Source of the DNA: an uncultured Candidatus Saccharibacteria bacterium
GTDB taxonomy: Bacteria; Patescibacteriota; Minisyncoccia; UBA11713; 2-01-FULL-45-33
Assembly: GCA_964464405.1 (NCBI GenBank)
Contig: CAYXFX010000002.1
Location: forward strand, 44,027-108,026
DNA: 64,000 nucleotides
Direction of reading: 5' to 3'
Position numbers and translations under genes: made by a program. Shown in pieces: positions 1 through 64,000 of this stretch. The notes under the pieces were generated by a model. It was not told the origin of the DNA, did not search any database, and saw nothing but the letters and a program-made list of their open reading frames with translations. Each line of letters opens with the position of its first letter. Positions within the stretch are counted from its first letter, which is position 1.

Positions 1-2
1 AC

Positions 3-1061
3 TTGGAATTTGTAAAAGGCGCGTTTGAAAGAAATTACGTAAATGAGGGCGTGCTCGCCTCGGAATTTGAGAAAAAAATCGCGGAGCTTGTCGGCGCAAG
101 ATACGCAGTCGCGACGACAAGCGGGACGGTTTCAATTTTCCTTGTTTTAAAAGCGCTTGGCGTAGGCTCCGGAGACGAAGTTATAGTTCCCGACGCAACC
201 TTCATTGCCACCGCCAATGCAGCTGAGCTCTGCGGAGCGCGGCCAGTCTTTGTTGATATAAACGAACGCGATTTAAATATCAGCACAGAAGCCTTTGAGC
301 GTGCAATTACTTCGAAAACAAAAGCTGTAGTGCCCGTTCACGTAACGGGTCGTGCATGCGACATGGAAACAATTTTGGATATCGCTCGCAAAAATAAAAT
401 TTTTGTTGTAGAAGACGCAGCGGAAGCTTTGGGATCAAAATATAAAGGAAAATTTTTAGGAACATGGGGAGACGCAGGATGCTTTTCTTTTTCGGCAAAT
501 AAAACGATTTCTACTGCACAGGGAGGAATGATTGTAACAAACAACGGCGCGCTTGCTTCAAAAATACGCGCACTAAAAGACCAAGGACGGACAATTAAAG
601 GCACGGGCGGAGACGATTTACATAGCTCGGTAGGATACAATTTTAAATATACCGACATTCAAGCAGCTTTGGGGTTAGGACAGCTTACGCACTTTGAAAG
701 GCGCGCAGCACGAATGAAAAGAAATTACAAAATGTATTCTGATAATTTGAAAAACATAAAAGACGTTAGAGTGTTTCCTTCCAACCCGGAAGAACTTCCG
801 CAATGGACGGATATAATCTGTCCGCGAAGAGACGAACTTGCGGAACATTTAAAAAAACAAAATATTGATTGCCGCAAATATTGGCATCCAATTCACAAAC
901 AGTCTGCTTATCCCCAGCCAGACGATAAATTTCCTGTAAGCACGAGAGTGCTCCCCAAGTCGCTCTGGCTGCCTTCGGCGTTCACATTAACAGACGAGGA
1001 CGTAAATTTTGTCTCAAACGAAATAAAAAGTTTTTTCGCTCCTAAAATAAAAAGTATATAG
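3..1061 (+). CDS. DegT/DnrJ/EryC1/StrS-family PLP-dependent sugar aminotransferase. Truncated at the 5' end by the window edge.
   Basis: Its 352 aa align along the full length of DegT-family aminotransferases (..TSGTVSIFLVLKALGVGSGDEVIVPDATFIATANA.. and the FSFSANKTIST lysine region). The ORF runs to the window edge with no in-frame start, so the start lies upstream. Confidence 0.85.
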   Translation: MEFVKGAFERNYVNEGVLASEFEKKIAELVGARYAVATTSGTVSIFLVLKALGVGSGDEVIVPDATFIATANAAELCGARPVFVDINERDLNISTEAFERAITSKTKAVVPVHVTGRACDMETILDIARKNKIFVVEDAAEALGSKYKGKFLGTWGDAGCFSFSANKTISTAQGGMIVTNNGALASKIRALKDQGRTIKGTGGDDLHSSVGYNFKYTDIQAALGLGQLTHFERRAARMKRNYKMYSDNLKNIKDVRVFPSNPEELPQWTDIICPRRDELAEHLKKQNIDCRKYWHPIHKQSAYPQPDDKFPVSTRVLPKSLWLPSAFTLTDEDVNFVSNEIKSFFAPKIKSI

Positions 1062-1145
1062 AAAATTAAAAAAACCGCTATAGCATTTTTTACATATACA
1101 TTTACGGACGACCGTCATTATGTGTATATATCCTATATTTTGCAT

Positions 1146-2165
1146 TTAAACTGCCGTAGAATGCTTGAAATACCACTCATACGTGCGGCGCAATCCTTCG
1201 TCTAAAGAAACTTCGGGTTTCCAGCCGGTGAGTGTTTGTAATTTAGAAACGTCCGCGAGGCGCCGTTTTACGCTACCAGGCGGAGAAGATTTGATGTCTA
1301 ACTCTTTTGGGCGCCAACCGGTAATTTTAAACATGCGCTCAGCTAAATCGAGCGCTGTGATTTCGTGAAAATCACCTATATGCACAGTTTCTATTGGCTG
1401 GTGGTCAGTTTTCGGAGTATCCATAAGTAAACGCATCGCGCGCACGGCATCATCTATATAACAATACGTGCGTGTTTCGTCCGCTCCGAAAATAGAAAAA
1501 GGATCGACGCTTCGTGCGATTCTTAAAGAAAATTCCGGTATTACGTGATCATATCCGGCGCGCGGACCGTAAAAGTTGTGCGGACGCACAATTATCCCAC
1601 GAAAATTATGGCTCTTCGCATAATGAATTAAAAACGGCTCTCCTATTAGTTTTGTGGCCGCATATGACCATCGCGGATTATACGGGTCGTCCACAACTAG
1701 CTGAACATTTTCGGGCGTTGGAATCGGCAGAGAGTTAAAAGCGTTAAGGGCGCCTGCGTATGCTTCATTTGATGATGTAAATAAAAATTTTCCGCCAGAG
1801 TTTTCTTTTTTAAACCATTCGAGCATATATATCAAAGAAAGCGTATTTATTCGCATAACTTCGTGCGGCATTTGATAAAAGTTTTTAGTGCCGTTAATTG
1901 CCGCGAGATGATAGACATGATGATACCCGTTTCCCAAATCGTTATACGAATTATGGTCAGTTAAATCCAAGTTAAGAAACCGAACGCGCGGATCGCAAAG
2001 CAGCGTTTTAAATTCGTCGTCCATTTTTCCACGCTGCAAATTATCTACCAATATAAGCAAAATATTTTCACCATAAGATGCAAGCAAATGCTGCGCTAAA
2101 TGGTAGCCGATAAACCCCGCTCCTCCTGTTATTAATATTTTTTTTATTTTTTCAGCCATATCCAC
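1146..2165 (-). CDS. NAD-dependent epimerase/dehydratase (extended SDR, NDP-sugar modifying)
   Basis: Has the N-terminal GGAGFIGYHL Rossmann motif and the YAATK catalytic Y-x3-K motif. Its 339 aa are typical of UDP/GDP-sugar 4-epimerases and 4,6-dehydratases. Confidence 0.85.
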   Translation of the reverse strand: MDMAEKIKKILITGGAGFIGYHLAQHLLASYGENILLILVDNLQRGKMDDEFKTLLCDPRVRFLNLDLTDHNSYNDLGNGYHHVYHLAAINGTKNFYQMPHEVMRINTLSLIYMLEWFKKENSGGKFLFTSSNEAYAGALNAFNSLPIPTPENVQLVVDDPYNPRWSYAATKLIGEPFLIHYAKSHNFRGIIVRPHNFYGPRAGYDHVIPEFSLRIARSVDPFSIFGADETRTYCYIDDAVRAMRLLMDTPKTDHQPIETVHIGDFHEITALDLAERMFKITGWRPKELDIKSSPPGSVKRRLADVSKLQTLTGWKPEVSLDEGLRRTYEWYFKHSTAV

Positions 2166-3742
2166 AAACTTTTTGGATCTTCTATTTCGTGTTTAATAAA
2201 TTTAAAACCGACGGCCTCCGCCATTTGTTTTGCTTCGCGGGGACTTAAAGAAACGCCGTATGCCCAATGCCACTTGTATGGGCCCATTCCCGTGCGAAGG
2301 TGAAGCTTTGCAATTCCTCCTGTATTTAACGTCCGGTAAAGTTCCTTAAAATAATTAGCAAGCGCTTTTTTTTGAGGCACATGCCGCAATGCTTGATATG
2401 AAAACGCCAAATCGAAGGAATTGCTTTTAAATGGAATGCTTTGTCCATCGGAAATTTGATAGTTAATGCGCTGGTCCGCAACTCTTTTTTTTGCGCTAGT
2501 CAGCATTGCGTCTGAAATATCAATTGCAGCAACACTTACAAAATGCTTCGGGAAAAATTCCGTCATTCTACCAAGACCGCATCCGATTTCAAGCGCAGAT
2601 GTTTTTGAATTTAGTATCTGGAATAATAATTTGTCTTCTTCTATATATTTTTTATAATCAGAAAGTCCGGTCTCCCGCAATTCAAATTCACTCACGTCTT
2701 TTCCTGACAAAGTTTTCGTATTTACATAATATCTCGCGTTCTTTTCTGCAAGTTTATTCCAAATATCACGCACATCGGATAAATCTCTGTCGGGAATCAC
2801 GCGCGTGAGCGCTTCTGATAAAAATCTAAATTTTTTCCTTGCCAGCTGCACCCCCCGTAAAGAATTAAGTTTATTCCACAAAAAAATACCGGTTCCTACG
2901 TCTCCCATAGCCTGCCGCTCATCGGCCCAAGAAGAAAACCATTCAGGAAGCTCGTTTTTTTTCTCAAATTCGCGATGCGCTAAATTACTTTTGTATGCCG
3001 CTTCCATAACCATGTTTCTTCCGCCGCTTCTGAAAGCGCGGGCAAATGCCCGCAGGTCTTTTGGTAAACAATGTCCCCCAAACGATTTTCCGTATCTTAA
3101 ATAACTTTTTTTCTCAAAAATAAAATCTATTACATCAGAGTCCTGAGTTAAATCTCCAAATTCATTAACAAATGCAACGCGCAGCGCATTCCAAATATTT
3201 GAAAGATATTTAATATAAGAAGCCTGTTCAGGCGTTCCTGTAAAAACTCTGTTTGACCTTATCCGCCATGAATCAAAGAATTCCGGTTCTTTTTGTAGCA
3301 TTGTTTTTGCGCCCAAAACAAAAAATTGCGGATTTAAGCACTCTTCCACCGCATGCTTTTCATGCAGAAACTCAGGCAAATAGAAATGAAAGTTAAGCTC
3401 TCGCAAACTTTGCGGTAAAACAGTCGAACGCAAAATAATTTTCCCCTTTGTTTCTTTTAACGAATCGAGTGCTTTTTTTATTAAACTTAAGTCCTGCGCG
3501 CCCTCTTCACTCACCTTATCCCCCACGCAAACGATATAAGAAGTGTCCACACTGTCCTTTTCTAAAGGGCTCGCAAGCGGCTGAATTTTTTTGTATAAGT
3601 CTTCGAATTCCACATAACGAAAAACTGGCGGCACCACGTCGTAATAATAAACTTCTTCGCCCATTTTTGTAAGCGCAATTGCGTTTGCCTGCCCCACCCA
3701 TCCGAACCCGACAACAACCATTCTTGGCTTTCCATTTTGCAT
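2144..3742 (-). CDS. Fusion protein: UDP-glucose/GDP-mannose-dehydrogenase-like N-terminal domain plus C-terminal class I SAM-dependent methyltransferase
   Basis: The N-terminus has VVVGFGWVGQ NAD-binding, PEFLHEKHAVEE (compare PEFLREG in UDPGDH) and GGHCLPKD (compare the catalytic GGSCFPKD). The C-terminus has EIGCGLGRM.. and ..FDLAFS.. methyltransferase motifs I and II. It is a single 532-aa ORF. Confidence 0.7.
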   Translation of the reverse strand: MQNGKPRMVVVGFGWVGQANAIALTKMGEEVYYYDVVPPVFRYVEFEDLYKKIQPLASPLEKDSVDTSYIVCVGDKVSEEGAQDLSLIKKALDSLKETKGKIILRSTVLPQSLRELNFHFYLPEFLHEKHAVEECLNPQFFVLGAKTMLQKEPEFFDSWRIRSNRVFTGTPEQASYIKYLSNIWNALRVAFVNEFGDLTQDSDVIDFIFEKKSYLRYGKSFGGHCLPKDLRAFARAFRSGGRNMVMEAAYKSNLAHREFEKKNELPEWFSSWADERQAMGDVGTGIFLWNKLNSLRGVQLARKKFRFLSEALTRVIPDRDLSDVRDIWNKLAEKNARYYVNTKTLSGKDVSEFELRETGLSDYKKYIEEDKLLFQILNSKTSALEIGCGLGRMTEFFPKHFVSVAAIDISDAMLTSAKKRVADQRINYQISDGQSIPFKSNSFDLAFSYQALRHVPQKKALANYFKELYRTLNTGGIAKLHLRTGMGPYKWHWAYGVSLSPREAKQMAEAVGFKFIKHEIEDPKSLWIWLKK

Positions 3743-3782
3743 ATAAATTAAACCTGTTGCGAGCTAGTGAAGTAACCATTTT

Positions 3783-5510
3783 TTAATACTTAATTTTATA
3801 TAAATAAAGGCTTTCCGATCTTAAAACTTCTTCGAGCCCAGTTATAAATTTTAAGTCCCATTCGGGATTTTTCTCTTTATCCCAAACGATATAATTAACT
3901 CCGTATTTTCTTAATATTTCAACGATATTGTTTTTATTTTTTGAAATATCCGAGTATTTCGCCTCCAGTTCCTTTTTTACTTCTAGCTCACTTTTCCCGG
4001 TTTTATGTGCATTAAATCCGGCAACGGTTCCCAAAAGCATATAGTAATAGTTGCGGTCCGTAAAATTCTTTTCTGCGGTCTTTACATTTGAATAATAATC
4101 AAAAAAGTTATTTCTGGCGTCTTTATTTAAATATGTATAAACGTAAAATACATCATAAATTTTTTCTTCCGGTGTATTTAAAGTTTGTGCGCCATCTGCC
4201 CAAAAAAGGTCATGCGGAGTATGCACAATAAACAGAAGCTGATCTAAATATTGGGACGCAAGTATTACGCCCGGCGTGCTGTCTTTATTTAAATAATCAA
4301 TTGCCGCACCATAGCGTTGCAGATATTTTTTTATTTCGAATGTTGCAAATGTTCCGCGGTATTGATGGATTCCCATGTATCCATAAATTAATAAAATAAT
4401 AGAACAAAACAATATATTTTTATATTTAAAACTTTTTAATAAATCAGCCGCAATTATTAATACAACAAAAATCGAAACGGGAATGACAAAATACCAAAAA
4501 TAATGCCATGGCTGTATTTCTCTGCCAGTGATAATATGCTGATTTAGGACAAACCAATTTCCTAAAAATAAGCTGAAAAGCAAAATAGAATTTTTTTGCA
4601 TGCGGTTTTTATAAAAATACGGAATTAGCAAAAAAACAGGAACCAAAGCGATTTTGCTGAAAACAAATGAGCCGCTCAGTGTCTCCCCGGAAAAAAACAA
4701 AAGCCGCCGTCCTAATTCGGAGTTAATCACAGAAAAAAGCTTAATTAACGGATACGCACCAACTGCTAATGCCGTAACTCCGACAAGCACTATTTTTTTA
4801 ATTTGCCCAAAATCGCGCAACACCGCGTTTAGCAGCAAAGAAACAAAAATGACCGCTCCAGCATAAGTCCATGCGTAAAAATAAACATAAAATAACGCGC
4901 CTAGCGTCGCTCCAGACAAATAAATATATTTTTTATTTGTTTCTTTTAAACACTTATTAAAAAAATATAAAAAGAGAAAAAGAAAAATCGCGCTAAAAAG
5001 CGGACGTATAGGACGAGCATAAACATTAAAATCCGTGCCGTATCCGCTAAAAAGTATCGGATATCTAACAATCAAATTATATCCTCCGATAATAAAAACC
5101 GGCGCAAGAACCGAAACAATTTTGTCAGCCGTTAATTCAAGGGCTAAAAAATAAATAATAACTGAAAGCAAAAATACGCCAATAAATCCCCATATATTAA
5201 AAACGGCTTCAACATTGACATCAGTGGCCCCAAACAATTTATATGGAAACATCAGCAACTGTTCCACGTAAATTTGTTGGACATTGGGCCCATCTTTTCC
5301 TTCTTTTAAAATAAAATTCCCGAGAGAATGTCCGTCTAAAATTTCTCTGCCGTGAGCAAGATACTGCCACTCATCCGATTCAAAATTTCCTGAATTAATT
5401 CCTCTATAATCGCCTCCGGCTAAAAATGGGAGTATTATATTCGGAAAAAACACCAAAAAAGCAATGGCAAGCGCATTTACCAACATAAACTTGTGTTCCT
5501 TAAATTTCAT
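3783..5510 (-). CDS. Large polytopic membrane protein, paralog A of three; candidate GT-C-like glycosyltransferase of unknown family
   Basis: About 12 predicted TM segments. It shares motifs with 5500..7224 and 12960..14783: G-D-Y-R/Q-G-I-N..D-E..Y..G...L-x-G-N-x-L-G-N, FYVY-x-YAWT, (H/Y)T-x-HDLFW, and a C-terminal NIVE-x-L-x-KY-x-V-x-YI-x-WD. The start is taken at the internal Met (MKFKEHKF...) by alignment with the paralogs; the ORF track extends to 5543. Confidence 0.75.
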   Translation of the reverse strand: MKFKEHKFMLVNALAIAFLVFFPNIILPFLAGGDYRGINSGNFESDEWQYLAHGREILDGHSLGNFILKEGKDGPNVQQIYVEQLLMFPYKLFGATDVNVEAVFNIWGFIGVFLLSVIIYFLALELTADKIVSVLAPVFIIGGYNLIVRYPILFSGYGTDFNVYARPIRPLFSAIFLFLFLYFFNKCLKETNKKYIYLSGATLGALFYVYFYAWTYAGAVIFVSLLLNAVLRDFGQIKKIVLVGVTALAVGAYPLIKLFSVINSELGRRLLFFSGETLSGSFVFSKIALVPVFLLIPYFYKNRMQKNSILLFSLFLGNWFVLNQHIITGREIQPWHYFWYFVIPVSIFVVLIIAADLLKSFKYKNILFCSIILLIYGYMGIHQYRGTFATFEIKKYLQRYGAAIDYLNKDSTPGVILASQYLDQLLFIVHTPHDLFWADGAQTLNTPEEKIYDVFYVYTYLNKDARNNFFDYYSNVKTAEKNFTDRNYYYMLLGTVAGFNAHKTGKSELEVKKELEAKYSDISKNKNNIVEILRKYGVNYIVWDKEKNPEWDLKFITGLEEVLRSESLYLYKIKY

Positions 5511-7224
5511 ACAGATGAATGTTATTCTCACTTTTAATTTCATGAAGTGTATTTATAAAAGACAAATCCCAGCTAGAATAAATATTTTCATCCCACAAAA
5601 TATACCGAACTTCATATTTTTTAAGCATTTCGACGATGTTTTTAGGACTCCGCGCCAGTTTGTTGTATTCCTCTGAAAAATCATTTAATAACTTTTCTCT
5701 TTTTTCTAAAAGTTCCGGATCTTTTCTTCCTAGTCTGCGATAATATTCATAGTGGTCAAATCCGGATAAATATCCTTCTATGCCTTCATAAACCGCGTGA
5801 GTCGGCGCATTATTAATAAAATCATTTCTTGTATTTTTATTTAAATATACATAAAGATACAAAGCGTCTTTAAAGCGCTGCATAGGATTGTAATTCATTG
5901 CGGCAAAATTGTGCCAAAAAAGATCATGCGGAGTATATATATTTACGAGCTGCGCATAAGGGTCGTCTCCCGCTAAAACAACTTCTGACTCTTTTTCTTT
6001 ATTTAAAATTTCCAGCACACTTTTATATTTTTGGTCGTAAAGTTTAGATTCGTAAGTTGTGCCAAAAGAACGGTATTGTCCTATGGCCGTATTTAGCAAC
6101 GCAAGCAAAATCAGTAAACCAAAACTTATTTTTCTTAAAAAATTATAATTTTCGGACAGCTTCCATAACATATAGAAGGTCGTAATAATAAAAAGCGGCA
6201 CAATAAAAAACCAGTAATAATGATTTTGTTGTAGCATTCGTCCCGTAATTATCTGCTGGTTTAAGGCGACAAATCCGGCAAGAGCCACAGAAAGCACAAA
6301 AGGGGCATTCGAATCCTCGCGGTCTTTGTAAATAAAAAAACAGAAAAGAACCAGTGAAAGCAACCCGAGATTATTCATTATAGGAGCGCTTCCCAGTGAC
6401 GACCATGAAAAATAATAAAATTGTTCACCTGCCGGCGAATTCAAAAAGTTAAAAATACGCAAAAGATACAAGCTTCCGATAAAAAATCCCAAAATATTTA
6501 TCCAGAAAACCCTTTTTGCGTTGCGGAAATCCTTCCAAAAAAGAAGGGCTAAAAATAAAATTCCGTTTAAAACTAAAGCAAAAGTCCAGGCATAAAAATA
6601 AACATAAAAAAGTAGCCCGTAAAGCGCGCCGGCAAAAAATATCGTTTTAATTTTTTCTGATTTAAGTGCCTTTACTAAAGCAAGCAAGTAAGAAAAAAAT
6701 GCAAGTGAGCCAATATAAGGATATAAAGATCTGCCGTACACATTAAAATCCTCGTAAAAAAAAGTTTTGTTGTATACTATTGAATAACCGCCGACAACAA
6801 AAAGTGCGGCGGATATTGCGAGAAATTTATTCGCGCTAATTTTCAAAGTTAAAAAATAAATTAGCAGAATTAAAAGAAATACTCCTATAAAATTATAAAT
6901 ATTATAAAGCGTTACAATATTTATTTGGTCCTTCAGTCCAAGAAAATATAAAGGTCCAACAAGCACATACTCGTTTATCGTAAAGTAATAGTCTTGTTTC
7001 GTACTTTTCCCTTCTTTTAATGCGGGGTTGCCCAAATAATTGCCGTGAAGCACATCGTTTCCGCGTGTTAAATAAAGATGTTCGTCTGTACCAAAATGAG
7101 CAATGTTTATTCCTTGGTACGAATCTCCAGCTTTAAAATAAAATGCAACTAGAGGAAATTCTATAAGCAGAGCCAAAATAAAGGACGAAATTAGTGCGGC
7201 TCGATGTTGTTTTAAAAATTCCAT
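5500..7224 (-). CDS. Large polytopic membrane protein, paralog B
   Basis: 574 aa with the same conserved motifs as paralogs A and C (AGDSYQGINIAHFGTDEHLYLTRGNDVLHGNYLGN; FYVYFYAWTF; YTPHDLFW; KNIVEMLKKYEVRYILWDE). Confidence 0.8.
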   Translation of the reverse strand: MEFLKQHRAALISSFILALLIEFPLVAFYFKAGDSYQGINIAHFGTDEHLYLTRGNDVLHGNYLGNPALKEGKSTKQDYYFTINEYVLVGPLYFLGLKDQINIVTLYNIYNFIGVFLLILLIYFLTLKISANKFLAISAALFVVGGYSIVYNKTFFYEDFNVYGRSLYPYIGSLAFFSYLLALVKALKSEKIKTIFFAGALYGLLFYVYFYAWTFALVLNGILFLALLFWKDFRNAKRVFWINILGFFIGSLYLLRIFNFLNSPAGEQFYYFSWSSLGSAPIMNNLGLLSLVLFCFFIYKDREDSNAPFVLSVALAGFVALNQQIITGRMLQQNHYYWFFIVPLFIITTFYMLWKLSENYNFLRKISFGLLILLALLNTAIGQYRSFGTTYESKLYDQKYKSVLEILNKEKESEVVLAGDDPYAQLVNIYTPHDLFWHNFAAMNYNPMQRFKDALYLYVYLNKNTRNDFINNAPTHAVYEGIEGYLSGFDHYEYYRRLGRKDPELLEKREKLLNDFSEEYNKLARSPKNIVEMLKKYEVRYILWDENIYSSWDLSFINTLHEIKSENNIHLYEI

Positions 7225-7898
7225 TGTTTTTCCGGTTTGATTATTAAAAAATGGAAAGTGTTAAAATAACACGGCCGCAAAATCAGGGAATAAAAAGGAT
7301 AAATTAAAAAAAATATTATTTTGAATCTTTTTTTTAATTTATCTTCACGAATATCATAAACTGCAAAACCTGTTTTGTTCAACATTTTTTTCGCTCTTTT
7401 ATAAGTAAAGTAATGCATGCTTACTAATTTCTGTCTTCCTCCGTAACCATCCGGTTTTTGCCGCCGAGCAAATTTCAAAACGGCTTCGGTCCATTCCCTT
7501 GGAATCCAGTTGATAAAATAGATATGATAATGATAGTCATAAACTCCGAAACGGTTGTGAAAGCTAATATAAGATTTGCCTCCCGGCTTTAAAACTCTGA
7601 AAATTTCTGCGCACATTTTTTTTGGGTCATCAACATGCTCCGTAACTTCCGAGGAATTTATAAAATCAAACATATTGCTTGAAAAAGGCAGCTCCTCCGC
7701 CTTGCCTGCAATAATATTTCCGCGCATACTTTCCGGTTTTACGTCAACGCCATAAGTTTTATAACCTAGACGTTCCATCTCTTCCAAAAATCTTCCGTCA
7801 CCCGCTCCTATATCTAAAACTAAACCGCCTTTTTTTAAAAACTGTGCGCAATATTCTGAATGCCTCATATAAATGTTTAGTAATATAGACCTCTCCAA
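7212..7898 (-). CDS. Class I SAM-dependent methyltransferase
   Basis: VLDIGAGDGRF (motif I), KTYGVDV, and FDFINSSEVTEHVDDP..VLKPGG (motifs II and III). Confidence 0.8.
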   Translation of the reverse strand: MERSILLNIYMRHSEYCAQFLKKGGLVLDIGAGDGRFLEEMERLGYKTYGVDVKPESMRGNIIAGKAEELPFSSNMFDFINSSEVTEHVDDPKKMCAEIFRVLKPGGKSYISFHNRFGVYDYHYHIYFINWIPREWTEAVLKFARRQKPDGYGGRQKLVSMHYFTYKRAKKMLNKTGFAVYDIREDKLKKRFKIIFFLIYPFYSLILRPCYFNTFHFLIIKPEKQWNF

Positions 7899-8617
7899 TG
7901 GTTAATTTTTATTTGTAATAACTCCTTCGCAGAACTTACTATGTCCGAAAGTACTCTCACTCGAGAATCATCATCATGCGCCCAGCTTACGGGCATCTGC
8001 CGAATTGGAATTTGTTTAAGACGTGCAATATATAAAAGCTCCGTATCAAAAGCCCATCTGTTAATCCGCGCCCTGGGAAATATTTTTACCGTTGCTTCTT
8101 TTGAAAAGCACTTAAATCCGCATGTAAAATCGGGGATCCCTGGAACAAAAAGGTTAGAGAGCTTGCTAAACCCTTGTCCTAAAAAAATTCTTAAAAAAGA
8201 TTCGCTTCTTTGTACTTTAGATCCACTAAGTCTCCGGCTTCCGATAATAATTTGGTCAGAAGGCTCCATAAGTAATTTTAATTGTTCAAATTCCGAAAGC
8301 GGAGTTGCTAAATCAATATCAAAAAAAATGACCCAGTCACTCGATGCGGCCAAAGCTCCCTGCCTTACAGCGTACCCCTTTCCGGTGTTTTTTTTGTATT
8401 CTACTATCTTAAACCCATACTTTGACTTGTAGTTTTCTAAAATCTTTTGCGTATCGTCACGAGATCCGTCATTTACAAAAATAATTTCCGTTCGCTCCGG
8501 AACTTTAGAAAAAAACTCGCAGATGCTGTCTATATTTTTCGGGATCCTTTTTTCTTCATTATAAACGGGAATTACAATAGAAAAAGAATGGGGCATTTTA
8601 AAAAAAATATTTCGCAA
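7877..8617 (-). CDS. Family 2 glycosyltransferase (polyprenyl-phosphate sugar synthase-like, DPM1/GtrB/ArnC type)
   Basis: FSIVIPVYNEE...EIIFVNDGSRDDT...DIDLATP. The likely true start is the internal Met (MPHSF..). Confidence 0.85.
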   Translation of the reverse strand: MRNIFFKMPHSFSIVIPVYNEEKRIPKNIDSICEFFSKVPERTEIIFVNDGSRDDTQKILENYKSKYGFKIVEYKKNTGKGYAVRQGALAASSDWVIFFDIDLATPLSEFEQLKLLMEPSDQIIIGSRRLSGSKVQRSESFLRIFLGQGFSKLSNLFVPGIPDFTCGFKCFSKEATVKIFPRARINRWAFDTELLYIARLKQIPIRQMPVSWAHDDDSRVRVLSDIVSSAKELLQIKINHWRGLYY

Positions 8618-9644
8618 ATTTTAATATTCCCTGTTTCCAAGGTACTCGGTGAGATACACCACTTATATCGCCGAACTTATTTTTATTTTCAAGATACCAT
8701 TCAAAATTTCTCACAAGCGCATCTTTATTTGAATATTTAGGGGTATACCCCAAAATACTCTCCGCTTTCTCTATAGAAACAAAGGAGTCTTTCCCGGCAG
8801 TTTCGTATACCCACTTGTAAAGCGGCGAAAGATGAAGTATTTCTAAAAATCGCAAAGTCCAAATCATAGGAGCTGCAGGCAACCCTATGATTTTTTTTCC
8901 GAAACCGGCATGATCCAAAACCGCTTGATAATCTTCGCGCATAGTTAAGAAGTTCCTTGCGCCAATATTAAAAGTATCGTTCACTTTTTCTTCTGGCAAT
9001 GTAAGCGTGAGCCAAATAGCTTCGCACAAATCTTCGACGTCCAGCAACTGATATTTATTTTTTCCGTTGCCTATCATAGGGAAACCACAACCTGTACTTG
9101 CCCAATCATAAAATAAAGCAAATACCCCCAAACGTTCTGGGCCTATAAAAGATTTTGGACGCAAAATAGGAACAATAGCTCCTTTTTTTCTTGCTTCTTT
9201 ACAAAGCTCTTCTGCCAAAATTTTTGCTTCGCCGTATGGTCCCACCCCTTGCAATTTATCGGTTTCATATATCGGGTGATGGTCGGGAATCCCATAAACA
9301 GCCGTGCTTGATATATGTACGATGCGCGGAATTTTATTTTTTATAACGGCGTCTAAAATATTTTTTGTGCCGTTAACTTCCGTTGAAAAAATATCTTCTT
9401 TGCTATAAAGTGGAAGCGCTGCTGCGGTATGCACTACCGCATAAACATTGTGAGTTGCTTCTTCGACATCTTTTACATTTCGTACATCTCCCGTAATGCA
9501 CTTAACTTGATTTTTTTCTAAGTAATCAAAAGGCGCGATATCCAAAGACACAACCTCGCATCCTTTTTTTAATAAAAAGCGCGCGAGGTTAATTCCTAAA
9601 AATCCAGCTCCACCGGTAATTAATATTTTTTTATCGCCATCCAT
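8598..9644 (-). CDS. NAD-dependent epimerase/dehydratase (SDR)
   Basis: KILITGGAGFLGINLARFL plus a YGEAK catalytic motif; 348 aa. Confidence 0.85.
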   Translation of the reverse strand: MDGDKKILITGGAGFLGINLARFLLKKGCEVVSLDIAPFDYLEKNQVKCITGDVRNVKDVEEATHNVYAVVHTAAALPLYSKEDIFSTEVNGTKNILDAVIKNKIPRIVHISSTAVYGIPDHHPIYETDKLQGVGPYGEAKILAEELCKEARKKGAIVPILRPKSFIGPERLGVFALFYDWASTGCGFPMIGNGKNKYQLLDVEDLCEAIWLTLTLPEEKVNDTFNIGARNFLTMREDYQAVLDHAGFGKKIIGLPAAPMIWTLRFLEILHLSPLYKWVYETAGKDSFVSIEKAESILGYTPKYSNKDALVRNFEWYLENKNKFGDISGVSHRVPWKQGILKFAKYFF

Positions 9645-10045
9645 AATTTATAAGCTATATTATCAATCAAATAAGTTATTTTTACAAACAAAGGTTCTCT
9701 TCCAGAGATTTTTCTTCGCACCATCATAAAATCAGAGCCTATATTTTTAGCAAACAGCCCGTCCGTCAAAAATTTATCTCCTATTACAATCGTATTTTTA
9801 CTTTTTATTTCTAAATTTCCCAAAGCCGATCTCCACGGTTTTCTTTTGTTGCTTCCTTTGTTACTTAATATGTGGACCTCATTATTCCTTTTTAATTCCT
9901 CTATCTTATGTAAAACTACTTTGCTTATGTCTTTGTCTCCATCCGGGCGCAGGGTGCCATCAACGTCTAAAATGATACACGCTCCAGAAATCGCGCCGAT
10001 TTCCTCAAAAAATTGCGGGTTTTCTCTTTTTTCACTACCCAGCAT
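9620..10045 (-). CDS. HAD-superfamily subfamily IIIA (YqeG-type) phosphatase
   Basis: ILDVDGTL motif I, ILSNKGS motif II, and KRKP...VIGDKFLTDG motifs III and IV; 141 aa. Confidence 0.65.
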   Translation of the reverse strand: MLGSEKRENPQFFEEIGAISGACIILDVDGTLRPDGDKDISKVVLHKIEELKRNNEVHILSNKGSNKRKPWRSALGNLEIKSKNTIVIGDKFLTDGLFAKNIGSDFMMVRRKISGREPLFVKITYLIDNIAYKLWMAIKKY

Positions 10046-10901
10046 AAAGTATAATTCCAGCAGAAACTATTAGCCAAATAAAAACAGTCACGAGCAGATG
10101 CTTATCAAAAAGCAAATCGTCAGTTGGACCGTCGTCTATTGTTTCTTTTACACTGATTAAAAATAAATATCTAAATAGTCCGTAAAGAACAATTGGAATA
10201 GTGACCATGAGAAGTTTGCTATGTTCTGAACTAAATGTATAAAACGCGTAAGTTATTATAGTTGAAGGAAGAACAATCATATTCATCTGGTCAAGCAACT
10301 GTGGGGAATATTGATTTAACCCAGTGCGAGTTAAGCTGTTTTGAGGATACGCAAGCTCGTTTTTCCTTTTAGAAATTCCCAAAAAAAGCGTGAGAAAAAA
10401 AGTAGACAAAATCAGCCATTGAGAAAAAGTGACTCCGATCGCAACCGCTCCAGCAATTACGCGTATTAAAAATCCAGCAGCAACAACAATTACATCGATA
10501 ATAACCACGCGCTTTAAATAAAAAGAATAAAGAATATTCAGTAATATATAATTTGCAATAAGCATTGCAAAATATGGATTAATAAAAAGTGAATTACCCA
10601 AAGAGAGTACGATTAGAAGCGCTGCGACAAGCCAAGCGGTATTTTGACTAAGTTTGCCAGAAGCGATCGGGCGGCTCCTTTTTTTAGGATGATTTCTATC
10701 CTGTTCAAAATCAAGCAAGTCATTAACTAAATAAACGGCGCTTGCAGCCAAACAAAAAAGAATGAAAGCAAAAACAACCGTCAAAAGTTTCGAAAAATCT
10801 GTAAATTCTTTTACAAAAATTATCGCAGCAAAAAGAAAAAGATTTTTAATCCATTGCTTGGGACGCATTGAGATAAACAAATTTTTTACGATTTCCTTCA
10901 T
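10035..10901 (-). CDS. UbiA-family prenyltransferase resembling decaprenyl-phosphate phosphoribosyltransferase (DPPR synthase)
   Basis: Multi-TM, 288 aa, with the motif LVNDLLDFEQDRNHPKKRSRPIASGKLS (N/DxxD...D plus the basic patch characteristic of 5-phosphoribosyl-1-pyrophosphate:polyprenyl-P transferases). Confidence 0.75.
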   Translation of the reverse strand: MKEIVKNLFISMRPKQWIKNLFLFAAIIFVKEFTDFSKLLTVVFAFILFCLAASAVYLVNDLLDFEQDRNHPKKRSRPIASGKLSQNTAWLVAALLIVLSLGNSLFINPYFAMLIANYILLNILYSFYLKRVVIIDVIVVAAGFLIRVIAGAVAIGVTFSQWLILSTFFLTLFLGISKRKNELAYPQNSLTRTGLNQYSPQLLDQMNMIVLPSTIITYAFYTFSSEHSKLLMVTIPIVLYGLFRYLFLISVKETIDDGPTDDLLFDKHLLVTVFIWLIVSAGIILYAG

Positions 10902-10962
10902 TGTCGCAATTTATCATAAAACAAAACCCAAAATTGCGCACTATTGACAGAGTAAAGGAAAA

Positions 10963-11697
10963 CTAGCTTAACCACTTCTCAAAATCGGAAAGAAATTGGT
11001 TTACGACTTCTTCGGTTTTAAAGTGATTTATCATATCGGGAAAATATTTTGGAGGGACTGTTACAATGTGCGCCCCTGCGAGCCTTGCATCCCGCACGTC
11101 AATCACTCCTCGCATGCTTCCTGCAATAATTTCTGCCGGAATCTTGTCTTGGTCAAAAATTCTGCGAGTCGCTTGTACAACTTTATAAGGGTTGAAGTCA
11201 TTTTTATCTAGCGCGCGTCTATTTTTTGCCTCGTCCCGTTCTTTGGACATTTTTTCATCTAGGCCCCCGTCCCGAATTCTTCCCCAAAAAAGACTGACAT
11301 ATTTTGCTCCGGCACGCGCCGCCATAACTGCTTGCGTAACATTCATGCAGGCCGTGCAATTTACAGAAATTCCTGCCTTGCTTAATTTTTTTATGGTTTC
11401 TAATTCATCCCATCCGACCTGAACTTTAATGCTCATCTGAGGATAGTTAAAATGGTTCATCATGTGGTGTGCTTGTTCAATTATCGTTTTTGGATCCCTC
11501 GAAAACACTTCAACACTAAGATGAATGCCGGGCTGATACTTATTTATAAGTTCTATAATTTTGCCGATATGCTTCGCAAGTGAAGATTTCGGCTCTTTTG
11601 CTAAAAGAGAAGGATTCGTTGTAATCCCGTGCGCAAAACCGCGCCTTAACGCTTCCTCAATGTCAACTAAGTTTGCCGTATCAATAAATATTTTCAT
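10963..11697 (-). CDS. Transaldolase / fructose-6-phosphate aldolase family (TalC/Fsa-like)
   Basis: MKIFIDTANLVDIEEA...GITTNPSLL, with a Schiff-base lysine region and TIM-barrel pattern; 244 aa. Confidence 0.8.
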   Translation of the reverse strand: MKIFIDTANLVDIEEALRRGFAHGITTNPSLLAKEPKSSLAKHIGKIIELINKYQPGIHLSVEVFSRDPKTIIEQAHHMMNHFNYPQMSIKVQVGWDELETIKKLSKAGISVNCTACMNVTQAVMAARAGAKYVSLFWGRIRDGGLDEKMSKERDEAKNRRALDKNDFNPYKVVQATRRIFDQDKIPAEIIAGSMRGVIDVRDARLAGAHIVTVPPKYFPDMINHFKTEEVVNQFLSDFEKWLS

Positions 11698-11733
11698 GCA
11701 ATTTTATATTATCAAATAAATTTTAAAAGACTA

Positions 11734-12300
11734 CTAAGAAGTTTGTATAATTTTTTTTATTAATTCTGTAGCTTCCGGCAAATCAGAAACATGGTAATCT
11801 GCTTCGACGCCCAAATTTTGTTCACCATTAATCAAAATTGTGCTGACTCCCGCAGACTTTCCTGCTTCAATGTCGCTTCCGCTATCGCCCACGATAAAAG
11901 AACCTTTAAGATCGATCCCCCATTTATTTGCCGCGGAAAGCAACATTCCTGGTTTAGGTTTTTTGCAATCGCATCCGTCATTTCTTCCGTGAATACAGAC
12001 ATAAACGTCGTCGAAAGGAAGTTTTCCAATATCTTTCATTATTAAATTGTGATCTTCTTGGGAAAGAAGTCCGTATGTCAGATCCGGCTGGTTAGTTACC
12101 AAAATTTTTAGAAATCCCAGACCGCCCAATTTGCTTAATTCGTCGTTCACACCAGATTTTATTCTAAATTCCTGATAGCTCCAGGGGGCCGTCCACCTTA
12201 CTTTCTTGCCAAGAACTTCGCAATTTTCTCCGCGATCAACAACTTCATTAATTACTCCATCTCTGTCCAAAAAAACCGCTCTTTTTTTTAAAGGTAACAT
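11734..12300 (-). CDS. gmhB: D-glycero-D-manno-heptose 1,7-bisphosphate phosphatase (HAD, GmhB)
   Basis: VFLDRDGVIN motif I, the zinc-binding C-x-H-x(6)-C-x-C motif (CIHGRNDGCDCKKPKPGM), and GDSGSD motif IV. Confidence 0.8.
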   Translation of the reverse strand: MLPLKKRAVFLDRDGVINEVVDRGENCEVLGKKVRWTAPWSYQEFRIKSGVNDELSKLGGLGFLKILVTNQPDLTYGLLSQEDHNLIMKDIGKLPFDDVYVCIHGRNDGCDCKKPKPGMLLSAANKWGIDLKGSFIVGDSGSDIEAGKSAGVSTILINGEQNLGVEADYHVSDLPEATELIKKIIQTS

Positions 12301-12305
12301 GTTAC

Positions 12306-12926
12306 TTAAATTATCTGCGGCGTCTTATGAATTCCCTCCCACTTGCCTTCGATCATTTTTAATTTGGGATGAAAAACCATACTATGCCACAAAACCGCCT
12401 GCCACGACTCCGCATGCGCCGTTACATTTTCGTGGTTTACTACAGGTACCAAAATGCAGGCATCCGCGACTCGCGCTGTGTGCCCGCCGTCTCTTGAAAC
12501 AATTCCTACCACCCTTGCTCCCATTTCCTTTGCGTGGTCTAGGGCATGCACAATATTTGTGCTCACTTTTTTTTCGGCATTTCCACCGCCTACTGAAAAA
12601 ACCATGACTACATCTTTTGGACCGATATTATTTCTTTCAAGCCATCTTACAAAAACAGAATCCCACCCGTCGTCATTCACACGAGCTGTTAATTCCGCGA
12701 CGTTATCTGTCGGCGTATAAGATTCTATATGCGCGATTTTTCTAAAATCGTTTACCGCATGAGAGGCGTTCGCAGCTGACCCCCCTACGCCAACTATAAA
12801 AAGTCTGCCTTTGTTATCTCTTGCGTTCCTTAGGATATCTACCGTCTTGTGAATCGCGCTTTTATCTACCTTTTTCGTAATTTCCGCGACTTCGTTTAAG
12901 TAGTTATCTATATAGTCGTTTTCCAT
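12306..12926 (-). CDS. gmhA: Sedoheptulose-7-phosphate isomerase (SIS domain, GmhA)
   Basis: RLFIVGVGGSAANASHAVNDF SIS motif; 206 aa; immediately adjacent to gmhB. Confidence 0.85.
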   Translation of the reverse strand: MENDYIDNYLNEVAEITKKVDKSAIHKTVDILRNARDNKGRLFIVGVGGSAANASHAVNDFRKIAHIESYTPTDNVAELTARVNDDGWDSVFVRWLERNNIGPKDVVMVFSVGGGNAEKKVSTNIVHALDHAKEMGARVVGIVSRDGGHTARVADACILVPVVNHENVTAHAESWQAVLWHSMVFHPKLKMIEGKWEGIHKTPQII

Positions 12927-12959
12927 GGTTTACTTTTATATAACAGAGCGCGCTTTCAT

Positions 12960-14783
12960 CTAGTTACTCTTTACTTTATATAGATATATGTTGCCTTCGC
13001 TAGTTAAAAGAGCCAGATTTCCCAAAATTGGGCTTAAATCCCATTCGGGACTTTTATTTTTATCCCAAACAATAAAATTTACTTCATTTCGTTTTAAAAT
13101 TTCAGCCATACCATTCGGATTTGCGGCTTTTTTATAATTATCGAACAGATAGTTTATCGTTTCCTCGCGGCTTTTTACAATCTTGGGGTCTTTTAATCTT
13201 ACACGTATATTATATTGATCGAAATCGACTCCGGATCTAAAGCCAGCAATATAACTATAAATCAAAGGATAATAGCTGTTTTCACCAGTAGTTCCGACAA
13301 GGCCGAACCCCTCATCAATTTTGCGCATTTGTTCCACAAAATTATTTCTTGAGTTTCTGTCCATGTAAGCATAAAAAAAGAGTGCATCTTCTAAACGCTT
13401 GTAAGGGGTATTAAATACAAATGCATTATTGCCCCAAAATAAATCGTGGCCAGTATAAACCGAAAAGAATCTCCCGTAATAATGTTCGGAGGTTAAAACT
13501 ACGCCGGGTTTTTTTTCTTTTTTTAAATAATCAATAATTGGACGGTAATTCTGTCCGTATTCCTTTATTTCCCATGTGGCCATCATTCCCTGATACTGCT
13601 GGCGCGTAGCGGCAATAAAAGCGGCAACAATAATTATTCCTAAAATCCATTTGCCATATTTTTGCAGTAAAGCAGAAACCTGTTTTTGATAATTTGCAAA
13701 TTTCCACAAAAGATACGATCCTACAACGATTGAAGTTGGAATAGTAAAGTACCAGTAGTAGTGCATAATCTGGGGTACTTTTCCGGTAAGCACTTGTTGG
13801 TTGAGGGTTAACCAGCTTGCTAAAACTATTGATAGAAAAACCGGCCCGTATTTATTCCTCTTATTTAAAAGCAAAAAAAGTATTGATAAAAAAAGGACAG
13901 CAAAAGAAATTTTACTAAATGGCGCCGGGTTTCTATTTAACGTGATTCCGTAATACAAAATCTGCCTGCCTACTTCCGTTTTAGAAAATGTAAGAGTTTT
14001 ATAAATTGTAAATGATCCTATCATGAGCCCCGCAAAAAAAACTATAAACATCTTTTTAAAAAGTTCGTACTGTCGTAAAATTAAATACAAAAGAACTAAA
14101 CTTCCCGTAAACGCCAAAGCGAAAGTCCACGCGTATGGATAAACATAAAAAAGAACACCGAATAATACGCTGGGCAATATCCAATATTTTAATTCCGTCC
14201 TGTCTAAGCTTCTAACTAGTGCGTTAATATATAAAAACAAAATAAGAAGGCCGTAAACAGGCATAATTGGCCTGCTAAAAATATTTAGGCCTGGAACTAC
14301 GGCCGTAACAGGCGCGTGCGAAAGTTTTACCAATGTATATCCGCCCACTGTAAATAGCGCAACGGATACGGAAAGTAATTTATTTTCCGAAAAAGAATAA
14401 ATTAAAAAATAAATGGATAAAACCAAAAGAAAAACGCCCAAAAAAGAATAAAAAGTGTAAATCGAAGTAATATTTTCTTTTGCAAATTCCACAAAACCCG
14501 AAAATTTAAACGGGGACAAAAGCACATACTCCAAATAAACCTGGTGGGGATCTGAAGACGAGTCTTTGCCGATTTTTAAAAAAATATTTCCCAAAGAATT
14601 GCCTTCCAAAATCTCTCTTCCTTTAACAATATAATAAGCATCGTCCACCCATTCGCCGATATTTACGCCTCTATAAACATTTCCCGCCAAAATAGGAAAA
14701 ATCAGTGCTGGAGAAATAACAACTAACGACATAAGTATCGCCGTAACAATTGCAAAGTTATGAATTTTTAGGAAACCAAACAA
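12960..14783 (-). CDS. Large polytopic membrane protein, paralog C
   Basis: 607 aa with the same motif set as paralogs A and B (AGNVYRGVNIGEWVDDAYYIVKGREILEGNSLGN; FYVYPYAWTF; YTGHDLFW; MAEILKRNEVNFIVWDK). Confidence 0.8.
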   Translation of the reverse strand: MFGFLKIHNFAIVTAILMSLVVISPALIFPILAGNVYRGVNIGEWVDDAYYIVKGREILEGNSLGNIFLKIGKDSSSDPHQVYLEYVLLSPFKFSGFVEFAKENITSIYTFYSFLGVFLLVLSIYFLIYSFSENKLLSVSVALFTVGGYTLVKLSHAPVTAVVPGLNIFSRPIMPVYGLLILFLYINALVRSLDRTELKYWILPSVLFGVLFYVYPYAWTFALAFTGSLVLLYLILRQYELFKKMFIVFFAGLMIGSFTIYKTLTFSKTEVGRQILYYGITLNRNPAPFSKISFAVLFLSILFLLLNKRNKYGPVFLSIVLASWLTLNQQVLTGKVPQIMHYYWYFTIPTSIVVGSYLLWKFANYQKQVSALLQKYGKWILGIIIVAAFIAATRQQYQGMMATWEIKEYGQNYRPIIDYLKKEKKPGVVLTSEHYYGRFFSVYTGHDLFWGNNAFVFNTPYKRLEDALFFYAYMDRNSRNNFVEQMRKIDEGFGLVGTTGENSYYPLIYSYIAGFRSGVDFDQYNIRVRLKDPKIVKSREETINYLFDNYKKAANPNGMAEILKRNEVNFIVWDKNKSPEWDLSPILGNLALLTSEGNIYLYKVKSN

Positions 14784-14787
14784 TTAA

Positions 14788-15774
14788 TTAAAAATCGAGT
14801 TTTTTAACACGCGCTCCCTGCTCATCAATCCAAAAATTAACCTCGCGAAGCATAAATGGCCGAAGTGTAGCTCTCACAGACTCTTTTATTTGTTCGGTGG
14901 GACAGTAAAATAAGAAATATCCTCCGCCTCCAGCACCGATAATTTTTCCTCCCAATGCTCCAGCTTTTTTTGCCGCATCATAAATATCGTCAAATCTCTT
15001 ATTGGACATCTGTTGAGACATCGCCTTTTTTATCTTCCAGTGATTATCCATCAAAGATCCGAAGCGATCTAGATCCTCTTTCAAAAATGAGTCATAAACC
15101 GCAAGCCCAATTTTTTTTGTTTCATGTTTTAACTCCAAAACTTTTTCTTTGTCCTGCGCCGCAAGAATTGGACTGCTTTCGCGGCTTACTCCAGTGTAAA
15201 AAAGGAGCGAGTTTTTTAGAAATTTATCCGTCGTTTCTTTTTTTATTTCGGGTTTTGTAATTTTCACTTTTCCATCCTGCGTAATATCAAACACAGCAAA
15301 CCCCCCGACGGCGCATGCGTACGGATCCTGCTTTCCATCGGGAAGTCCTAAATTTTGAGTAATCTCAAAAGATTTTTCCGCAGCTTCTATATTGCTCATT
15401 TCGTTTCCTTTGTACGCGGAAAGCCCCTTAAGAAGCGCCACTATGCAGGCGCCAGAAGATCCCAAACCGGTGCCAGCGGGAGTATCAGCTTTAAAGGAAA
15501 TCGCCACTCCTCTCTTAATTCCAGTCATTTTTAAAGATTCGCGCGCAAGTTCATGATGAATATCGTCAATCGAAGGGACTGCTTCAAAATTTTTATAATG
15601 CACATGTATCAAGTCGTCAGAACGCGTTTGTTTAATAAGCACATCCATATACATATTAATGGCCGCGCTAAAAATAAATCCTCCGTATTTTTGATAGTAC
15701 GAAGGCATATCAGTCGAGCCGCCTCCCAACGGAATCCTAAACGGCACCCGGCTTAAAATTAGTGATGAATTCAT
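14788..15774 (-). CDS. hddA: GHMP-family sugar kinase; D-glycero-α-D-manno-heptose-7-phosphate kinase (HddA-like)
   Basis: GHMP motif DTPAGTGLGSSGACIVAL; 328 aa; lies between gmhA and the other heptose-pathway genes. Confidence 0.75.
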   Translation of the reverse strand: MNSSLILSRVPFRIPLGGGSTDMPSYYQKYGGFIFSAAINMYMDVLIKQTRSDDLIHVHYKNFEAVPSIDDIHHELARESLKMTGIKRGVAISFKADTPAGTGLGSSGACIVALLKGLSAYKGNEMSNIEAAEKSFEITQNLGLPDGKQDPYACAVGGFAVFDITQDGKVKITKPEIKKETTDKFLKNSLLFYTGVSRESSPILAAQDKEKVLELKHETKKIGLAVYDSFLKEDLDRFGSLMDNHWKIKKAMSQQMSNKRFDDIYDAAKKAGALGGKIIGAGGGGYFLFYCPTEQIKESVRATLRPFMLREVNFWIDEQGARVKKLDF

Positions 15775-15828
15775 ATTTTATATAACTATTTATTTATAAT
15801 AAATGTTTTTTGGTCAAAAACGCAAATA

Positions 15829-15856
15829 TTGACAAAACTTGGGGTGGCGCTATATT
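15829..15856 (+). promoter_or_regulatory. Sigma70-like promoter for the plus-strand Nudix gene
   Basis: TTGACA (15829-15834), a 16-nt spacer, TATATT (15851-15856), then the RBS AAGGAG at 15876-15881 and ATG at 15888. Confidence 0.5.
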
Positions 15857-15887
15857 TATGCAAGAAAAATACTTAAAGGAGTACTAA

Positions 15888-16454
15888 ATGGGCATCGCAA
15901 CCGAGCGTGAAATTGTGGTTCGTGAAGTTTTGCACGAAGACAAGTGGGTTTATGCTAAACAAGTTGATGTAAACTTGAACAATGGGAAAGAAATAAAAAA
16001 CTTTCTCATGATTGAAACGAAATCCGGTGGTTTTATATCGGTATGCGCCAGAATGGAGGATGGAAAATTCCTTTTTGTTAGGCAATGCAAGCCGGCAGCC
16101 GGGCTCAGCATAGAATCTGTTGCTGGCGGAAAAAATCCTGAAGAAACATGGCCGGAAGCGGCACTGCGCGAGATGGTTGAAGAAAGCAAACATGAACCGG
16201 GAAAAATTGTAGAAATAGGCAACCATGATATTGGAATTTTTACGCAAACTGATCGTATTATCAATCCGGTACGTCTATTTCTCGCGTTCGACTGTAAAAT
16301 GAGTGAGGAAAAATTAAAAGGAGACGAAATACAGGGAATCGAACACCTTTTTTTAACTCCCGAAGAAACGCTGGAATGTATAGCAACCGGAGAAATCAGA
16401 GATCTTCCTACAGTTACCGGAATTTTTGCTCATCTTTATTACGAAAAAAAATAG
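15888..16454 (+). CDS. NUDIX hydrolase (candidate nucleotide-sugar pyrophosphatase)
   Basis: Nudix box GGKNPEETWPEAALREMVEESK (Gx5Ex7REUxEExG). It is the only plus-strand gene in the heptose cluster and has its own promoter and terminator. Confidence 0.8.
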   Translation: MGIATEREIVVREVLHEDKWVYAKQVDVNLNNGKEIKNFLMIETKSGGFISVCARMEDGKFLFVRQCKPAAGLSIESVAGGKNPEETWPEAALREMVEESKHEPGKIVEIGNHDIGIFTQTDRIINPVRLFLAFDCKMSEEKLKGDEIQGIEHLFLTPEETLECIATGEIRDLPTVTGIFAHLYYEKK

Positions 16455-16475
16455 CCGCGTTTTGCGGCTTTTTTG
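16455..16475. terminator. Bidirectional rho-independent terminator
   Basis: Hairpin GCCGC-GTTTT-GCGGC followed by TTTTTT on the plus strand and by a T-run on the minus strand, between convergent genes. Confidence 0.6.
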
Positions 16476-17132
16476 TTAGCTAGAAAGATAATCAACTACC
16501 TCAAGATACTGTTTTTGAGTGATGGGGCTTGAAGTCTCAACTTTGATATGCGAGTATTTTTCAATTTCTGGAGGAACGGGCGGTTGCTCTTCTAAATGCT
16601 TTTTCCATTCCTCATCAGAAGAAAGTTTTACTTTATCGTGCTCCGCAGCCCTTTCAATGACTCTTTTCCTTATAATCTCGGGGTCGGCATGTGCCAAAAT
16701 TATTTTTAATTTAAAGGAACCTTCGCGCCACCACGCAAAGTCGGTAAGCTGGGGTGCTAGAACTTTTTCGATATATCCGAATCTTACTTCTTTGATATAG
16801 TTGCCTTCCAAAATCGGATGCTTTCCCATCGGCAAAAGCTGTTTTGCCATCATCAGCATCAAATGATAGCTTTGATACCGAACGTGATCTCCATAATAAG
16901 TGTTGCTTGGATCATCTCTCGGAACCAAATCCCCGATTAAATATTGTGAGTGGCCAACTCCTTGAACCTTTTTGGGTGTCCATAGTAGTGCATAATTGAT
17001 CAAATCCTTTTCAATAAAAACAGAATTTGTCAAAGCTTTTGCCAACGGGTTAAGCAACGTACTTTTCCCGCTCCCGGAAATTCCCGCTCCCAAAATCAGG
17101 GTGGGATTAGGCAAAGAAAATTTAAAGTTCAT
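16476..17132 (-). CDS. P-loop NTPase / predicted kinase (AAA_33 or zeta-toxin-like fold)
   Basis: Walker A ILGAGISGSGKSTLL; 218 aa; no other family signature recognised. Confidence 0.55.
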   Translation of the reverse strand: MNFKFSLPNPTLILGAGISGSGKSTLLNPLAKALTNSVFIEKDLINYALLWTPKKVQGVGHSQYLIGDLVPRDDPSNTYYGDHVRYQSYHLMLMMAKQLLPMGKHPILEGNYIKEVRFGYIEKVLAPQLTDFAWWREGSFKLKIILAHADPEIIRKRVIERAAEHDKVKLSSDEEWKKHLEEQPPVPPEIEKYSHIKVETSSPITQKQYLEVVDYLSS

Positions 17133-18036
17133 GCTTTCCTCCTTTGATTAATTGCATCACTTCCTGATGCAATTGTTTATTTGCAAAAACCAAATCCTTG
17201 CAATTACTTAGAGACCATTTTTCTCCGTCCAAACTTGTTACTCTCCCGCCGGCTTCCTCAACCAATAAACAGCCTGGTAAGTTGTCCCACGGCTTGTTGC
17301 CGAGCGAGATTAAAACATCAGCAGACACATTTGAATTCCCTCCAGATGCGATTTTAACAACAGCACAAGAAGAAGATAACGACTGTCTATTCCTTACGGT
17401 TTTTCCTACAACTTCCAACACAAAGTTATTCTTTCCACGTCTGCTTGCACCTTCCAACAAAACAACGGCTTCCGATATCGAAGACACAGAAGAAACATGT
17501 AATCGTTCTAACCTCTGATTGGTATATCTCCAAGTTCCTTTTTTGCTTTCTGCAAAATAAAGCCCCGAAGAAAAAATTGGGTCATACTGCAAAAGAGATG
17601 CTTCTAGCACCGCCTCACACGGAAGAAAAATTACAGAAAAAACAACATGGCCGTCTATAACTTGGGCAATCATCGTGCCAAATAAAGGCAACCCCATCAA
17701 AAAGTTGTGTGTTCCATCCAAAGGATCTATTATCCAAAATGAATCAGTGATGGGAGGCCATGAATTTTGAATTTCTTCGCTCACAATACACTCGGCATTA
17801 AATTTACTGCGAAGATAGCCAATAATTCTTTCCTGCAATTCTTTGTCCAACTCACCAACAAGTTCGTTAGCTGCTTTTTTGGTAAATTGATTAACGGAAA
17901 ACAGTCGCTTAATGTAAAGCGGGAGCAAGTCGGTAAAAAATAAATTAAAATCCAAAGTTCTGGTCAATAACGAATACTCTAAATTGTCGTGGAACATATT
18001 CATTCTGCCACTCCTTTCTGGGAAGTAGGTTAGCAC
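17122..18036 (-). CDS. Inositol-monophosphatase-family phosphatase (IMPase/CysQ/SuhB-like)
   Basis: WIIDPLDGTHNF (the DPIDGT metal-binding motif); 304 aa. Confidence 0.8.
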   Translation of the reverse strand: MLTYFPERSGRMNMFHDNLEYSLLTRTLDFNLFFTDLLPLYIKRLFSVNQFTKKAANELVGELDKELQERIIGYLRSKFNAECIVSEEIQNSWPPITDSFWIIDPLDGTHNFLMGLPLFGTMIAQVIDGHVVFSVIFLPCEAVLEASLLQYDPIFSSGLYFAESKKGTWRYTNQRLERLHVSSVSSISEAVVLLEGASRRGKNNFVLEVVGKTVRNRQSLSSSCAVVKIASGGNSNVSADVLISLGNKPWDNLPGCLLVEEAGGRVTSLDGEKWSLSNCKDLVFANKQLHQEVMQLIKGGKHEL

Positions 18037-18046
18037 AAAAGAGTTT

Positions 18047-20047
18047 TTATTGCAACTCGCGCGTGGAAATTTGAGTTAAAACTTTCTTCGCCGCAGAAAC
18101 TGCGGTTAAAATCTTGCCGCTAAAAATTGAGTAGCAGCCGAATCCGTGCGAAACGACATCTGTTGGACGAGCATCCGTTTTTGCGGCAAATGTTTCCGTA
18201 GGAAGTATTACAAACATTGATTCAACATATTCGCAATCTTTCAAAACCGGAAACCACTTTAAACACCTCTCTTTCATTTTCAAAAAACGAGACTTTGGTA
18301 ATTTTTTAATTTCGTCCAAAGATAAACTTGTTTTGCCCTCAAAACTTTTATGCACGGATAAAGGAACGTCTCCTAACGTGTATAAATTTTTAGATTTCCC
18401 TACAGGAACAAGGGTCGCGAAAGGTCCGTCCATAATTGTAACAGCGCATTTATTTTTGGTACGCAACTTAACAACAGCGAGTTCTTTTAATCTGAAATTG
18501 AGTCTCTTTAAAGGAAAGCCGAGCCACAGGCAAAATTTATTATATCTCGCATATGTCGCGTTAATAATGTAGTCGAACTCTTTTTCCTTTTTTTTGCCGT
18601 TAGTAACCATTGAAAGAATTTTTTTTCCGTTCGCGTTAAGTTTTACAGACAATATTTCGGAATTCAAACTCATTTTTGTATTCCGGTTTTTTTTGAGTCG
18701 ATTTAGTATATATTTTTTTAAAATATTATAATCATAAACCGCTTCAGGGGTTAAAATGGAAAAATTTACAGTTTCTTTATTTAGAAATTCTTTTGGAGGA
18801 TATGCGTTTTTTTTCGGCAAATTGTTGTCCTTACAAACTTTCAAAAATTGGCCTTTTGTAACATTTGAGCCGTTTTTTGACACGCAATAAAAACTTGGGA
18901 AATCAGAGACTATTGAAGGGCCGTAAAAATTTTCAAAATCCTGCCTTTCCTCCTGAATTTCTTTTATTGTCTCTGGGCTTCTCGGATAATGGTATCCAAA
19001 ATGATGCCTATATTGATTAGCGCGCGTTGCTTCTTCAAAAATATTTTTATTTTTTTCAAACAACTCAACTTCGAATTTTTTTCCCAAAATTAAAGCTGTC
19101 GTTGTTCCAAAAATTCCTCCTCCGATAACGGCGATTTTCTGCTTTTTGGATAGAGCGCGGTTTGCGCTCTCTATAATTTCAATAATTCTTTTTCCAACTT
19201 TTCCGTCAGGATATTCCTTAACTACTCCGGAAACGGCGCCCAAAAACGCCTCAAGTTCCAGACGCAACGGTTCTTTTCTTTCAATAACTTTTTCTTTTTC
19301 TCTTCCGTTTTTCACTAAAATTATGGAGCTTTTTGCGTAGTCACAAACAACTTTTGACCCGTCCGATGAATTAAAGATGAGCTTTCTAATTTTATCTTTT
19401 CCCTTCCAGCCGATTTCTAAATTTGCGTCTACCCCGTTCAGATACCTCATTGAAACGTTTTTTAGGAAACTTGTGCCATTTGCCCAGATTTTTTCAGGAA
19501 ATCTTCCGAATAAAAAATCTAAAACATCAAAAAAATGGAGTTCTTCCAAGAAAGCTTCTTCGCCCTTGTGATAAGTTGCAATCGGGCTTGTAAACACGCC
19601 TTCCACGCTTAAAATTTTTGGAATTTTTCTAAGCATCATGTTAACTTTTTCAGTAGCGGGGTGGTATCTAAAAATATGCCCGACCATTAATATTTTTTTG
19701 TATTTTTGCGCTAAATCAATGAGTTCCTTTGCTTTTTTTGAGTTGTCTGCAATTGGTTTTTCAACAAAAACATGCGCGTACGAAAGGCTTTTTTTTACCA
19801 AATCAAAGTGGGTTTTGTAGGGCGTCACAATATCTACGCAGTCAACAGATTTTAATAAGTCAGGCTGCAACTTCAAAAATACTGGAACATTATATTTCTC
19901 CTTAATTTCTTTTTGAGATTCTTTTGTTTTCACAACAACTCCCTTAAGTTCAATTTTTTTGTCTTCAGCAAGAGCAAGAAGCACTCTTAGATGATTTTTC
20001 CCGAATCTTCCTGCACCAACTAATAAAATTTTCGGGAGCCGCTTCAT
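18047..20047 (-). CDS. Two-domain oxidoreductase: Gfo/Idh/MocA-like NAD(P)-binding domain fused to an FAD-dependent oxidoreductase (DAO-like) domain
   Basis: The N-terminus has KILLVGAGRFGKNHL...DIVTPYKTHFDLVKKSLSYAHVFVEKP (GFO_IDH_MocA). The middle has KIAVIGGGIFGTTTAL...ELFEKN (a FAD dinucleotide-binding GxGxxG motif). Single 666-aa ORF. Confidence 0.7.
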   Translation of the reverse strand: MKRLPKILLVGAGRFGKNHLRVLLALAEDKKIELKGVVVKTKESQKEIKEKYNVPVFLKLQPDLLKSVDCVDIVTPYKTHFDLVKKSLSYAHVFVEKPIADNSKKAKELIDLAQKYKKILMVGHIFRYHPATEKVNMMLRKIPKILSVEGVFTSPIATYHKGEEAFLEELHFFDVLDFLFGRFPEKIWANGTSFLKNVSMRYLNGVDANLEIGWKGKDKIRKLIFNSSDGSKVVCDYAKSSIILVKNGREKEKVIERKEPLRLELEAFLGAVSGVVKEYPDGKVGKRIIEIIESANRALSKKQKIAVIGGGIFGTTTALILGKKFEVELFEKNKNIFEEATRANQYRHHFGYHYPRSPETIKEIQEERQDFENFYGPSIVSDFPSFYCVSKNGSNVTKGQFLKVCKDNNLPKKNAYPPKEFLNKETVNFSILTPEAVYDYNILKKYILNRLKKNRNTKMSLNSEILSVKLNANGKKILSMVTNGKKKEKEFDYIINATYARYNKFCLWLGFPLKRLNFRLKELAVVKLRTKNKCAVTIMDGPFATLVPVGKSKNLYTLGDVPLSVHKSFEGKTSLSLDEIKKLPKSRFLKMKERCLKWFPVLKDCEYVESMFVILPTETFAAKTDARPTDVVSHGFGCYSIFSGKILTAVSAAKKVLTQISTRELQ

Positions 20048-20772
20048 ATATTTTCCGTGATATGCCCGATCAAATTTGGAGCATCTTTTTCAGGATAACG
20101 ATACGGTTTTTTGAATCTAGCAATAAATGCTATTTTTAGTAAACCGAATCCGCCCTTAATCATATTTGAAATCTTAATTTTGGATTCTCCCGCTTTCCTT
20201 TCGTTATGAGAAACCCAAACCTCGCAAACTTTAGCTCCACGAGCTCTTGCTATTGCGGGCAAAAAAACTTGAACTTGCCCCCAAAGTTCAAAATCTTTAA
20301 TAAATTTCGATTTATATGCTTTAAGTCCGCAACCAAAATCGTGAACGGTAACTCCTAATAAAATTCTGGAAATTAAATTTGCAATTTTTGAAAACAATAT
20401 TCTGGATGCCGGATCTTGGCGATTTTCTCTCCTTCCCACTACCGCGTCGCACCCCGAATCAATTTTCGTTAAGAGTTTAGGAATTTCCTCTGGTAAATTT
20501 TGCAAATCGGCATCAAGAAAAACAATGGCATCTCCTTTTGCTTCTTTTATTCCAACGTTTAGTGCTGGAGTCTGGCCAGAATTTTTCGCAAGAGTTATCA
20601 ACTTGAGAGGATTAAGTTCGCGTGCAACCATCTCGGTGTTATCATGCGATCCGTCGTTTACAAATATTATTTCGTAAGGACGGCCGTATTTTTCCATTAC
20701 GACTGTTATCCGCTGATGAAGTTCTTTTACTGTGCGCTCTTCATTATAAACAGGTACGACAATTGAAATCAT
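20044..20772 (-). CDS. Family 2 glycosyltransferase (polyprenyl-phosphate sugar synthase-like)
   Basis: ISIVVPVYNEE...EIIFVNDGSHDNT...FLDADLQN, with a C-terminal amphipathic/TM region. Confidence 0.85.
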   Translation of the reverse strand: MISIVVPVYNEERTVKELHQRITVVMEKYGRPYEIIFVNDGSHDNTEMVARELNPLKLITLAKNSGQTPALNVGIKEAKGDAIVFLDADLQNLPEEIPKLLTKIDSGCDAVVGRRENRQDPASRILFSKIANLISRILLGVTVHDFGCGLKAYKSKFIKDFELWGQVQVFLPAIARARGAKVCEVWVSHNERKAGESKIKISNMIKGGFGLLKIAFIARFKKPYRYPEKDAPNLIGHITENI

Positions 20773-20781
20773 ATTACTTAC

Positions 20782-21447
20782 TTATACTACCCTATTAATG
20801 TCTTCCGGCGAAGTAAAAGAAGGCCTGTTTTTTGCGATTACTGCCTTTACATTGTGTTCTTTTACAAATTTATTCATGAGCGACGTTAAATAATATTCAC
20901 CTGTCTCATGCTTTTCCGGAATGTAATTAAAAAGATCTGAATTTACAAGCATGAGCCCTCCTCCCCCCAAACTTGATTTCGGTTCCTGCGGCTTTTCTAC
21001 AATTTCAGTAATGAACCCTTCCGAAGACACCGTTACAATTCCGGAAGCCTTGGGATTTTCTACTTCCCAGCAAAGCCACGCAAATTCATTTTCAAGGCAT
21101 TTTTCAACATCGTTTTTTGAAATCAATTCGTCTGCATAAAAAATTAGAAATCTCTCCGCTTCGGTAAATAAATGCTTCGTAAGCAAAACGGCATTTCCGG
21201 TTCCCGAAAGCTCTTCTTGAACTATGTAGTGAATTTTTCTCCCTTTATAATTTTCTCCCAAGTATTCTTTGATTTTGTCGCCCATATAGCCGATGACGAG
21301 TATCGCTTCATTTATTTCTTCTGTAAGCGAATCAAAGATGTAGTCTAAAAAAGTTTTTTCGTTAAATTTTAAAAGCGGTTTAGGAACTTCATCCGTCAGA
21401 TGCCGCATTCTCTTTCCTCTACCTGCCGCCAGTATTATTGCCTTCAT
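20782..21447 (-). CDS. hddC: Sugar-1-phosphate nucleotidyltransferase; D-glycero-α-D-manno-heptose-1-phosphate guanylyltransferase (HddC-like)
   Basis: MKAIILAAGRGKRMRHLTDEVPKPLL NTP_transferase motif; 221 aa; clusters with gmhA, hddA and gmhB. Confidence 0.75.
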   Translation of the reverse strand: MKAIILAAGRGKRMRHLTDEVPKPLLKFNEKTFLDYIFDSLTEEINEAILVIGYMGDKIKEYLGENYKGRKIHYIVQEELSGTGNAVLLTKHLFTEAERFLIFYADELISKNDVEKCLENEFAWLCWEVENPKASGIVTVSSEGFITEIVEKPQEPKSSLGGGGLMLVNSDLFNYIPEKHETGEYYLTSLMNKFVKEHNVKAVIAKNRPSFTSPEDINRVV

Positions 21448-21548
21448 TCACATATTTTTAACTTTATTTTCTACTCCGTCAACTTGACGACTATAACTAA
21501 TAATGTAAATGTCACATAAGACCGTATCAGAAAGGATGTTCATGAATA

Positions 21549-22160
21549 TTGAAATCGCTGATTATTTCCGCTTTGATGTTCGGCTTGTGGCCGCTTGTGA
21601 TGCAAAAAAGCGAGCTCCCGGACACAACCAAGGCCTTTCTTTTGACTTCTGTCACAATCGTTGTGGTTGGTTTTGCATTTTTCGCGTTTATGTCCACAAA
21701 TAGTTTCCAAACCGCTGGCCAAGGGATTATAATCGCAGTACTAATTGCTAGTGTTGGCGGCGCAATGAATGGTTTTGGCACATTAAAATTTTTAGATGCT
21801 ACAAGCGCAGTTGCAAAAATAGATTTGGCAAAAGCCATTCTTACGATGATTTTAATGCAAGTTACAGCAAACGAACTCGGGGGGGATACTTCTTTACGGA
21901 TCTCCCATAACTTTGAAAAAGGTTGCGGGATTTATTTCCGCAGTCATAACTTTTTGTTTACTTGTTTTATAAAAAAACCGTCCGCGATTAGATCGGGGCG
22001 GTATTTTTTATTTGTTAAAAACACAGCGCTCAAAAAACCCGCTGATTTGCCTCCAGTCTGTAAAAACCTTGTAAGCGCCAGAGCAGTACAAATTCCTTAT
22101 TACTGTTTCGTCATCATACACTGGAATTCCGATGACCATAGAACCAGCCGCAACCCCTGA
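21549..22160 (+). CDS. Hypothetical small membrane protein. Doubtful: the 3' half is probably not coding.
   Basis: The first ~115 aa are hydrophobic (3-4 TM). The last 153 nt overlap the convergent HAD gene and translate to low-plausibility sequence. Confidence 0.3.
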   Translation: MKSLIISALMFGLWPLVMQKSELPDTTKAFLLTSVTIVVVGFAFFAFMSTNSFQTAGQGIIIAVLIASVGGAMNGFGTLKFLDATSAVAKIDLAKAILTMILMQVTANELGGDTSLRISHNFEKGCGIYFRSHNFLFTCFIKKPSAIRSGRYFLFVKNTALKKPADLPPVCKNLVSARAVQIPYYCFVIIHWNSDDHRTSRNP

Positions 22161-22709
22161 TTTGACTCCTCGCGGCGAATCCTCAAATACAACCTGTTCT
22201 GTCGGATCAATCCCCATGCGAGCAGATGTTTCCAAAAAACAGTCGGGGGCAGGCTTAGAATTTTTCACGTCAGTTAGTAAAACAATTTCATGAAGCATAA
22301 AAAGTTTTGCAAGTCCGGAATATTTAAGTAGCGCCAGACCACGTTCGAGTTCAACCGCCGTCCCTATGGATGTGCGATACCCCGCACATCTGATCTGTCC
22401 GAGGAACTCCAAGAATCTCGGCCGAGGCGATAAGTCCAAAGTTCTTAAAAGCTTGTCATAATGCAACCCTTTTCTTGCAAGAAATTCTTCCTGAGTTAAA
22501 TCCGGTTTTTTAGAAGCAAGAGAATAAATTTCTTGAATAATTTCTTTATCAGGCCCACCAATGAAGTGAGGCAATGTTTTAATGGCCTCTTTAAGCGTAA
22601 GACGCACCCCAATTTCTTCGGCGGCCATAAGCCACCCATTATGATGCGCAGGCTCCACATTTATCACAGTACCTTCTAAATCAAACGCCGCTCCCTTTAT
22701 CTGTGTCAT
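22008..22709 (-). CDS. HAD-superfamily hydrolase (β-phosphoglucomutase/phosphatase-like, subfamily IA)
   Basis: FDLEGTV motif I and VVFEDSPRGVKSGVAAG motifs III and IV; 233 aa. Confidence 0.7.
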   Translation of the reverse strand: MTQIKGAAFDLEGTVINVEPAHHNGWLMAAEEIGVRLTLKEAIKTLPHFIGGPDKEIIQEIYSLASKKPDLTQEEFLARKGLHYDKLLRTLDLSPRPRFLEFLGQIRCAGYRTSIGTAVELERGLALLKYSGLAKLFMLHEIVLLTDVKNSKPAPDCFLETSARMGIDPTEQVVFEDSPRGVKSGVAAGSMVIGIPVYDDETVIRNLYCSGAYKVFTDWRQISGFFERCVFNK

Positions 22710-22791
22710 CTTGCAAACCCCCTTCTTAAACTAACCAAAAACTATCAAAAAAAAGAAACAATGTCAAGCGTTAACAGGTTTTATTTCTAAT

Positions 22792-23547
22792 ATGGAGCAG
22801 CCGCAATATTTAGCGATGTACAACATGGAGCGCGATCATTGGTGGTTTCGCGGAAGGCGGAAGATACTGCATTCATGCCTAAAAACACACTCTCCCGTTA
22901 AAAGAAATAATGCCTTAGACATCGGCTGCGGTACAGGATTTAACGCGGCCTTGCTTTCAAACTTTGCAAAAAAAGTCGCTGGGCTTGATTTTTCGGACAC
23001 CGCTTTGGAGCTTGCGCGCAAAAGCAATCCGAACCTCACTTTAATTAAAGGCGCTTTTCCGGATTATAAAACTGGCGAAAAATATGAAATGATCACGTTG
23101 CTTGACGTTTTGGAGCATATTGACGATGACGCTAGAGCAATTAAACGGGTTGAAGAACTTTTGGCTCCCGGAGGGATTGCATTAATTACAATTCCTGCTT
23201 ACAAATTTTTATGGACAGAGCACGACGCGCTACTTCATCACAAGCGAAGATACACTAAGGCAGATGTCCTTAATCTAATTTCAAAAAATACATGCCTTAG
23301 CGTAAAAAAGGTAAGTTATTTTAACGCATTCATGTTTTTTCCAATTTTATTTTTTAGATTTATCAGAAAAGTTTTCCGCTTAAAAGAAGGAAATTCAGAT
23401 TTTTTTATGTTGCCCAAGCCATTAAATAATATTCTTGAAAAAATTTTTTCCTGGGAAGCACAAGCACTGCAATTCATCAATTTTCCCTTCGGAGTTTCAA
23501 TTATGGTTTTGCTGAAAAAAGAGTCGGCGTCTACTAAAGAAAGCTGA
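22792..23547 (+). CDS. Class I SAM-dependent methyltransferase
   Basis: ALDIGCGTGFNAALL motif I and LAPGGIALIT motif III. Confidence 0.8.
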   Translation: MEQPQYLAMYNMERDHWWFRGRRKILHSCLKTHSPVKRNNALDIGCGTGFNAALLSNFAKKVAGLDFSDTALELARKSNPNLTLIKGAFPDYKTGEKYEMITLLDVLEHIDDDARAIKRVEELLAPGGIALITIPAYKFLWTEHDALLHHKRRYTKADVLNLISKNTCLSVKKVSYFNAFMFFPILFFRFIRKVFRLKEGNSDFFMLPKPLNNILEKIFSWEAQALQFINFPFGVSIMVLLKKESASTKES

Positions 23548-23671
23548 TGTCTCTTCACTTTCCTCGCTCGCTCCGGCGCGGCTCGCTCAGGGTTTCGCGC
23601 TTCGCTCTTTTTGCTTCGCAAAAAACCAAGCCCGCTTCGCGCTCAAAACCCGCTCAGAAACATCAGCTTTC
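23539..23671. repeat. GC-rich ~133-bp palindromic repeat element, intergenic copy A, with perfect 12-bp terminal inverted repeats
   Basis: GAAAGCTGATGT (23539-23550) and ACATCAGCTTTC (23660-23671) flank a GC-rich core in an AT-rich genome. The core is about 70% identical to 27001-27138 (shared blocks CTTTCCTCG..TCCGGC, CTCAGGGT, GCTTCGCAAAAAACC, AAACCCGC). Confidence 0.7.
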
Positions 23672-23677
23672 TTTAAA

Positions 23678-25111
23678 TTACCAATATGTATAAAACAAAA
23701 CCTGCATAAATATGATTTGAAAAAATAACATGGAAAGAACAGAAGAAAAGTCGTCATCGCTTAAAGTTCTCCCTGAATAAATAACCGGCAAAATAAAAAG
23801 CGGAGTTATAAATAGCCAAATCCGCTCAATTTCTCCTTGGAATATGCCGACTAATAGAAAAATTGCGAGCATAAAAAATCCGACTAAATAGGGCCATAAT
23901 TTTTCTCTAAATATATTCCTGACATTTTTTAAAATAAGATAAATATTGGCAAATCCCAAATAAATGCAAAAAGCCGCCAAGTTTATAAAAAAATAAATAA
24001 AATATATTCTAATTGATTCGAAGTTGCTGCTAACCGTTTCCGCGTTGGATTTATAAGAATCAAAAAAATCATTAATCACCGAATATCCTGCCCAAAGCTT
24101 AAGCGCTAAAAAAAATAAAATAAATCCCAAAGCCGCAAAAACAGCCCTTGCGAAAGTTTTAAAATTATTTTGCGAAAAATTAAAAAGTGCGTAAATAATA
24201 AGCAATAAATATAAAGGTGTGAGCAGCAAAAAAAGGAAATTTGAAAAAAGCGAAAACCCCGCTAGTACCCCTCCCGCGAAAGCCAAAATGAGATTTTTTT
24301 TAACGCCAAAGTAAATTAGCACAAACGCAATAAATGAGAAAAACAAAAACGTCGTTTCCATCGAAGTCGCGCTAAACATAAGGAAACTCGGAACAAGCGC
24401 GAAAATCTGAATTCCGCGCCTTGCTTCTGCTTCACTGGCAAATTCGCACAATAAATAGTAAAGTAGGAAAATAGTAAGACCCCCAAGCATTACAACTAAT
24501 AGGGATATGCCGGCTAAATTTGGCCAAGAAACTTTTTGAAAAGCGTAAAGTATTAAAGAATACCCGGGTGGGTGCCAACGGCTATGAAGCGCAAGCTGGA
24601 GTTTGAGATTCGAATAGTCTTTTATAAAATCCTGCGCGCTTGTAATAAGCGGCAAATTACCAGAATATTCCCAGCGAGTGCGGGTAAACGGTTCATAAAC
24701 GCCGTAAAATCCCTCGCGTATTGCCGCAATACTAACCGCAAGAAAAACAAATATTATATAAAGTGTAAGTAAAAATTTAAAAGTTGAAAAATTTTCTATC
24801 CGCTTCCTAAAATAAATAAATATTAAAAAAATAAAAAATGCGGCCGAAAACCAAAAATATCCCGATGTTTTAGGTGAGAAAATCGCATAAAAAATTAAAC
24901 GGTCGGGAATATAACCTTTGTAAAAAAAAGAAATAAAAGCTTTAAGTAAAGAAAAAAAAGAAACGAGTCCCAAAACCAAAAAAAATAAGCGCCGCGAAAA
25001 AACATTTTTCTTAAAATAAAAAAAATACCAAAAAGTAAATATGACGGAAAATATAAATAACGTAACAATTCCCCAAAAAGCAATTACGAGCTTCGGCCCT
25101 GAAATATCCAT
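23678..25111 (-). CDS. Polytopic membrane protein, probable GT-C-type (PMT_2/ArnT-like) glycosyltransferase
   Basis: 477 aa and very hydrophobic. The loop motif ..HSRWHPPGYSLILY.. resembles the KPPL motif of PMT_2/ArnT. It is paired with a divergent GT2 gene. Confidence 0.55.
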   Translation of the reverse strand: MDISGPKLVIAFWGIVTLFIFSVIFTFWYFFYFKKNVFSRRLFFLVLGLVSFFSLLKAFISFFYKGYIPDRLIFYAIFSPKTSGYFWFSAAFFIFLIFIYFRKRIENFSTFKFLLTLYIIFVFLAVSIAAIREGFYGVYEPFTRTRWEYSGNLPLITSAQDFIKDYSNLKLQLALHSRWHPPGYSLILYAFQKVSWPNLAGISLLVVMLGGLTIFLLYYLLCEFASEAEARRGIQIFALVPSFLMFSATSMETTFLFFSFIAFVLIYFGVKKNLILAFAGGVLAGFSLFSNFLFLLLTPLYLLLIIYALFNFSQNNFKTFARAVFAALGFILFFLALKLWAGYSVINDFFDSYKSNAETVSSNFESIRIYFIYFFINLAAFCIYLGFANIYLILKNVRNIFREKLWPYLVGFFMLAIFLLVGIFQGEIERIWLFITPLFILPVIYSGRTLSDDDFSSVLSMLFFQIIFMQVLFYTYW

Positions 25112-25817
25112 AGTTATACCAGTTTATAACGATGAAGCAGCAATCGGCAAGAGCTTGCGTTTGCTTACCGATTTCATAAATTTAGGCGGTCTAAATGCCG
25201 AAGTTTTAATAATTAATGACGGGGGCAAAGACAAAACTCTGGAAACCGTAAAAAATGAAATGCAAAAATTCCCTTTTATTAAATTAATCGATAGAAAAAA
25301 AAATAAAGGAAAAGGTTTTACAGTAAGAGAAGGTTTTGGCGCAGCCCAAGGAGATATTATTTTGTTTACTGACGCCGATCTTCCGTACGGAACAAAATAT
25401 TTCGAAAAATTCATTGAAGCAATTAATTCTGGCGCAGATTTAGCTATCGCAAATAGAAATCTTTTAAAATTCATGAAAGAAAAGAAAAGCCCCGGACTCT
25501 TGCGCACTCTAAACCATTGGGGTACAATATTTTTTGTAAAAATGCTGCTAGGCCTTCCCTTTTCAGACACTCAAGCGGGACTTAAGGGAATAAAAAAAGA
25601 AGCGGCGATGCGCCTCCTTCCTAAATTAACTATTGATAGGTATGCTTTCGATCTTGAACTTTTGGTAGCCGCCAAAAAATCAAATTTCAAAATTGCTGAA
25701 ATTCCCGTAGCGCTTGAAAATGTCGGATCCTCACACATCAATATTTTGCGCGACACTCTCGAAGCCCTGCGCGACGCTCTTAAAATCTGGTGGAGAATGA
25801 GAAAAAATTTATATTGA
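25041..25817 (+). CDS. Family 2 glycosyltransferase (dolichyl/polyprenyl-phosphate glucosyltransferase-like)
   Basis: ISIVIPVYNDE...VLIINDGGKDKT...TDADLPYG. Confidence 0.85.
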   Translation: MTENINNVTIPQKAITSFGPEISIVIPVYNDEAAIGKSLRLLTDFINLGGLNAEVLIINDGGKDKTLETVKNEMQKFPFIKLIDRKKNKGKGFTVREGFGAAQGDIILFTDADLPYGTKYFEKFIEAINSGADLAIANRNLLKFMKEKKSPGLLRTLNHWGTIFFVKMLLGLPFSDTQAGLKGIKKEAAMRLLPKLTIDRYAFDLELLVAAKKSNFKIAEIPVALENVGSSHINILRDTLEALRDALKIWWRMRKNLY

Positions 25818-25853
25818 AAATATTATCTAAAAAAAGACTAGCGGAGTCTCAAA

Positions 25854-25895
25854 AAGCATTCCAACTTTACGCGATCGCGTAAAGTTGGAATGCTT
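25854..25895. repeat. 42-bp perfect palindrome with GCGATCGC (HIP1-like) core; bidirectional terminator-like
   Basis: AAGCATTCCAACTTTACGCGATCGCGTAAAGTTGGAATGCTT, followed by a T-run. It is intergenic between convergent or adjacent genes. The core CAACTTTACGCGATCGCGTAAAGTTG recurs at 63179-63202 and 63782-63807. Confidence 0.7.
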
Positions 25896-25981
25896 ATTTT
25901 TATTTTTTCTTTTTTCTGAAATTTACCACTTGGTGCGCTATAGCATGTTATGTTGCATTTTAAATATTTAGATCATTTCAT

Positions 25982-27613
25982 TTAATTGCTTTTGTACAGC
26001 ACGTAATGCCCTTCGTTTTTGAGAAGAGTATATTTTGTTTTTAGATCATTTTCAAGATCCGGGAAAAGGGTCGGATAGTCCTCTTGCGTTACAACATAAG
26101 AATACATTTTTCCGTTTTCTGTTAAAGAGTTCCTGCCAAAATATAATACCGGATTAATTTGGAGAAATTGATAAATCTGAAAATCATTAAGCAAATATGC
26201 GACGCTGGGAGCATTAATGATTAGTATTTTAGAATCTTTAGGCAAGGCGTTTGAAATATAATCTGAAATTTTTTGTGCGTCATTTGAATAATATAGCAGT
26301 GAATATCTTTGATTAAATGTGAAAACCAGCTGGAACAGAAATATAAATATAATTGCTGCTTGCGCGGCTTTAATGTAATTAAAACTAGTTATTACTTTAG
26401 GAACTTTAAAAATTAATTTCTTTTTTGAATTTAAATCTACCAGCTTTTTTTCAATATTTTTTAGTATGTAAGTAATAGACGCAGGAAACGTAAGAAAAAG
26501 CAGAAGATGTGCTGGGAAAAAATAACGGTACCAACCTGGTGTTTTTAAATAAAAAATAAGTGTAAAAATCGTAAAAATAAATAAAATTGACTCTGTTTCC
26601 TGAACTTTTTCTTTTTTTATTTTTTTGATAATTAAAAACAAAATAAATGCAGAAAAAAGAACTGTGAAATGGATAGGAGTTGATTCCTTAAAAAACCTCA
26701 CTATATTTTGCAAAATAAGTTCAATTAAATTTTGCGAGGCATATGAGTTTGAGTAATAACCGAAAGCGCTAATAAGCCCCCCTGCTGAATACTCGGAAAG
26801 AATCGTATATAGCCAAAAAATCATAGGGGACAACGCGCCTGCGGCGATTAAAAACAGGCGCTTACATAAATTATTTAAATCTCGCCATCCGTAAATTATT
26901 TCTGCAATAAAAACTGAGGCAGGAACAATCAAAAAAAACGGTTTTGTCGCTGCCGAAAGACCAATGAACAAACCCGCAAAAAACAGGTGCCGATTGAAAA
27001 CAACCCGAGCAGTGTTTTTGCTTTCCTCGTTCCGGCCAGCGCCGGAACTCAGGGTGGAAGCTTCGCAATTTTTCGCTTTGCGAAAAAACCGTGCTTGCTC
27101 GCTTCCAAACCCGCAAAAATGCTCTCGGTTTGTTTTCTTGGGACAGAGCTCAAGCAAAATAAGCGCCGCCAGAAAATAAAATAAACCCGGAATTTCTCCT
27201 AATAAATTTTTTCCGTTGCCATAAAATGGAGTAAAACTTATGATTAGCGCGACACTCATTATCGCCAGCGTTATTCCATACATTTTTTTTACAAGAAAAT
27301 ATGCAGAAATTGTAAATAGAAATAAAAACACAACCATCGGATATCTTGCTGCCAAAATTGTATTTCCGAAAATTTTAACTGAAAGCGCAGAAGGCAAAAG
27401 CGCAGGATAATTTGAAGTTATTAAAAATTGCCTTGTTTCTACGTATTCTCCGGGGGCGGTGCCCAAGCTAAATACTCCGTCGCTCACTAAACTTTTTATT
27501 ATTCCTAAATTAATCCCCTCATCAAACCATGTAGCCGGGCTTGCGGAAAGATGCCACGTGCTAAATACGGCTAAAATTATAAAAAGTAAAATTATAATTA
27601 TTTTATTTTGCAT
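25982..27613 (-). CDS. GT-C superfamily membrane glycosyltransferase (PMT_2/ArnT-like) carrying an in-frame repeat-element insertion
   Basis: N-terminal multi-TM region with the loop ..WFDEGINLGIIKSL... A hydrophilic, GC-rich-encoded segment (KKTNREHFCGFGSEQARFFRKAKNCEASTLSSGAGRNEESKNTARVVF) interrupts the TM core; its DNA (27001-27138) is a copy of the 23539-23671 element. Confidence 0.75.
   Translation of the reverse strand: MQNKIIIILLFIILAVFSTWHLSASPATWFDEGINLGIIKSLVSDGVFSLGTAPGEYVETRQFLITSNYPALLPSALSVKIFGNTILAARYPMVVFLFLFTISAYFLVKKMYGITLAIMSVALIISFTPFYGNGKNLLGEIPGLFYFLAALILLELCPKKTNREHFCGFGSEQARFFRKAKNCEASTLSSGAGRNEESKNTARVVFNRHLFFAGLFIGLSAATKPFFLIVPASVFIAEIIYGWRDLNNLCKRLFLIAAGALSPMIFWLYTILSEYSAGGLISAFGYYSNSYASQNLIELILQNIVRFFKESTPIHFTVLFSAFILFLIIKKIKKEKVQETESILFIFTIFTLIFYLKTPGWYRYFFPAHLLLFLTFPASITYILKNIEKKLVDLNSKKKLIFKVPKVITSFNYIKAAQAAIIFIFLFQLVFTFNQRYSLLYYSNDAQKISDYISNALPKDSKILIINAPSVAYLLNDFQIYQFLQINPVLYFGRNSLTENGKMYSYVVTQEDYPTLFPDLENDLKTKYTLLKNEGHYVLYKSN
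27001..27138. repeat. GC-rich palindromic repeat element copy B, inserted in-frame within a CDS
   Basis: Imperfect terminal inverted repeats (CAACCCGAGCAGTGT and its near reverse complement AATGCTCTCGGTTTG), an internal palindrome TTCGCAA..TTGCGAA, and about 70% identity to copy A. Confidence 0.65.
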
Positions 27614-28925
27614 AAAAATTTTTTAATGCAAACATAAATAAAAATGGCGAAAGAGGCAGCATATACCTGCTCATATCCGCTCCGATCCCAAGTGCACCCA
27701 GAGATACAGCATTTACCGCGAGTATTGATATAAAAAGCGAAGACCAAAAAATAATTTTTCTATCAAAAAATCCAATTAAAGACAAAAAATATGTTACGTA
27801 CCAAAAAAAACCTCCGATTAAAGCAAGCAATGTAATTATATTGCCCAAGTAACTCTCAAAAATCTGCGGAAATTTCGGGCGAATAACGTATTCTGAAAGA
27901 TATTTATAAGGATTTTTAAATAGAGATTTAATGACGAGCGACGAATGAAATTTTATATATTCCAGCGGATTTTCTTTAAATATTTTCCAAAAATGTTCTT
28001 TATAATAAGGAACTAGCGCAAAATCATAATTTGAAATATCTTTTCTGGGATATCCCGAAGGCGCTTCGGGGCGCGGCAAAATAAATCCTTTTTTATCCGC
28101 ATATTGGCTCGTTACATTTCCATAAAGATTATACCAAGACGCGCTTGTTAACTCCCAAGTGTTAAAAACAATTTTATTTCGCAGCATCCAAGGGAATAAG
28201 ATCGCAAAAAAAATAATAATACTAACCGCCCCGACCTTAAGGTCGTGGCTCCAAGGAAAAATTATTTTTTCATAGGTTAACTCAGACGAGGAATTGTTGT
28301 TTATCATTTCTTCTTTCCGCTTACTATAAAACCTCCAAACCATTGCAAGCAGGAATAACGGGAAAAGATAAAATCCTACCGATCTTGTAAGAGTCGCGAG
28401 CCCAAAAATAAATGAAAACAAAAAATATCTTTTTAAAACAAATAAATAAAAACTTAGAATAAACAAGAACGCGTAGAGATAATCAGACATCAAAAGATTG
28501 TTCCAGTAAATCGACATCGGCTCAACGGAAACAACGAGAGCTGAAAAAAGCCCTACTTTTTTTGAATCAAAAATTAAAAAACCCATTTTATAAATTAAAA
28601 TAACAGTAAATCCGGCAATAATGTTTTGAAAAAAAATAACTAAAAAAAGAGGAAGGCGCGCCCACAAAACTCCTGCGATAAGCAAAATATATAACGGCGG
28701 CCTATAAGCGTCGGGCATGTAGGGAGCATCGGTGTTTAAACTAAAAACGCCGTGGTTTATTAAATTTTCAGCACTTCTTAAATAAAAAGAAAATGCATCG
28801 GAATACGCCAAAAATCCCTCGCCCCCGAATTTTATCTGCACAAAAAGCGCGTAAAGAAATCTGATTCCGAATGCCGTCAAAAAAAGAAAAGTTTCAATTT
28901 TGTGTTCTTTTAAAAATCTAGTCAT
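27603..28925 (-). CDS. GT-C superfamily membrane glycosyltransferase (PMT_2/ArnT-like)
   Basis: 440 aa with the motif [17 protein letters not shown] in the first extracytoplasmic loop and about 11 TM segments. Confidence 0.75.
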
Positions 28926-29617
28926 CCCAAAATATTAAAACGTAAAATTGCCCAAACTGCGGCGAGTCCATCTTTCCAGTCGATTTTTTTTCCTTCCGCA
29001 TAAGTGCGGCCGCTATACGAAATTCCAACTTCATAAACTCGTAGTTTTGCGCGGGCAATTCTTGCCGTTATTTCTGGTTCAATCCCAAAACGGTTGCTTT
29101 TTAAATTATCACGTATAGCAAGAAGCGCTTTTCTATTAAAAGCCTTATATCCTGTTTCCATATCAGTTAAGTTTAAATCTGTGAATATATTTGAAAATGT
29201 CGTAAGTAATTTATTCCCGACATAATGCCAAAAAAAGAGAACTCTGTGGGCGGAAGCTCCCATAAAACGCGATCCATATACAACATCTGCTTTGCCATCG
29301 AGCAATGGTTTTAAAAGTAAATTATATTCACTAGGATCATATTCTAAATCCGCGTCTTGAATTATTGCAAAATCGCCCGAGCATTCTTTAAATCCTCTTC
29401 TGATTGCGGCCCCTTTGCCCATATTTTTTTCTTGATAAAAAATTTTATATTTTTGTTCCAAATTTTTTAACACGTCGCGCGTGCCGTCCCGAGATCCGTC
29501 ATCAATAATTATTATTTCTTTTTCCAAATCGCAAGCGTCTGCTCGCAAAATAGCATCCACTATCTTATGAATAGTGGTTTTTTCATTATATGCTGGAATA
29601 ATTACCGAAAGCTTCAT
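28922..29617 (-). CDS. Family 2 glycosyltransferase (polyprenyl-phosphate sugar synthase-like)
   Basis: [11 protein letters not shown]...[12 protein letters not shown]...QDADLEYD; translationally coupled to the upstream GT-C gene (4-nt overlap). Confidence 0.85.
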
Positions 29618-29659
29618 CTCTGGATTATAAAATAAATTTCAGATATAGTACAGATTATA

Positions 29660-31270
29660 ATGGACAAAAAGATCTTGATAGTCCTTGTGCTCGCTTTTGT
29701 TTTGAGGCTCGCGGGAATCGCTTACGGGCTGCCACTCTGGCTGATAGATGACGAGCCGCCTTTTATTTTAGGCGCTCTTAAAATGATGGAATTAAAAACA
29801 TTACTCCCTAACTCCCATTTTGAAGAATTTAAAACCGTACTTTATTACCCGCCATATTTGTCTTATCTCTATTTGCTTCCATTTTCTCTGCTTGTGGGCA
29901 TTAAATATTTATTTTTTTCGGGCTCCACAGAACTTTTTACTTCATATTTACTAGCGGATCTTTCCGGTTTTTTTATTATCGCAAGATTTTTTTCTATATT
30001 CGCTGGAGTGTTTTCTATTTATTTTACATACGCTACCGCGAGAAATTTATTTAGAAACAAAAAGCCAGCAGTTTTTTCCGCAATACTAGCCAGCACAAGT
30101 TTAATTCATATTTCTTTATCCATAGTAAGCAGACATTGGATCTGGGTTTTTTTATTTACTTCTTTAGTATTATTTTTTCTCTCGCAACAAAATTGGAGTT
30201 TTAAAAAGAAATATTTTCTTGCATTTTTATCTGCAGGCATCGGAATAGGATTCGCAGTTATTAACGTCATCCTAACTGGACTCATACTTTCGTGGTATTT
30301 ACTTTATGAAAAAAATTCAACTTTTAAACTTATCAAAGAAAAATATTTTTATTTATTATCGGCTATTTTTATTTTTTTAGCTTCTCTTCCCTACCTTCTT
30401 TATAAAGGAAGCCTGGGATTTACTGCGGATGTCACAACTAAGGTATCAAAAAATATTTCGGGGGCTATTTTTTCTCCTTTTAACTTCGCGTATACAATTT
30501 TTCAATCCGAATTTATACTTATAATATTCGCGGCATTCGGCTTTTATTTTGTTTTTAGAAACAAAAGGAATATTTTTTGGGCTTTTGGCATATATATTTA
30601 TACCGTTAGTACAGTTTTTTACATAATATTCCGTTTTGAACCGCGCTTTTTTATGGCGCTGCTTCCATATTATTTGATTTTAGCAGGATACGGTTTATGT
30701 GAACTGCAAAATAAAATTAAAAATAAATATTTATCTGAAGCTCTGCTGATTTTTTTGATAGTTCCAATGATATTTTCTTTTAGACTATCAGCTCTTGCTT
30801 TTAAAAATGACACCAGGGTTTTGTTAAGAAACTGGGCTCAAAAGAATTTACCTCAAAAGACTAAAATATTAGTTAATGCGCGCCTTACAAGATTTCCGAC
30901 CACCAAAGAAGCCGTCTCTGAACAGCAAAAAATTGATCCCACTTCGGTGAGAAAAATCGACAAAGCAGAGGCAGAGTTAAACTACTCGAATCTGCATTCT
31001 TTGAATATTTTTGACGCAAATAATAAATTATTTTTTGAAAATATAGATAAATATATCAAAGAAAACAAATATGAATATGCCGCGATCAGCCCCGGGTATA
31101 GGCATAGCGAATTTTTTGAGAACGTGCTAAAAAAAGGAATACTGCTAAAAAGTTTTAGCGGAGGAAAATCGGAAATGTCTATTGCGGAAAGCCAATTTTT
31201 TAAAAACCCGTTTGAATTATTTAAGATTAAAGAACTCGGTCCTGAAATTAAATTATATAAAATAAACTAA
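29660..31270 (+). CDS. GT-C superfamily membrane glycosyltransferase (PMT_2/ArnT-like)
   Basis: 536 aa with the loop motif WLIDDEPPFILGAL...YYPPYLSYLYLL and a multi-TM core plus a C-terminal soluble domain. Confidence 0.7.
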   Translation: MDKKILIVLVLAFVLRLAGIAYGLPLWLIDDEPPFILGALKMMELKTLLPNSHFEEFKTVLYYPPYLSYLYLLPFSLLVGIKYLFFSGSTELFTSYLLADLSGFFIIARFFSIFAGVFSIYFTYATARNLFRNKKPAVFSAILASTSLIHISLSIVSRHWIWVFLFTSLVLFFLSQQNWSFKKKYFLAFLSAGIGIGFAVINVILTGLILSWYLLYEKNSTFKLIKEKYFYLLSAIFIFLASLPYLLYKGSLGFTADVTTKVSKNISGAIFSPFNFAYTIFQSEFILIIFAAFGFYFVFRNKRNIFWAFGIYIYTVSTVFYIIFRFEPRFFMALLPYYLILAGYGLCELQNKIKNKYLSEALLIFLIVPMIFSFRLSALAFKNDTRVLLRNWAQKNLPQKTKILVNARLTRFPTTKEAVSEQQKIDPTSVRKIDKAEAELNYSNLHSLNIFDANNKLFFENIDKYIKENKYEYAAISPGYRHSEFFENVLKKGILLKSFSGGKSEMSIAESQFFKNPFELFKIKELGPEIKLYKIN

Positions 31271-32070
31271 TGAAAATAATTGTAGTGATCCCGACGTACA
31301 AAGAAGCGGGAGAGATCGGAAAAGTTATAGATGCTTTATGCGGACCAGTTTTTAAAGCAATTCCCAACCACGAAATGGGCATTTTAGTTGTAGACGGAAA
31401 TTCACCCGATGGAACTGCAGAAATTTTAAGAGAGAAAAGTATTTTCTATCCTAATCTCTACTTTTTGATTGAACCAAAAAAACGCGGAATCGGAGTCGCA
31501 TACATTGAAGGAATAAAATACGCGATAAAAGAGTTGGGGGCTGATGCAATTATAGAATTTGACGGAGATGGACAGCACAACCCAAAAGATGTCGTCAGAT
31601 TGGTAACAGAATTTGACAACGGACATGATTATGTTATCGGTTCTCGATACGTTCCGGGCGGAGCGATTCCCGCAGAGTGGTCGCTTCATAGAAAACTGCT
31701 AAGCCGTTTTGGCAGCTTGACTGCGCGCGCGGTTCTTAATCTACCTACGCGCGACAATACTTCGGGATTTAAACTTTCGCGCGTCGCGGGTTTCGCGGAA
31801 AATTTGCCGCTGGACGAAAATAAAATACTTTCAAAATATTACGCTTATAAAATCCACTTCCTTTATAATATGATTTCGATGGGCGCTAAAACAAAGGAAA
31901 TTCCTATTGTTTTTTTAGAGCGCAAATCCGGCTCATCCAAAAGCACTTTCCGCGATATTTACGATTCATTGCGAGTGGTGTTTGCGCTTAAATTTAGAAG
32001 GAAAAAATATCAAGTTTTTCCAAATAAAAAAACCGGAGAGAATTTATCTCAACCGGCGATAAAATTATAA
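31270..32070 (+). CDS. Family 2 glycosyltransferase, dolichol-phosphate-mannose-synthase (Dpm1)-like
   Basis: KIIVVIPTYKEAGEIGKVI...VVDGNSPDGT...GDGQHNP; its start overlaps the stop of the preceding GT-C gene. Confidence 0.85.
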   Translation: MKIIVVIPTYKEAGEIGKVIDALCGPVFKAIPNHEMGILVVDGNSPDGTAEILREKSIFYPNLYFLIEPKKRGIGVAYIEGIKYAIKELGADAIIEFDGDGQHNPKDVVRLVTEFDNGHDYVIGSRYVPGGAIPAEWSLHRKLLSRFGSLTARAVLNLPTRDNTSGFKLSRVAGFAENLPLDENKILSKYYAYKIHFLYNMISMGAKTKEIPIVFLERKSGSSKSTFRDIYDSLRVVFALKFRRKKYQVFPNKKTGENLSQPAIKL

Positions 32071-32522
32071 ATCGGCCATGGCAGTAAACGCAAAGGAATC
32101 TCGCGAAGAAAATAGAGAAAACGAGATCGCGTAAACCACTGAAACGATTTTCTGTTGAAAAGAGAAACTCCGCAAAAAAAGAAATGTTTATCGTAAGTTG
32201 TTGAAAAGCCAAACCTTTCCAAATCTCTGCAACAGCGTTTGGAATGGCATGGAGCGGCGACCACCAATACATTTTTCCATCCATTTTTATTGGCAAGATT
32301 CACAAAAAACTTAACGAACCTTAACGTAGTGTAGTTCTCCTCGGGCGTCAAATAAAAAATATTGTCTTGGTAAGTTTCCGATTCTGGCAGTGCGCCTTCG
32401 GCAATAACTAAAATGTTATAAATACTTCCCAGATAAGCTGCCCTTTTGATCAGCAACTTGTTTGATTCAAGTTCGGGAGGAAGGCCAAATGCAAAAACTG
32501 CAACAACGTCATATTTTTTCAA
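32049..32522 (-). CDS. Hypothetical protein, tentatively DUF218/YdcF-like
   Basis: 157 aa; weak resemblance to the YdcF VVTS.YHMPRA motif (VLVVAAPCHSKRC). Confidence 0.35.
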   Translation of the reverse strand: MKKYDVVAVFAFGLPPELESNKLLIKRAAYLGSIYNILVIAEGALPESETYQDNIFYLTPEENYTTLRFVKFFVNLANKNGWKNVLVVAAPCHSKRCCRDLERFGFSTTYDKHFFFCGVSLFNRKSFQWFTRSRFLYFLREIPLRLLPWPIYNFIAG

Positions 32523-32630
32523 TCAAATCACCTCCTTTCGGCAAATAAAAACGACGCGAGCAATGCCAAAAACAGAGAATTTTTAAATATTTCCACACTA
32601 TTCTCCTTTACTTTCTCTTAGATTTCTGTG

Positions 32631-33737
32631 TTATTTATACTCTGTGTCGGAAATAAAGTCAAGTGCGCGTTTGGCGCGTTTGTCCCATGTATAATTTTCT
32701 ACTTTTAAAAACGAGGCTTCGGAAATTTCCTCTGCCAATTTTTGATTCCATAAAATGTTTTTTATCGCGTAAGCCAAGTCATGCGCATCATCTGGATTGA
32801 AAAATATTGCTTCATTTTCAGTAAGAATTTCGCGAATCGACGGCAAATCCGAAGCGACGATTGGACGACGGGATGCCATGTATTCAAAAAGTTTTAGCGG
32901 AGAAGTATGTTCTTCCGAAATTTTTGTGCCTTTTTTATTCGGCAATATCAAAACATCAGCAGCTTTTAACCACAAAGGAATTTCGGAATAGGGCTTTTGA
33001 CCAACAAAACAAACATTGTTTTTCTTTTGCTGAGAAAAATTCCCGCCAACAACATAAATTTCAAGATTTTGAGATTCTAATATTGCGCCGACCTCAATTA
33101 TTATCTCAACCCCCTTCCAGTTAAAAAGTTGCCCTGTATAAACCGCGATTTTTTTATCAAATGGTAAATTTAATTTATGCCGCGCATCTTTTTGGGAAAT
33201 ATTAAGATCAAATTTTTCCAAATCAACCGCATCCGGCAAAATGCATATTTTATTTTCCGGAATTCCATATCCAACAAGTTCTTGTTTTAAAAAACTCGTA
33301 AGAACAAAAATGGCGCGAGCTTGTTGCCAAGTTAATTTATTTAAAAATCTGGGGTGAGATGGCAAAGAGTGCACTTCCAGAGAAAAATTTTTAAAAAATA
33401 AACCCGCCCATTCTTCGCGAGTGTAAAAAAAACTGTAATGTTTGTTCAGCAAATAAATTTTGGCAAAGACCAAAAAAATAATAGTTTCTATAAAAAAACC
33501 GATTTTCCCGAATCTAAAACTGATTAAATCAAGCGTCGGCAATTTGGTAATTTTAAAATTTTTATTAACGCCGTAATATTCAAATGGATCCTGTTTGATA
33601 GAATTTAATCTTCTTGGAACAATTAGTTCAATTTCGAGTTGGAAATTTGCAAACGTATTAAGCATTTGCATTATCTGAATCCCATGCGCCTTTTCCGTGG
33701 GAATGCGCACATTTGCGATATAAATCAACTTCTTCAT
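32631..33737 (-). CDS. Family 4 (GT-B fold) glycosyltransferase
   Basis: The E-x7-E motif EEHTSPLKLFEYM plus PIVASDLPSIREIL; 368 aa. Confidence 0.8.
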   Translation of the reverse strand: MKKLIYIANVRIPTEKAHGIQIMQMLNTFANFQLEIELIVPRRLNSIKQDPFEYYGVNKNFKITKLPTLDLISFRFGKIGFFIETIIFLVFAKIYLLNKHYSFFYTREEWAGLFFKNFSLEVHSLPSHPRFLNKLTWQQARAIFVLTSFLKQELVGYGIPENKICILPDAVDLEKFDLNISQKDARHKLNLPFDKKIAVYTGQLFNWKGVEIIIEVGAILESQNLEIYVVGGNFSQQKKNNVCFVGQKPYSEIPLWLKAADVLILPNKKGTKISEEHTSPLKLFEYMASRRPIVASDLPSIREILTENEAIFFNPDDAHDLAYAIKNILWNQKLAEEISEASFLKVENYTWDKRAKRALDFISDTEYK

Positions 33738-35569
33738 TATTTCATTTTAATTTTATAAATCTTCGCCCAAACCTGAAAAATGATAAGCGCCCAGAGCGTT
33801 GTTAAATTATATTTTTTGCCGGAATTGTGTTCCACAAGCATTTTTCTCACTTCCGACCAATTAAATAATTCTTTTGTTTCCGAGAAATATTCGGGCGAGA
33901 GAATCATCTGAGACAGCGTGTAAACCGCAGGATCTCGTAGCCATTTTGCCGCAGGGGAAAACCATCCACGTTTAGGTTCATGCATTAAATAATCCGGAAT
34001 GCGCCCCTTAAAACTCTCTTTTAAAATAATTTTTGTATTGCGTAAATTGACTTTGTATTTTAAAGGAATTGACGATGCAAATTCCACCAAATCTTTACTA
34101 AGCAACGGCACTCGCGCTTCCACCCCTTGAGACATTGCTGTTTTATCCGTCTTCATAAGTGAGTCGTCTACCAGCCAACTCTGCCTATCTACTGACATAA
34201 AACTTTCTTCAAAAGACTTCGAATTTGAAAATGAAAAATATTTATTTTCAAAAAATTTTTCTGATATCTTTTCATTAAAACACGCTGGACTCATTATGTT
34301 CCGCAAAATTTCATCTTTCTGAAACATAAATAATGCGAACCTTTTGATTCCTGGCGGTGTGTTTAATTTGCGCAAATTGCCGAAGTTCAAAAATTTTCTA
34401 AAAATTTCTGGAAATTTTTCATAGTAGCTTGCAAACAGGCTTAAACGATACCTTTCGTAACCCCCGAAAAGTTCATCTCCACCATCTCCTCCCAACACAA
34501 CATCAACTCCGCTTTTTTTTGTAAACCTTGCAAGTTTCATCATTGGAATCGCAGTCGGATTCGCGATAGGCTCGTCTAAATGTAAAACGGTGCCTTCTAA
34601 ATGCGTTATCACATCTTCCGGAGAAAGAAGCACTTCATGATGGTTTGTTTTATAATAGTTAGCCGTTTGCCGTGCGAGCTGAAAATCCGCGTTAAACTTT
34701 CTTTCATCTTCCGGGTTCGGAAGCGAAAAACCAACCGAAAAAGTATCCACACTTTCTCTAAAAGTTTTCATTGCATCTAAAATGACACTCGAGTCAATGC
34801 CGCCCGAAAGATAAAGCCCCACAGGACGGTCAGATATCAGCTGCGAGCCTACTGATTCAATAACTTTTTTCCGAACTAAGCCTTTAAGCTCAGAGTAGTC
34901 TGCGGCCGAAATGCGAGCGTTAAGATTCCAATAACACGAAACTTCCAGTTTATTTTCTTTTAAAATTCCGCAGTGCCCGGGTGGAAATTTAAAAATATTT
35001 TCAAACATTGTCAGAGGATTCGGAACGTAAAGCATCCTAAAATAGTGGTTTAGCGCCTCCTTATTTAAAACCCTTGGGATATCGTGCTCTAAAATAGCTT
35101 TTATTTCTGACGAAAAAATAAAATTCTTTCCGTCAAAATAATAATAAAGCGGCTTAACTCCCACGTGGTCTCTGGCTAAAAAAAGTTCTTTACGCTCTTT
35201 GTCCCAAATTGCAAAAGCAAAAATGCCGTCTAATTTTTTAGGAACATCACTCCCCCATTTTTCATAAGCGGCTAAAATAACCTCCGTATCGCTATTTGTA
35301 TTAAATTTGTAGAATTCTAAAAGTTCTTTTTTTAAATTATTAAAATTATAAATCTCTCCGTTAAAAACAATAATAAATCTACCATTCTCGCTTTTCATAG
35401 GCTGACCGGCAGAAGCGCTCAAATCAATAATACTTAAACGGTTATGCCCCAAAGAAATATTCTCATCCAAAAAAACTCCGGTACCATCCGGACCCCTGTG
35501 GCTTGTCACCCGATTCATTTTTAAAATAAGCGCCTCGTTTTTAAAATTAAATCCATTAATCGCGCACAT
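33737..35569 (-). CDS. asnB: Asparagine synthetase (glutamine-hydrolysing), AsnB family amidotransferase
   Basis: N-terminal MCAINGF (Cys2 Ntn), HRGPDGTG, and the PP-loop SGGIDSS; 610 aa. Confidence 0.9.
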   Translation of the reverse strand: MCAINGFNFKNEALILKMNRVTSHRGPDGTGVFLDENISLGHNRLSIIDLSASAGQPMKSENGRFIIVFNGEIYNFNNLKKELLEFYKFNTNSDTEVILAAYEKWGSDVPKKLDGIFAFAIWDKERKELFLARDHVGVKPLYYYFDGKNFIFSSEIKAILEHDIPRVLNKEALNHYFRMLYVPNPLTMFENIFKFPPGHCGILKENKLEVSCYWNLNARISAADYSELKGLVRKKVIESVGSQLISDRPVGLYLSGGIDSSVILDAMKTFRESVDTFSVGFSLPNPEDERKFNADFQLARQTANYYKTNHHEVLLSPEDVITHLEGTVLHLDEPIANPTAIPMMKLARFTKKSGVDVVLGGDGGDELFGGYERYRLSLFASYYEKFPEIFRKFLNFGNLRKLNTPPGIKRFALFMFQKDEILRNIMSPACFNEKISEKFFENKYFSFSNSKSFEESFMSVDRQSWLVDDSLMKTDKTAMSQGVEARVPLLSKDLVEFASSIPLKYKVNLRNTKIILKESFKGRIPDYLMHEPKRGWFSPAAKWLRDPAVYTLSQMILSPEYFSETKELFNWSEVRKMLVEHNSGKKYNLTTLWALIIFQVWAKIYKIKMK

Positions 35570-36386
35570 AACGCAAACGTTTTTCTATAAATAAATAAAG
35601 AATATAAACGTGATACCACATAATTTGAATTTCGAATTTGAGTGGCATTGAATCGCGAAATCCATACCGCAAATACATTAGTGGAATTCTATACAAATAC
35701 CCCGCAATTATTCGCAAGCGTTTATAAACGCACCAATATAAAAAGGAGCTTAGTGTGCTTCCTGTAAAATCTATCACATCAGCTTCCCAATCGGCATACA
35801 TTTTTTGATATTTCCAAAGATTTTTGACTCGCTCTTCCGGCCAATGGAAATCGTAATAGCTTTTAAGCTCTCCGACTTTATTTTTTTTGCGATCAAATTC
35901 GAGTCTGTCATGCACTCTTCCTTTAAAATACGGTTTTATTTTTCTGTTAATTAGCCTCGTTTGATAGGACGGATAAGTTGCTTCGTGTTTAATTTCACGG
36001 CCCATAATAAATATTCTCGTAGGCATCCGATAAACCGTAAACTCCGGATTTTGATTTGTAACAATTTCTTTTATCTCACCGACAACGTCGTGCGACAAAG
36101 TGTCGTCTGAATCCATAAAAAAATACCAATCATAGGAAGCAGCTTCCATGTTTCTCATACGAACATTTGCCTTATCTTTTACGCACCGCAAATTCGGCTC
36201 GTTGGAATCGTATTGTTTAACAATTTTTGCACCGTACTCGCGCGCGATATCTAAAGTGTTGTCAGTGCTATTCCCGTCGCAAATCACAATTTCGGCAAAA
36301 TTTTTAACTGACTCTAAACACCGCCGAAGCGTGTTTCCGGAGTTTAAGGTCAAAATACCAATTGAACATAGAATTTTTTTATCCAT
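35556..36386 (-). CDS. Family 2 glycosyltransferase
   Basis: CSIGILTLNSGNTLRRCLESV...IVICDGNSTDNT; 276 aa. Confidence 0.75.
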   Translation of the reverse strand: MDKKILCSIGILTLNSGNTLRRCLESVKNFAEIVICDGNSTDNTLDIAREYGAKIVKQYDSNEPNLRCVKDKANVRMRNMEAASYDWYFFMDSDDTLSHDVVGEIKEIVTNQNPEFTVYRMPTRIFIMGREIKHEATYPSYQTRLINRKIKPYFKGRVHDRLEFDRKKNKVGELKSYYDFHWPEERVKNLWKYQKMYADWEADVIDFTGSTLSSFLYWCVYKRLRIIAGYLYRIPLMYLRYGFRDSMPLKFEIQIMWYHVYILYLFIEKRLRYVRD

Positions 36387-37440
36387 TTCCTATCTTATTT
36401 AAAATTTTATCAATTAAATTATTAAGATTATGATCTTTTACAACAACTTCGCGCAGTACAAGATTTTTTCCGTTTTTTTCCAATTTAACAATTTTTTCCA
36501 AAAATTTATCAACATTTTTATCAGTATAGTACTCCCGCGGCACAATATCTTTGAAAGCTTGGCCAGTTACGAGAATCGGAAGCCCGCAAGACATGGCTTC
36601 CAAAACGGTTTTATCGACACTCCCCGTCTCACTTACGTGAAGTAATATATCATGGCTGTTATAAACGGCGGGCATTTCGTCATTTCTTTTTGCTCCCAAA
36701 AACCGAATATCGCCGTTTAAATTATTTTTATTTATCTTTTCTTCCAAGCGCTTCTTATATATAACGTCTTTGGGAGTAATTATGTCCCCCACAATATCAA
36801 GTGCGGCGTCTATATTTCTGTGCGCAATTTCAACCATCAAATCAATTAAAAAATCCAAATTTTTTGATTCCGAAATTCGCCCAATAGCTAACAATTTAGT
36901 AGACTTATTTAAAATATTGTTCCTTAGTACTCCGACGCTTTCGTTGGAGTGGTTCGGAACAAAGCGCTCCGTATCAATTCCGTGACCTGTAATAATAATT
37001 TTTTTGGAATTTATCCGGCAGCTCTCTTTAGAAGCCGTAAAAATATTTTTTACAATCTTTTCCGCGATTCTTAGCGACAAAGTTACAGATTTATGTGTAT
37101 ACCACAAAAATATTTTTTTTCTGAAAATTAACGCAACCGGGCAAATTAAAATCGCCCATGCGGGAATCATGTGCACAAAAATGACATCTGCTTTTCTTAC
37201 ATTTTGAAATAAGTATTTATAGAAATTTATATACCTAGCTGGCCGGCCGATACTGCGTTCTTTGCCCATCGAAAAAACGTGCACGTTTTGTGGTAAATTA
37301 TATTTTCCTTTTTGTCCACAAATAACAAAAACACAATCTGCCTTTTTCCCGAATTCCTCTATCCACCCATGAAAAAATCCAAGATTGCTGTCTTTCCTAT
37401 CAACTTTTTGAGTAAAAATTAGAAGATTCATTTTAAGCAT
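36379..37440 (-). CDS. Family 4 (GT-B) glycosyltransferase
   Basis: HVSETGSVDKTVLEAMSCGLPILVT (E-x7-E region). Confidence 0.8.
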   Translation of the reverse strand: MLKMNLLIFTQKVDRKDSNLGFFHGWIEEFGKKADCVFVICGQKGKYNLPQNVHVFSMGKERSIGRPARYINFYKYLFQNVRKADVIFVHMIPAWAILICPVALIFRKKIFLWYTHKSVTLSLRIAEKIVKNIFTASKESCRINSKKIIITGHGIDTERFVPNHSNESVGVLRNNILNKSTKLLAIGRISESKNLDFLIDLMVEIAHRNIDAALDIVGDIITPKDVIYKKRLEEKINKNNLNGDIRFLGAKRNDEMPAVYNSHDILLHVSETGSVDKTVLEAMSCGLPILVTGQAFKDIVPREYYTDKNVDKFLEKIVKLEKNGKNLVLREVVVKDHNLNNLIDKILNKIGNG

Positions 37441-38534
37441 TTCTCAAAACTTTGTTTATATAATTTTAAATATTCTTCTTTTGAAACTGATTTAATCGGT
37501 TTCGGCGGTTTAATTTTGCCTTCAAGAGCAAGTTTAATTTTTTCTGCTAACATATTTTTATCACCGACAGGAAAAATGTTTTCTGGTTCTAATATTTCTT
37601 TCGCAACTCCAACATCCGACGATATTATTTTGCACCCAGCAGCAGCCGCTTCAACCAAGGTCCGACCGTAGCTTTCATGGTTAGACGTCAGTAAAAACAA
37701 ATCGCATGTTTTATAATATGACAAAAGATCGTTAGTATGCGGCTCAAATTTAATAAAGTTGCTAAGCTCCGATTCACTTACCATATTCTTTAAACTTTCT
37801 TTTTCTGGCCCGTCGCCGACGATAAGCAACAACGGCGTTTCAGTAACAAATTTTACATGACTCGCATATTCGCCTGCTGGCGAATTGCTCTGCTCGTGCC
37901 GACCGCACTGCGCAAGGTCCTGCAAAACTTGTTCCCTCACCGCCTTAAAACTTTCAATCGATAATTCAATATTTTTTTCTCTGGTTATTCTAGACGCCAT
38001 CAAAATAATAAACTTTCGCCTTCCATATTTGCCATGCAAATCGATTTTAACAGGAGCTTGCCGAATTTGCTCGACATCAACAAAAATCGGCAAGACAGAA
38101 AGTTTGGAAATTGTAAATTTAAAATTGTATATTAACGAATCAGCGATTCGTTCAGACACTACCCTTATGCAACTTGCTCGCGGAATCAAAAATTTAGCCA
38201 GCAAAACCCTAATTTTATTCAGCCGCGAATGTTCGGCGAAATGAGGATTAAAAATGTCTGAATGAATTTGCATCTGCCATGGTATGCCGTAAATTTTTGA
38301 AAAAATCCACGCAAGAAAAGAATGTTCCATATCCTGCGAGGAAATTATGTCAAACTTTTTTCGACTCAAAATTTTATAACAACTAAAAAATCCCGAAATA
38401 AAACTCCAAATGCTGCCCCTGCAAAGCAGAATTTCAATTTCTCCAAGGACGCTTCTATATTCCTCTATCCTTTTTCCGGTATCCGAACCCCCCTCCAAGA
38501 CACTCGGATCCCCGCTTATCATTAATATGCGCAT
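37428..38534 (-). CDS. Family 4 (GT-B) glycosyltransferase
   Basis: TSNHESYGRTLVEAAAAGCKIISSDVG. Confidence 0.8.
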   Translation of the reverse strand: MRILMISGDPSVLEGGSDTGKRIEEYRSVLGEIEILLCRGSIWSFISGFFSCYKILSRKKFDIISSQDMEHSFLAWIFSKIYGIPWQMQIHSDIFNPHFAEHSRLNKIRVLLAKFLIPRASCIRVVSERIADSLIYNFKFTISKLSVLPIFVDVEQIRQAPVKIDLHGKYGRRKFIILMASRITREKNIELSIESFKAVREQVLQDLAQCGRHEQSNSPAGEYASHVKFVTETPLLLIVGDGPEKESLKNMVSESELSNFIKFEPHTNDLLSYYKTCDLFLLTSNHESYGRTLVEAAAAGCKIISSDVGVAKEILEPENIFPVGDKNMLAEKIKLALEGKIKPPKPIKSVSKEEYLKLYKQSFEKCLK

Positions 38535-38554
38535 TAAATTATTTAATTAAAACA

Positions 38555-40855
38555 TTAATCCAGTAGCGTGTCAATTGTGTTTTTTATCATTCTTTCTTTT
38601 GAAAATTCCTGCGCTTTTTGCTTTGCATTTTCGGAGAATTTTTTTGCCCGTTCCGGATTTTTTAAAATCTCTAGAATTCTACTTTTAAGTGCTTCTTTAT
38701 CATTGTAATCAACTAAAAATCCACTTTCCCCGTCTTTAATAAGTTCCGGGTTGCCTCCGATATCGGTAGTTACAACCGGAACTCCTAAAGCCATTGCTTC
38801 TAGAATTTGGTGTGACAAGCCCTCATATGCCGTATTTAATACAAAAACATCCGCGGCTCGCAAATACATAAATAATTTTTCTTTGGGTTCATCATGAAAT
38901 ATAAATAACTTTATTTCCGGAATCTCCTGCTTTAATTCGTTAATTGCTTCTTTTAAAGCTTCAAATCCCTTCCATGGAACATTTCTGCCAGCAGAAACAA
39001 CAACTTTGCCGGAAACTCCGAGTTGTCTTCTTGCTTCGTCTTTCAAAATATTTACGTTCGGAATCTCAAACGAATTGTATACAACGTGAATTTTATTTTC
39101 CGGCACTCCCCACATTAAAACGATTTTTTTTAAATATTCGCTCGGGACTATTACGAAATCTGCTTTCTTTGCCACAAACCGCTCGACGAAACGCCTCGCT
39201 TCAGTGAAAAAATCGTATCTGCTTTTTTGAAACTCTTCCAAGTTTGAAAATTGAAAATTGCCTGCCCGCCAATTGGCAGGCGGGGAAATTGAAAATTTTT
39301 GCATATACTGCTCCCACGCATAGTCGCCAACAATTTTCAGTAAAAACTTTTTCCGTAAAATTTTTGCCGCAAGCATTGCTGGCAAACCTACGCTTACGGG
39401 ATCCTGCGCGAAAACAGCATCCGCGTTCCGCGCGAACCGCAGGGCTCTAAAGAAATAAAGTGTATGTCTTAAAACACGAGGATATTTTCTTATTAATCCG
39501 AAACTTAAAATTTTTACTCCAATATTTTTTTTTGGGAGCTCGTCCAACAAAATTTTGCTATACGTTGCCGGCCCCCCCACATCCGGCGGATATAGCCCAG
39601 TGGCTATAAGAACTCTTTTTTTGATGAATAGTTGACTATTAAAAATTTTTTCATAGTCATCCGCAATTTTATCCCACGAAAACTTTTCTCTTACCATTTT
39701 TTGCCCATTATCAACAATACGCGCCAACAACTCTTTATTGTTTAATAAAGTTTTAATCTTCTCCGCCAAATCTTTTGGGTCATCAATTTTTGCAAACAAC
39801 CCCGTTTCTTTATCCTTAATGATGTCTAAAATTCCGCCAACAGGAGTTCCTATTATAGGGAGGCCGGCTGATAAAGCCTCAACGAAAGCATTGCCCATAC
39901 CTTCCGATCGTGAAGGTCGAACAAAAATATCGGCTTGGGATAGATGCTTTGGAATTTCATCGTACGGCACTTCACCCAAAAATTTAATCTGCAATCCTCC
40001 CTCCGAAAAGAATGTTCCTCCCCCTTTTTCCCCCTCCCTTAAAGTAAGGGAGGGGGTCGGTGGGTGGGTTATCTCATTTGCCAAACTTTCTAAAACACTA
40101 CGCTCCGACCCATCACCAATAACTAGAAGTTGGAAGTTTGAAGTTGGTGGTTGGATTTTTTTCAGCTCCGCCATCGCCCTTATCAAAACATCAATCCCAT
40201 TTTTGGGAACCAATCTTGATACAGTAATTATGACATTTGATTTTTTTTGAAAATTGAAAATTGCCTGCCCGCCAATTGGCAGGCGGGGAAATTGAAAATT
40301 GTTTGTATCCACTCCATTATGAATGACTTTTTCTTCTCCGATATATCCATAATCGTGCGCGACATTTAGTAAGTAGTTAGAAATTGCGGTTACGCAATCT
40401 GCTTGATTTAAAATGAATTTAAACATCCTACCTATAATTCCTCCTCTTCCTTTTTTAATCCTTTCGTCACCGTACCCGTATTGGATATTAAAAATGAACG
40501 GAATTTTTGGATAAAATATTTTGCATATTGCCGCCGCCGCTGCGCCGAATGATAAATCTAGCCCAAAAAATAAATTTTCTTTTTTCTTCATAAGTTTTCT
40601 GATCACAAATAAAGAAAAAATTGGCAACAAATATTTATCTATTACGGTTCCGAAACCCAATCTAATTATCTTTCCTTCTGAATACACCTCCTCACTCGGC
40701 AAGTCCTTCCTCATTCGGGAAGTTACAATAATAAAATCAAATTTATTTTTTAACCGCTTAGAAATTTCTTCAACAGCAATTTCCGCACCTCCAATAAAAG
40801 GCCTGTACGCCGTTGTAAAAACGATAATTTTGGGCTTTGATGCGCTTAAATCCAT
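38555..40855 (-). CDS. Tandem double GT4 (two GT-B domains) glycosyltransferase fusion, carrying several in-frame repeat insertions
   Basis: Domain 1 has ..SRSEGMGNAFVEALSAGLPIIGTPVGGI... Domain 2 has ..TAYEGLSHQILEAMALGVPVVTTDIGG... Total 766 aa. It contains a 54-bp exact repeat twice (39244-39297 and 40247-40300), a C/G-rich palindrome (40004-40070), and a 7-mer tandem (40126-40155). Confidence 0.8.
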   Translation of the reverse strand: MDLSASKPKIIVFTTAYRPFIGGAEIAVEEISKRLKNKFDFIIVTSRMRKDLPSEEVYSEGKIIRLGFGTVIDKYLLPIFSLFVIRKLMKKKENLFFGLDLSFGAAAAAICKIFYPKIPFIFNIQYGYGDERIKKGRGGIIGRMFKFILNQADCVTAISNYLLNVAHDYGYIGEEKVIHNGVDTNNFQFPRLPIGGQAIFNFQKKSNVIITVSRLVPKNGIDVLIRAMAELKKIQPPTSNFQLLVIGDGSERSVLESLANEITHPPTPSLTLREGEKGGGTFFSEGGLQIKFLGEVPYDEIPKHLSQADIFVRPSRSEGMGNAFVEALSAGLPIIGTPVGGILDIIKDKETGLFAKIDDPKDLAEKIKTLLNNKELLARIVDNGQKMVREKFSWDKIADDYEKIFNSQLFIKKRVLIATGLYPPDVGGPATYSKILLDELPKKNIGVKILSFGLIRKYPRVLRHTLYFFRALRFARNADAVFAQDPVSVGLPAMLAAKILRKKFLLKIVGDYAWEQYMQKFSISPPANWRAGNFQFSNLEEFQKSRYDFFTEARRFVERFVAKKADFVIVPSEYLKKIVLMWGVPENKIHVVYNSFEIPNVNILKDEARRQLGVSGKVVVSAGRNVPWKGFEALKEAINELKQEIPEIKLFIFHDEPKEKLFMYLRAADVFVLNTAYEGLSHQILEAMALGVPVVTTDIGGNPELIKDGESGFLVDYNDKEALKSRILEILKNPERAKKFSENAKQKAQEFSKERMIKNTIDTLLD
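39244..39297. repeat. 54-bp exact repeat, copy 1, inside the GT4-fusion CDS
   Basis: TTGAAAATTGAAAATTGCCTGCCCGCCAATTGGCAGGCGGGGAAATTGAAAATT, identical to 40247-40300. It contains the quasi-palindrome CCTGCCCGCCAATTGGCAGGCGGGG flanked by GAAAATT direct repeats. Here it is translated as ..PPANWRAGNFQFSNLEEF.. Confidence 0.9.
40004..40070. repeat. C/G-rich palindromic insert inside the GT4-fusion CDS
   Basis: CCTCCCTCCGAAAAG...CCCCTCCCTTAAAGTAAGGGAGGGGG (perfect palindrome 40031-40055), encoding the low-complexity segment LREGEKGGGTFFSEGG. Confidence 0.6.
40247..40300. repeat. 54-bp exact repeat, copy 2, inside the GT4-fusion CDS
   Basis: Identical to 39244-39297 but read in a different frame (..NFQFPRLPIGGQAIFNFQ..). 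Confidence 0.9.
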
Positions 40856-40870
40856 TTAGCTAATTATAAC

Positions 40871-42415
40871 TCACTTCGGGAAATATCGTTTAACAAAAAC
40901 ATATGCTAAGCCGCCAAGAAGCCCGGCGCCTGCTCCGTAAAATAGCCAAATATATTCATTCCAAGAGAAATTCTTTGGATTTTCCGAGTTTAAAACAGAA
41001 GCTGTTAAGTTTTCATTTTTAACCTCCGAAACTTCATTTTTGGGTTTAGTTTCGGTTTTAATTTCTTTAACTATTGCTTTTTTTGCAGTAGATAACTTTT
41101 GATTCACCTCTCCAGGAGTAGAGCGCGTAAGCATCCACTCGTTATTTATTAAACTTAAACTTTCGTCCTGCTTTAAATTTGCGTCTTCGTATTTAACGGA
41201 AAGCGCTCGCTTGCCGTTAGGATATAAAACGGCGAGCTCCCCTGTTTCATTTAAAGCAAAACCTAGCGTTGAAGAAGCAACGGCAAGAAAAGCATATGGA
41301 GATAAAAAAGTATTTAACGGAAAATAGTAAGTGCGAATCCCGGAGTTTAAACCGAAATTTGAAATTTCAATTTTTTTATTCGAATCGTTTTTAAATTCCA
41401 CCCATCCATCCGCACCGGTTTTAATTTCCGAGATTCTAAGTGGGCTTTCCATTGCTGCAATTTTAACCGTATGCAGTGCGGATATATCGCCGGAAGCAAC
41501 TGTAAGCGCCGTAATATAATTTCCTGGGTATGAAAAAACATGAGTTACGCGCTTGCCCTCCTTGATAGCCGATCCATCGCCGAAATTCCATAAAAACCGC
41601 GCATTTAAAATCGCTTCTCCCTCCACACCCTCAACCGCACCTTCAAAAAAAACATCTGACCCCGCAATTACCGTGCGGTCGAAACCGGCATACGCTTTTA
41701 TTTTATTTTCTTCGAGAGCACGCCCTTGATTTTGTGCGTAAGATGAATCGTTTTGATTGTTTTGAAACAAACTTTCATTGGGCTGATTAGAAGTATTTTC
41801 ACTAGAGCCGCTTGGCAACGGTGCACTTGTGCCGTTTTTTATAGACCAGCCAGAAGCACTGTTTTTATTTGCAAAATCTTCCAAATTTAAATACTGGTCT
41901 TCTGAAAAATTTGAAATATCAATATAAGATCCCGCAGTCCAAATTCCTATCTCCGCGGCGGAACTTTCCCATGTTTTCTTTTCTCCGCTTTCGGGCTTCT
42001 GATATCTCGCGAAAGAAATAATTGTATCCTTGCTGTGGTTCGTTGAATTAAAAAGCGCAACAGACCCGGAAGAATTACCCATATTCCCCGTCGCAGCTAC
42101 GTGGTACAAATTATTTGCATCATCCGCGCCCGACTTCCGCAAATGAATTTTAACAGCACTTCCCGATTCGAGCGCAAAGTTGGGAAAAGTAAAATATCCC
42201 ATTCCATCAGGATATAAATCCCATCCGTTTAAATTTACTGATTCTGTGCCGAAATTTTTTATCACAATATATTCAAGACCTGTATCGCTGCCGGCTGGAT
42301 CAAACATTATTTCAGAAATCGCCGCGTCTTTAGACGCGGCATAGACTCGAGATGAGAACGAAAAAACCAAAAAAGATAAAATTAAAATAAAAAATCGCCC
42401 ATAATTCATCATCAT
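40871..42415 (-). CDS. Secreted or surface protein with two lamin-tail-domain (LTD)-like repeats and a C-terminal TM anchor
   Basis: N-terminal signal peptide. The LTD-like segments are ISEIMFDPAGSD..EYIVIKNFG..VNLNGW and LRISEIKTGADGWVEFKNDS..ISNFGLNSG. The C-terminus has a G/A-rich TM helix followed by KRYFPK. Confidence 0.6.
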   Translation of the reverse strand: MMMNYGRFFILILSFLVFSFSSRVYAASKDAAISEIMFDPAGSDTGLEYIVIKNFGTESVNLNGWDLYPDGMGYFTFPNFALESGSAVKIHLRKSGADDANNLYHVAATGNMGNSSGSVALFNSTNHSKDTIISFARYQKPESGEKKTWESSAAEIGIWTAGSYIDISNFSEDQYLNLEDFANKNSASGWSIKNGTSAPLPSGSSENTSNQPNESLFQNNQNDSSYAQNQGRALEENKIKAYAGFDRTVIAGSDVFFEGAVEGVEGEAILNARFLWNFGDGSAIKEGKRVTHVFSYPGNYITALTVASGDISALHTVKIAAMESPLRISEIKTGADGWVEFKNDSNKKIEISNFGLNSGIRTYYFPLNTFLSPYAFLAVASSTLGFALNETGELAVLYPNGKRALSVKYEDANLKQDESLSLINNEWMLTRSTPGEVNQKLSTAKKAIVKEIKTETKPKNEVSEVKNENLTASVLNSENPKNFSWNEYIWLFYGAGAGLLGGLAYVFVKRYFPK

Positions 42416-42430
42416 GAAGCGTAGCGCTCT

Positions 42431-43726
42431 TTATTTTGAAAGTCCAGCAGAAAATAGAAAACGCATAATACGCCCGTTTCCGCGATGAGGAAGTGAGCGA
42501 AGAAAAAATCTAGAAGCCGTGATTGCGGTAAACATGCTTACCAAAATACCCAATCCTAAAGTAAGTGCGAAACCCCTTACTAAACTTGTGCCAAACCAGT
42601 AGAGAATCACGGCAGTAATTAAACTCGATACATTTGAATCTCTGATTGATGTCCACGCACGATTAAAACCTTCCGCCATTGCCGCGTCTAAAGATTTTCC
42701 AGCAAGCAATTCTTCTTTCATTCTTTCAAAAATAAGAATATTCGCGTCCACCGCCATTCCGATCGAGAGAATAAATCCAGCGATGCCAGCTGAAGATAAT
42801 GTTACTGGTATAAATTTAAACAAAAGCAGTGTAAGCGCCCCGTAAACTAAAAGCGCAAAAACAGAAACAAGCCCCGGCAGGCGATACCATAAAATCATAA
42901 AAATCATAACAAGCAAAGATCCGTAAAGTCCGGCCAATAAACTTTTTTTAAGCGATACAGCCCCTAAAGAGGATTCGACGCTTTGTTGGGATAAAAGGGT
43001 TATTGGCAAAGGCAAAGCTCCTGCATTTAATCTTCTCACCAATTGAGTTGCCTCGTCCGTAGTAAAACGTCCAGTAATCTGCGCACGCCCGCCGGAAACT
43101 TTTTCCTGCACAACCGGCGAACTTATAGGAAAGCCGTCTAAAAAAATGGCTATGGGTTTACCTATATTTCTTTCTGTTAAAGTTTCGAAAATTTTTCCGC
43201 CTTCTTCATTAAATTCAAGAGAAATCTCCGGAGTCCCAACTGTTTGATTAAAGTTAACATTTGCCCGCTTTAAAAATCTTCCAGTCAAATTTGTTGAAAC
43301 AAAATCATTAACCCCAAGCGCGCCTGTCGTTGTTGCATTGGGGCTTACTTCCTTGAATTCCAAATATGGCGTCTCTCCGATTGTTTTGATCGCGTCTCCG
43401 ATATTAAAAACCCCAGCAAGTTCGATAATTAATCTGTTTTCTCCGGCTACTTTTTCGGTCTGAATAACTGGTTCCGCGACCCCAAAAAGATTTACACGTC
43501 TTTCGATTACATCGCGAAGTCCTTCCATTGCTTCTGAAATTTCCTCAGGCGTAATGAGCGAGGTGTCTGCTTTGTAAACTAAATGCGTGCCCCCCTGAAG
43601 ATCAAGACCCAACCGAAAAGGCCTAGCCCACCATGAATTTTGAAATCCCAAAAAACTTGCGGCATTTAAAAATCCGGCCAAAGTACCGATTAAAAGTATT
43701 AATAATGCTAGTATTCTTATACGCAC
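42431..43726 (-). CDS. secD: Protein translocase subunit SecD
   Basis: The LGLDLQGGTHLVY signature; 431 aa with the periplasmic domain and 6 TM. No secF lies adjacent. Confidence 0.85.
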   Translation of the reverse strand: MRIRILALLILLIGTLAGFLNAASFLGFQNSWWARPFRLGLDLQGGTHLVYKADTSLITPEEISEAMEGLRDVIERRVNLFGVAEPVIQTEKVAGENRLIIELAGVFNIGDAIKTIGETPYLEFKEVSPNATTTGALGVNDFVSTNLTGRFLKRANVNFNQTVGTPEISLEFNEEGGKIFETLTERNIGKPIAIFLDGFPISSPVVQEKVSGGRAQITGRFTTDEATQLVRRLNAGALPLPITLLSQQSVESSLGAVSLKKSLLAGLYGSLLVMIFMILWYRLPGLVSVFALLVYGALTLLLFKFIPVTLSSAGIAGFILSIGMAVDANILIFERMKEELLAGKSLDAAMAEGFNRAWTSIRDSNVSSLITAVILYWFGTSLVRGFALTLGLGILVSMFTAITASRFFLRSLPHRGNGRIMRFLFSAGLSK

Positions 43727-43893
43727 CCCATTAAAAAATTATTTTTAATCCGAATGACCATAGCATTTAATTTAATATAATATGCCCAGCAATGCAATAT
43801 TAAACGCGAGTAATTTTCTAACGGGGCAAGTGTAATTGATAATTAAAATTGAGTGTGTTATCTTGCCAATAGAATCAATTGGGGGGAAAATAA

Positions 43894-44520
43894 ATGCCGC
43901 GAAATTTGGTGATAGCCGTTGATTTGGATAATACTTTAATTCAATCATCGGCACGATTTAGAAAAGAACAAAAAATTGCGGAAAAATACAAGCTCGATCC
44001 GGAATTGTACGCCCAGTGCATCCGAAATGAATTTATATTAAAAAACGGCAATGGGCGCTATTCCTTCCAGCACTTGTGGCCATTTTTAAGAAAACTTAAA
44101 CCTGATTTGCCAAGAAAAATGCTACACGAGTTAAATGCACTGCTTGACCATCAATATTTTTTCCACGACACAATTAATTTTTTAGAAAATTTTCAAAAAA
44201 AATCTTTAATTTTAGTCTCGTCCGGTGATTATGTTGTTCAATTAAGGAAAGTGCATGCGCATCGCATTGAAAAGTACTTTAAAAATATTTACGTAACCGA
44301 AAACAAACCGGAGGTAATTTCGAAAATTAAAAAAACCAAAACTTTTTTTCTCGATGACGCGCCGCGCCAAATTGATGCCGTAAAGAAGCGAAATCCAGAT
44401 GTTACCTGCATTCTCATGCGCAAACCGCCTCCGTGGGAAGTCAAAACAAAATCAGAACTTGCGGACGTGCATTGCACAAACTTATTAGACGCCGCCGCAT
44501 ACATAAAAAGCAGAATGTAA
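43894..44520 (+). CDS. HAD-superfamily hydrolase
   Basis: IAVDLDNTLIQ motif I, ..LVSSGDYVVQ.., and ..FFLDDAPRQ.. motif IV. Confidence 0.55.
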   Translation: MPRNLVIAVDLDNTLIQSSARFRKEQKIAEKYKLDPELYAQCIRNEFILKNGNGRYSFQHLWPFLRKLKPDLPRKMLHELNALLDHQYFFHDTINFLENFQKKSLILVSSGDYVVQLRKVHAHRIEKYFKNIYVTENKPEVISKIKKTKTFFLDDAPRQIDAVKKRNPDVTCILMRKPPPWEVKTKSELADVHCTNLLDAAAYIKSRM

Positions 44521-44544
44521 TCACATTTCTGCTTTTTTATTTTA
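44507..44544. terminator. Bidirectional rho-independent terminator
   Basis: Hairpin GCAGAA-tgtaatcacat-TTCTGC followed by TTTTTTATTTT. The stop codon of the plus-strand gene lies in the loop. Confidence 0.55.
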
Positions 44545-45000
44545 AACCAAAACCGAGAAAAGGTCTTCTGGGGTTTTGATTACGCCATGAATTAATTTTT
44601 TTGCTGATATTTCTTCGTATAAATTGTGTGGGTAATCACCCATCAAAGTCCGTTCATCTAAGGAATAAACCATTTTCCCCAATGCGGCCGCGGCAAACAG
44701 CTCCCCCACGACGTTTACCCCCATATATCCGTTCTTATTAAAAATAAAACAGACGTCGGCAACTCTGACTTTTCGAAATAAATGGTCATATACTTTGCCG
44801 GCCACTTCCGCGCGATAAACTGGGTCAATCAGTCTTTCTTTTTCAGGCAAGTGATGTAGATTGTGCTGGTCCATTGCAAACTCGGGATGTAAAATCGTAA
44901 GCCTTACTCCGCGTTCTTTCGCCAATTCATGCAAGTGGTCCATAAAAAAGCTCAAATCTTTGGAAAACCTCTGTGATGAACTAAATACGATTGATTTCAC
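44542..45000 (-). CDS. Hypothetical protein
   Basis: 152-aa ORF with good coding appearance; no recognisable family motif. Confidence 0.4.
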   Translation of the reverse strand: MKSIVFSSSQRFSKDLSFFMDHLHELAKERGVRLTILHPEFAMDQHNLHHLPEKERLIDPVYRAEVAGKVYDHLFRKVRVADVCFIFNKNGYMGVNVVGELFAAAALGKMVYSLDERTLMGDYPHNLYEEISAKKLIHGVIKTPEDLFSVLV

Positions 45001-45096
45001 CTTTTAATTTTAGCGCCACGTGGAAAATAGGCAATCTGTGGATTAAGTGCCACATTTTCACCAAATCTCCATATTTAAGTAGCTTAATTATATGAT

Positions 45097-45417
45097 ATGA
45101 AAAATAAGTATAAACTAATTATTATCCAATGGTTATCTCTCTTTCTTTTCTTTCTTTTACATCCGGCATTTGCAGGAGCCAACTACACAAACCCAACAAT
45201 TGAAACGAGTTACACTATTGGCTTCTCACAATATTTGCCAATGTATTGGAATTATTACTATCCTAGTTATTCCTCTTATCCTTCTTACCCGTCGTATTAT
45301 TATACTTACCCCTCCTACGGCTATTATCCCAGTTATCAAATGAGGTACAACTATTATCAATCTCCGTATGAGTATAATAATTACAGTAATTACGGATACG
45401 GAAATTTTGGTTATTAA
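45097..45417 (+). CDS. Small secreted Tyr/Ser/Pro-rich low-complexity repeat protein
   Basis: The signal peptide (MKNKYKLIIIQWLSLFLFFLLHPAFA) is followed by SYPSYPSYYYTYPSYGYYPSY.. repeats and a Y/N-rich tail. 106 aa; about 30% of the mature sequence is Tyr. Confidence 0.5.
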   Translation: MKNKYKLIIIQWLSLFLFFLLHPAFAGANYTNPTIETSYTIGFSQYLPMYWNYYYPSYSSYPSYPSYYYTYPSYGYYPSYQMRYNYYQSPYEYNNYSNYGYGNFGY

Positions 45418-45460
45418 AAAATAATTCTCCCCATATTAAAGGGGAGGGTATAGAGAGATA

Positions 45461-45988
45461 TTAAATCTTTCCTAAATCTTTGAGAATCTTATACCACACG
45501 GGCTCCAATCCCATTTCTTCTTTCCACTCGGGGTCTGTATTTTTATTTGCGGTATCTCCGAAAATTGCTCGTGTTAAACTGCCGACTTCAGTGTAAGGAA
45601 CTTTGTATTTTTGCATAAAATATTCCGTACGCTCCGCATATTTTAGTAATTCGTCTTTTGTCGCCAAAAATGCTTCTTTCGCGTCGTCTCCGGCTTTAAC
45701 TTCTCCGTCCCAACTCATAGCTAGAAAAACCGACCAATCGTGATGCGTTCCACCTTCTCTTTTGCATGGATTATCGACACGTCCAGACCAGATCATTTCA
45801 ATTTTTTGGGGTGTAAGCCCGACTTCTTCTGAAGATTCTCTCACAGAATTTTCTCCGGATGTATCTCCGTCAAAATGCCCTGCCGGCAATGCAATAGATT
45901 CAGGATAGTTTTTCCGTTCAATAAGTAGAATGTTTCCGTTTCCTTCAAAAATTGTACCCGAACTTGTGTTATCGCAAATTTTTGCCAT
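45461..45988 (-). CDS. NUDIX hydrolase
   Basis: Nudix box GHFDGDTSGENSVRESSEEVGL. The start is placed at the internal Met (MAKICD..) because a terminator hairpin for the upstream gene lies at 46049-46080; the ORF track extends to 46072. Confidence 0.7.
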   Translation of the reverse strand: MAKICDNTSSGTIFEGNGNILLIERKNYPESIALPAGHFDGDTSGENSVRESSEEVGLTPQKIEMIWSGRVDNPCKREGGTHHDWSVFLAMSWDGEVKAGDDAKEAFLATKDELLKYAERTEYFMQKYKVPYTEVGSLTRAIFGDTANKNTDPEWKEEMGLEPVWYKILKDLGKI

Positions 45989-46048
45989 ATATTTTCTCCT
46001 TAATTGGCAACCCCACACTAAATCTACTCTTATTATTACAGTCTGACA

Positions 46049-46080
46049 CAAAAAAGAAAACCTCGAAAGCATCGAGGTTT
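46049..46080 (-). terminator. Rho-independent terminator for 46079..46684
   Basis: Hairpin AACCTCG-aaagca-TCGAGGTT overlapping the stop codon, followed on the minus strand by TTCTTTTTT. Confidence 0.5.
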
Positions 46081-46684
46081 AGTGGATAGTTTTTGTTGGC
46101 TTGGTTTCTTTTCCATTGTATAAAAAATGTTCGGAGATAATTTCAAATTCTCCATCCGTAATAAAACCTGCTTCACGCGCCCCTGCTATGGTTTCGTCCT
46201 GCGTATGAATGATATCGTGCAATGTTTTTATTTCCTCATCTTTTTCTTTTTGAATGACGTCGCAGGTTGTTCCCAGCTCTTTATATCTTTTTTCCTCATC
46301 GGAAAGAGCTGCGAACAAAATCTCATTTCGCTTGCGAATTTTTTCAAGAAGTTGTGCGCAATCTATAGCTTCCCTTTTGAGTTGTTCAAAATATTCATCT
46401 GCAGTCGGCGCGATGTGTCCTGTAGAAAAATCGAGAAGTTTAATTTCGTGCGCAGATGCCCATTCTTGAACCCTTTTATTTAAAAGAAAAACATTGCCGC
46501 TTTCTTCAAAAAGCGTTTCCACAATGACGGGCGCGAGAGCTTGTTCATCTTTTGCGTCATCGAACTTAAAATGTTTCAAACGTAAAAGAACATTATACCG
46601 ATCTTTATATTCTTGATCTCTAATCCTGATAATATGCGCATAAATCATTTTACACCTCCTTTGATCTAGAGTTTGTTGTATCAT
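46079..46684 (-). CDS. Hypothetical protein (coiled-coil rich)
   Basis: 201-aa ORF with charged, helical character; no family recognised. Confidence 0.45.
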   Translation of the reverse strand: MIQQTLDQRRCKMIYAHIIRIRDQEYKDRYNVLLRLKHFKFDDAKDEQALAPVIVETLFEESGNVFLLNKRVQEWASAHEIKLLDFSTGHIAPTADEYFEQLKREAIDCAQLLEKIRKRNEILFAALSDEEKRYKELGTTCDVIQKEKDEEIKTLHDIIHTQDETIAGAREAGFITDGEFEIISEHFLYNGKETKPTKTIH

Positions 46685-46700
46685 ATTTTTGAAAAAAAAT

Positions 46701-46728
46701 AAACTCTCTGTAAAATTACAGAGAGTTT
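46701..46728 (-). terminator. Rho-independent terminator for deoC
   Basis: Hairpin AAACTCTCTG-taaaatta-CAGAGAGTTT with the stop codon in the loop and a T-run downstream on the minus strand. Confidence 0.5.
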
Positions 46729-47381
46729 TCCTTTATTTCCTCTTCCACAATTTGTACGCTTGCGGAGCATCCCAGACGGTTTGCTCCCGCTTCGAGCATT
46801 GCCCGAGCTTGGGCTAAAGTTTTAATTCCTCCTGCAGCTTTAACCCCCATTTTTTTACCCACAACACTACGCATAAGTTTTACATCTTCAACTGTAGCGC
46901 CGTGTACAGAAAACCCAGTCGAGGTTTTTACAAAATCAGCGCCAAAAGCGCGTGCGATATTACAAGCACGCACTTTTTCATCATGCGTCAGCAAACATGC
47001 TTCGATAATAACCTTTAACACAGCATTTGTCGTCCGCCGCACAGTTTGTATATCTCGCGCAAGCAGCCTTAAATTACCAGATTTTAGGGCACCAATATTA
47101 ATAACCATATCAACCTCATCCGCTCCGTCTGCAATTGCACATCTTGCTTCTTCCGCCTTGATTTCTGAACAATTTGATCCTAAAGGGAATCCAACAACAG
47201 AACAAATCTTTAAATTTGAGAATCCTATAAAATAACTACGGCAAAATTCAACCCAGACAGGATTTACACACACTGAAAAAAATCCGTAATTAATTGCTTC
47301 TTTACAAAGCGTCTCAATTTGACTTTGAGTCGCATTAGGTTTTAACAAAGTATGATCAATGTACCGAGCAATGCCCATCAT
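46716..47381 (-). CDS. deoC: Deoxyribose-phosphate aldolase
   Basis: IDHTLLKP..., CVNP, and the lysine region FVKTSTGF; 221 aa. Confidence 0.85.
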   Translation of the reverse strand: MMGIARYIDHTLLKPNATQSQIETLCKEAINYGFFSVCVNPVWVEFCRSYFIGFSNLKICSVVGFPLGSNCSEIKAEEARCAIADGADEVDMVINIGALKSGNLRLLARDIQTVRRTTNAVLKVIIEACLLTHDEKVRACNIARAFGADFVKTSTGFSVHGATVEDVKLMRSVVGKKMGVKAAGGIKTLAQARAMLEAGANRLGCSASVQIVEEEIKENSL

Positions 47382-47474
47382 TTTTCTCCTTTCAATCTGG
47401 CATTATTCCTAGCATTAGGAAAAAAAATATGCAAATATAATTTTAGAATATTTTTTGAAAAAAAGGAGCCATGA

Positions 47475-49154
47475 ATGAGCAAGGTCACAAATCCCTATGT
47501 TACGCGAAATGAAGCAGGCGACCTCATAACTACAAACGCCGGATATCGGCACCTTTCCAAAATAGTTACGGACGTACGCGGACCGGTTTACGCATTTACA
47601 AACAACGCCGACCCGCTTAAGGTTGCGGCCGCCATGGCGCGTCTTTCTCGCAGAGGAGATGATTTAAGAAAAATTTATTTGGATGAATTTGCAAATTACA
47701 ACAAATTCACGGATACGTTTTTAGATAGATGGGCAGAAAAAGCGTATAATTTCGTTAAATCAGCAAATTCGGACCGCATGAAGGATTTAGCTTTATTTAA
47801 AAGAGTCGTTACAGGATTCGGAGATGATTCCGTCGCACAGCTAAATTTTATCTATCTTGCGTACGAAGGAGCATCGAATCTCCTTACAAAGCTTATCGAA
47901 TGGGGCAGACTCCGCGCTTATCTTGAGCAATCAACGCGATATATTTATTTTGACCAAATGGATATCAACGGGCGGTACAATTTCTTTACTCCAAAAAATC
48001 TTTCTCCTTCACTGTTAAATGAATACGAAAGAACTATGGCGCACATTTTCGATCTTTATTCAGACATCGTCCACGAACTTACGGGGTATGAACGAAAGAA
48101 AAATCCTGAGCCCGAAGGCAAGTTGGAAAGAGTTGCTTGGATCGGAGCAACAAGAGCACAGGCGTGCGACGCTGCGCGCCCTCTTTTGCCGGTTGCCGTA
48201 AAATCAACAGTCGGAATTGTAGGATCGGCGCAATCAATTCAAAACATGATTTTATTTCTCTCCGCACACAATTTGTTAGAAGCGCAAGAAGCGGGAATAA
48301 GTTTTTTGAGAGAATCAAGAAAAGTGAGCGCAGCATTTTTGGAAAGAACGGATATGCCAGAATACGGCGGAGCAGCCGTCGCTTATCAAAAAGATATTAA
48401 AGAATCTATGAAAAAAATTTCCGAAGAACTTTTGCTCCGGAGATCTTCTGAAAGCCCCAGAGTTGTTTTACTCGACTATTGGCCAAAAAACGAGCTGGAC
48501 ATCGTACCGGAAATGCTGTTTGAGTCTTCGAGAGTTCCGATAATTGAAATAGAAAATACAACTGCACGTCTATCTTATGAAGAAAAATTAAAAATTTTCA
48601 ACACCTATGTCGGAAATCGTTTAAACAGAAGGCAAAAACCAGGCAGAGCATTCGAAAAAATACACTATGAATGGATAATTTTTGCAGATTACGGAACATT
48701 TCGCGATCTCCAGCGCCACCGCATGGTAGATATGATGGAATGGCAAGAGCTTACCACAAAATATGGATTTGATGTTCCGAAATCTGTCGTAGATTCGGGA
48801 CTTGAGCAAAAATTCCGATTGTGTTTTTTGCTTTCAGACGAACTTTATAATAAAATGGCAAGCGAAAAACATGAAGAAGAAGCTCAATACGCAACGCTTC
48901 TGGGACACAAAATGAGATACCGTTTTATGCTAAACGCCCGCGCAGCATTTCATTTTCACGAGCTGCGTACGGGGCCCCAAGGGCACCCAGGTTATCGATC
49001 GATTGTAAATGAAATGCATGACATCTTAAAAAAAGTGCATCCAAATATCGCCGCGGCAATGAAATTCGTAAACCAAGGAGAAGATCCTGCGCTTACGAGA
49101 ATGGCCGCCGAAATGGCGACACAAAGAAAACTTATGTTGTTAAGTAAAGAGTAA
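47475..49154 (+). CDS. Long flavin-dependent thymidylate synthase (ThyX)-like protein (tentative)
   Basis: 559 aa, with an RHR-type motif (FRDLQRHRMVDMMEW) in the C-terminal half. The RBS AAGGAG sits 7 nt upstream. The ThyX assignment rests on the motif and on neighbouring pyrimidine genes. Confidence 0.5.
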   Translation: MSKVTNPYVTRNEAGDLITTNAGYRHLSKIVTDVRGPVYAFTNNADPLKVAAAMARLSRRGDDLRKIYLDEFANYNKFTDTFLDRWAEKAYNFVKSANSDRMKDLALFKRVVTGFGDDSVAQLNFIYLAYEGASNLLTKLIEWGRLRAYLEQSTRYIYFDQMDINGRYNFFTPKNLSPSLLNEYERTMAHIFDLYSDIVHELTGYERKKNPEPEGKLERVAWIGATRAQACDAARPLLPVAVKSTVGIVGSAQSIQNMILFLSAHNLLEAQEAGISFLRESRKVSAAFLERTDMPEYGGAAVAYQKDIKESMKKISEELLLRRSSESPRVVLLDYWPKNELDIVPEMLFESSRVPIIEIENTTARLSYEEKLKIFNTYVGNRLNRRQKPGRAFEKIHYEWIIFADYGTFRDLQRHRMVDMMEWQELTTKYGFDVPKSVVDSGLEQKFRLCFLLSDELYNKMASEKHEEEAQYATLLGHKMRYRFMLNARAAFHFHELRTGPQGHPGYRSIVNEMHDILKKVHPNIAAAMKFVNQGEDPALTRMAAEMATQRKLMLLSKE

Positions 49155-49190
49155 AAAAAACAAGAAGCCCCGCGGCTTCTTTTTTATAAT
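49153..49190. terminator. Bidirectional rho-independent terminator
   Basis: Hairpin AAGAAGCC-ccgc-GGCTTCTT with A-run and T-run flanks, between convergent genes and overlapping the stop of the minus-strand gene. Confidence 0.6.
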
Positions 49191-50371
49191 CCAAGTCTTT
49201 CGTTTACAGTTTTAATTATTTGTACCGTCAACCAATTTCTGTCTTCATCAGCGGGAAGAACCACGTAACGCCGCGGATCTTTCGCCGCTTCCGTAAGAAA
49301 CCCTTGCCTTACGCGCTCGTGAAATTCGACGCCTTCTTTTTCAAATCGCGTTACCTCAGTTTCTCTGTCTTTTTTAATCCGATCCAAAATTACGCTCGGC
49401 TTCAGATCTAAAACGAATGTTAAATCAGAAATTACTCCAGAGGTGGATTTTTTGTTAGCAGCCCGAATCTTCTCCAAATCCATTCCGCGGCCATACCCTT
49501 GATACGCAAGGGTGGAATCTCCATTTCGGTCGCAAAGAATAATTTTACCTGCTTGTTTTAATGGAATGATTTTCTTGGAAAAATGAACTTTTCTGTCTTC
49601 TTCAAAAATCTCAAATTCTGCTTCCGGTAAATCAGGACGATTCGGGTCAAGATTCTTTACTCTGCTCCTTAAATCCGGAATTCCACCTCCCGGTTCTTTT
49701 GTCGTGAAAACGGAGTATCCTTTACCAGTCAGGTAACCTGCCAGCCGCTCGATCTGAGTCGATTTTCCAGCTTTTTCCGGCCCCTCAAAAATAATAAGCA
49801 GTCCCTGCGACAACGTCTTCATAATATTCATTTTGAAGTCGAGCATTAGTTCCAAGTTCGGATAGTCGCGAAAAAGTCCTCCGTCGCCTTTTAATCTCTC
49901 AAAAACTTTTTTAAAGATAAGCGCAACATCGGCTGGATCCTTGGACCATTGCTCAAGTGGCACGCCTTTTTGTTTGCAAATTTCAGGAACAAATTCAATT
50001 CCGGCAATATTGCTATATTGTCCGACATAAACAATCCGCGAAACGCCGTACTGAAGAAGTTTTTTTACGCAAGCAAGACAAGGTGTCGCAATAATATAGG
50101 CAGTTGCGCCAGATAAGCTGGAAACAGCATTCGCAATTGCGTTATCTTCTCCATGTAAAGTGCGCAAACAGTGACCGTTAACCATGTAATGATCCACTTC
50201 ATCGCAATTCGGCAATCCGGCAACCGCTCCGTTATATCCTGAACCAATGATTCTATTATTTTTGGTTAAAACACAAGCTGTCCGCAAACGATCACAGGTT
50301 CCTCTGGAAGAAACCAGCAATGCTATTCCTATAAATAATTCGTCCCATTCCGGCTTAGACCATCTTTCCAT
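49184..50371 (-). CDS. Bifunctional fusion: dCMP/cytidine-deaminase-family zinc deaminase (N-terminal) plus thymidylate kinase (C-terminal)
   Basis: The N-terminus has HGEDNAIANA...PCLACVKKL (the H-A-E / PC-x2-C zinc motifs). The C-terminus has LIIFEGPEKAGKSTQ (Tmk P-loop), ..KEPGG.., and DRNGDSTLAYQGYG (LID/DRY region). Confidence 0.8.
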   Translation of the reverse strand: MERWSKPEWDELFIGIALLVSSRGTCDRLRTACVLTKNNRIIGSGYNGAVAGLPNCDEVDHYMVNGHCLRTLHGEDNAIANAVSSLSGATAYIIATPCLACVKKLLQYGVSRIVYVGQYSNIAGIEFVPEICKQKGVPLEQWSKDPADVALIFKKVFERLKGDGGLFRDYPNLELMLDFKMNIMKTLSQGLLIIFEGPEKAGKSTQIERLAGYLTGKGYSVFTTKEPGGGIPDLRSRVKNLDPNRPDLPEAEFEIFEEDRKVHFSKKIIPLKQAGKIILCDRNGDSTLAYQGYGRGMDLEKIRAANKKSTSGVISDLTFVLDLKPSVILDRIKKDRETEVTRFEKEGVEFHERVRQGFLTEAAKDPRRYVVLPADEDRNWLTVQIIKTVNERLGL

Positions 50372-50461
50372 TCCGCTTCTCCTATTTAAAGTGTTCTTCT
50401 AAAAACAAGGTTAGCACCGAATGCGCCTTCTAAGAAAAAATTCTGTGGATAAATGAACAGA

Positions 50462-50489
50462 TTGCAAATCAAAGTTTAAATTGTATGAT
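50462..50489 (+). promoter_or_regulatory. Candidate sigma70 promoter giving a leaderless or near-leaderless transcript for 50496..50780
   Basis: TTGCAA (50462-50467), a 16-nt spacer, TATGAT (50484-50489), then ATG at 50496 only 6 nt downstream, with no SD. Confidence 0.35.
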
Positions 50490-50495
50490 TAAAAC

Positions 50496-50780
50496 ATGAC
50501 AGATGCAATTACGAAAAAGGACTTAGAAACAATTTTGGACAAAAAATTCACTGAATATCAAGGAGCGATCCTTGAAGCTATGAATTTTAAATTTCAACAA
50601 ATTGAAAACCGAATGGACAAATTTGACAAAAAGATGGACAAATTAGCCACAACGCTGGATAATTTTGTTAAACAACTAAGCGATTACAAAGAAGAATTTA
50701 TAATTTTGAAAGGAGAAGTAGATCAAATGAAAGCAATATTTAAAGAAAAATTCGGTATTGAAATAGCAGTGCAAAAGTAA
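50496..50780 (+). CDS. Hypothetical small coiled-coil protein
   Basis: 94 aa, helical and K/E-rich, bracketed by a promoter-like element and a terminator hairpin. Confidence 0.45.
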   Translation: MTDAITKKDLETILDKKFTEYQGAILEAMNFKFQQIENRMDKFDKKMDKLATTLDNFVKQLSDYKEEFIILKGEVDQMKAIFKEKFGIEIAVQK

Positions 50781-50801
50781 ATTCATCTCATTTATAAAAA
50801 T

Positions 50802-50832
50802 AAAAAAGCGGAGCTAAACCGCTTTTATTATC
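50802..50832. terminator. Bidirectional terminator hairpin
   Basis: AAAAGCGG-agctaaa-CCGCTTTT between convergent genes. Confidence 0.5.
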
Positions 50833-51241
50833 CTGGAACCATAAGCCAACCAACAACAACTGAAAGGGAAACTCCGATTATTTGACGAATACTCAAGTTT
50901 TGACCCTGCAATAAGCAAACCATTAAAACAGTAATCGCGGGGTAGAGTGCTGAAAGAGCGGAAGTTTTAATTGGGCCGCTTGATGCCATAGCTAAAACAA
51001 AAGTTAAGCCTCCTAAAGCATAGGTAAGACCAAAAGTAAGTCCTTCCCAATCCCACCGCCAGCCGGCAAACGTGCGAAAATTCGTAGAAAATAAAATGAC
51101 AATCCCCCAAAAAATCATACCTAGCGCGATCCAGAAGTGACCGTCGAATATATCGCCGTTCTTTTTTGCAAGAACGCCGCCAAAATAAACAGACACGCCC
51201 CACATAATTGGCACAAGATAAACCCATATCGAATTTTTCAT
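50828..51241 (-). CDS. Small 4-TM membrane protein (EamA/SMR-like)
   Basis: 137 aa with four hydrophobic helices. Confidence 0.5.
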   Translation of the reverse strand: MKNSIWVYLVPIMWGVSVYFGGVLAKKNGDIFDGHFWIALGMIFWGIVILFSTNFRTFAGWRWDWEGLTFGLTYALGGLTFVLAMASSGPIKTSALSALYPAITVLMVCLLQGQNLSIRQIIGVSLSVVVGWLMVPG

Positions 51242-51534
51242 TCATCACTCTCCTTCAAAGATTCCGGTACCCGAAGTGAGTCGGTGTAAGTTTTCCACTG
51301 AATCGGCCAGTTATGAAAAAGCACGTTTCCCCTCAAAAGACACACCAAATTCCGTCGTGCTTCAGCCAACGTTTTGCCCTTCGCACAAGCTTCAACTAAA
51401 GCAATGTGTGCGCCTCGAACAGCACAAACATCTTTAGTGTTATCCAGAAGTGAAATTTTTATTGAATACCGTCCCACTTCTTCCTCTTCTTTCAACTCAC
51501 CGTCAATTTGGTAAACGACTTCCTCGAGAGTCAT
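51238..51534 (-). CDS. HicB-like / UPF0150-family small protein (tentative)
   Basis: GRYSIKISLLDNTKDVCAVRGAHIALVEACAKGKTLAEARRNLVCLL fits the UPF0150 pattern (x-G-Y..v.P...G...G.T.EEA..N..EAI). It occupies the position where rplA would normally follow rplK. Confidence 0.4.
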   Translation of the reverse strand: MTLEEVVYQIDGELKEEEEVGRYSIKISLLDNTKDVCAVRGAHIALVEACAKGKTLAEARRNLVCLLRGNVLFHNWPIQWKTYTDSLRVPESLKESDE

Positions 51535-51579
51535 GAGCGGCTCCTTCTTAAAAAAGTAATCTGAAATTAATTTAGCATT

Positions 51580-52005
51580 CTAATCAACAATTTCAATACC
51601 CATGCTTCTGGCACTGCCAGCGATGATTTTTTCGGCAGCTTCAACGTCGTTTGCGTTTAGATCTTCCATTTTGCGTTCCGCAATTTCTCGAAGTTTTGCT
51701 TTTGATATTTTTCCTACTTTTCCTTTTAAAGGATTTGCGGCTCCCTTATCAATCCCCGCCGCCTTACGCAAAAGATCAGACGCAGGAGGAGTTTTTAATT
51801 TAAAATCGAAAGTCCGATCCTGATAGATCGTAATTTCGGCAGGTATTATGTCATCCCCCATCTGAGCAGTAGCCGCGTTAAACTTGCTTACGAATTCTCC
51901 AATGTTAATTCCGTGCTGACCCAAAGCAGGCCCAATTGGAGGAGCCGGGGTCGCCTTGCCCGCAGGCGCTTGTATTTTAATTATTGTTTTTATTGGTTTG
52001 GCCAT
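51580..52005 (-). CDS. rplK: 50S ribosomal protein L11
   Basis: [35 protein letters not shown]; 141 aa. Confidence 0.9.
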
Positions 52006-52023
52006 TTACCTGCCTAAATTTTA
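52006..52023. repeat. Arm of a recurrent inverted-repeat motif (TTACCTGCCTAAATTTTA) abutting the rplK start
   Basis: It is the reverse complement of AAAATTTAGGCAGGTAA placed directly 5' of the rplK ATG. Its partner arm AAAATTTTGGCGGGTGAAT lies at 52094-52112. The same motif occurs at 52657-52674, 52746-52768 and 62122-62163. Confidence 0.6.
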
Positions 52024-52093
52024 AGCATTTATAAACTTAAATTGAAATTTAACAATAAATTAATATTTTTGCAAACTGCCGAAATTTTATATA

Positions 52094-52112
52094 AAATTTT
52101 GGCGGGTGAATT
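52094..52112. repeat. Inverted-repeat motif arm (AAAATTTTGGCGGGTGAAT), overlapping the nusG stop
   Basis: See 52006-52023. The arms are separated by about 70 nt of AT-rich spacer containing TTTTGCAAA. Confidence 0.6.
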
Positions 52113-52656
52113 ACAATTTTTTAACCTGAAGGAAATCTAGCTCCACGGGTGTCTCTCTTCCAAACATGGAAACTAGAACCTTTACCTTGCCTCTTGATTC
52201 GTCAACCTCGCTGATTTTTCCTTCGAAATCGCGGAAGGGTCCATCGTTAATTCTTACAGGATCCCCTATGGATACGTCAATCTTATGAGTCGGCTCTTCT
52301 TTTCCTAACTTGGAAAATAACACATTTATCTCGCCTTCCGAAAGCGGGGCGGGAGTTGTCCCAGACCCAACAAACCCAGTAACTCGCGGAGTATTTCTAA
52401 CAACATACCATGAAGCGTCGGTTACAACCATTTCAACCAAAACGTAGCCTGGGTAAATTTTTTCCTCGATAACTTTCCTTTTTCCGCCTTTAATTTTTAT
52501 CTTTTTTTCCTTAGGAACCACGACTTGAAAAATTTGGTCTTCCATTCCCAAAGATTCTATACGCTGCCTCAAATTGCGGGCAACAGCTTCTTCATATCCA
52601 GCGTACGTGTGGACTGCGTACCAATTTTTTCCAAATTCTGAAGTTTGTTTTGCCAT
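52111..52656 (-). CDS. nusG: Transcription termination/antitermination factor NusG
   Basis: NWYAVHTYAGYEE (NGN domain) and a C-terminal KOW (..GDPVRINDGPFRDFEGKI..); 181 aa. Confidence 0.9.
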   Translation of the reverse strand: MAKQTSEFGKNWYAVHTYAGYEEAVARNLRQRIESLGMEDQIFQVVVPKEKKIKIKGGKRKVIEEKIYPGYVLVEMVVTDASWYVVRNTPRVTGFVGSGTTPAPLSEGEINVLFSKLGKEEPTHKIDVSIGDPVRINDGPFRDFEGKISEVDESRGKVKVLVSMFGRETPVELDFLQVKKL

Positions 52657-52674
52657 TTACCCGCCTAAATTTTA
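52657..52674. repeat. Inverted-repeat motif arm (TTACCCGCCTAAATTTTA) abutting the nusG start
   Basis: Reverse complement of AAAATTTAGGCGGGTAA placed immediately 5' of the nusG ATG. Its partner arm lies at 52746-52768, overlapping the secE stop. Confidence 0.6.
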
Positions 52675-52745
52675 AAACCTGTAATTAAAATAACTCGGCC
52701 TTTTGCAAAATCTATTTTATTATAAACTTTTGAAATTGTATTCAT

Positions 52746-52768
52746 AAATTTTAGCGGGCAAATTAAAT
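52746..52768. repeat. Inverted-repeat motif arm (AAATTTTAGCGGGCAAATTAAAT), overlapping the secE stop
   Basis: Matches the consensus AAAATTTWRGCGGGYRAAT. Confidence 0.55.
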
Positions 52769-52948
52769 AATAAAAATTTGTAATAGTCTTTGAAATATAA
52801 AATCAAACCCGCCTAAAATTAAGGCGATGCCTAAAGATACTCCGATTACAATAAGGGTAAACCGCGTGGTTTGGGCGCGCGATGGCCAATTCACCTTGCG
52901 CATCTCAATCCGCGTCTCCTTTATATAATTCATTAATTTATTAAACAT
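52763..52948 (-). CDS. secE: Preprotein translocase subunit SecE
   Basis: 61 aa with a single C-terminal TM helix (..VNWPSRAQTTRFTLIVIGVSLGIALILG..), located immediately upstream of nusG. Confidence 0.8.
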   Translation of the reverse strand: MFNKLMNYIKETRIEMRKVNWPSRAQTTRFTLIVIGVSLGIALILGGFDFIFQRLLQIFII

Positions 52949-53036
52949 AAAAATTTAAAGTTTTTTAAAAGCCCCCGAGGGCTTTATATTTATAAGTATA
53001 TAGTAAATATAATAAAAGTCAACGCATCGCGTTGGC

Positions 53037-53231
53037 TTAGTGCATAGTTAAGTTCATTTGCTTCGATAGCGCCCAATTTAGCGCCTTACCGATAGTAACT
53101 CTTATAAAAAATTCCTCGCCAGAAAAAAACCCGTTTTTTTCAGCCAATATTTTCAGCTCGATTTCACTTATACTAAGCTCCAGTGATTCTAGGTCTTCAA
53201 CATCACCCCGAAACACATCTTGTGTATACAT
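53037..53231 (-). CDS. Hypothetical small protein (uncertain)
   Basis: 64-aa ORF in a 340-bp intergenic gap; no family recognised. Confidence 0.25.
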   Translation of the reverse strand: MYTQDVFRGDVEDLESLELSISEIELKILAEKNGFFSGEEFFIRVTIGKALNWALSKQMNLTMH

Positions 53232-53289
53232 ATCGTTCTCCTTTAGGGAAATTATCTATTTTAGAGTATACAATATTTTAGCAAAAAAA

Positions 53290-56118
53290 TCAACTGCAAC
53301 TTCCGATGTTTTCTCCGCAAGAAGGACAAGTATAACATGAACCAGTGCGCACCATTATCGCTCCGCATCTGCAAGCAGGTGCATCCTGATAAGCAAACGC
53401 TTGCGCATTTGCAACTATTGGCTTGATTTCCGCGCGAATTTCTATCGGAGCAGATAATTTCGGCTGTTCTTCTAATTTGAGAGAATTTTTTACGTTAGTT
53501 GTTTGGGGAGATTCTGGTTTTGAATGTGTATAAATTCCTAAAGCTTCCTGGTCGCCTTGCGAAAGAAAATTAATTGCAAGGAACTTTCCGATATAATCGA
53601 GAATTGATTTCGCTACCGGTACATCTTGGTTTTCTGTAAAGCCAGCGGGCTCGAATCTTGAATGGACAAATTTTCTGATTATAGTTTCAACAGGTATTCC
53701 TGACTGTAAGGAAACAGACATAAGTACTCCTATTGCGTCCAACAGACCTGAAATGGTTGATCCTTCTTTTGCAACACGTATGAATACTTCACCAAGTCTT
53801 CCGTCTTCGTACATACCGCAGTGAATGTATCCCTCATGCCCAGCTATAGAAAATTTGTGCCGGATTGCTTTTACATCCGCGGGAAGTTTTTTCCTCATGC
53901 TAGGCGGGGGGGCAGAGCTTGAAACTTCTTCAGCGTCTCTTGCGTCTTGATTTGAACTTTTGGTGCGCGAGGTGTTTAATGGCTGAACCCCCTTTGAGTT
54001 GTCGCGGTAAATTGCTATCGCTTTTAACCCAAGCTTCCAAGCATCCATATAAGTGTTCGTAACATCATCAATTGTTGCAGATTCGGGAAGATTTACGGTT
54101 TTAGAAATTGCGCCAGAGATAAACGGCTGAGCAGCCGCCATCATGCGGATGTGCCCCGAGTAATGGATTGATCGCTTGCCTCCCGGAGAATTTGTAGCAC
54201 AATCAAAGACAGGAAAATCGCTTTCTTTTAGGTGCGGTGCTCCCTCAATGGAATCGTTCGCTAAAATATAATCTAAAATTTCTTCTCTTTCTTTTTCGTT
54301 ATACCCTAAATTTTTAAGAGAGCGCGGTACGGAAGTATTTACAATCTTTAAGAATCCGCCTCCCACCATTTTTTTGTAGGCTACCAAAGAGAAGCTTGGT
54401 TCGATTCCTGTAGTTGTGGCATCCATCATAAAAGAAATAGTGCCGGTTGGCGCAAGAACCGAAGTTTGCGAATTTCTAATTCCGAAGCTTATTCCATTTT
54501 GATAAGCCTTTTCCCAAACACGCTCTGCTTCTTTCCATAAATTTTCCTCACGAAGCGCACTTTTAGCGATTTTTTTGGATTCATATCCGTGCATTTTTAT
54601 AACAGCCAGCATTGCATCTTTATCCTTTTCGTATCCGGCAAATGAGCCAACTGCGCGAGAAATTTCCGCAGAAACATTATATGCCTCTCCGGTCATAATC
54701 GAGGTTAGCGCACTGCAATACGCCCGCGCTTCGTCAGAATCATATGGAAGCCCCAATTGCATAAGAAGTGCGCCTAAATTCGTGTACCCCAGCCCAAGCT
54801 CCCTGTATGCGCGCGCATTTTCTCCAATTTTTTCAGTCGGATAAGATGAAAATCCCACAATAATGTCTTGCGCGATTATAAAAATGCGGACAGCATTTTT
54901 ATACGATTCTGTATCAAAACTTCCGTCTTCATTTAAAAAACGCAAAAGATTTAATGATGCCAAATTGCATGCTGAATTATCCAAATGCATGTATTCACTG
55001 CATGGATTTGATCCGTTAATCCGCCCGGCATTAGGAACAGTATGCCACTGGTTTATTGTGGTATCAAACTGCATTCCTGGATCAGCGCAATTCCATGCCG
55101 CTTCTGCAATTAAATTCATAAGCTCCCTCGCACGCACAGTTTCTAAAACCTCTCCTTTTTTTACTGATTTTAAATCCCAAGTTTTGTCTTCCAAAACTGC
55201 GTTCATAAATTCATCCGTTGCGCGGACTGAATTGTTCGCGTTCTGAAAAAAAATATTTGAATAAACTTCTCCATCTAAAGCATCGTCAAATCCCATCGAA
55301 ATTAAAGCTTTTGCCTTTTCTTCTTCTTTCCATTTTGAAACAATAAAAGACCTGATGTCGGGATGTTCAATATTTAATATAACCATTTTCGCGGCGCGAC
55401 GTGTCTTGCCTCCAGATTTAATTGTGCCCGCGATTGCGTCGGCGCCTTTCATAAAAGAGACCGGCCCAGAAGATTTTCCGCGGTTTGTAATGCTTTCTTT
55501 CGAAGATCGGAGTGGTGAAATATTTACTCCGGAACCAGAACCTCCCGCAAAAATAAACATTTCCGTCCTATACCATTCAGCGATAGATTCTTTAGAGTCT
55601 TCCAAAGCCAAAATAAAACAAGCGGAGCACTGCGGCCATTTCTCTACTCCCACATTAAACCAGACGGGCGAATTAAAAGACCCCAATTGGTTAACCAATA
55701 TATATTTTAATTCTTCGTTGAAAATTTGTGCGTCTTTAACTGTCGCAAAATAGTCGGCTTCTACTCCCCACTTTGCAATTGTATCTGCAACCCGATTTAT
55801 TACCTGACGAACGGAAGCTTCTCGTTCGGGTTTACCCAAATGCCCGGAAAAATATTTTTCGGCGACAATATCAGTCGCAGTTTGCGACCAAAATTTAGGA
55901 GCTTCCACATCTTTTTGTTCAAAAATAATTTCACCGCTTGATTTTGCTATCCGCGCAACTCTTCTCTCCCATTCGATTTCATCATATGGATGGATATTTT
56001 CTTTTGAAAAAAATCTTGCGATCCGTAATTTTTGCAAATCATCATTTGGTTCAGTTGAGGCAAAAAAAGTCCCGCTTTGGGACCCGCTTTTCAGTAAAAT
56101 ATTGTTTCCCTCATTCAT
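53290..56118 (-). CDS. nrdJ: Ribonucleoside-diphosphate/triphosphate reductase large subunit, class II (adenosylcobalamin-dependent, NrdJ-like)
   Basis: 942 aa with the RNR barrel motifs (..SFNSPVWFNVG.., NPCSEYMHLDNSACNLASLNL) and the C-terminal Cys-rich zinc ribbon (CRCGAIMVRTGSCYTCPSCGENIGSC) typical of class II enzymes. No nrdB-like small subunit lies nearby. Confidence 0.8.
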   Translation of the reverse strand: MNEGNNILLKSGSQSGTFFASTEPNDDLQKLRIARFFSKENIHPYDEIEWERRVARIAKSSGEIIFEQKDVEAPKFWSQTATDIVAEKYFSGHLGKPEREASVRQVINRVADTIAKWGVEADYFATVKDAQIFNEELKYILVNQLGSFNSPVWFNVGVEKWPQCSACFILALEDSKESIAEWYRTEMFIFAGGSGSGVNISPLRSSKESITNRGKSSGPVSFMKGADAIAGTIKSGGKTRRAAKMVILNIEHPDIRSFIVSKWKEEEKAKALISMGFDDALDGEVYSNIFFQNANNSVRATDEFMNAVLEDKTWDLKSVKKGEVLETVRARELMNLIAEAAWNCADPGMQFDTTINQWHTVPNAGRINGSNPCSEYMHLDNSACNLASLNLLRFLNEDGSFDTESYKNAVRIFIIAQDIIVGFSSYPTEKIGENARAYRELGLGYTNLGALLMQLGLPYDSDEARAYCSALTSIMTGEAYNVSAEISRAVGSFAGYEKDKDAMLAVIKMHGYESKKIAKSALREENLWKEAERVWEKAYQNGISFGIRNSQTSVLAPTGTISFMMDATTTGIEPSFSLVAYKKMVGGGFLKIVNTSVPRSLKNLGYNEKEREEILDYILANDSIEGAPHLKESDFPVFDCATNSPGGKRSIHYSGHIRMMAAAQPFISGAISKTVNLPESATIDDVTNTYMDAWKLGLKAIAIYRDNSKGVQPLNTSRTKSSNQDARDAEEVSSSAPPPSMRKKLPADVKAIRHKFSIAGHEGYIHCGMYEDGRLGEVFIRVAKEGSTISGLLDAIGVLMSVSLQSGIPVETIIRKFVHSRFEPAGFTENQDVPVAKSILDYIGKFLAINFLSQGDQEALGIYTHSKPESPQTTNVKNSLKLEEQPKLSAPIEIRAEIKPIVANAQAFAYQDAPACRCGAIMVRTGSCYTCPSCGENIGSCS

Positions 56119-56197
56119 AAATTCATCGTATCATGAAGGACAAAAAAAATCCGCCTGTGGATATCGCGAAAAATTTTAAAAATTTTTAGAATCTTGT

Positions 56198-57328
56198 CTA
56201 CTCTCTTTTTGTTCGACGAATGAATGCCGGAATTGAATCCCATTCGGATTCTTCAGCTAAAATTTCCGGCTTTTCTCCAGGATTTAATTTAGGTGGCGAA
56301 TTTTTAGGTGAAAGGATGGAATTACTTTGGAAACCCGAGCCAAAAAGATTGGCAGTTTTGCCCGTGCCCCCGTTTGGCGGAAAGCCCGAAGCAATGACTG
56401 TGATTTTAATTTCACCTTTCTTTAGCCGATCATCGTTTATCGCTCCGAATATGACACGCGCTTCAGCATCAATTGAGCCTGTAATGATTTTGGCAGCTTC
56501 GTTTATTTCCCACATTGTAAGATCCGGCCCCCCGGAAACCGTAAACAACACTCCTTTTGCGCCATTTACAGAAACATCTAAAAGCGGAGAACTTATTGCC
56601 ATCTTAGCCGCTTCTTCCGCTCTGCTTTCGCCTTGCGCATGTCCTATGCCCATAAGGGCTGAACCTGCATTTTGCATAATTGAACGGACATCCGCAAAAT
56701 CCACATTTATAATTCCGGGCATTGTGATTAAATCGGAAATTCCTTGCACAGCGTGCCTCAAAACTTCGTCGCACATCGCAAACGCCGTAAGAAATGGTGT
56801 TTCTTTGTCCACCAAAGTCAAAAGTCTATCATTTGGTATTACGATAAGCGCATCCACCGCTTCACGCAATTTTATCAATCCGCTTTCTGCAAGCCTTGCA
56901 CGCTCAGCGCCTTCAAAAGCAAAAGGCTTTGTGACTACTCCTATTACCAAAGCACCTAAATTTTTTGCCGTCTGCGCAATAACCGGCGCACCTCCCGTTC
57001 CCGTTCCTCCGCCCATTCCGCAAGTAACAAAAACCATATCGGCGCCTTTCAATACCTCTTGGATTTCATCTTTTGTTTCTTCGGCGGCCTGCTTTCCAAG
57101 CTCAGGATTCATTCCTGTGCCCAATCCCTGGGTTAGGCCTCTTCCGATTCGAATTTTTTTATGTGCCAAGCTTTTATGTAAATCCTGTGTGTCTGTGTTG
57201 AACGCGATAAATTCAACTCCCTTAACTTTAGAATTTATCATGTGATTTACAGCATTTTTACCGGATCCTCCAACTCCAGCTACTTTGATCCGCGCAAATG
57301 TTTCAACTTCTGGTTTAATATATGGCAT
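56198..57328 (-). CDS. ftsZ: Cell division protein FtsZ
   Basis: IKVAGVGGSGKNAVNHM, the tubulin signature GGGTGTGGAPVIAQ, and a C-terminal tail. The start is taken at MPYIKPE; the ORF track extends 23 codons further. Confidence 0.9.
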   Translation of the reverse strand: MPYIKPEVETFARIKVAGVGGSGKNAVNHMINSKVKGVEFIAFNTDTQDLHKSLAHKKIRIGRGLTQGLGTGMNPELGKQAAEETKDEIQEVLKGADMVFVTCGMGGGTGTGGAPVIAQTAKNLGALVIGVVTKPFAFEGAERARLAESGLIKLREAVDALIVIPNDRLLTLVDKETPFLTAFAMCDEVLRHAVQGISDLITMPGIINVDFADVRSIMQNAGSALMGIGHAQGESRAEEAAKMAISSPLLDVSVNGAKGVLFTVSGGPDLTMWEINEAAKIITGSIDAEARVIFGAINDDRLKKGEIKITVIASGFPPNGGTGKTANLFGSGFQSNSILSPKNSPPKLNPGEKPEILAEESEWDSIPAFIRRTKRE

Positions 57329-57452
57329 ATTGCATTTAAATAAATTTTTAAATCTAAATTTATAACTAATCCGTAGCATATCGGACAAACATTGCAATAC
57401 TTGACAAAATTTTTTACAATGCTGAATTTTCGATTGGAAAAATAAAGAAAGG

Positions 57453-57488
57453 CACGGCTTTAAAACCGTGTTTTTTTATTTTTTAAAT
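57453..57488. terminator. Terminator-like hairpin between ftsA and ftsZ
   Basis: CACGGCTTTAAAACCGTG flanked by T-rich or A-rich runs on both sides. Confidence 0.45.
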
Positions 57489-57506
57489 AACGTTTTGAAA
57501 AGTATT

Positions 57507-58736
57507 CTATGGCAAAAAGGCTTTGAGCCAATATAAGAATGTCCCTGGGCGCGGATGTGAGAGAGAATTTAAAGAAGAAGATTTTTCTAAACCCAAAAGC
57601 CCTACCCCCAAAGAAGCAGACCAGGAAGGATTCCTTACTTTATCTCTGAAACCGCCGAGACTATCCGGATAAGAAATCCGCGCAGGAAGTTTTAAATATT
57701 CGCGCGTAAAATCTGCAATACCTTCAAGATTCGCTCCTCCACCAACGATAACAACGCCTGCGGCAAGAAGTCCTACCCGTTCAACTTTTTTTAGATGCTT
57801 TTCAATAAGCTCAAAAATGTCGTCTAGTCGCAACTCAATAATGTCCGATAGTTTTTTTCTCGAATATTTTCCGTAAATTAAGTCATCCGCGTCGTTTTTT
57901 ACCCTCGCCGTCTTTTTTGCCTGAACTTGCTCCCTTCCGACAATTCCGTGAGTTACTTTTAGTTTTTCCGCTTCTTCCATTGAAATCTGAAATCCGACAG
58001 CAATGTCTTGTGTTATGTGGCGAGAACCTACAGGCAATACTTCAAGAGAATAAGGATATCCTTCTTCAAAAATTATGAGAGAAGTAGTCAAAGAGCCAAT
58101 ATCCAAAAGCATTACACCCACCTCCTTCTCTCTTTTGGAAATCGCGCCCGCTCCTAACGCAAAAGGACTTGCAAATACGTCTTCTAATTCAATCCCAACC
58201 TCGTCAAACGTTTTTATAATATTTTTTAACTGTTGCGAAAGAGTCGTTATAAAAATGGTTTCCGCTTCTAGCTTTCCTCCAGATAGACCTTCTGGATCCG
58301 GAGTTGCAAGATCGTTATCGATTTTAAAAGAAAAAGGGATAGAATGTAGTACTTCCCTATTCTGCACTTTAGCTAAATTGGTCTCGCTCGCATCAATAGC
58401 GCGCTTTATATCGTCCTTCGAAATTTGGTTATCTGCACGGGAAACCGCTACGAGTCCTTTTGATTTTTGGAAACCCAGGCTTGTGCCCCCAATACCCGCA
58501 AAAGCGCGTGTAATTTTCATTCCGATCGCTTTTTCAAGTCCACTAGCAGCATTTTTTAGGGCTTTTGCTACATCGGCAACTTCGATTATGGCGCCCTTTT
58601 TTATCCCTTCCGAAGGAACAGAGCTCGCTCCAAGCACCCGCGTAAGATTGCCTTCACTACGGTCGGAAGACAAAGCTACAGCTTTAATAAATTCGGTTCC
58701 TAAATCTATTGCGATTACAGAATTTTGGCGGGCCAT
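57507..58736 (-). CDS. ftsA: Cell division protein FtsA (actin/ASKHA fold)
   Basis: VIAIDLGTEFIKAV (phosphate 1), ..LLDIGSLTTSL.., and ..IVGGGANLEGI.. (adenosine motif); 409 aa. Confidence 0.85.
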   Translation of the reverse strand: MARQNSVIAIDLGTEFIKAVALSSDRSEGNLTRVLGASSVPSEGIKKGAIIEVADVAKALKNAASGLEKAIGMKITRAFAGIGGTSLGFQKSKGLVAVSRADNQISKDDIKRAIDASETNLAKVQNREVLHSIPFSFKIDNDLATPDPEGLSGGKLEAETIFITTLSQQLKNIIKTFDEVGIELEDVFASPFALGAGAISKREKEVGVMLLDIGSLTTSLIIFEEGYPYSLEVLPVGSRHITQDIAVGFQISMEEAEKLKVTHGIVGREQVQAKKTARVKNDADDLIYGKYSRKKLSDIIELRLDDIFELIEKHLKKVERVGLLAAGVVIVGGGANLEGIADFTREYLKLPARISYPDSLGGFRDKVRNPSWSASLGVGLLGLEKSSSLNSLSHPRPGTFLYWLKAFLP

Positions 58737-58769
58737 TGGATTTGTTAATTAGTTAAATAGTTGAATGGT

Positions 58770-59117
58770 TTAATTAATTTGTTCTAAAATTTTCTTTTCC
58801 ATTTTATCCATACGCTTCGCGTCTTTGTCCTTTATGTGGTCGTAGTGCAAAAGATGCAAAGATCCATGGATAAAAAGATATTTCAAATCTTTCTCGGATA
58901 TATTTATAAATATTTCACCGCTTGACTTACCAAAGGAAAAAGATAACACATTTGCCGCCTTATCCTTTCCGCGATACTTCTTATTTAGTTTTCGCAATAA
59001 TAAAGGTGTGGCAAGTACAAGAGAAAGTTCGAAGTCTTTTTTAAAAATTTTATGGTAAATGTCAAAAAATATTTTCTTTTCTATTTTCTTCCTGCTTAGA
59101 TTGAGGATTTCCAGCAT
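58770..59117 (-). CDS. ybeY: Endoribonuclease YbeY (rRNA maturation factor)
   Basis: The metalloprotease-like motif HGSLHLLHYDH; 115 aa. Confidence 0.8.
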   Translation of the reverse strand: MLEILNLSRKKIEKKIFFDIYHKIFKKDFELSLVLATPLLLRKLNKKYRGKDKAANVLSFSFGKSSGEIFINISEKDLKYLFIHGSLHLLHYDHIKDKDAKRMDKMEKKILEQIN

Positions 59118-59118
59118 C

Positions 59119-59586
59119 TCACTTCCTTATTGTAGCAAGTTCTTGTCTTAATGCTTGTGAAATTCGATCCCCAGACGCCTTTCCTTTCAAAGTAGGCATA
59201 ATTATCTTCATAACATTCCCGAAGTCCTGTTCACTTCCGGCTCCAGCTTCCCTAATTCCTTCTTTAACAATACGCAAAAGGTCCTCATCCGATATCTCTG
59301 GAGGCAAATAAGGGCGCAAAATTTCAAGCTCCGATTCTTCTTTAGCCGCCAAATCTTCTCTTCCCCCTTTTCTAAACTCTTGCGCTGCGTCTTTTCTTTT
59401 TTTTACTTCGGATGATATGACGTCAAGCACTTCTTGGTCTGAAAGTCCTACATCGCGTTTCCTTAAATCTATTTCTTTATTGCCTATGGACGACAAAAGC
59501 AGGCGTAAAACGGAAAGGCGCAACGCCTCTCCAGATTTTAATGCTTGCTTTTGGTCTTCAGTAATTTTGTCTTTTAGGGTTGCCAT
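59119..59586 (-). CDS. GatB/YqeY-domain protein
   Basis: 155 aa with YqeY-family conservation (..ALKSGEALRLSVLRLLLS.. ..NVMKIIMPTLKGKASG..). Confidence 0.75.
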   Translation of the reverse strand: MATLKDKITEDQKQALKSGEALRLSVLRLLLSSIGNKEIDLRKRDVGLSDQEVLDVISSEVKKRKDAAQEFRKGGREDLAAKEESELEILRPYLPPEISDEDLLRIVKEGIREAGAGSEQDFGNVMKIIMPTLKGKASGDRISQALRQELATIRK

Positions 59587-59807
59587 TAGCGGGTTTTGTT
59601 TTTGCCAAGTTTTCTTAAGAGTTCCTGCTCTTTTTGATATTCGATGCGGCGCAAGGCCTCTTTTTTCTTTTGATATTCTGATTGGGAAGAGATGTGATAT
59701 CTATTTCCTCTTGCGCGAGTAAGAAAACTCGACGCTTGCATAACTTTGCTAAAACGCCGAAGCAAACTCCCCGTCGATTCATTTTCTCTTCTTCTTACTT
59801 CAACCAT
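59586..59807 (-). CDS. rpsU: 30S ribosomal protein S21
   Basis: ..RRENESTGSLLRRFSK..; a 73-aa basic protein. Confidence 0.75.
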   Translation of the reverse strand: MVEVRRRENESTGSLLRRFSKVMQASSFLTRARGNRYHISSQSEYQKKKEALRRIEYQKEQELLRKLGKNKTR

Positions 59808-59834
59808 GATTTAAATACTAATTTACTAATTATA

Positions 59835-60179
59835 TTAAGCATTTGTTCTTTTCTCGCCTTTAGACCAGCCGCCCAAAAGATGCAAATGTATGTGATCAAC
59901 AATCTGTCCGCCCTCTCTTCCTATATTGAAAGTTAATTTATAACCTTGAAGGCCTAGCTTTTCAGCCGCTTCTTTTCCTAAAAATATCAAGTGTCCAATT
60001 AAAGCTTCGTCATTGTTTGATATTTCTTTAACAGACGCAATGTGTCTTTTAGAAACGATCAGATAATGCACTGGAGCCGAAGGGCGAATGTCTTTGAATA
60101 TAACAGCTTCGTCGGTTTCTTGCAATACCTCCGCCGGCATTTCCTTATTTATTATTTTACAAAAAATACAATTTTCCAT
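59835..60179 (-). CDS. HIT-family nucleotide hydrolase (Hint-like)
   Basis: CIFCKII... and the histidine triad HIHLHLLGG; 114 aa. Confidence 0.85.
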   Translation of the reverse strand: MENCIFCKIINKEMPAEVLQETDEAVIFKDIRPSAPVHYLIVSKRHIASVKEISNNDEALIGHLIFLGKEAAEKLGLQGYKLTFNIGREGGQIVDHIHLHLLGGWSKGEKRTNA

Positions 60180-60188
60180 TATAGCAAA

Positions 60189-61544
60189 CTATTTTTTTAA
60201 TTTTGCTTTGATTTTTTCAATCAAGCGCGCTTGCATGACGGTTTCCTGAACACCTTCTTCCATATCACGGACAATAACCGAACCTTCCATTGCTTCTTTT
60301 TGTCCGATAAGAAGCGCGAGTTTCGCCCCGATTTTTGCAGCAATATTTAACTGTGCCTTTAAGTTGTCCCTTGAAATAGACTCCGCAACCGGAATTCCTG
60401 CGTTCCTCAAAACTTCAACTAAATTAAAACTTTTTTTCTTCCCAGCCGGCCCAATTTGTATCAAAAACACTTTGGGACTTAACTGTTTTTTTGCCGGAAG
60501 ACCAATTCTTTTCATTTCGTAAATGATTCTTTCAATTCCCATAGCCCAGCCGACGGCAGGAAGCGGTTTCCCTCCTAAAAGGCTCATTAGGTCGTCGTAT
60601 CTCCCTCCTCCACCTAGAGCAATTCTAGCGGGTAATTCTTTCTCCTCTTCTTCCTTTTGTGAGTTCTTATCATTTTGATCCGCAACTTTTTCTTCTTTTT
60701 TTGACTCTTCTTCCAAAAAAATCTCAAAAACAGTCCGTCCATAATAATCAAACCCACGAACCAGATAGTTGTCCATAAAATAAGGTATTTTCCCCTCATC
60801 TAAAAACTCCAAAACATTTTTAAAATGCGTTGAGCACGCTGAACATAAGTGCTCAATCATCTGGGGAGCTTGTCCTTTTAATTCTATGCATCCAGGCACC
60901 TTGCAATCTAGGAGACGCAAAGGGTTTTCTTTTAGCCGTCTTTTACAATCTTTGCAAAGATAATTAAATTTCTTTTTATAATAATTTGTGAGTTCCCTTT
61001 TATAAATTGGCCTGCATTCTTTATCCCCTATACTATTTACGTGTGTGATAACATTCTCAAACCCAAGTTCGCTTAAAATAAGGGTAAAAATTTTAATAGC
61101 GACTGCATCCATTACCGGATCAGCCTCTCCCAAAATTTCTATGCCAAATTGGCGGAATTCGCGGAAACGCCCTTTTTGTGGGGACTCGTATCTAAAAAAA
61201 GAACCCCCATAAGACAGCTTGACGGGTTGCGGCCATGAACCCATGCCGTTTTCGTTGTAAGCACGCATGATTGAAGCAGTTCCTTCCGGACGCAAAGCAA
61301 GCAAGTCCCCGCCCTTCGTACGGAGCGTATACATCTGTTTTTCAATGACATCGCTTGTTTCTCCCAAAGGGCGCAAAAATAGATCCGCGTTCTCTAAATG
61401 AGGAGTTTCTATCGGCATAAAACCGTAAAATTCTGAAATTTCACGCGCGCACTCCAATATTTTCTCCAGATATTTGGCGTCGGCCGGCAAAAGATCGTGC
61501 ATACCTTTTGGCGCCTGCGGTATTTCTTTTTTTGTTTTTTCCAC
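60189..61544 (-). CDS. hisS: Histidyl-tRNA synthetase (class II)
   Basis: PKGMHDLLP (motif 1 region), ..FFRYESPQKGRFREFRQ.. (motif 2), and ..GGGRYDDL.. (motif 3). 451 aa with a K/E-rich insertion. Confidence 0.9.
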   Translation of the reverse strand: MEKTKKEIPQAPKGMHDLLPADAKYLEKILECAREISEFYGFMPIETPHLENADLFLRPLGETSDVIEKQMYTLRTKGGDLLALRPEGTASIMRAYNENGMGSWPQPVKLSYGGSFFRYESPQKGRFREFRQFGIEILGEADPVMDAVAIKIFTLILSELGFENVITHVNSIGDKECRPIYKRELTNYYKKKFNYLCKDCKRRLKENPLRLLDCKVPGCIELKGQAPQMIEHLCSACSTHFKNVLEFLDEGKIPYFMDNYLVRGFDYYGRTVFEIFLEEESKKEEKVADQNDKNSQKEEEEKELPARIALGGGGRYDDLMSLLGGKPLPAVGWAMGIERIIYEMKRIGLPAKKQLSPKVFLIQIGPAGKKKSFNLVEVLRNAGIPVAESISRDNLKAQLNIAAKIGAKLALLIGQKEAMEGSVIVRDMEEGVQETVMQARLIEKIKAKLKK

Positions 61545-61554
61545 AATATTAAAA

Positions 61555-62115
61555 TTAATTAATAATTTTTGCCTCTCCTATCGGCCAAAGACGAATAAAG
61601 GCACGGCCGATAATATTTTTTTTAGGTAAAATCCCCCAAAAACGCGAATCTGAGCTTGCGCCTCTATTATCCCCCAAAACAAAATACTGGCCGTCTCCCA
61701 AACTCCATGTGCCTCCGGAAGTGGTTTCTGTCGGCGGCAAATATGATTCTTCCAAAATAATCTCTTTGCCTTCCTTTGTTGTAATAAAAACTTCGCCAGA
61801 TTTAATATTTACTGTTTCTCCAGGAAGCCCAACAATTCTTTTAATAAAGTACTCCGAGGGCATGATGGGGTATCTAAAAACAATGACTTCCCCCCTTTTG
61901 GGGTCTCTTAAAAAGTAAGAAAGTTCGTCAATTATCAAATATTGTCCGTTTTTAAAATTTGGCTCCATAGAAGAACCTTCTACAATGAATGGCTGGGCAA
62001 CAAAAGTACGAATCGGAAGTACGATCGCTAAAGAAATGATAATGACTTTTATAAATTCCCAAAGACTGTTCTCATTTTTTGTCCTACTCTCCACAATTTC
62101 TTGATTTTCATCCAT
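61555..62115 (-). CDS. lepB: Signal peptidase I
   Basis: N-terminal TM, GSSMEPNF (catalytic Ser box), ..RIVGLPGE.. (Lys box), and GDNRGASSDSRFWG. Confidence 0.85.
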   Translation of the reverse strand: MDENQEIVESRTKNENSLWEFIKVIIISLAIVLPIRTFVAQPFIVEGSSMEPNFKNGQYLIIDELSYFLRDPKRGEVIVFRYPIMPSEYFIKRIVGLPGETVNIKSGEVFITTKEGKEIILEESYLPPTETTSGGTWSLGDGQYFVLGDNRGASSDSRFWGILPKKNIIGRAFIRLWPIGEAKIIN

Positions 62116-62121
62116 AATATT

Positions 62122-62163
62122 TTACCCACCAAAATTTTTAAACAAAAATTTAGGCGGGTGAAT
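62122..62163. repeat. Hairpin copy of the AAAATTTWGGCGGGTRAAT inverted-repeat motif in the lepB/pth divergent region
   Basis: TTACCCACCAAAATTTTT-aaac-AAAAATTTAGGCGGGTGAAT has its two arms adjacent with a 4-nt loop, placed 5 nt upstream of the lepB ATG on the minus strand. Confidence 0.6.
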
Positions 62164-62214
62164 ATATGATACACCATTTTTGAAAAAATATCAAAATGAT
62201 ACTACCATCAAGAG

Positions 62215-62778
62215 ATGATAATAATTGGACTAGGCAACCCAGGAAAAGAATATGAGCAAACGAGGCACAATGCGGGAAGAGAAACCGCGCAATTTTTTGC
62301 CGAAAAAAAAGATTTTCCAGCATTTGAATTTGATAAAAAATCCAATTCATTAATCAGTTCTGCAAAAATCGGCAAAAATAGCGTGCTTATTGCATTGCCT
62401 GAAACATTTATGAATAAATCCGGACTGGGCGCAATTAAGTTAATCAAGCCAAAAAAAGAATTAAAAGATGTGGTTGTAATCCACGACGATCTGGACATTC
62501 CTTTAGGGCGCTTTAAAATTTCTTACGGGAAAAATTCCGGAGGGCATAAAGGCGTGGAATCCATAATGCGAGCGCTTAAAACAAAAAATTTTATCCGCAT
62601 TCGTATCGGCGTCTGCCCGAAAAAGAAACCCCAACAAAAAGAATTACTTAAATTTATTATCGGCAAGTGGAAACCGGCAGAATTGGAAATTTTCAAAAAA
62701 ACAAAAAAACGCGTTTGTGACGCGCTTGAAGTCATGTGCAAAGAAAGTTTAGAACGTGCAATGAGCGAGTTTAATTAG
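62215..62778 (+). CDS. pth: Peptidyl-tRNA hydrolase
   Basis: IIIGLGNPGKEYEQTRHNAGRE; 187 aa. Confidence 0.9.
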   Translation: MIIIGLGNPGKEYEQTRHNAGRETAQFFAEKKDFPAFEFDKKSNSLISSAKIGKNSVLIALPETFMNKSGLGAIKLIKPKKELKDVVVIHDDLDIPLGRFKISYGKNSGGHKGVESIMRALKTKNFIRIRIGVCPKKKPQQKELLKFIIGKWKPAELEIFKKTKKRVCDALEVMCKESLERAMSEFN

Positions 62779-63104
62779 TTTTCTGGCAAAGCTATCGATT
62801 GAAAAAACTCGAATATTTCCGAAGTATACGAGATATTATCTATTGTTTTTATTACACTTCCTTCATTAAAAGCTACAAGCTCGTGTTTTCCATATCCTGA
62901 AGAATATTTTAGTTCATTGACGGCAATACATATTTTGCACACAAAAAATAAAACCCTTCCTGAAAAAACAATAGACATGGCCTCATTTCTAATTTTTTTC
63001 GATAGACACTCCTCACAATCTGACTGACAAAATTCAACAATAACAGGTTTTTTGGCCAATAAAACCTTCTTTTGGAAACTCTTTGCCGTTACAACTTTTG
63101 GCAT
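62775..63104 (-). CDS. Thioredoxin-fold protein with a CEEC (CxxC) motif (tentative)
   Basis: ..KKPVIVEFCQSDCEECLS.. sits at the position of the Trx WCGPC motif; 109 aa. Confidence 0.45.
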   Translation of the reverse strand: MPKVVTAKSFQKKVLLAKKPVIVEFCQSDCEECLSKKIRNEAMSIVFSGRVLFFVCKICIAVNELKYSSGYGKHELVAFNEGSVIKTIDNISYTSEIFEFFQSIALPEN

Positions 63105-63178
63105 TGAACTCTCCTCCTTTTCTAGACATAAAATAGAATTTTATTGCATTTTTGTCAAACGACGACGACAAAAAATCC

Positions 63179-63202
63179 AACTTTACGCGATCGCGTAAAG
63201 TT
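63179..63202. repeat. Palindrome AACTTTACGCGATCGCGTAAAGTT (copy 2 of the HIP1-core element)
   Basis: 24-bp perfect palindrome, intergenic, identical in its core to 25858-25891 and 63782-63807. Confidence 0.8.
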
Positions 63203-63212
63203 AACACATTTA

Positions 63213-63770
63213 TTAGTTGAGACAGAAATGAAGCTTTAGATCTGCGTCTGGTGCTATATTATTTATTTCCGCGTAGCGAATAAAATTTCGAGTTTCGAAT
63301 ACTTCTGAAATAAAATCTACTGCATCCTTACAATCGTAGGGATATACCCAAACACTTTTTTGCACTTCCAAAAATCCGATTTTTTTAAGCTCCCAGCGAA
63401 CAGCGTCTCTTGCGCGTTTCTTTTTCTCCGGGATGTCGTATGTAACCATTCTCCACTTTTTGTCCCACCGCGATGGAATACGAACTTTTATATTTTGGGG
63501 ATCATATTTAAGCGCGTGCTTTTCACCAAGCGATGTCAGAACGATATCCACCGTCCCATCTTTATTTTCAACATAATCAACTAATCTTTTATATTTAAAT
63601 TCGTTAATAATTCTCTTTAAAGTTGCGCGCTCGATTTCATTCCAGGCATGTGGTAAGTTCTTTAGAATTTTTCCAGACTTTTTAGGTGATCCTGAAAAAC
63701 ATAGTGTAACTCCGGCTGCGAGTAATAATACAATTTTTTGTTTTAGTGGACTATAAAAATATTTCGCCAT
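63213..63770 (-). CDS. PaaX-like / Cas2-fold domain protein (tentative)
   Basis: The C-terminal half (..MVTYDIPEKKKRARDAVRWELKKIGFLEVQKSVWVY..) follows the Cas2/PaaX-C pattern (V-x-YDI...R..V...L...G.R.Q.SV-aromatic). N-terminal signal-peptide/TM-like segment. Flanked on both sides by the HIP1-core palindrome. Confidence 0.45.
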   Translation of the reverse strand: MAKYFYSPLKQKIVLLLAAGVTLCFSGSPKKSGKILKNLPHAWNEIERATLKRIINEFKYKRLVDYVENKDGTVDIVLTSLGEKHALKYDPQNIKVRIPSRWDKKWRMVTYDIPEKKKRARDAVRWELKKIGFLEVQKSVWVYPYDCKDAVDFISEVFETRNFIRYAEINNIAPDADLKLHFCLN

Positions 63771-63781
63771 ATACTATATTT

Positions 63782-63807
63782 CAACTTTACGCGATCGCGT
63801 AAAGTTG
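63782..63807. repeat. Palindrome CAACTTTACGCGATCGCGTAAAGTTG (copy 3)
   Basis: 26-bp perfect palindrome located 11 nt upstream of the 63213..63770 start. Confidence 0.8.
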
Positions 63808-64000
63808 GTCAAATTTGAACATGCATATTGCCATTTCCTTATTATGAGGAAAACCGCCATATGTGCTTGCACATTACCCGTGCGTATTGCATTTCTATCT
63901 TTTTGTCGTAAAATTTATGTACTGAAAGAAAAGATAGAAAAAACTCGCCTGCCGATAAGGCAGGTTTTAATAGCAGCTGTTACTCCCCCTCTTTTGGAAA

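Follow-up and report, generated by a model that had tools for sequence, protein, structure and literature searches.

A 55-nt sequence occurs twice in one gene, in two frames

How does a single protein-coding gene come to carry the same stretch of DNA twice, letter for letter, in two different reading frames? The question is raised by a glycosyltransferase (GT) gene in the window, i.e. the whole 64,000-nt stretch of DNA from an uncultured Candidatus Saccharibacteria bacterium that was analysed. The gene and its neighbours are the following.

38555..40855, minus strand: double-GT4 fusion ORF of 766 aa, intact, a single ORF
37428-38534: neighbouring GT4 gene
40871-42415: neighbouring gene for an LTD/PKD protein

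Positions 39243-39297 and 40246-40300, both within this ORF, are identical over 55 nt, and the repeat reaches 58 nt if one mismatch is allowed. The exact DNA repeat reported in a first-pass annotation is present, at one nucleotide more than the 54 bp given there. Its 28-nt core pattern has exactly 2 occurrences in the window versus 0 in 100 dinucleotide-preserving shuffles, and the window holds no diverged copies at up to 3 mismatches to the 28-mer or up to 7 to a 25-mer. Because the copies are offset by 1003 nt (1 mod 3), they are read in two different frames of the one 766-aa ORF, as had been claimed, giving ..SISPPANWRAGNFQFSN.. and ..NFQFPRLPIGGQAIFNFQ.. as translations. The 55-mer has no stop in the three coding-strand frames. 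The two copies are composed as follows.

40246..40300, unstranded: 55-nt repeat, N-terminal GT4 copy, in the interdomain linker (aa ~185-203); net +8 aa versus orthologs
40264..40287, plus strand: 24-nt core CCTGCCCGCCAATTGGCAGGCGGG of the N-terminal copy; minus-strand reading PRLPIGGQ
40288..40300, unstranded: arm of AATTTTC-type 7-mers (coding strand), native to the N-terminal site, as is 40246-40263
39243..39297, unstranded: 55-nt repeat, C-terminal GT4 copy, at a non-homologous position (aa ~520-538); net +12 aa (36 nt)
39261..39284, plus strand: 24-nt core of the C-terminal copy; minus-strand reading PPANWRAG

The net gain of the N-terminal copy (+8 aa) equals the 24-nt core alone. The ortholog P0017, which shares the synteny around the GT gene with the window, reads AATTTTCAAATTTCAAATTTTCAAAAAAA at the N-terminal site, i.e. 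AATTTTC arms without the core, and TRF finds TTGAAAA x2.4 arms in both repeat copies. The N-terminal copy therefore appears to be the primary insertion, in which a core entered the native AATTTTC repeats. Although identical to it over 55 nt, the C-terminal copy has a net gain of just 36 nt. Since the native flanks of the N-terminal site accompany its core, the C-terminal copy is probably an ectopic copy of the core and the N-site flanks, with ~19 nt replaced. The N-to-C direction of copying is suggested by a single ortholog, P0017. Recombination, one of two origins offered in the first-pass annotation, finds its place here, as copying of the element together with its flanks accounts for the 55-nt identity.

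The 55-mer could also be one extended foldback moving as a unit. When folded as DNA with flanks, the two copies gave z = -2.0 and -0.55 and their arms paired unstably; the 31-nt flanks common to both window copies occur at no other locus among the 57 unique contexts described below. As the arms form no significantly stable extended hairpin, there is no sign that the 55-mer is a unit of structure. This reading was dropped, which leaves the native flanks as sequence copied together with the core. The 54-mer once proposed as the mobile unit accordingly gives way to the 24-nt core, the 7-mer arms being native to the N-terminal site.

A third insert, and the position of all three in the GT protein

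Two further repeats in the same gene had been noted, a G/C palindrome and a 7-mer tandem.

39992..40072, minus strand: lineage-specific segment ITHPPTPSLTLREGEKGGGTFFSEGGL, 22 aa (66 nt) longer than in 21/21 aligned homologs; pLDDT <50 at aa 268-285
40030..40056, unstranded: perfect hairpin CCCCCTCCCTTA-AAG-TAAGGGAGGGGG, 12-bp stem and 3-nt loop, at the centre of the segment 39992..40072
40126..40155, unstranded: 7-mer array GAAGTTG x4.3, encoding PPTSNFQLL; 78% matches, TRF score 39 (weak)

The palindrome was confirmed as the perfect stem and loop at 40030-40056, which folds as DNA with flanks at -15.7 kcal/mol (z = -3.6). It belongs to a CCCTC(T)CC..GGAG(A)GGG-type family, different from the 24-nt core, whose hairpins also lie within ORFs of the loci L006, L007, L009 and L060. 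The third, +66-nt insert is thus due to a perfect hairpin element unrelated to the core. The 7-mer tandem is real but weak, and it does not hold as an insert: its peptide, ..TSNFQLL.., is also found in some 60%-identical orthologs (P0002, P0007, P0011), which argues against a recent origin of the array.

The net insert lengths in the GT gene relative to homologs are +24, +36 and +66 nt, each a multiple of 3, and none of the three inserts is present in any of the 21 aligned GT homologs. In an AlphaFold2 model of the GT protein, pLDDT is <50 only at residues 1-4, 191-203, 268-285 and 530-533. The three internal segments are the three inserts, all coil, and the inserts are thus predicted to be the sole disordered internal loops of the protein. 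This agrees with the earlier suggestion that selfish elements are tolerated in loops of GT-B enzymes.

The 24-nt core recurs in unrelated genes of Patescibacteria

The mobile unit is a 24-nt quasi-palindrome (~79% GC) that begins with CCTG and ends with CGGG, and its termini CCTGCCCGC and GCAGGCGGG are quasi-complementary. The architecture consists of conserved 9-nt ends and a variable apex, and relatives of 18, 27 and 30 nt exist; the outer stems around the core occur as the paired variants CCCGCC..GGCGGG and CCCTCC..GGAGGG. All six frames are free of stop codons. As the core is stop-free and a multiple of three in length, its insertion adds only eight residues to a gene; all element and insert lengths observed (18, 24, 27, 30, 36 and 66 nt) are multiples of three. 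A known RNA family was ruled out: when 38000-41500 was scanned against Rfam with permissive E-values, all hits were sub-threshold and at chance level.

A search beyond the window found the exact core in a further 55 sequence contexts, none of which has the arms of the 55-mer; almost all of these contexts are on low-GC Patescibacteria contigs. The exact 25-mer occurs at 14 loci in 10 species-representative genomes, 13 of the 14 loci being labelled Patescibacteria (Saccharibacteria, Nomurabacteria, Giovannonibacteria, Paceibacterota), and the exact 24-mer at 57 metagenome loci. Genome and metagenome loci and the window's two copies together make up 57 unique contexts with unrelated flanks, of which the 54 from sources with GC ≤0.5 were used for the ORF and target-site counts. 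The host contigs have 32-48% GC. The core lies within ORFs of at least 150 aa in 44/54 contexts, and 31 of these 44 copies are codon-aligned on the coding strand, reading PARQLAGG (frame bias p = 2e-12 over all 57 contexts), a bias of frame and orientation that may stem from peptide selection instead of target choice. Copies are found in both orientations and several frames, and the genes that hold them differ from genome to genome. More than 15 gene families host the core with the frame preserved, including MurJ, SecA, LigA, LeuRS, PheT, HisRS, ParB, MurB, PBP2, GH130, TatD, O-antigen ligase and PMT. With the same element present in MurJ, SecA, LigA, aminoacyl-tRNA synthetases, ParB and others, the earlier idea of a link to surface-glycan variation finds no support.

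At 1-2 per representative genome, the exact copies seen are unusually few for REP- or MITE-like repeats, and only two 1-mismatch copies were seen across 552 kb of loci. The exact identity of 24 nt across lineages is hard to square with an active family that is simply inherited vertically, and needs either horizontal spread or a very strong constraint on the element. A phage or plasmid carrier was rejected, as IMG/VR viral contigs gave 0 exact matches to the core, and 50,697 phage and 72,556 plasmid records gave partial matches at chance level alone (E ≥ 0.4). The ORFs beside intergenic copies, in short loci, include no obvious transposase.

These results bear on two explanations that require no mobile element. 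The first is a purely local, one-off intragenic duplication or gene conversion in the GT gene. It would suit a sequence that is confined to this gene within the 64-kb window, flanks that recur nowhere else and a C-terminal copy that resembles an ectopic one. However, it accounts for the second copy alone and not for the origin of the first, and the exact core recurs in 55 further contexts, in genes and genomes unrelated to this one, with clean presence/absence indels elsewhere. Local copying is contradicted as a complete explanation, as which it has little chance of being correct, and survives only as the second step of the model given below.

The second is an assembly or sequencing artefact, i.e. 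a spurious palindrome or a repeat-induced misassembly. The window and every related locus are metagenome assemblies, and a 55-nt repeat at 1 kb spacing might mislead short-k assemblers. Such an assembly artefact is nevertheless unlikely, because the ORF is collinear with the 21 aligned homologs on either side of both repeat copies and the insert lengths are multiples of 3. By their record names (RIFCS, NODE_, k141_, JGI Ga, Hainich ERZ), the assemblies that contain the core moreover stem from many different projects and assemblers, and the core lies in frame within long, conserved ORFs. Mutated forms of it occupy the same site in dozens of protein clusters, a pattern beyond what an artefact can yield. 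Taken as a whole, an artefact is barely conceivable. The identity of the two copies is at the DNA level. A mobile mini-element, the other origin offered at first, is supported, given that the core recurs in a large number of unrelated genes and genomes and that the inserts are missing from orthologs.

Filled and empty alleles define a precise insertion site

Presence and absence of the core could be compared in two ortholog families. Among MurJ orthologs, 101/120 are empty and 19/120 filled, all at one site, KM^DG; 7 of the 19 hold exact copies and the remainder are decayed or variant. GH130 orthologs are filled at KK^DT in 36/120, mostly with decayed copies, and empty in 84/120. Aligned MurJ DNA of filled and empty alleles (88-91% nt identity) differs by a clean indel of 24 nt, and the target is not duplicated; the junction reads AGAATG^GATGGAG, with an ambiguity of 1 nt (G) only. 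One such filled/empty pair, L074 and L073, comes from a single JGI sample, 3300037810, and P0217 carries two elements in tandem at the same MurJ site. Across the 54 contexts, position -1 is a purine in 54/54 and position +1 is G in 43/54. The insertion sites obey purine^G, often AAR^GAY, where a codon for Lys or Glu precedes one for Asp, Glu or Gly.

In the MurJ tree, filled alleles are scattered and have empty sisters at 93-95% aa identity. Spread of filled MurJ alleles by homologous recombination was considered and rejected, as their flanks are not shared (core 100% identical, flanks just 67-83%) and, in both filled lineages that allowed a test, the nearest allele (0.89-0.94) is an empty one. 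The repeated use of the same site could equally reflect a single ancient insertion that was later lost, precisely, many times.

The MurJ comparison also brings up the possibility that the 24-nt hairpin is a selected cis-element (an mRNA structure, a protein-binding site, or a DNA-uptake or recombination signal) and not selfish. This would explain why the core is invariant at orthologous MurJ sites amid diverged flanks, why GC-rich codons are retained in genomes of 33-47% GC, and why the outer stems vary in pairs. Against it stand the patchy occurrence in close relatives (101/120 MurJ and 84/120 GH130 orthologs do without the core), the many decayed copies (PAHQLAGG, PARQSAGG, SARQLVGG and others), the use of different genes per genome in both orientations and several frames, the 1-2 exact copies seen per genome and the lack of a matching Rfam family. 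We consider a selected cis-element unlikely.

The decayed peptides bear as well on whether the inserts reach the protein. They would stay untranslated if they were removed from the mRNA or if the ribosome bypassed them, as it does in T4 gene 60 and at the 'byp' elements in Magnusiomyces mitochondria. Mitochondrial GC-cluster derivatives, the closest by size and composition, are reportedly bypassed in one yeast lineage, a finding said to be that of Lang et al. in 2014. Bypass would need neither lengths in multiples of three, nor freedom from stops, nor a kept frame; all observed lengths are multiples of three, the elements are stop-free, and decayed copies stay in frame and gain amino-acid changes like ordinary loop sequence. 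These points argue against bypass, to which we give very little credence, and the intact ORFs suggest that the inserts are translated.

A model for the GT locus and its meaning

We propose, at a probability of roughly 80%, that the GT gene carries members of a class of mobile mini-elements, very small, rich in GC and quasi-palindromic, that inhabit the AT-rich genomes of Patescibacteria. Such an element would insert precisely, without target-site duplication, with a preference for purine^G and typically AAR^GAY. Copies would persist where the eight extra residues land in a tolerant surface loop, and old copies would decay through point mutation. At the GT locus, the first step, visible in the comparison with orthologs, places a core within the native AATTTTC-repeat stretch of the first GT4 interdomain linker (net +24 nt). 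In a second step, the core and 31 nt of native flanks would later have been copied to the non-homologous site in the second GT4, with ~19 nt replaced (net +36 nt), possibly by short-patch ectopic gene conversion or template switching; since the core and 7-mer arms are stop-free in the three coding-strand frames, this copy would have remained open in its new frame. Equally visible in the alignment is the third insert, of +66 nt, for which the unrelated perfect hairpin element accounts. By analogy, the elements may be moved by a trans-acting DNA-hairpin enzyme, e.g. an HUH/Y1 transposase of the IS200/IS605 or RAYT type, and an enzyme of this kind would fit the precise, duplication-free insertion. 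They are most plausibly passengers, selfish or neutral, that are translated, and not functional motifs.

A more far-reaching version is that the 24-nt core and its 18-, 27- and 30-nt relatives are the smallest site-specific mobile DNA so far known from bacteria, currently active in several Patescibacteria lineages through precise, duplication-free insertion and/or excision at AAR^G by a putative hairpin-recognising enzyme, and that multiple-of-3 length and absence of stops in six frames are adaptations to the essential genes of genomes with almost no intergenic space. This version is tentative, and we would not wager on it at even odds.

CPR (Patescibacteria) genomes are tiny and densely coding, so that a selfish element has almost no landing place outside genes. 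A length in multiples of three, freedom from stops in any frame and landing between codons typical of surface loops would offer a route to survival. If active, the core would be a mobile unit of very small size that moves precisely and without duplication, and the enzyme moving it would be of interest to mobile-DNA biology, possibly as a tool. The inserts inflate apparent protein divergence, create lineage-specific 'loops' in SecA, MurJ, LigA and aminoacyl-tRNA synthetases, and account for odd GC-rich stretches, rich in Gly/Pro/Ala/Arg, in CPR protein predictions. They could serve as presence/absence markers in the strain-level population genetics of uncultivated CPR. We found no description of CPR elements of this kind in the literature searched, which includes few subscription journals, and a prior description is possible.

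Comparison with known systems

Several families of small mobile DNA share features with the CPR core. Bacterial MITEs (Correia, ERIC, RUP and others) are 50-500 bp long, with IS-derived terminal inverted repeats and target-site duplications. The core resembles them in being small, non-autonomous and occasionally intragenic with in-frame fusions, but is 24 nt long and lacks a target-site duplication, the 1-nt G ambiguity aside. IS200/IS605 'peel-and-paste' elements have separate left- and right-end hairpins, measure at least 100 nt and have a target set on the 5' side only. Shared with the core are precise insertion or excision without duplication, an imperfect DNA hairpin and a short specific target adjoining the insertion point (for the core, the -1 purine in 54/54 and +1 G in 43/54); the core differs in its 24 nt and in being without an associated TnpA in loci of up to ~15 kb. 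We offer this resemblance as mechanistic speculation. An HUH mechanism is expected to leave no target duplication. With the REP/REPIN-RAYT system the core shares an imperfect, GC-rich palindrome of 20-40 nt that is acted on in trans, putatively so in CPR. REPs lie outside genes in high copy number and are specific to a species; their GTAG or CGTC head is conserved (PMC3733652), and they move in doublets. The core, in contrast, is mostly intragenic, single, present in 1-2 exact copies per representative genome and shared across lineages, and its CCTG.../...CGGG ends contain neither GTAG nor CGTC.

The closest analogues are the yeast mitochondrial GC clusters and the Rickettsia palindromic elements (RPEs). 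GC clusters, e.g. GC42, are short, GC-rich, hairpin mobile elements of a very AT-rich genome that show presence/absence polymorphism in close relatives and merging or nesting, and whose mobilising enzyme is unknown; they are mostly intergenic, 30-50 nt long, with AG target-site nucleotides on their flanks (PMC4478555). The CPR elements are alike in having a ~79% GC core in contigs of 32-48% GC, filled and empty sisters at 88-91% nt identity and copies that merge or nest. They differ in lying on bacterial chromosomes, mostly intragenic and in frame, with a 24-nt core and purine^G flanks that show neither repeat nor duplication. RPEs are palindromic and non-autonomous, and lie in frame in numerous unrelated housekeeping ORFs of a bacterium with a reduced genome, where translation turns them into additional peptide stretches that the protein fold accommodates; they occupy orthologous sites in related species and later decay; they measure ~100-150 bp, form about ten families and are confined to Rickettsia (PMC10969869). 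The CPR core is likewise palindromic, in frame in unrelated ORFs (44/54 contexts) and presumably translated, and is found at orthologous sites in relatives, with decay. It is set apart from RPEs by its 24-nt length and its Patescibacteria hosts, and further by insertion without target duplication at a purine^G target and by its identity across several Patescibacteria lineages.

A 55-nt repeat in a double-GT4 gene is read in two frames

The gene under study is an intact ORF in a neighbourhood of minus-strand genes. Nearly all 2-kb bins show negative GC skew (window 1-64000), and the cumulative curve falls near-monotonically to -3.5, which places the window within one replichore. The relevant features are:

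38555-40855, minus strand: intact ORF, 766 aa, two GT4 glycosyltransferase units
40246-40300: N-terminal copy of the repeat
39243-39297: C-terminal copy, direct, identical over 55 nt
40030-40056: G/C palindrome, perfect 12-bp stem; z = -3.6 when folded with its flanks
40126-40155: 7-mer array, weak (78% matches)

The first-pass annotation had described an exact 54-bp repeat, a palindrome and a 7-mer tandem. The repeat is genuine but one base longer than claimed, and both other features are present. Its reading in two frames also holds, as the copies lie 1003 nt apart (1 mod 3) and are therefore translated differently, as ..SISPPANWRAGNFQFSN.. and ..NFQFPRLPIGGQAIFNFQ... A 28-nt core pattern occurred exactly twice in the 64-kb window versus never in 100 shuffles.

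The repeat consists of a 24-nt GC-rich centre, CCTGCCCGCCAATTGGCAGGCGGG (the core), between AT-rich 7-mer repeats (GAAAATT on the plus strand, AATTTTC on the coding strand). Since a 7-nt tandem encodes one cyclic peptide, NFQFSIF, in every frame, 'NFQF' appears in both copies despite the frame shift. The core is a quasi-palindrome in which only four positions differ from its own reverse complement; it can fold into a 10-bp stem with one mismatch, one wobble and an AATT loop, or alternatively into two 6-7-bp stems. It is stop-free in all six frames, and the full 55-mer is open in the three coding-strand frames only.

The inserts are absent from homologs and probably arose differently

The comparison with orthologs proposed in the first pass was clear: none of the three inserts is present in any of the 21 aligned GT homologs (56-63% identity). 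Using a 22-sequence alignment as input, we modelled the 766-aa protein with AlphaFold2 (mean pLDDT 85.6). The only internal segments with pLDDT < 50 were residues 191-203, 268-285 and 530-533, which are the three inserts, each modelled as coil between regular secondary-structure elements. They are thus predicted to behave as disordered loops, in line with the suggested placement in surface loops.

The N-terminal site lies in the interdomain linker after the NGVD motif and shows a net gain of 8 aa over orthologs, exactly the core. The syntenic ortholog P0017 carries AAAAATTTTCAAATTTCAAATTTTCAAAAAAA there, with AATTTTC-type arms and no core, which indicates that the arms are native and that the N-terminal copy is a plain core insertion. 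Its insertion point, TTG^GAA on the plus strand (^ marks the insertion point), is consistent with a purine^G target. The C-terminal site falls in the second GT4, within its first Rossmann domain, and its position is not homologous to that of the N-terminal site. Here the net gain is 12 aa (36 nt), but the match to the N-terminal copy covers 55 nt, 31 of which are the native arms of that copy. The simplest reading is that core and flanks were copied together to this ectopic site, where they replaced about 19 nt, and the one ortholog suggests an N-to-C direction. Copying could have proceeded by short-patch conversion or template switching, and an independent core insertion at the C-terminal site might have seeded it. 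Past one repeat end, both sites have TTTG(C/T)AT, offset by 1 nt, which could be junction microhomology. The third insert (+22 aa, ITHPPTPSLTLREGEKGGGTFFSEGGL) is built around the perfect hairpin at 40030-40056, with flanking C-rich and G-rich runs.

The core recurs in unrelated genes of Patescibacteria (CPR)

Among species-representative genomes, the exact 25-mer was found at 14 loci in 10 genomes, 13 of the loci being labelled Patescibacteria (Saccharibacteria, Nomurabacteria, Giovannonibacteria, Paceibacterota). The exact 24-mer was found at 57 metagenome loci and in none of the viral contigs searched; phage and plasmid records gave partial matches at chance level only. Deduplication left 57 distinct contexts with unrelated flanks, two of them in the window, and 54 of the 57 come from sources with GC <= 0.5. 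Within this low-GC set, 44 contexts lie inside ORFs >= 150 aa, and in 31 of those 44 the core is in register with the codons of the coding strand, giving PARQLAGG. The frame bias over all 57 contexts has p = 2e-12. The hosts are ordinary housekeeping genes: MurJ, GH130 phosphorylase, SecA, ParB, LigA, LeuRS, PheT, PBP2, TatD, O-antigen ligase, HisRS, MurB, a PMT-family transferase, a ComM-like ATPase, a lytic transglycosylase and an LTD/PKD protein. About ten copies are intergenic or in short ORFs. CPR genomes have high coding density, and this share is roughly as expected from it; the element therefore does not appear to seek genes but merely survives there. A peptide-level motif does not match these data, as the core occurs in several frames and both orientations.

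Two ParB orthologs, in MAGs labelled Saccharibacteria (L002, 3427-4443) and Nomurabacteria (L003), different candidate phyla as labelled, carry the core at one shared C-terminal-tail position (..KEEKKE-PARQLAGG-DDAELYNLSNFNI* and ..KEEIKK-PARQLAGG-DDSDLYNISNFSV*; *, stop), with diverged flanking DNA. The exact 24-mer is also present in three high-GC (0.58-0.67), non-CPR-looking contigs (L010, labelled Limisphaerales, L042 and L054), read in other frames (ACPPIGRR, PACQLAGR); these matches may be GC-rich chance or a sign of the element outside Patescibacteria.

Insertion is precise and follows a purine^G target

Across 54 contexts, the base at -1 is invariably a purine (A in 30, G in 24) and that at +1 is G in 43. 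Upstream lies an A-rich stretch in which AAA is the most frequent triplet; downstream, GAT and GCT occur most often. At several loci another palindrome is centred on the core, namely CCCGCCTTCGCTAAA^GCTTCGGCGGGC, the CCCTCC..GGAGGG variant of this, or CCGCTAGGCAA^GACCTAGCGG; at others the core adjoins a CCCTCTCC..GGAGAGG hairpin. The outer-palindrome centres fit AAR^G, so the nesting may result simply from target choice.

MurJ allowed alleles with the core (filled) and without it (empty) to be compared. Among 120 orthologs (73-100% identity), 101 are empty (mostly 559 aa) and 19 are filled, all at the single site KM^DG. Seven of the 19 have exact PARQLAGG; the remainder are point variants (PAHQLAGG, PARQSAGG, SARQLAGG, PTRQLAGG), a shorter form (PARAGG or PARAGT) and longer forms. 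The indel between filled and empty sister DNA (88-91% identity) is precisely 24 nt long, at AGAATG^GATGGAG, with no target-site duplication beyond a 1-nt ambiguity, and one such pair comes from the same metagenome sample. Filled alleles are dispersed over a neighbour-joining tree and have empty sisters (93-95% aa identity). Their cores are 100% identical versus 67-83% over the surrounding 240 nt, and in the two testable filled lineages the nearest relative is an empty allele (0.89-0.94). Together these observations argue both against spread by an imported recombinant tract and against a single old insertion that drifted. The pattern reflects either repeated hits at one site or precise loss, and whichever applies, a precise mechanism is implied.

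In GH130, the KK^DT site is filled in 36 of 120 orthologs, decayed in most, and a related 10-aa family (..PNGRSGG) is inserted there too. The data do not match an artefact, given the many assemblers and sources and the mutated copies at fixed sites. Nor do they match a conserved functional motif, in view of the patchy presence, decaying copies and different host genes per genome.

Related and additional hairpin families

The 18-, 24- and 27-nt forms have 9-nt ends CCTGCCCGC and GCAGGCGGG in common and differ only at the apex; the hairpin tip may be where growth or variation happens.

Apex variants of the core, from L078 (P0299, GH130), L079 (P0175) and L080 (P0217) (L, fetched loci; P, homologous proteins)
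18 nt, CCTGCCCGCGCAGGCGGA: termini as in the core
27 nt, CCTGCCCGC-CCTTCTGGA-GCAGGCGGG: in P0217, followed in tandem by the 24-nt core at the MurJ insertion site

A 30-nt relative, CCCGCCCGACCGAACGGTCGTTCGGGCGGG, is located at a Q^D site. MurJ has a second hotspot, SPRFS^L (protein alignment columns 248-267), with 9-aa inserts in P0142, P0170, P0187, P0205 and P0231 (LGRSKTGEA, LSRSPAGEA, GRSPPGEAI, FSRGSIGKS, LGRGPTGKA) that presumably represent a third, 27-nt hairpin family.

Hairpins of the CCCTC(T)CC..GGAG(A)GGG type, like that of the third insert, also lie within ORFs of other CPR loci. LigA in L006 (4865-7087) and the PMT-family gene in L060 (2582-4462) each hold three different GC-rich hairpin inserts, one core and two of CCCCTC..GAGGGG type, so finding several hairpin inserts in one gene is not exceptional; both parallel the window's GT gene. 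A further palindromic coding-insert family, RFPR[LF]A..QGG[LF]AKP, occupies two different sites in two orthologous double-GT4 genes (P0020 in L076, P0026 in L077); its DNA, ..TTTCCTCGC(C)TCGC..CAGGG(C/T)GGCTT..GCCAAACCC.., has an outer inverted repeat (GAGT..ACTC) on both sides.

Other repeats in the window
25858-25888, 63174-63204, 63778-63808: palindrome CCAACTTTACGCGATCGCGTAAAGTTGG, three copies, 90-100% alike
27029-27048: GC-rich hairpin GTTCCGGCCAGCGCCGGAAC, perfect 8-9-bp stem, in 546-aa ORF 25985-27622
42321-42340: GC-rich hairpin GCCGCGTCTTTAGACGCGGC, perfect 8-9-bp stem, near the N-terminus of LTD/PKD ORF 40871-42415
22369-22390: GC-rich hairpin GATGTGCGATACCCCGCACATC, perfect 8-9-bp stem, in a 240-aa ORF
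3851-6922 and 13034-14475: ~1.7-kb unit, three diverged copies (60-79% identity), ~1.71 kb and 7.5 kb spacing

Only short ORFs (<= 81 aa) are open at the CCAACTTTACGCGATCGCGTAAAGTTGG copies, which are thus probably intergenic and could form a terminator-like or REP-like family; their centre, GCGATCGC, is the HIP1 octamer of cyanobacteria. The three single hairpins may be additional coding inserts, and the ~1.7-kb units are probably paralogous genes, two in tandem.

Comparison with known systems

These findings are consistent with tiny hairpin elements that form one family, are mobile but non-autonomous, and owe their tolerance in coding sequence to their length and lack of stops. Translational bypass, the alternative in which the inserts would be skipped by the ribosome, needs neither lengths that are all multiples of three nor frame-preserving decay, yet both are seen. 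The 24-mer is identical across distant Patescibacteria lineages. Given the lack of duplication and the hairpin substrate, a HUH-type hairpin transposase would be a reasonable guess for the mobilising activity. No account of such elements in CPR turned up in a literature search. REP/REPIN sequences differ from the core in their extragenic location and GTAG or CGTC head, and MITEs in their terminal inverted repeats from a parent IS and their target duplications. Closest functionally are the Rickettsia palindromic elements, which are likewise in-frame inserts of housekeeping genes but measure ~150 bp rather than 24 nt (PMC10969869). Also close are the yeast mitochondrial GC clusters, 30-50-nt GC hairpins in AT-rich DNA; most of these lie between genes, and AG target nucleotides flank them (PMC4478555), whereas the CPR core, also a GC hairpin, lies mostly in ORFs at purine^G.

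Follow-up and report, generated by a model that had tools for sequence, protein, structure and literature searches.

Inverted-repeat units beside secE, nusG, rplK and lepB in an uncultured Saccharibacteria bacterium as probable copies of a mobile GIY-YIG cassette family

What are the short inverted-repeat arms that flank translation and secretion genes in an uncultured Candidatus Saccharibacteria bacterium? The window that we analyzed, a 64-kb stretch of this genome, was described in an earlier note as carrying six arms in three inverted pairs. A search of the window with AAAATTTWGGCGGGTRAAT, tolerating 3 mismatches, returned exactly these six: 52004-52022(-), 52093-52111(+), 52655-52673(-), 52745-52763(+), 62120-62138(-) and 62145-62163(+), each 1–2 nt from where the note had placed it. 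Chance expectation is 0.45 ± 0.63, and 0 of 100 dinucleotide shuffles reached six. The gene names given there (secE, nusG, rplK, lepB and pth) are confirmed by Pfam, and the reported spacers of roughly 70 nt measure 68 nt (52004-52023/52092-52111) and 71 nt (52655-52673/52745-52763), both containing TTTTGCAAA; at lepB/pth the arms are indeed only 4 nt apart (62121-62139/62144-62162). Other details needed revision. The spacing between 3′ arm and ATG, put at 0 throughout in the note, is 0 at nusG and rplK, where the last base of the arm is also the first of the start codon, and 5 nt at lepB; the upstream stop codons (52763-52765 and 52111-52113) abut the arms rather than lying inside them; and the ordinary SD sequences thought to serve the rest of the window accompany only ~13% of long ORFs.

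Units A and B are inserted in a minus-strand host operon segment (51580..52948; secE 52763-52948, nusG 52111-52656, rplK 51580-52005, all by Pfam) from which the L1 gene that normally follows rplK is absent. Unit A (52656..52762, minus strand), a 107-nt insertion bounded by inverted repeats, occupies exactly the secE-nusG spacer: it begins with the first base past the secE stop and runs up to and including the A of the nusG ATG. Its 5′ arm (TTTGCCCGCTAAAATTTA, 52745..52763, minus strand; 3 mismatches to the consensus) comes directly after the secE TAA (52763-52765), and the last A of its 3′ arm (AAAATTTAGGCGGGTAAAT, 52655..52673, minus strand; 0 mismatches) is the A of the nusG ATG (52654-52656). 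On the mRNA strand its arms pair in a fold of -28.2 kcal/mol (z = -3.46), and a 26-codon mini-ORF (MNTISKVYNKIDFAKGRVILITGFKI and a stop; 52665..52745, minus strand) runs from the inner edge of the 5′ arm to a TAG inside the 3′ arm. Unit B (52005..52110, minus strand), a similarly bounded insertion of 106 nt, fills the nusG-rplK spacer with the 5′ arm TTCACCCGCCAAAATTTT (52093-52111, minus strand) and the 3′ arm AAAATTTAGGCAGGTAAAT (52004-52022, minus strand). It folds weakly (-18.3 kcal/mol, z = -0.40) and has C·A mismatches on the mRNA strand; in the centroid structure a third, degenerate arm (AACTGCCGAAATTTTATAT, 52074..52092) forms a local alternative hairpin with 52093-52111. The only mini-ORF in unit B is MLKI and a stop; decay of the mini-ORF would here have gone along with weakening of the helix.

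Unit C (62120..62163), which is 44 nt long and lies in the divergent lepB-pth spacer, is a compact two-arm form with a 4-6-nt loop that folds at -19.3 kcal/mol (z = -3.2); its G·U pair is on the lepB-sense strand. The ATG at 62166, beside its arm, is not the pth start, as a stop follows after 5 codons; the true start is at 62215 (MIIIGLGNPGKEY). The extra 51 nt between unit C and this start (62164..62214, plus strand) contain ATGATAC twice, at 62166 and at 62196, as relics of the pth start region; these copies look like a local duplication that accompanied the insertion of unit C.

Were these units inherited, or gained? We sampled relatives with 84-92% NusG identity at the secE-nusG and nusG-rplK junctions (L005/6, L007, L008/9, L010/11, L130, L131, L132 and the P0004 gene table). 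The secE-nusG spacer is 1-18 nt in all of them, versus ~106 nt in the window, and where nusG and rplK are neighbours, 4-18 nt separate them, again versus ~106 nt; in L008/9 the two are interrupted by other genes. The pth-lepB spacer is 2 nt (L207) or 11 nt (L208), versus 99 nt in the window. No arms were found at the corresponding loci of the relatives. Since the spacers are short in all sampled relatives, units A and B (~106 nt each) and the hairpin of 44 nt are insertions specific to this lineage, and comparison of these sequences strongly supports their gain in the window's lineage after its split from the sampled relatives.

The termini are not confined to this lineage. Species-representative genomes contain more than 118 matches to AAATTTWGGCGGGTRAA, many in Patescibacteria of many classes, with a complementary arm within 150 nt for about 56 of 122 among the matches listed. 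Compensatory changes (CCCTCC/GGAGGG, CCAGCC/GGCTGG) preserve the complementarity of the arms. Across these classes the ~20-nt termini occur in units of three sizes: bare hairpins, units of ~105-120 nt, and units of ~295 nt with a GIY-YIG nuclease ORF. Of 79 metagenome matches to GGCGGGTAAATG, 67 have an ATG that begins a real ORF and 61 have a partner arm, mostly 38-81 nt away (typically 63-81, mode 77), with six compact forms at 4-10 nt. When ATG was left out of the pattern, about half of the ~100-nt units still abutted a start codon exactly. One contig (L152) carries four copies within its S10 ribosomal-protein operon, with interiors 73-87% identical (most pairs 82-87%), and this subfamily recurs in L196 (two copies), L192, L140 and L164. 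Against a mobile family, copy number looks low, at 3 per 64 kb in the window and, across the fetched loci, ~1 additional copy per 65 kb.

The bias toward ribosomal and secretion genes suspected in the earlier note is real as an enrichment, in that about a quarter to a third of the genes downstream of the termini encode ribosomal proteins. The units are enriched in ribosomal-protein operons and not specific to them. Identical termini also precede MreB, MetRS, SMC, ABC transporters, MurJ and RseP, and others lie in convergent intergenic regions, beside tRNA genes and inside a 23S rRNA gene, where they bound a 79-nt insertion (L069). A survey of insertions in CPR rRNA genes described GIY-YIG ORFs in insertions unlike group I or group II introns, scattered over poorly conserved rRNA sites, besides many uncharacterised short insertions that lack ORFs (PMC11270868).

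The longest units point to where the family may have come from. At eleven loci, arms 249-291 nt apart enclose a single 84-89-aa ORF that matches Pfam GIY-YIG (E = 2.7e-13) and has UPF0213 BH0048 and EF2693 as its nearest solved structures; 112 protein clusters were found for this nuclease, some of them named 'GIY-YIG nuclease family protein' and coming from Giovannonibacteria. The nuclease is of the small UPF0213/YhbQ type and forms an extra cistron in the orientation of the host genes. The full-length form of about 295 bp ends in an inverted repeat of ~20 nt (TTCACCCGCC-A-AAATTTT ... AAAATTT-A-GGCGGGTAA) and is laid out as follows: the host TAA, TTCACCCGCCAAAATTTT running into the ATG of the nuclease, the nuclease ORF and its stop, with the host ATG directly after. 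This stop is either the TAA of GGGTAA or a TAG that the 3′ arm contains. In a Giovannonibacteria-type genome, a full cassette abuts rpsL (L209/L210); the source run of L210, SRR12113384, also contains the window's species.

How do the short units relate to this cassette? With an nhmmer profile built from ten full cassettes, the interiors of ~115-nt units gave matches in L161 (E = 5e-17, profile positions 200-287), L185 (2e-11), L164 (4e-5) and L165 (positions 2-69). Such pieces of the cassette, together with the four similar copies in L152, indicate that the short units are non-autonomous, MITE-like derivatives. A mini-ORF that ends at the arm-embedded stop is present in 28/47 miniature units, unit A included, versus 7.5 ± 2.5 when interiors are shuffled, and in unit A it starts and stops at the positions of the full-length nuclease ORF in other genomes. 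Unit A matches the profile at E of about 1e-3 (positions 255-287), in its termini only; the interiors of units A and B have no significant similarity to those of full cassettes, and a six-frame hmmsearch of the 64-kb window found no GIY-YIG ORF. We therefore read the derivation of units A and B from their shared termini, size and position, plus the frame of the unit A mini-ORF, rather than from interior homology. Membership of all three units in a Patescibacteria-wide mobile-element family is strongly supported by the sequences, and we read the ~106-nt units A and B as internally deleted, non-autonomous miniatures and the 44-nt unit C as a bare pair of termini. The reading that we favor, and consider probable, is that the three pairs are copies of this mobile GIY-YIG cassette family, co-transcribed with their hosts and without a dedicated regulatory role.

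If so, how do essential genes downstream of the insertions remain expressed? The units would be co-transcribed with secE-nusG-rplK and with lepB, and the termini would pair in the RNA as a helix of ~19 bp with one W·W mismatch, bringing the downstream AUG right next to the upstream stop. Expression could then be maintained by a relay of termination and reinitiation, in which ribosomes that finish secE reinitiate on the mini-ORF, which begins at the inner side of the 5′ arm, melt the 3′ arm while translating it, terminate 8 nt upstream of the nusG AUG and initiate again at that AUG. The units are likely tolerated because the relay and the closing helix hold stop and start together, and any effect on mRNA processing or stability would be a by-product. 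The pairing of the arms and the burial of the start codon at the helix base, both suggested in the earlier note, stand as predictions, since the arms pair in 42/47 sense-strand MFE folds and in unit A. Mismatches in the helix that arise by a single transition are not biased toward G·U on the mRNA strand (6 G·U versus 10 A·C), and sense and antisense folds are equally stable, which gives no sign of a helix optimised as RNA. Given termini that are near-identical across the phylum and enriched in ribosomal operons, the helix itself could nevertheless be under functional selection.

Neither a target-site duplication nor a defined target was found at the insertions. The lack of target-site duplications, together with the many non-homologous insertion sites, argues against classical homing and DDE transposition. 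Our guess is that the cassette moves by a structure-specific cut that its nuclease makes at a hairpin or cruciform formed by the cassette's own termini; we know of no mobilisation mechanism or mobility role for small UPF0213-type GIY-YIG proteins.

Might the helix instead have been exapted as RNA punctuation, cut at its base by RNase III or another double-strand-specific nuclease? Downstream mRNAs would then start at the AUG or a few nt before it, in a manner resembling mitochondrial tRNA punctuation, and the elements would be kept or tolerated for this reason. A helix of about 19 bp with one internal mismatch has the size of an RNase III substrate, and in many independent genes the final base of the 3′ arm is exactly the A of the AUG. 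Compact hairpins are also found about 10-20 nt before the 5′ end of 23S rRNA (L069, L156) and between 23S and tRNA genes (L022), arms bracket whole tRNA genes, and the organism has few SD sequences and an apparently leaderless pth. However, the full cassette, whose stop codon overlaps the host start, already accounts for this exact fit, and the absence of units from the same junctions in all sampled relatives indicates that they are not needed there. As the sense-strand helix also has no excess of G·U over A·C, we consider punctuation unlikely.

It is also conceivable, if very unlikely, that these are ordinary MITE or REP/REPIN elements moved by a DDE transposase or a RAYT (Y1/HUH), in which case the GIY-YIG ORF would be unrelated, either a passenger or inserted into the hairpin loop later on. 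The examined insertions lack target-site duplications, the family sequences lack the REP GTAG/CGTC tag, and about 1.3 Mb of fetched loci contain no transposase between long-range arm pairs. The GIY-YIG gene is the sole recurrent cargo ORF, is always in the same register with both termini, and has left pieces in miniature units. These points outweigh the combination of terminal inverted repeats and heterogeneous interiors that MITE families with a common transposase typically show, the bracketing of tRNA genes as other cargo, and the lack of a known mobility role for small UPF0213-type proteins. Of the three readings offered in the earlier note, a REP-like element comes closest: the repeats are a dispersed palindromic family, but one that originates from a GIY-YIG cassette and not from REP/RAYT.

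Its other two readings fare worse. That a leader hairpin sequesters the nusG and rplK starts for operon-specific coupling or autoregulation is more doubtful still. In its favor, the predicted pairing of the arms would bury the AUG, and a ribosome terminating at the stop that abuts the 5′ arm would open the helix. Folding, proposed in the note as a check, agrees with this in unit A (z = -3.46), but unit B folds barely better than shuffled sequence (z = -0.40). Moreover, the units are private to one lineage and missing from the spacers of every relative examined, the same termini precede dozens of unrelated genes, the window contains no Rfam leader, and the L1 gene normally found after rplK is absent. 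A palindromic DNA operator for a dimeric regulator of translation-apparatus genes, as the conserved inverted half-sites and their enrichment upstream of ribosomal-protein genes might suggest, is highly improbable: no single dimeric binder could accommodate half-sites spaced anywhere between 4 and about 290 nt, the compensatory changes listed above maintain arm pairing, and the sites, absent from the same spacers in the relatives examined, also occur in convergent spacers, around tRNAs and within a 23S gene.

Hardly credible is an RNA-level "hairpin intron," analogous to archaeal bulge-helix-bulge introns, in which the helix-marked segment is excised and the flanks rejoined; this would account for tolerance in tRNA, rRNA and mRNA and is prompted by the arm-bounded 23S insertion (L069) and by tRNA-like genes that arms interrupt in the anticodon arm with pairing and covariation retained in the outer acceptor and anticodon stems (L029, L038, L105), but no consistent splice rule yields an anticodon loop of 7 nt, the outer tRNA-like genes are not called by ARAGORN in intron mode, the 23S insertion falls in what we take to be a variable, non-core stretch by alignment to E. 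coli 23S, and retention of mini-ORFs in miniature units argues that the interior is translated, not removed.

Finally, we note two promoter-like sequences near unit C, each a consensus match only. One, TTGAAA-17-TACCAT, has its end 6 nt upstream of the pth ATG; the other, TTGATA-17-TATCAT, is on the opposite strand and faces the hairpin and lepB. The pth gene looks leaderless.

A search of the 64-kb window for AAAATTTWGGCGGGTRAAT with up to three mismatches returned exactly six matches, where dinucleotide shuffles lead one to expect 0.45: 52004–52022 (minus strand) and 52093–52111 (plus), 52655–52673 (minus) and 52745–52763 (plus), and 62120–62138 (minus) and 62145–62163 (plus). As the earlier note had described, the arms pair up in inverted orientation, and the three pairs enclose 68, 71, and 4 nt. 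By Pfam, the neighboring genes are secE (52763–52948), nusG (52111–52656), rplK (51580–52005), and lepB (61555–62115), all on the minus strand, and pth (62215–62778) on the plus strand. On the mRNA strand, unit A (107 nt, between secE and nusG) is laid out as secE-TAA, TTTGCCCGCTAAAATTTA...AAAATTTAGGCGGGTAA, ATG-nusG, and unit B (106 nt, between nusG and rplK) as nusG-TAA, TTCACCCGCCAAAATTTT...AAAATTTAGGCAGGTAA, ATG-rplK; unit C is a 44-nt hairpin of two arms in the divergent lepB-pth spacer. The idea that unit B is inverted relative to unit A, which came from a 25-nt interior match (76%), was dropped, since the arm asymmetry (TTCA...A/A...TAAA) gives unit B the canonical orientation and the match is better explained by a third, degenerate arm within it.

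Two details of the earlier note require correction. The ATG at 62166, next to the pth-side arm, opens a frame that closes after five codons; the start of pth is at 62215. Ordinary Shine-Dalgarno (SD) sequences had been assumed for the rest of the window, where SD-like motifs precede only ~13% of long ORFs, making SD use a minority habit. In the window, Rfam yielded no family at gathering score and ARAGORN found nothing. The terminator scan did not report the arm pairs, which precede ATG or AT-mixed sequence rather than a T run, and the promoter and terminator scans gave generic AT-rich matches only.

The window belongs to a patescibacterial genome near Giovannonibacteria. Orthologous loci were compared from relatives with NusG 84–92% identical (fetched loci L005/6, L007, L008/9, L010/11, L130, L131, and L132, and the gene table P0004). 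The secE-nusG spacer is 1–18 nt in all relatives fetched, and the nusG-rplK spacer is 4–18 nt wherever both genes adjoin. The distance between pth and lepB is 2 nt in locus L207, 11 nt in L208, and 99 nt in the window. Relatives' loci contain no arm-like sequence, and the units are missing from all three junctions of every sampled relative. They are present in four conspecific contigs that come from other samples, three identical to the window over the compared stretch and the fourth differing at its first bases only. Units A, B, and C are thus lineage-specific insertions. As the motif is absent from the relatives' junctions, it is not a conserved feature of these genes. The window's lepB-pth spacer also holds two relic pth start regions (ATGATAC at 62166 and 62196), which points to a local duplication accompanying insertion. 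No consistent target-site duplication (TAA, AA, TA, or ATAT) was found at units A, B, and C or at 14 further units. In one Giovannonibacteria relative (L008/L009, 3588–4434), two other genes, one of the PDDEXK_3 nuclease family and one NUDIX gene, are inserted between nusG and rplK, a junction that seems prone to insertions.

The arms have counterparts throughout the phylum. Species-representative genomes scanned for AAATTTWGGCGGGTRAA contained more than 118 places. A large share of the matches listed come from Patescibacteria, with many classes represented (Saccharibacteria, Paceibacteria groups, Doudna-, Jackson-, and Buchanan-bacteria, and others), and about 56 of the 122 listed have a complementary arm within 150 nt upstream; the remaining listed matches are mostly lone and in unrelated phyla, as expected by chance. 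Among the listed matches, the paired arms are of two kinds, compact hairpins closed by a 4–12-nt loop and units in which 41–91 nt separate the arms. In a search anchored on the inner box, with the G+C box left free, arm complementarity was bimodal and a few compensatory variants appeared (CCCTCC/GGAGGG and CCAGCC/GGCTGG), so that pairing and sequence are both maintained. Secondary copies, which lie outside search-pattern selection, deviate from the consensus more frequently, which means that the scan understates the variability of the family. It is also dispersed in multiple copies: locus L152 carries four in the S10 operon, before L4, L23, L2, and S3, with interiors 73–87% identical to one another (82–87% for most pairs), and the same subfamily occurs in L196 (two copies), L192, L140, and L164. 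In other lineages, the termini are identical and the interiors unrelated. All six window arms match the family termini, TTYRCCCGCC-W-AAATTTT and AAAATTT-W-GGCGGGTRAA (~19–20 nt), with 0–3 mismatches.

Scanning metagenomes for AAATTTAGGCGGGTAAATG yielded 79 matches; the ATG opens a real ORF in 67 of them, and a partner arm is present in 61. The gap between arms is typically 63–81 nt (mode 77, full range 38–81), with six compact cases of 4–10 nt, and the total length, ~105–120 nt, is like that of units A and B. Read in the host sense, the layout is constant: stop codon, TTCACCC(G/A)CC-A-AAATTT..., ...AAATTT-A-GGCGGGTAA, ATG. When ATG was omitted from the pattern, about half of the ~100-nt units among the matches listed adjoined gene boundaries to within 2 nt. 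Units A and B obey this placement rule (host stop, then 5′ arm; 3′ arm ending on the A of the host ATG; host-gene sense), and unit C follows it loosely, 5 nt from the lepB ATG in a divergent spacer. By termini and placement, the window units are members of this family. Downstream genes encode ribosomal proteins S7, L4, L14, L13, S11, S19, L2, S13, and S3 (Pfam) and L23, L24, L35, L33, and S18 (identified by eye), which account for roughly one-quarter to one-third of the total, as well as MreB, MetRS, SMC, ABC transporters, MurJ, RseP, and PilC-like proteins. The ribosomal-protein bias is an enrichment and not a rule: the association with ribosomal genes that the earlier note looked for holds, and its specificity does not, given the many unrelated genes.

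What kind of element leaves such units? A partner arm was lacking within 140 nt in 18 of the 79 metagenome matches. In a long-range search, eleven loci proved to have one at a distance of 249–291 nt; ten of these loci came from the metagenomes, and L098 came from the genome scan. The interior of this ~295-bp full cassette is a single ORF of 84–89 amino acids that starts 0–4 nt past the 5′ arm. Its stop codon is either a TAG embedded in the 3′ arm (AAAATT-TAG-GCGGG) or, when a different frame is used, the TAA of GGC-GGG-TAA-ATG, which adjoins the host start; the L148/L163 lineage has a TGA that precedes the arm. The product falls in the GIY-YIG nuclease superfamily (Pfam PF01541, E = 2.7e-13 to 6.5e-14), with YVY at the GIY position, LY[VT]G as the YIG ~10 residues on, the following Arg, and the downstream Glu (YVY...LY(V/T)GCT..L..R...HN...YYEAF). 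Its nearest solved structures are the UPF0213 proteins BH0048 and EF2693 (PDB 1ZG2 and 1YWL). Judged by its sequence, the cassette protein is a GIY-YIG nuclease. We found 112 protein clusters, some of them annotated GIY-YIG nucleases of Giovannonibacteria and Nomurabacteria. In L209/L210, from a Giovannonibacteria-type genome, a full cassette lies directly before rpsL, and the sequencing run of L210 also holds the window's species.

A DNA profile (nhmmer) of ten full cassettes, which replaced an uninformative MAFFT alignment of the window units to cassettes, connects some short units to the long form. The interior of L161 matches profile positions 200–287 (E = 5e-17) and still spells ...WLKAGWGRN...; the ~115-nt units of L185 (E = 2e-11) and L164 (E = 4e-5) also have matching interiors, and that of L165 matches the 5′ part (positions 2–69). 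The family therefore includes both nuclease-coding full-length members and their deletion derivatives. In the window, the profile picks out exactly the same six arms, and no GIY-YIG ORF is present in any frame of the 64 kb. For units A and B, the termini alone are detectable, with no significant interior similarity to the profile; the match of unit A (E about 1e-3) covers the last 33 profile positions. The membership of A and B is therefore based on their termini, their size, and the way they are placed and oriented. In unit A, an ORF of 26 codons (52665–52745, minus strand) adds to this: it runs from the inner edge of the 5′ arm to the arm's TAG, and both start and stop occupy the positions of those of the nuclease ORF. 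Of 47 distinct miniature units, 28 retain a mini-ORF of this kind, compared with 7.5 ± 2.5 when interiors are shuffled. Unit B has lost its mini-ORF, and its helix contains C.A mismatches on the mRNA strand. Of the hairpins suggested for each spacer, that of unit A folds better than shuffled RNA (z = −3.46) and that of unit B no better (z = −0.40). Taking the best explanation as a whole, we consider it probable that the window units are miniature derivatives of a selfish nuclease gene.

How would such a gene be accommodated? The cassette may use host transcription and translational coupling, both suggested by the fact that its start follows the host stop and its stop touches the host start. 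After decay of the ORF, the remnant could be harmless if its paired termini keep stop and start together; the termini pair in 42 of 47 sense-strand folds. In many remnants, the short ORF may still be translated through the 3′ arm, which would free the AUG and bring a terminating ribosome beside it. This coupling model fits an organism with few SD genes and ancestral junctions of the form TAA-N(1–18)-ATG. Classical homing into one cognate site is argued against by the many non-homologous sites that the cassette occupies, as it is for GIY-YIG insertions in CPR rRNA genes (PMC11270868).

A more ambitious joint reading, which we hold tentatively and rate at clearly less than an even chance, is that the cassette is a minimal autonomous mobile element of a hitherto undescribed kind, ~295 bp long and consisting of an 85-amino-acid, catalytic-domain-only GIY-YIG nuclease and 20-nt inverted repeats. 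It would spread in Patescibacteria as an extra cistron set to the nucleotide between host stop and start, be expressed and rendered harmless by translational coupling, decay to mini-cistron MITEs and bare hairpins, and also invade rRNA and tRNA genes, thereby explaining the uncharacterized short insertions in rRNA genes of CPR bacteria, with the nuclease acting as a structure-specific "transposase" on the hairpin formed by its own termini.

Arms were also observed in and around stable RNA genes. A 79-nt insertion bounded by exactly these arms lies inside the 23S rRNA gene of L069 (2262–2340), in what we take to be domain II, around E. coli positions 620–660. Compact motif hairpins occur ~10–20 nt upstream of the 23S 5′ end (L069, 1150–1190; L156, 4141–4185) and between 23S and tRNA-Ile genes (L022, 1199–1240). 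The 23S gene of L156 (4196–6806) contains an insertion (5557–6045) with three tRNA-like genes (Rfam tRNA matches of 85–130 nt, one called tRNA-Tyr by ARAGORN), bounded by a different 20-nt inverted repeat, GTGCGGACTTTATTGAGAAG/CTTCTCAATAAAGTCCGCAC. A complete tRNA gene for Pro, Ala, or Val is enclosed by the two motif arms in a number of Patescibacteria, most of them Saccharibacteria (L038, 100–500, minus; L029, 7500–7836, plus; L105, 7600–8000, minus; L086, 1650–2100, plus; L053, 4250–4650; L075, 1150–1650; L070, 3350–3800, minus). In L029, L038, and L105, an outer tRNA-like gene contains the entire arm-tRNA-arm block in its anticodon arm; the outer acceptor stem (CGGGCTG/CAGCCCG) and the outer anticodon stem remain paired and show covariation. 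The outer 3′ part in L086 is unpaired, with a GIY-YIG ORF just upstream (1316–1597); in L053, the outer gene is Ala-like and differs in its stems, and L070 and L075 retain unmatched 5′ halves. Some outer tRNA-like genes have a D-loop hairpin too. In intron mode, ARAGORN called the inner tRNAs only, and splicing of the nested tRNAs was rejected, as no rule restores a normal loop.

It is also possible, if unlikely, that the helix has been exapted for an RNase III-type role in RNA punctuation. The compact hairpins that lie shortly before 23S genes or separate rRNA from tRNA genes speak for such a role; among the units, there is no sign of selection on the helix as sense-strand RNA (G.U versus A.C, 6 versus 10) and no difference between sense and antisense minimum free energies (p = 0.22). 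An origin as classical MITEs or REP sequences has little to recommend it: terminal inverted repeats are present, and no target duplication of fixed length or REP tag was found, nor any transposase between long-range arm pairs in about 1.3 Mb of fetched loci. We regard an operon-specific autoregulatory hairpin as very doubtful and a regulator's operator as more improbable again, since both sit poorly with the absence of the motif from relatives, an arm spacing that ranges from 4 to ~290 nt, and the diversity of neighboring genes. Least probable of all is an RNA "hairpin intron," for which no consistent splice rule was obtained. An altered SD or anti-SD mimic (AGGCGGGTGA versus AGGAGGTGA) was rejected because it accounts neither for the pairing of the arms nor for the presence of the nuclease ORF; the window holds no 16S gene, and the sole 16S 3′ end among the fetched loci (L040, Nealsonbacteria, 298–360) reads ...GGATGGATCATATAATTT, without CCTCC. 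A DNA-uptake sequence, an integron attC-like site, and a parS-like site were dismissed on sequence alone, given the low copy number, variable arm spacing, and specific ORF cargo.

Their putative derivation from the nuclease cassette sets these units apart from known repeats. Correia/NEMIS elements of Neisseria, ERIC/IRU of enterobacteria, and RUP/BOX of pneumococci are MITE-like palindromes that are co-transcribed with operons and form long mRNA hairpins that can alter processing or stability. The present units resemble them in size (~100–150 nt), terminal inverted repeats, nearly non-coding nature, dispersal in operon spacers, and variability between close relatives. They differ in that no target-site duplication was found, the stop-to-start gap is filled to the nucleotide in host-gene orientation, many units keep a translatable mini-ORF, the termini are conserved phylum-wide, and a 295-bp GIY-YIG cassette takes the place of a DDE insertion sequence as putative parent. 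The GIY-YIG and HNH genes of the T4 seg/mob type are free-standing homing endonuclease genes between host or phage genes. By analogy, the cassette would likewise be a small selfish GIY-YIG gene placed between conserved genes and expressed by host transcription, although its ORF is much smaller, with the catalytic domain only and no recognizable DNA-binding domain, and is bounded by a 20-nt inverted repeat. Decayed, ORF-less remnants beside intact copies also recall homing endonuclease genes, which pass through a cycle of gain, decay, and loss (outlined in part in the introduction of PMC11270868).

The nearest published observation is that CPR rRNA genes contain GIY-YIG-encoding insertions and many short ORF-less insertions of unexplained nature (J Bacteriol 2024, PMC11270868). 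Host group and protein family are shared, and the short L069 insertion is bounded by the present termini; that study concerns rRNA genes only, with no occurrence of the words inverted repeats or palindromes, whereas our units lie between protein-coding genes. REP/REPIN sequences are short palindromic repeats in hairpin-forming inverted doublets of ~100 nt, thought to move as units via a single-copy nuclease-type enzyme that recognizes the hairpin (PMC3116915, PMC3733652). In contrast, the present units have no GTAG/CGTC tag, their single arms are not palindromes, their copies are far fewer, and the associated protein is GIY-YIG rather than a RAYT of the Y1/HUH type. Rickettsia palindromic elements lie in-frame inside ORFs and become part of the protein. 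Both are palindromic sequences whose insertion into essential genes, RNA genes included, is tolerated by a reduced genome, with ribosome read-through; unlike the Rickettsia elements, our units lie between ORFs as separate mini-cistrons. Full-text literature searches, which extended to palindromes, MITEs, and split tRNAs of Patescibacteria, returned no description of the present arm sequences or of an inverted-repeat-bounded GIY-YIG cassette in bacteria.

The motif is thus no regulon signal of the nusG-rplK block and would instead be the scar of three insertions at essential, tightly packed junctions. One family with a simple, searchable signature may unite three features so far observed separately in Patescibacteria, namely small GIY-YIG ORFs, short rRNA-gene insertions that lack an explanation, and unusually long spacers in compact operons, and the wider cassette family merits dedicated study. 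If the nuclease mobilizes its own inverted repeats, few autonomous mobile elements of bacteria would be as small as the cassette, and the UPF0213/YhbQ-type GIY-YIG fold would have gained a new function. The stop-arm-miniORF-arm-start layout also offers a natural experiment in how termination-reinitiation could keep essential genes expressed where SD sites are few. For annotation, spurious ORFs of 20–30 codons and split spacers are to be expected at such sites.

Several other features of the window were noted. pth looks leaderless, with a promoter-like TTGAAA-17-TACCAT site (a consensus match within 62180–62217) ending 6 nt before the ATG; in relatives, where the pth and lepB starts are 2–11 nt apart, the promoter of each must lie inside the other gene. 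The region after rplK (50828–51534) contains no L1 gene (rplA), as is also the case in relatives, and has instead two small ORFs, of 98 amino acids (no Pfam match) and 137 amino acids (weakly EamA-like). L1 loss has been reported in some Parcubacteria, which the absence of rplA fits. Within secE (52807–52827, minus strand), TTAATTTTAGGCGGGTTTGATTTT closely resembles the arm core and folds into a small hairpin, which the scan lists as terminator-like; this near-copy lies in coding sequence and may be due to chance. Finally, the palindromic, G+C-rich segment GCCCGCCAATTGGCAGGCGGGGAAATTGAAAATT occurs twice (39260–39300 and 40263–40303), 1003 nt apart, within a 766-amino-acid ORF (38555–40855) and is probably an internal protein repeat.
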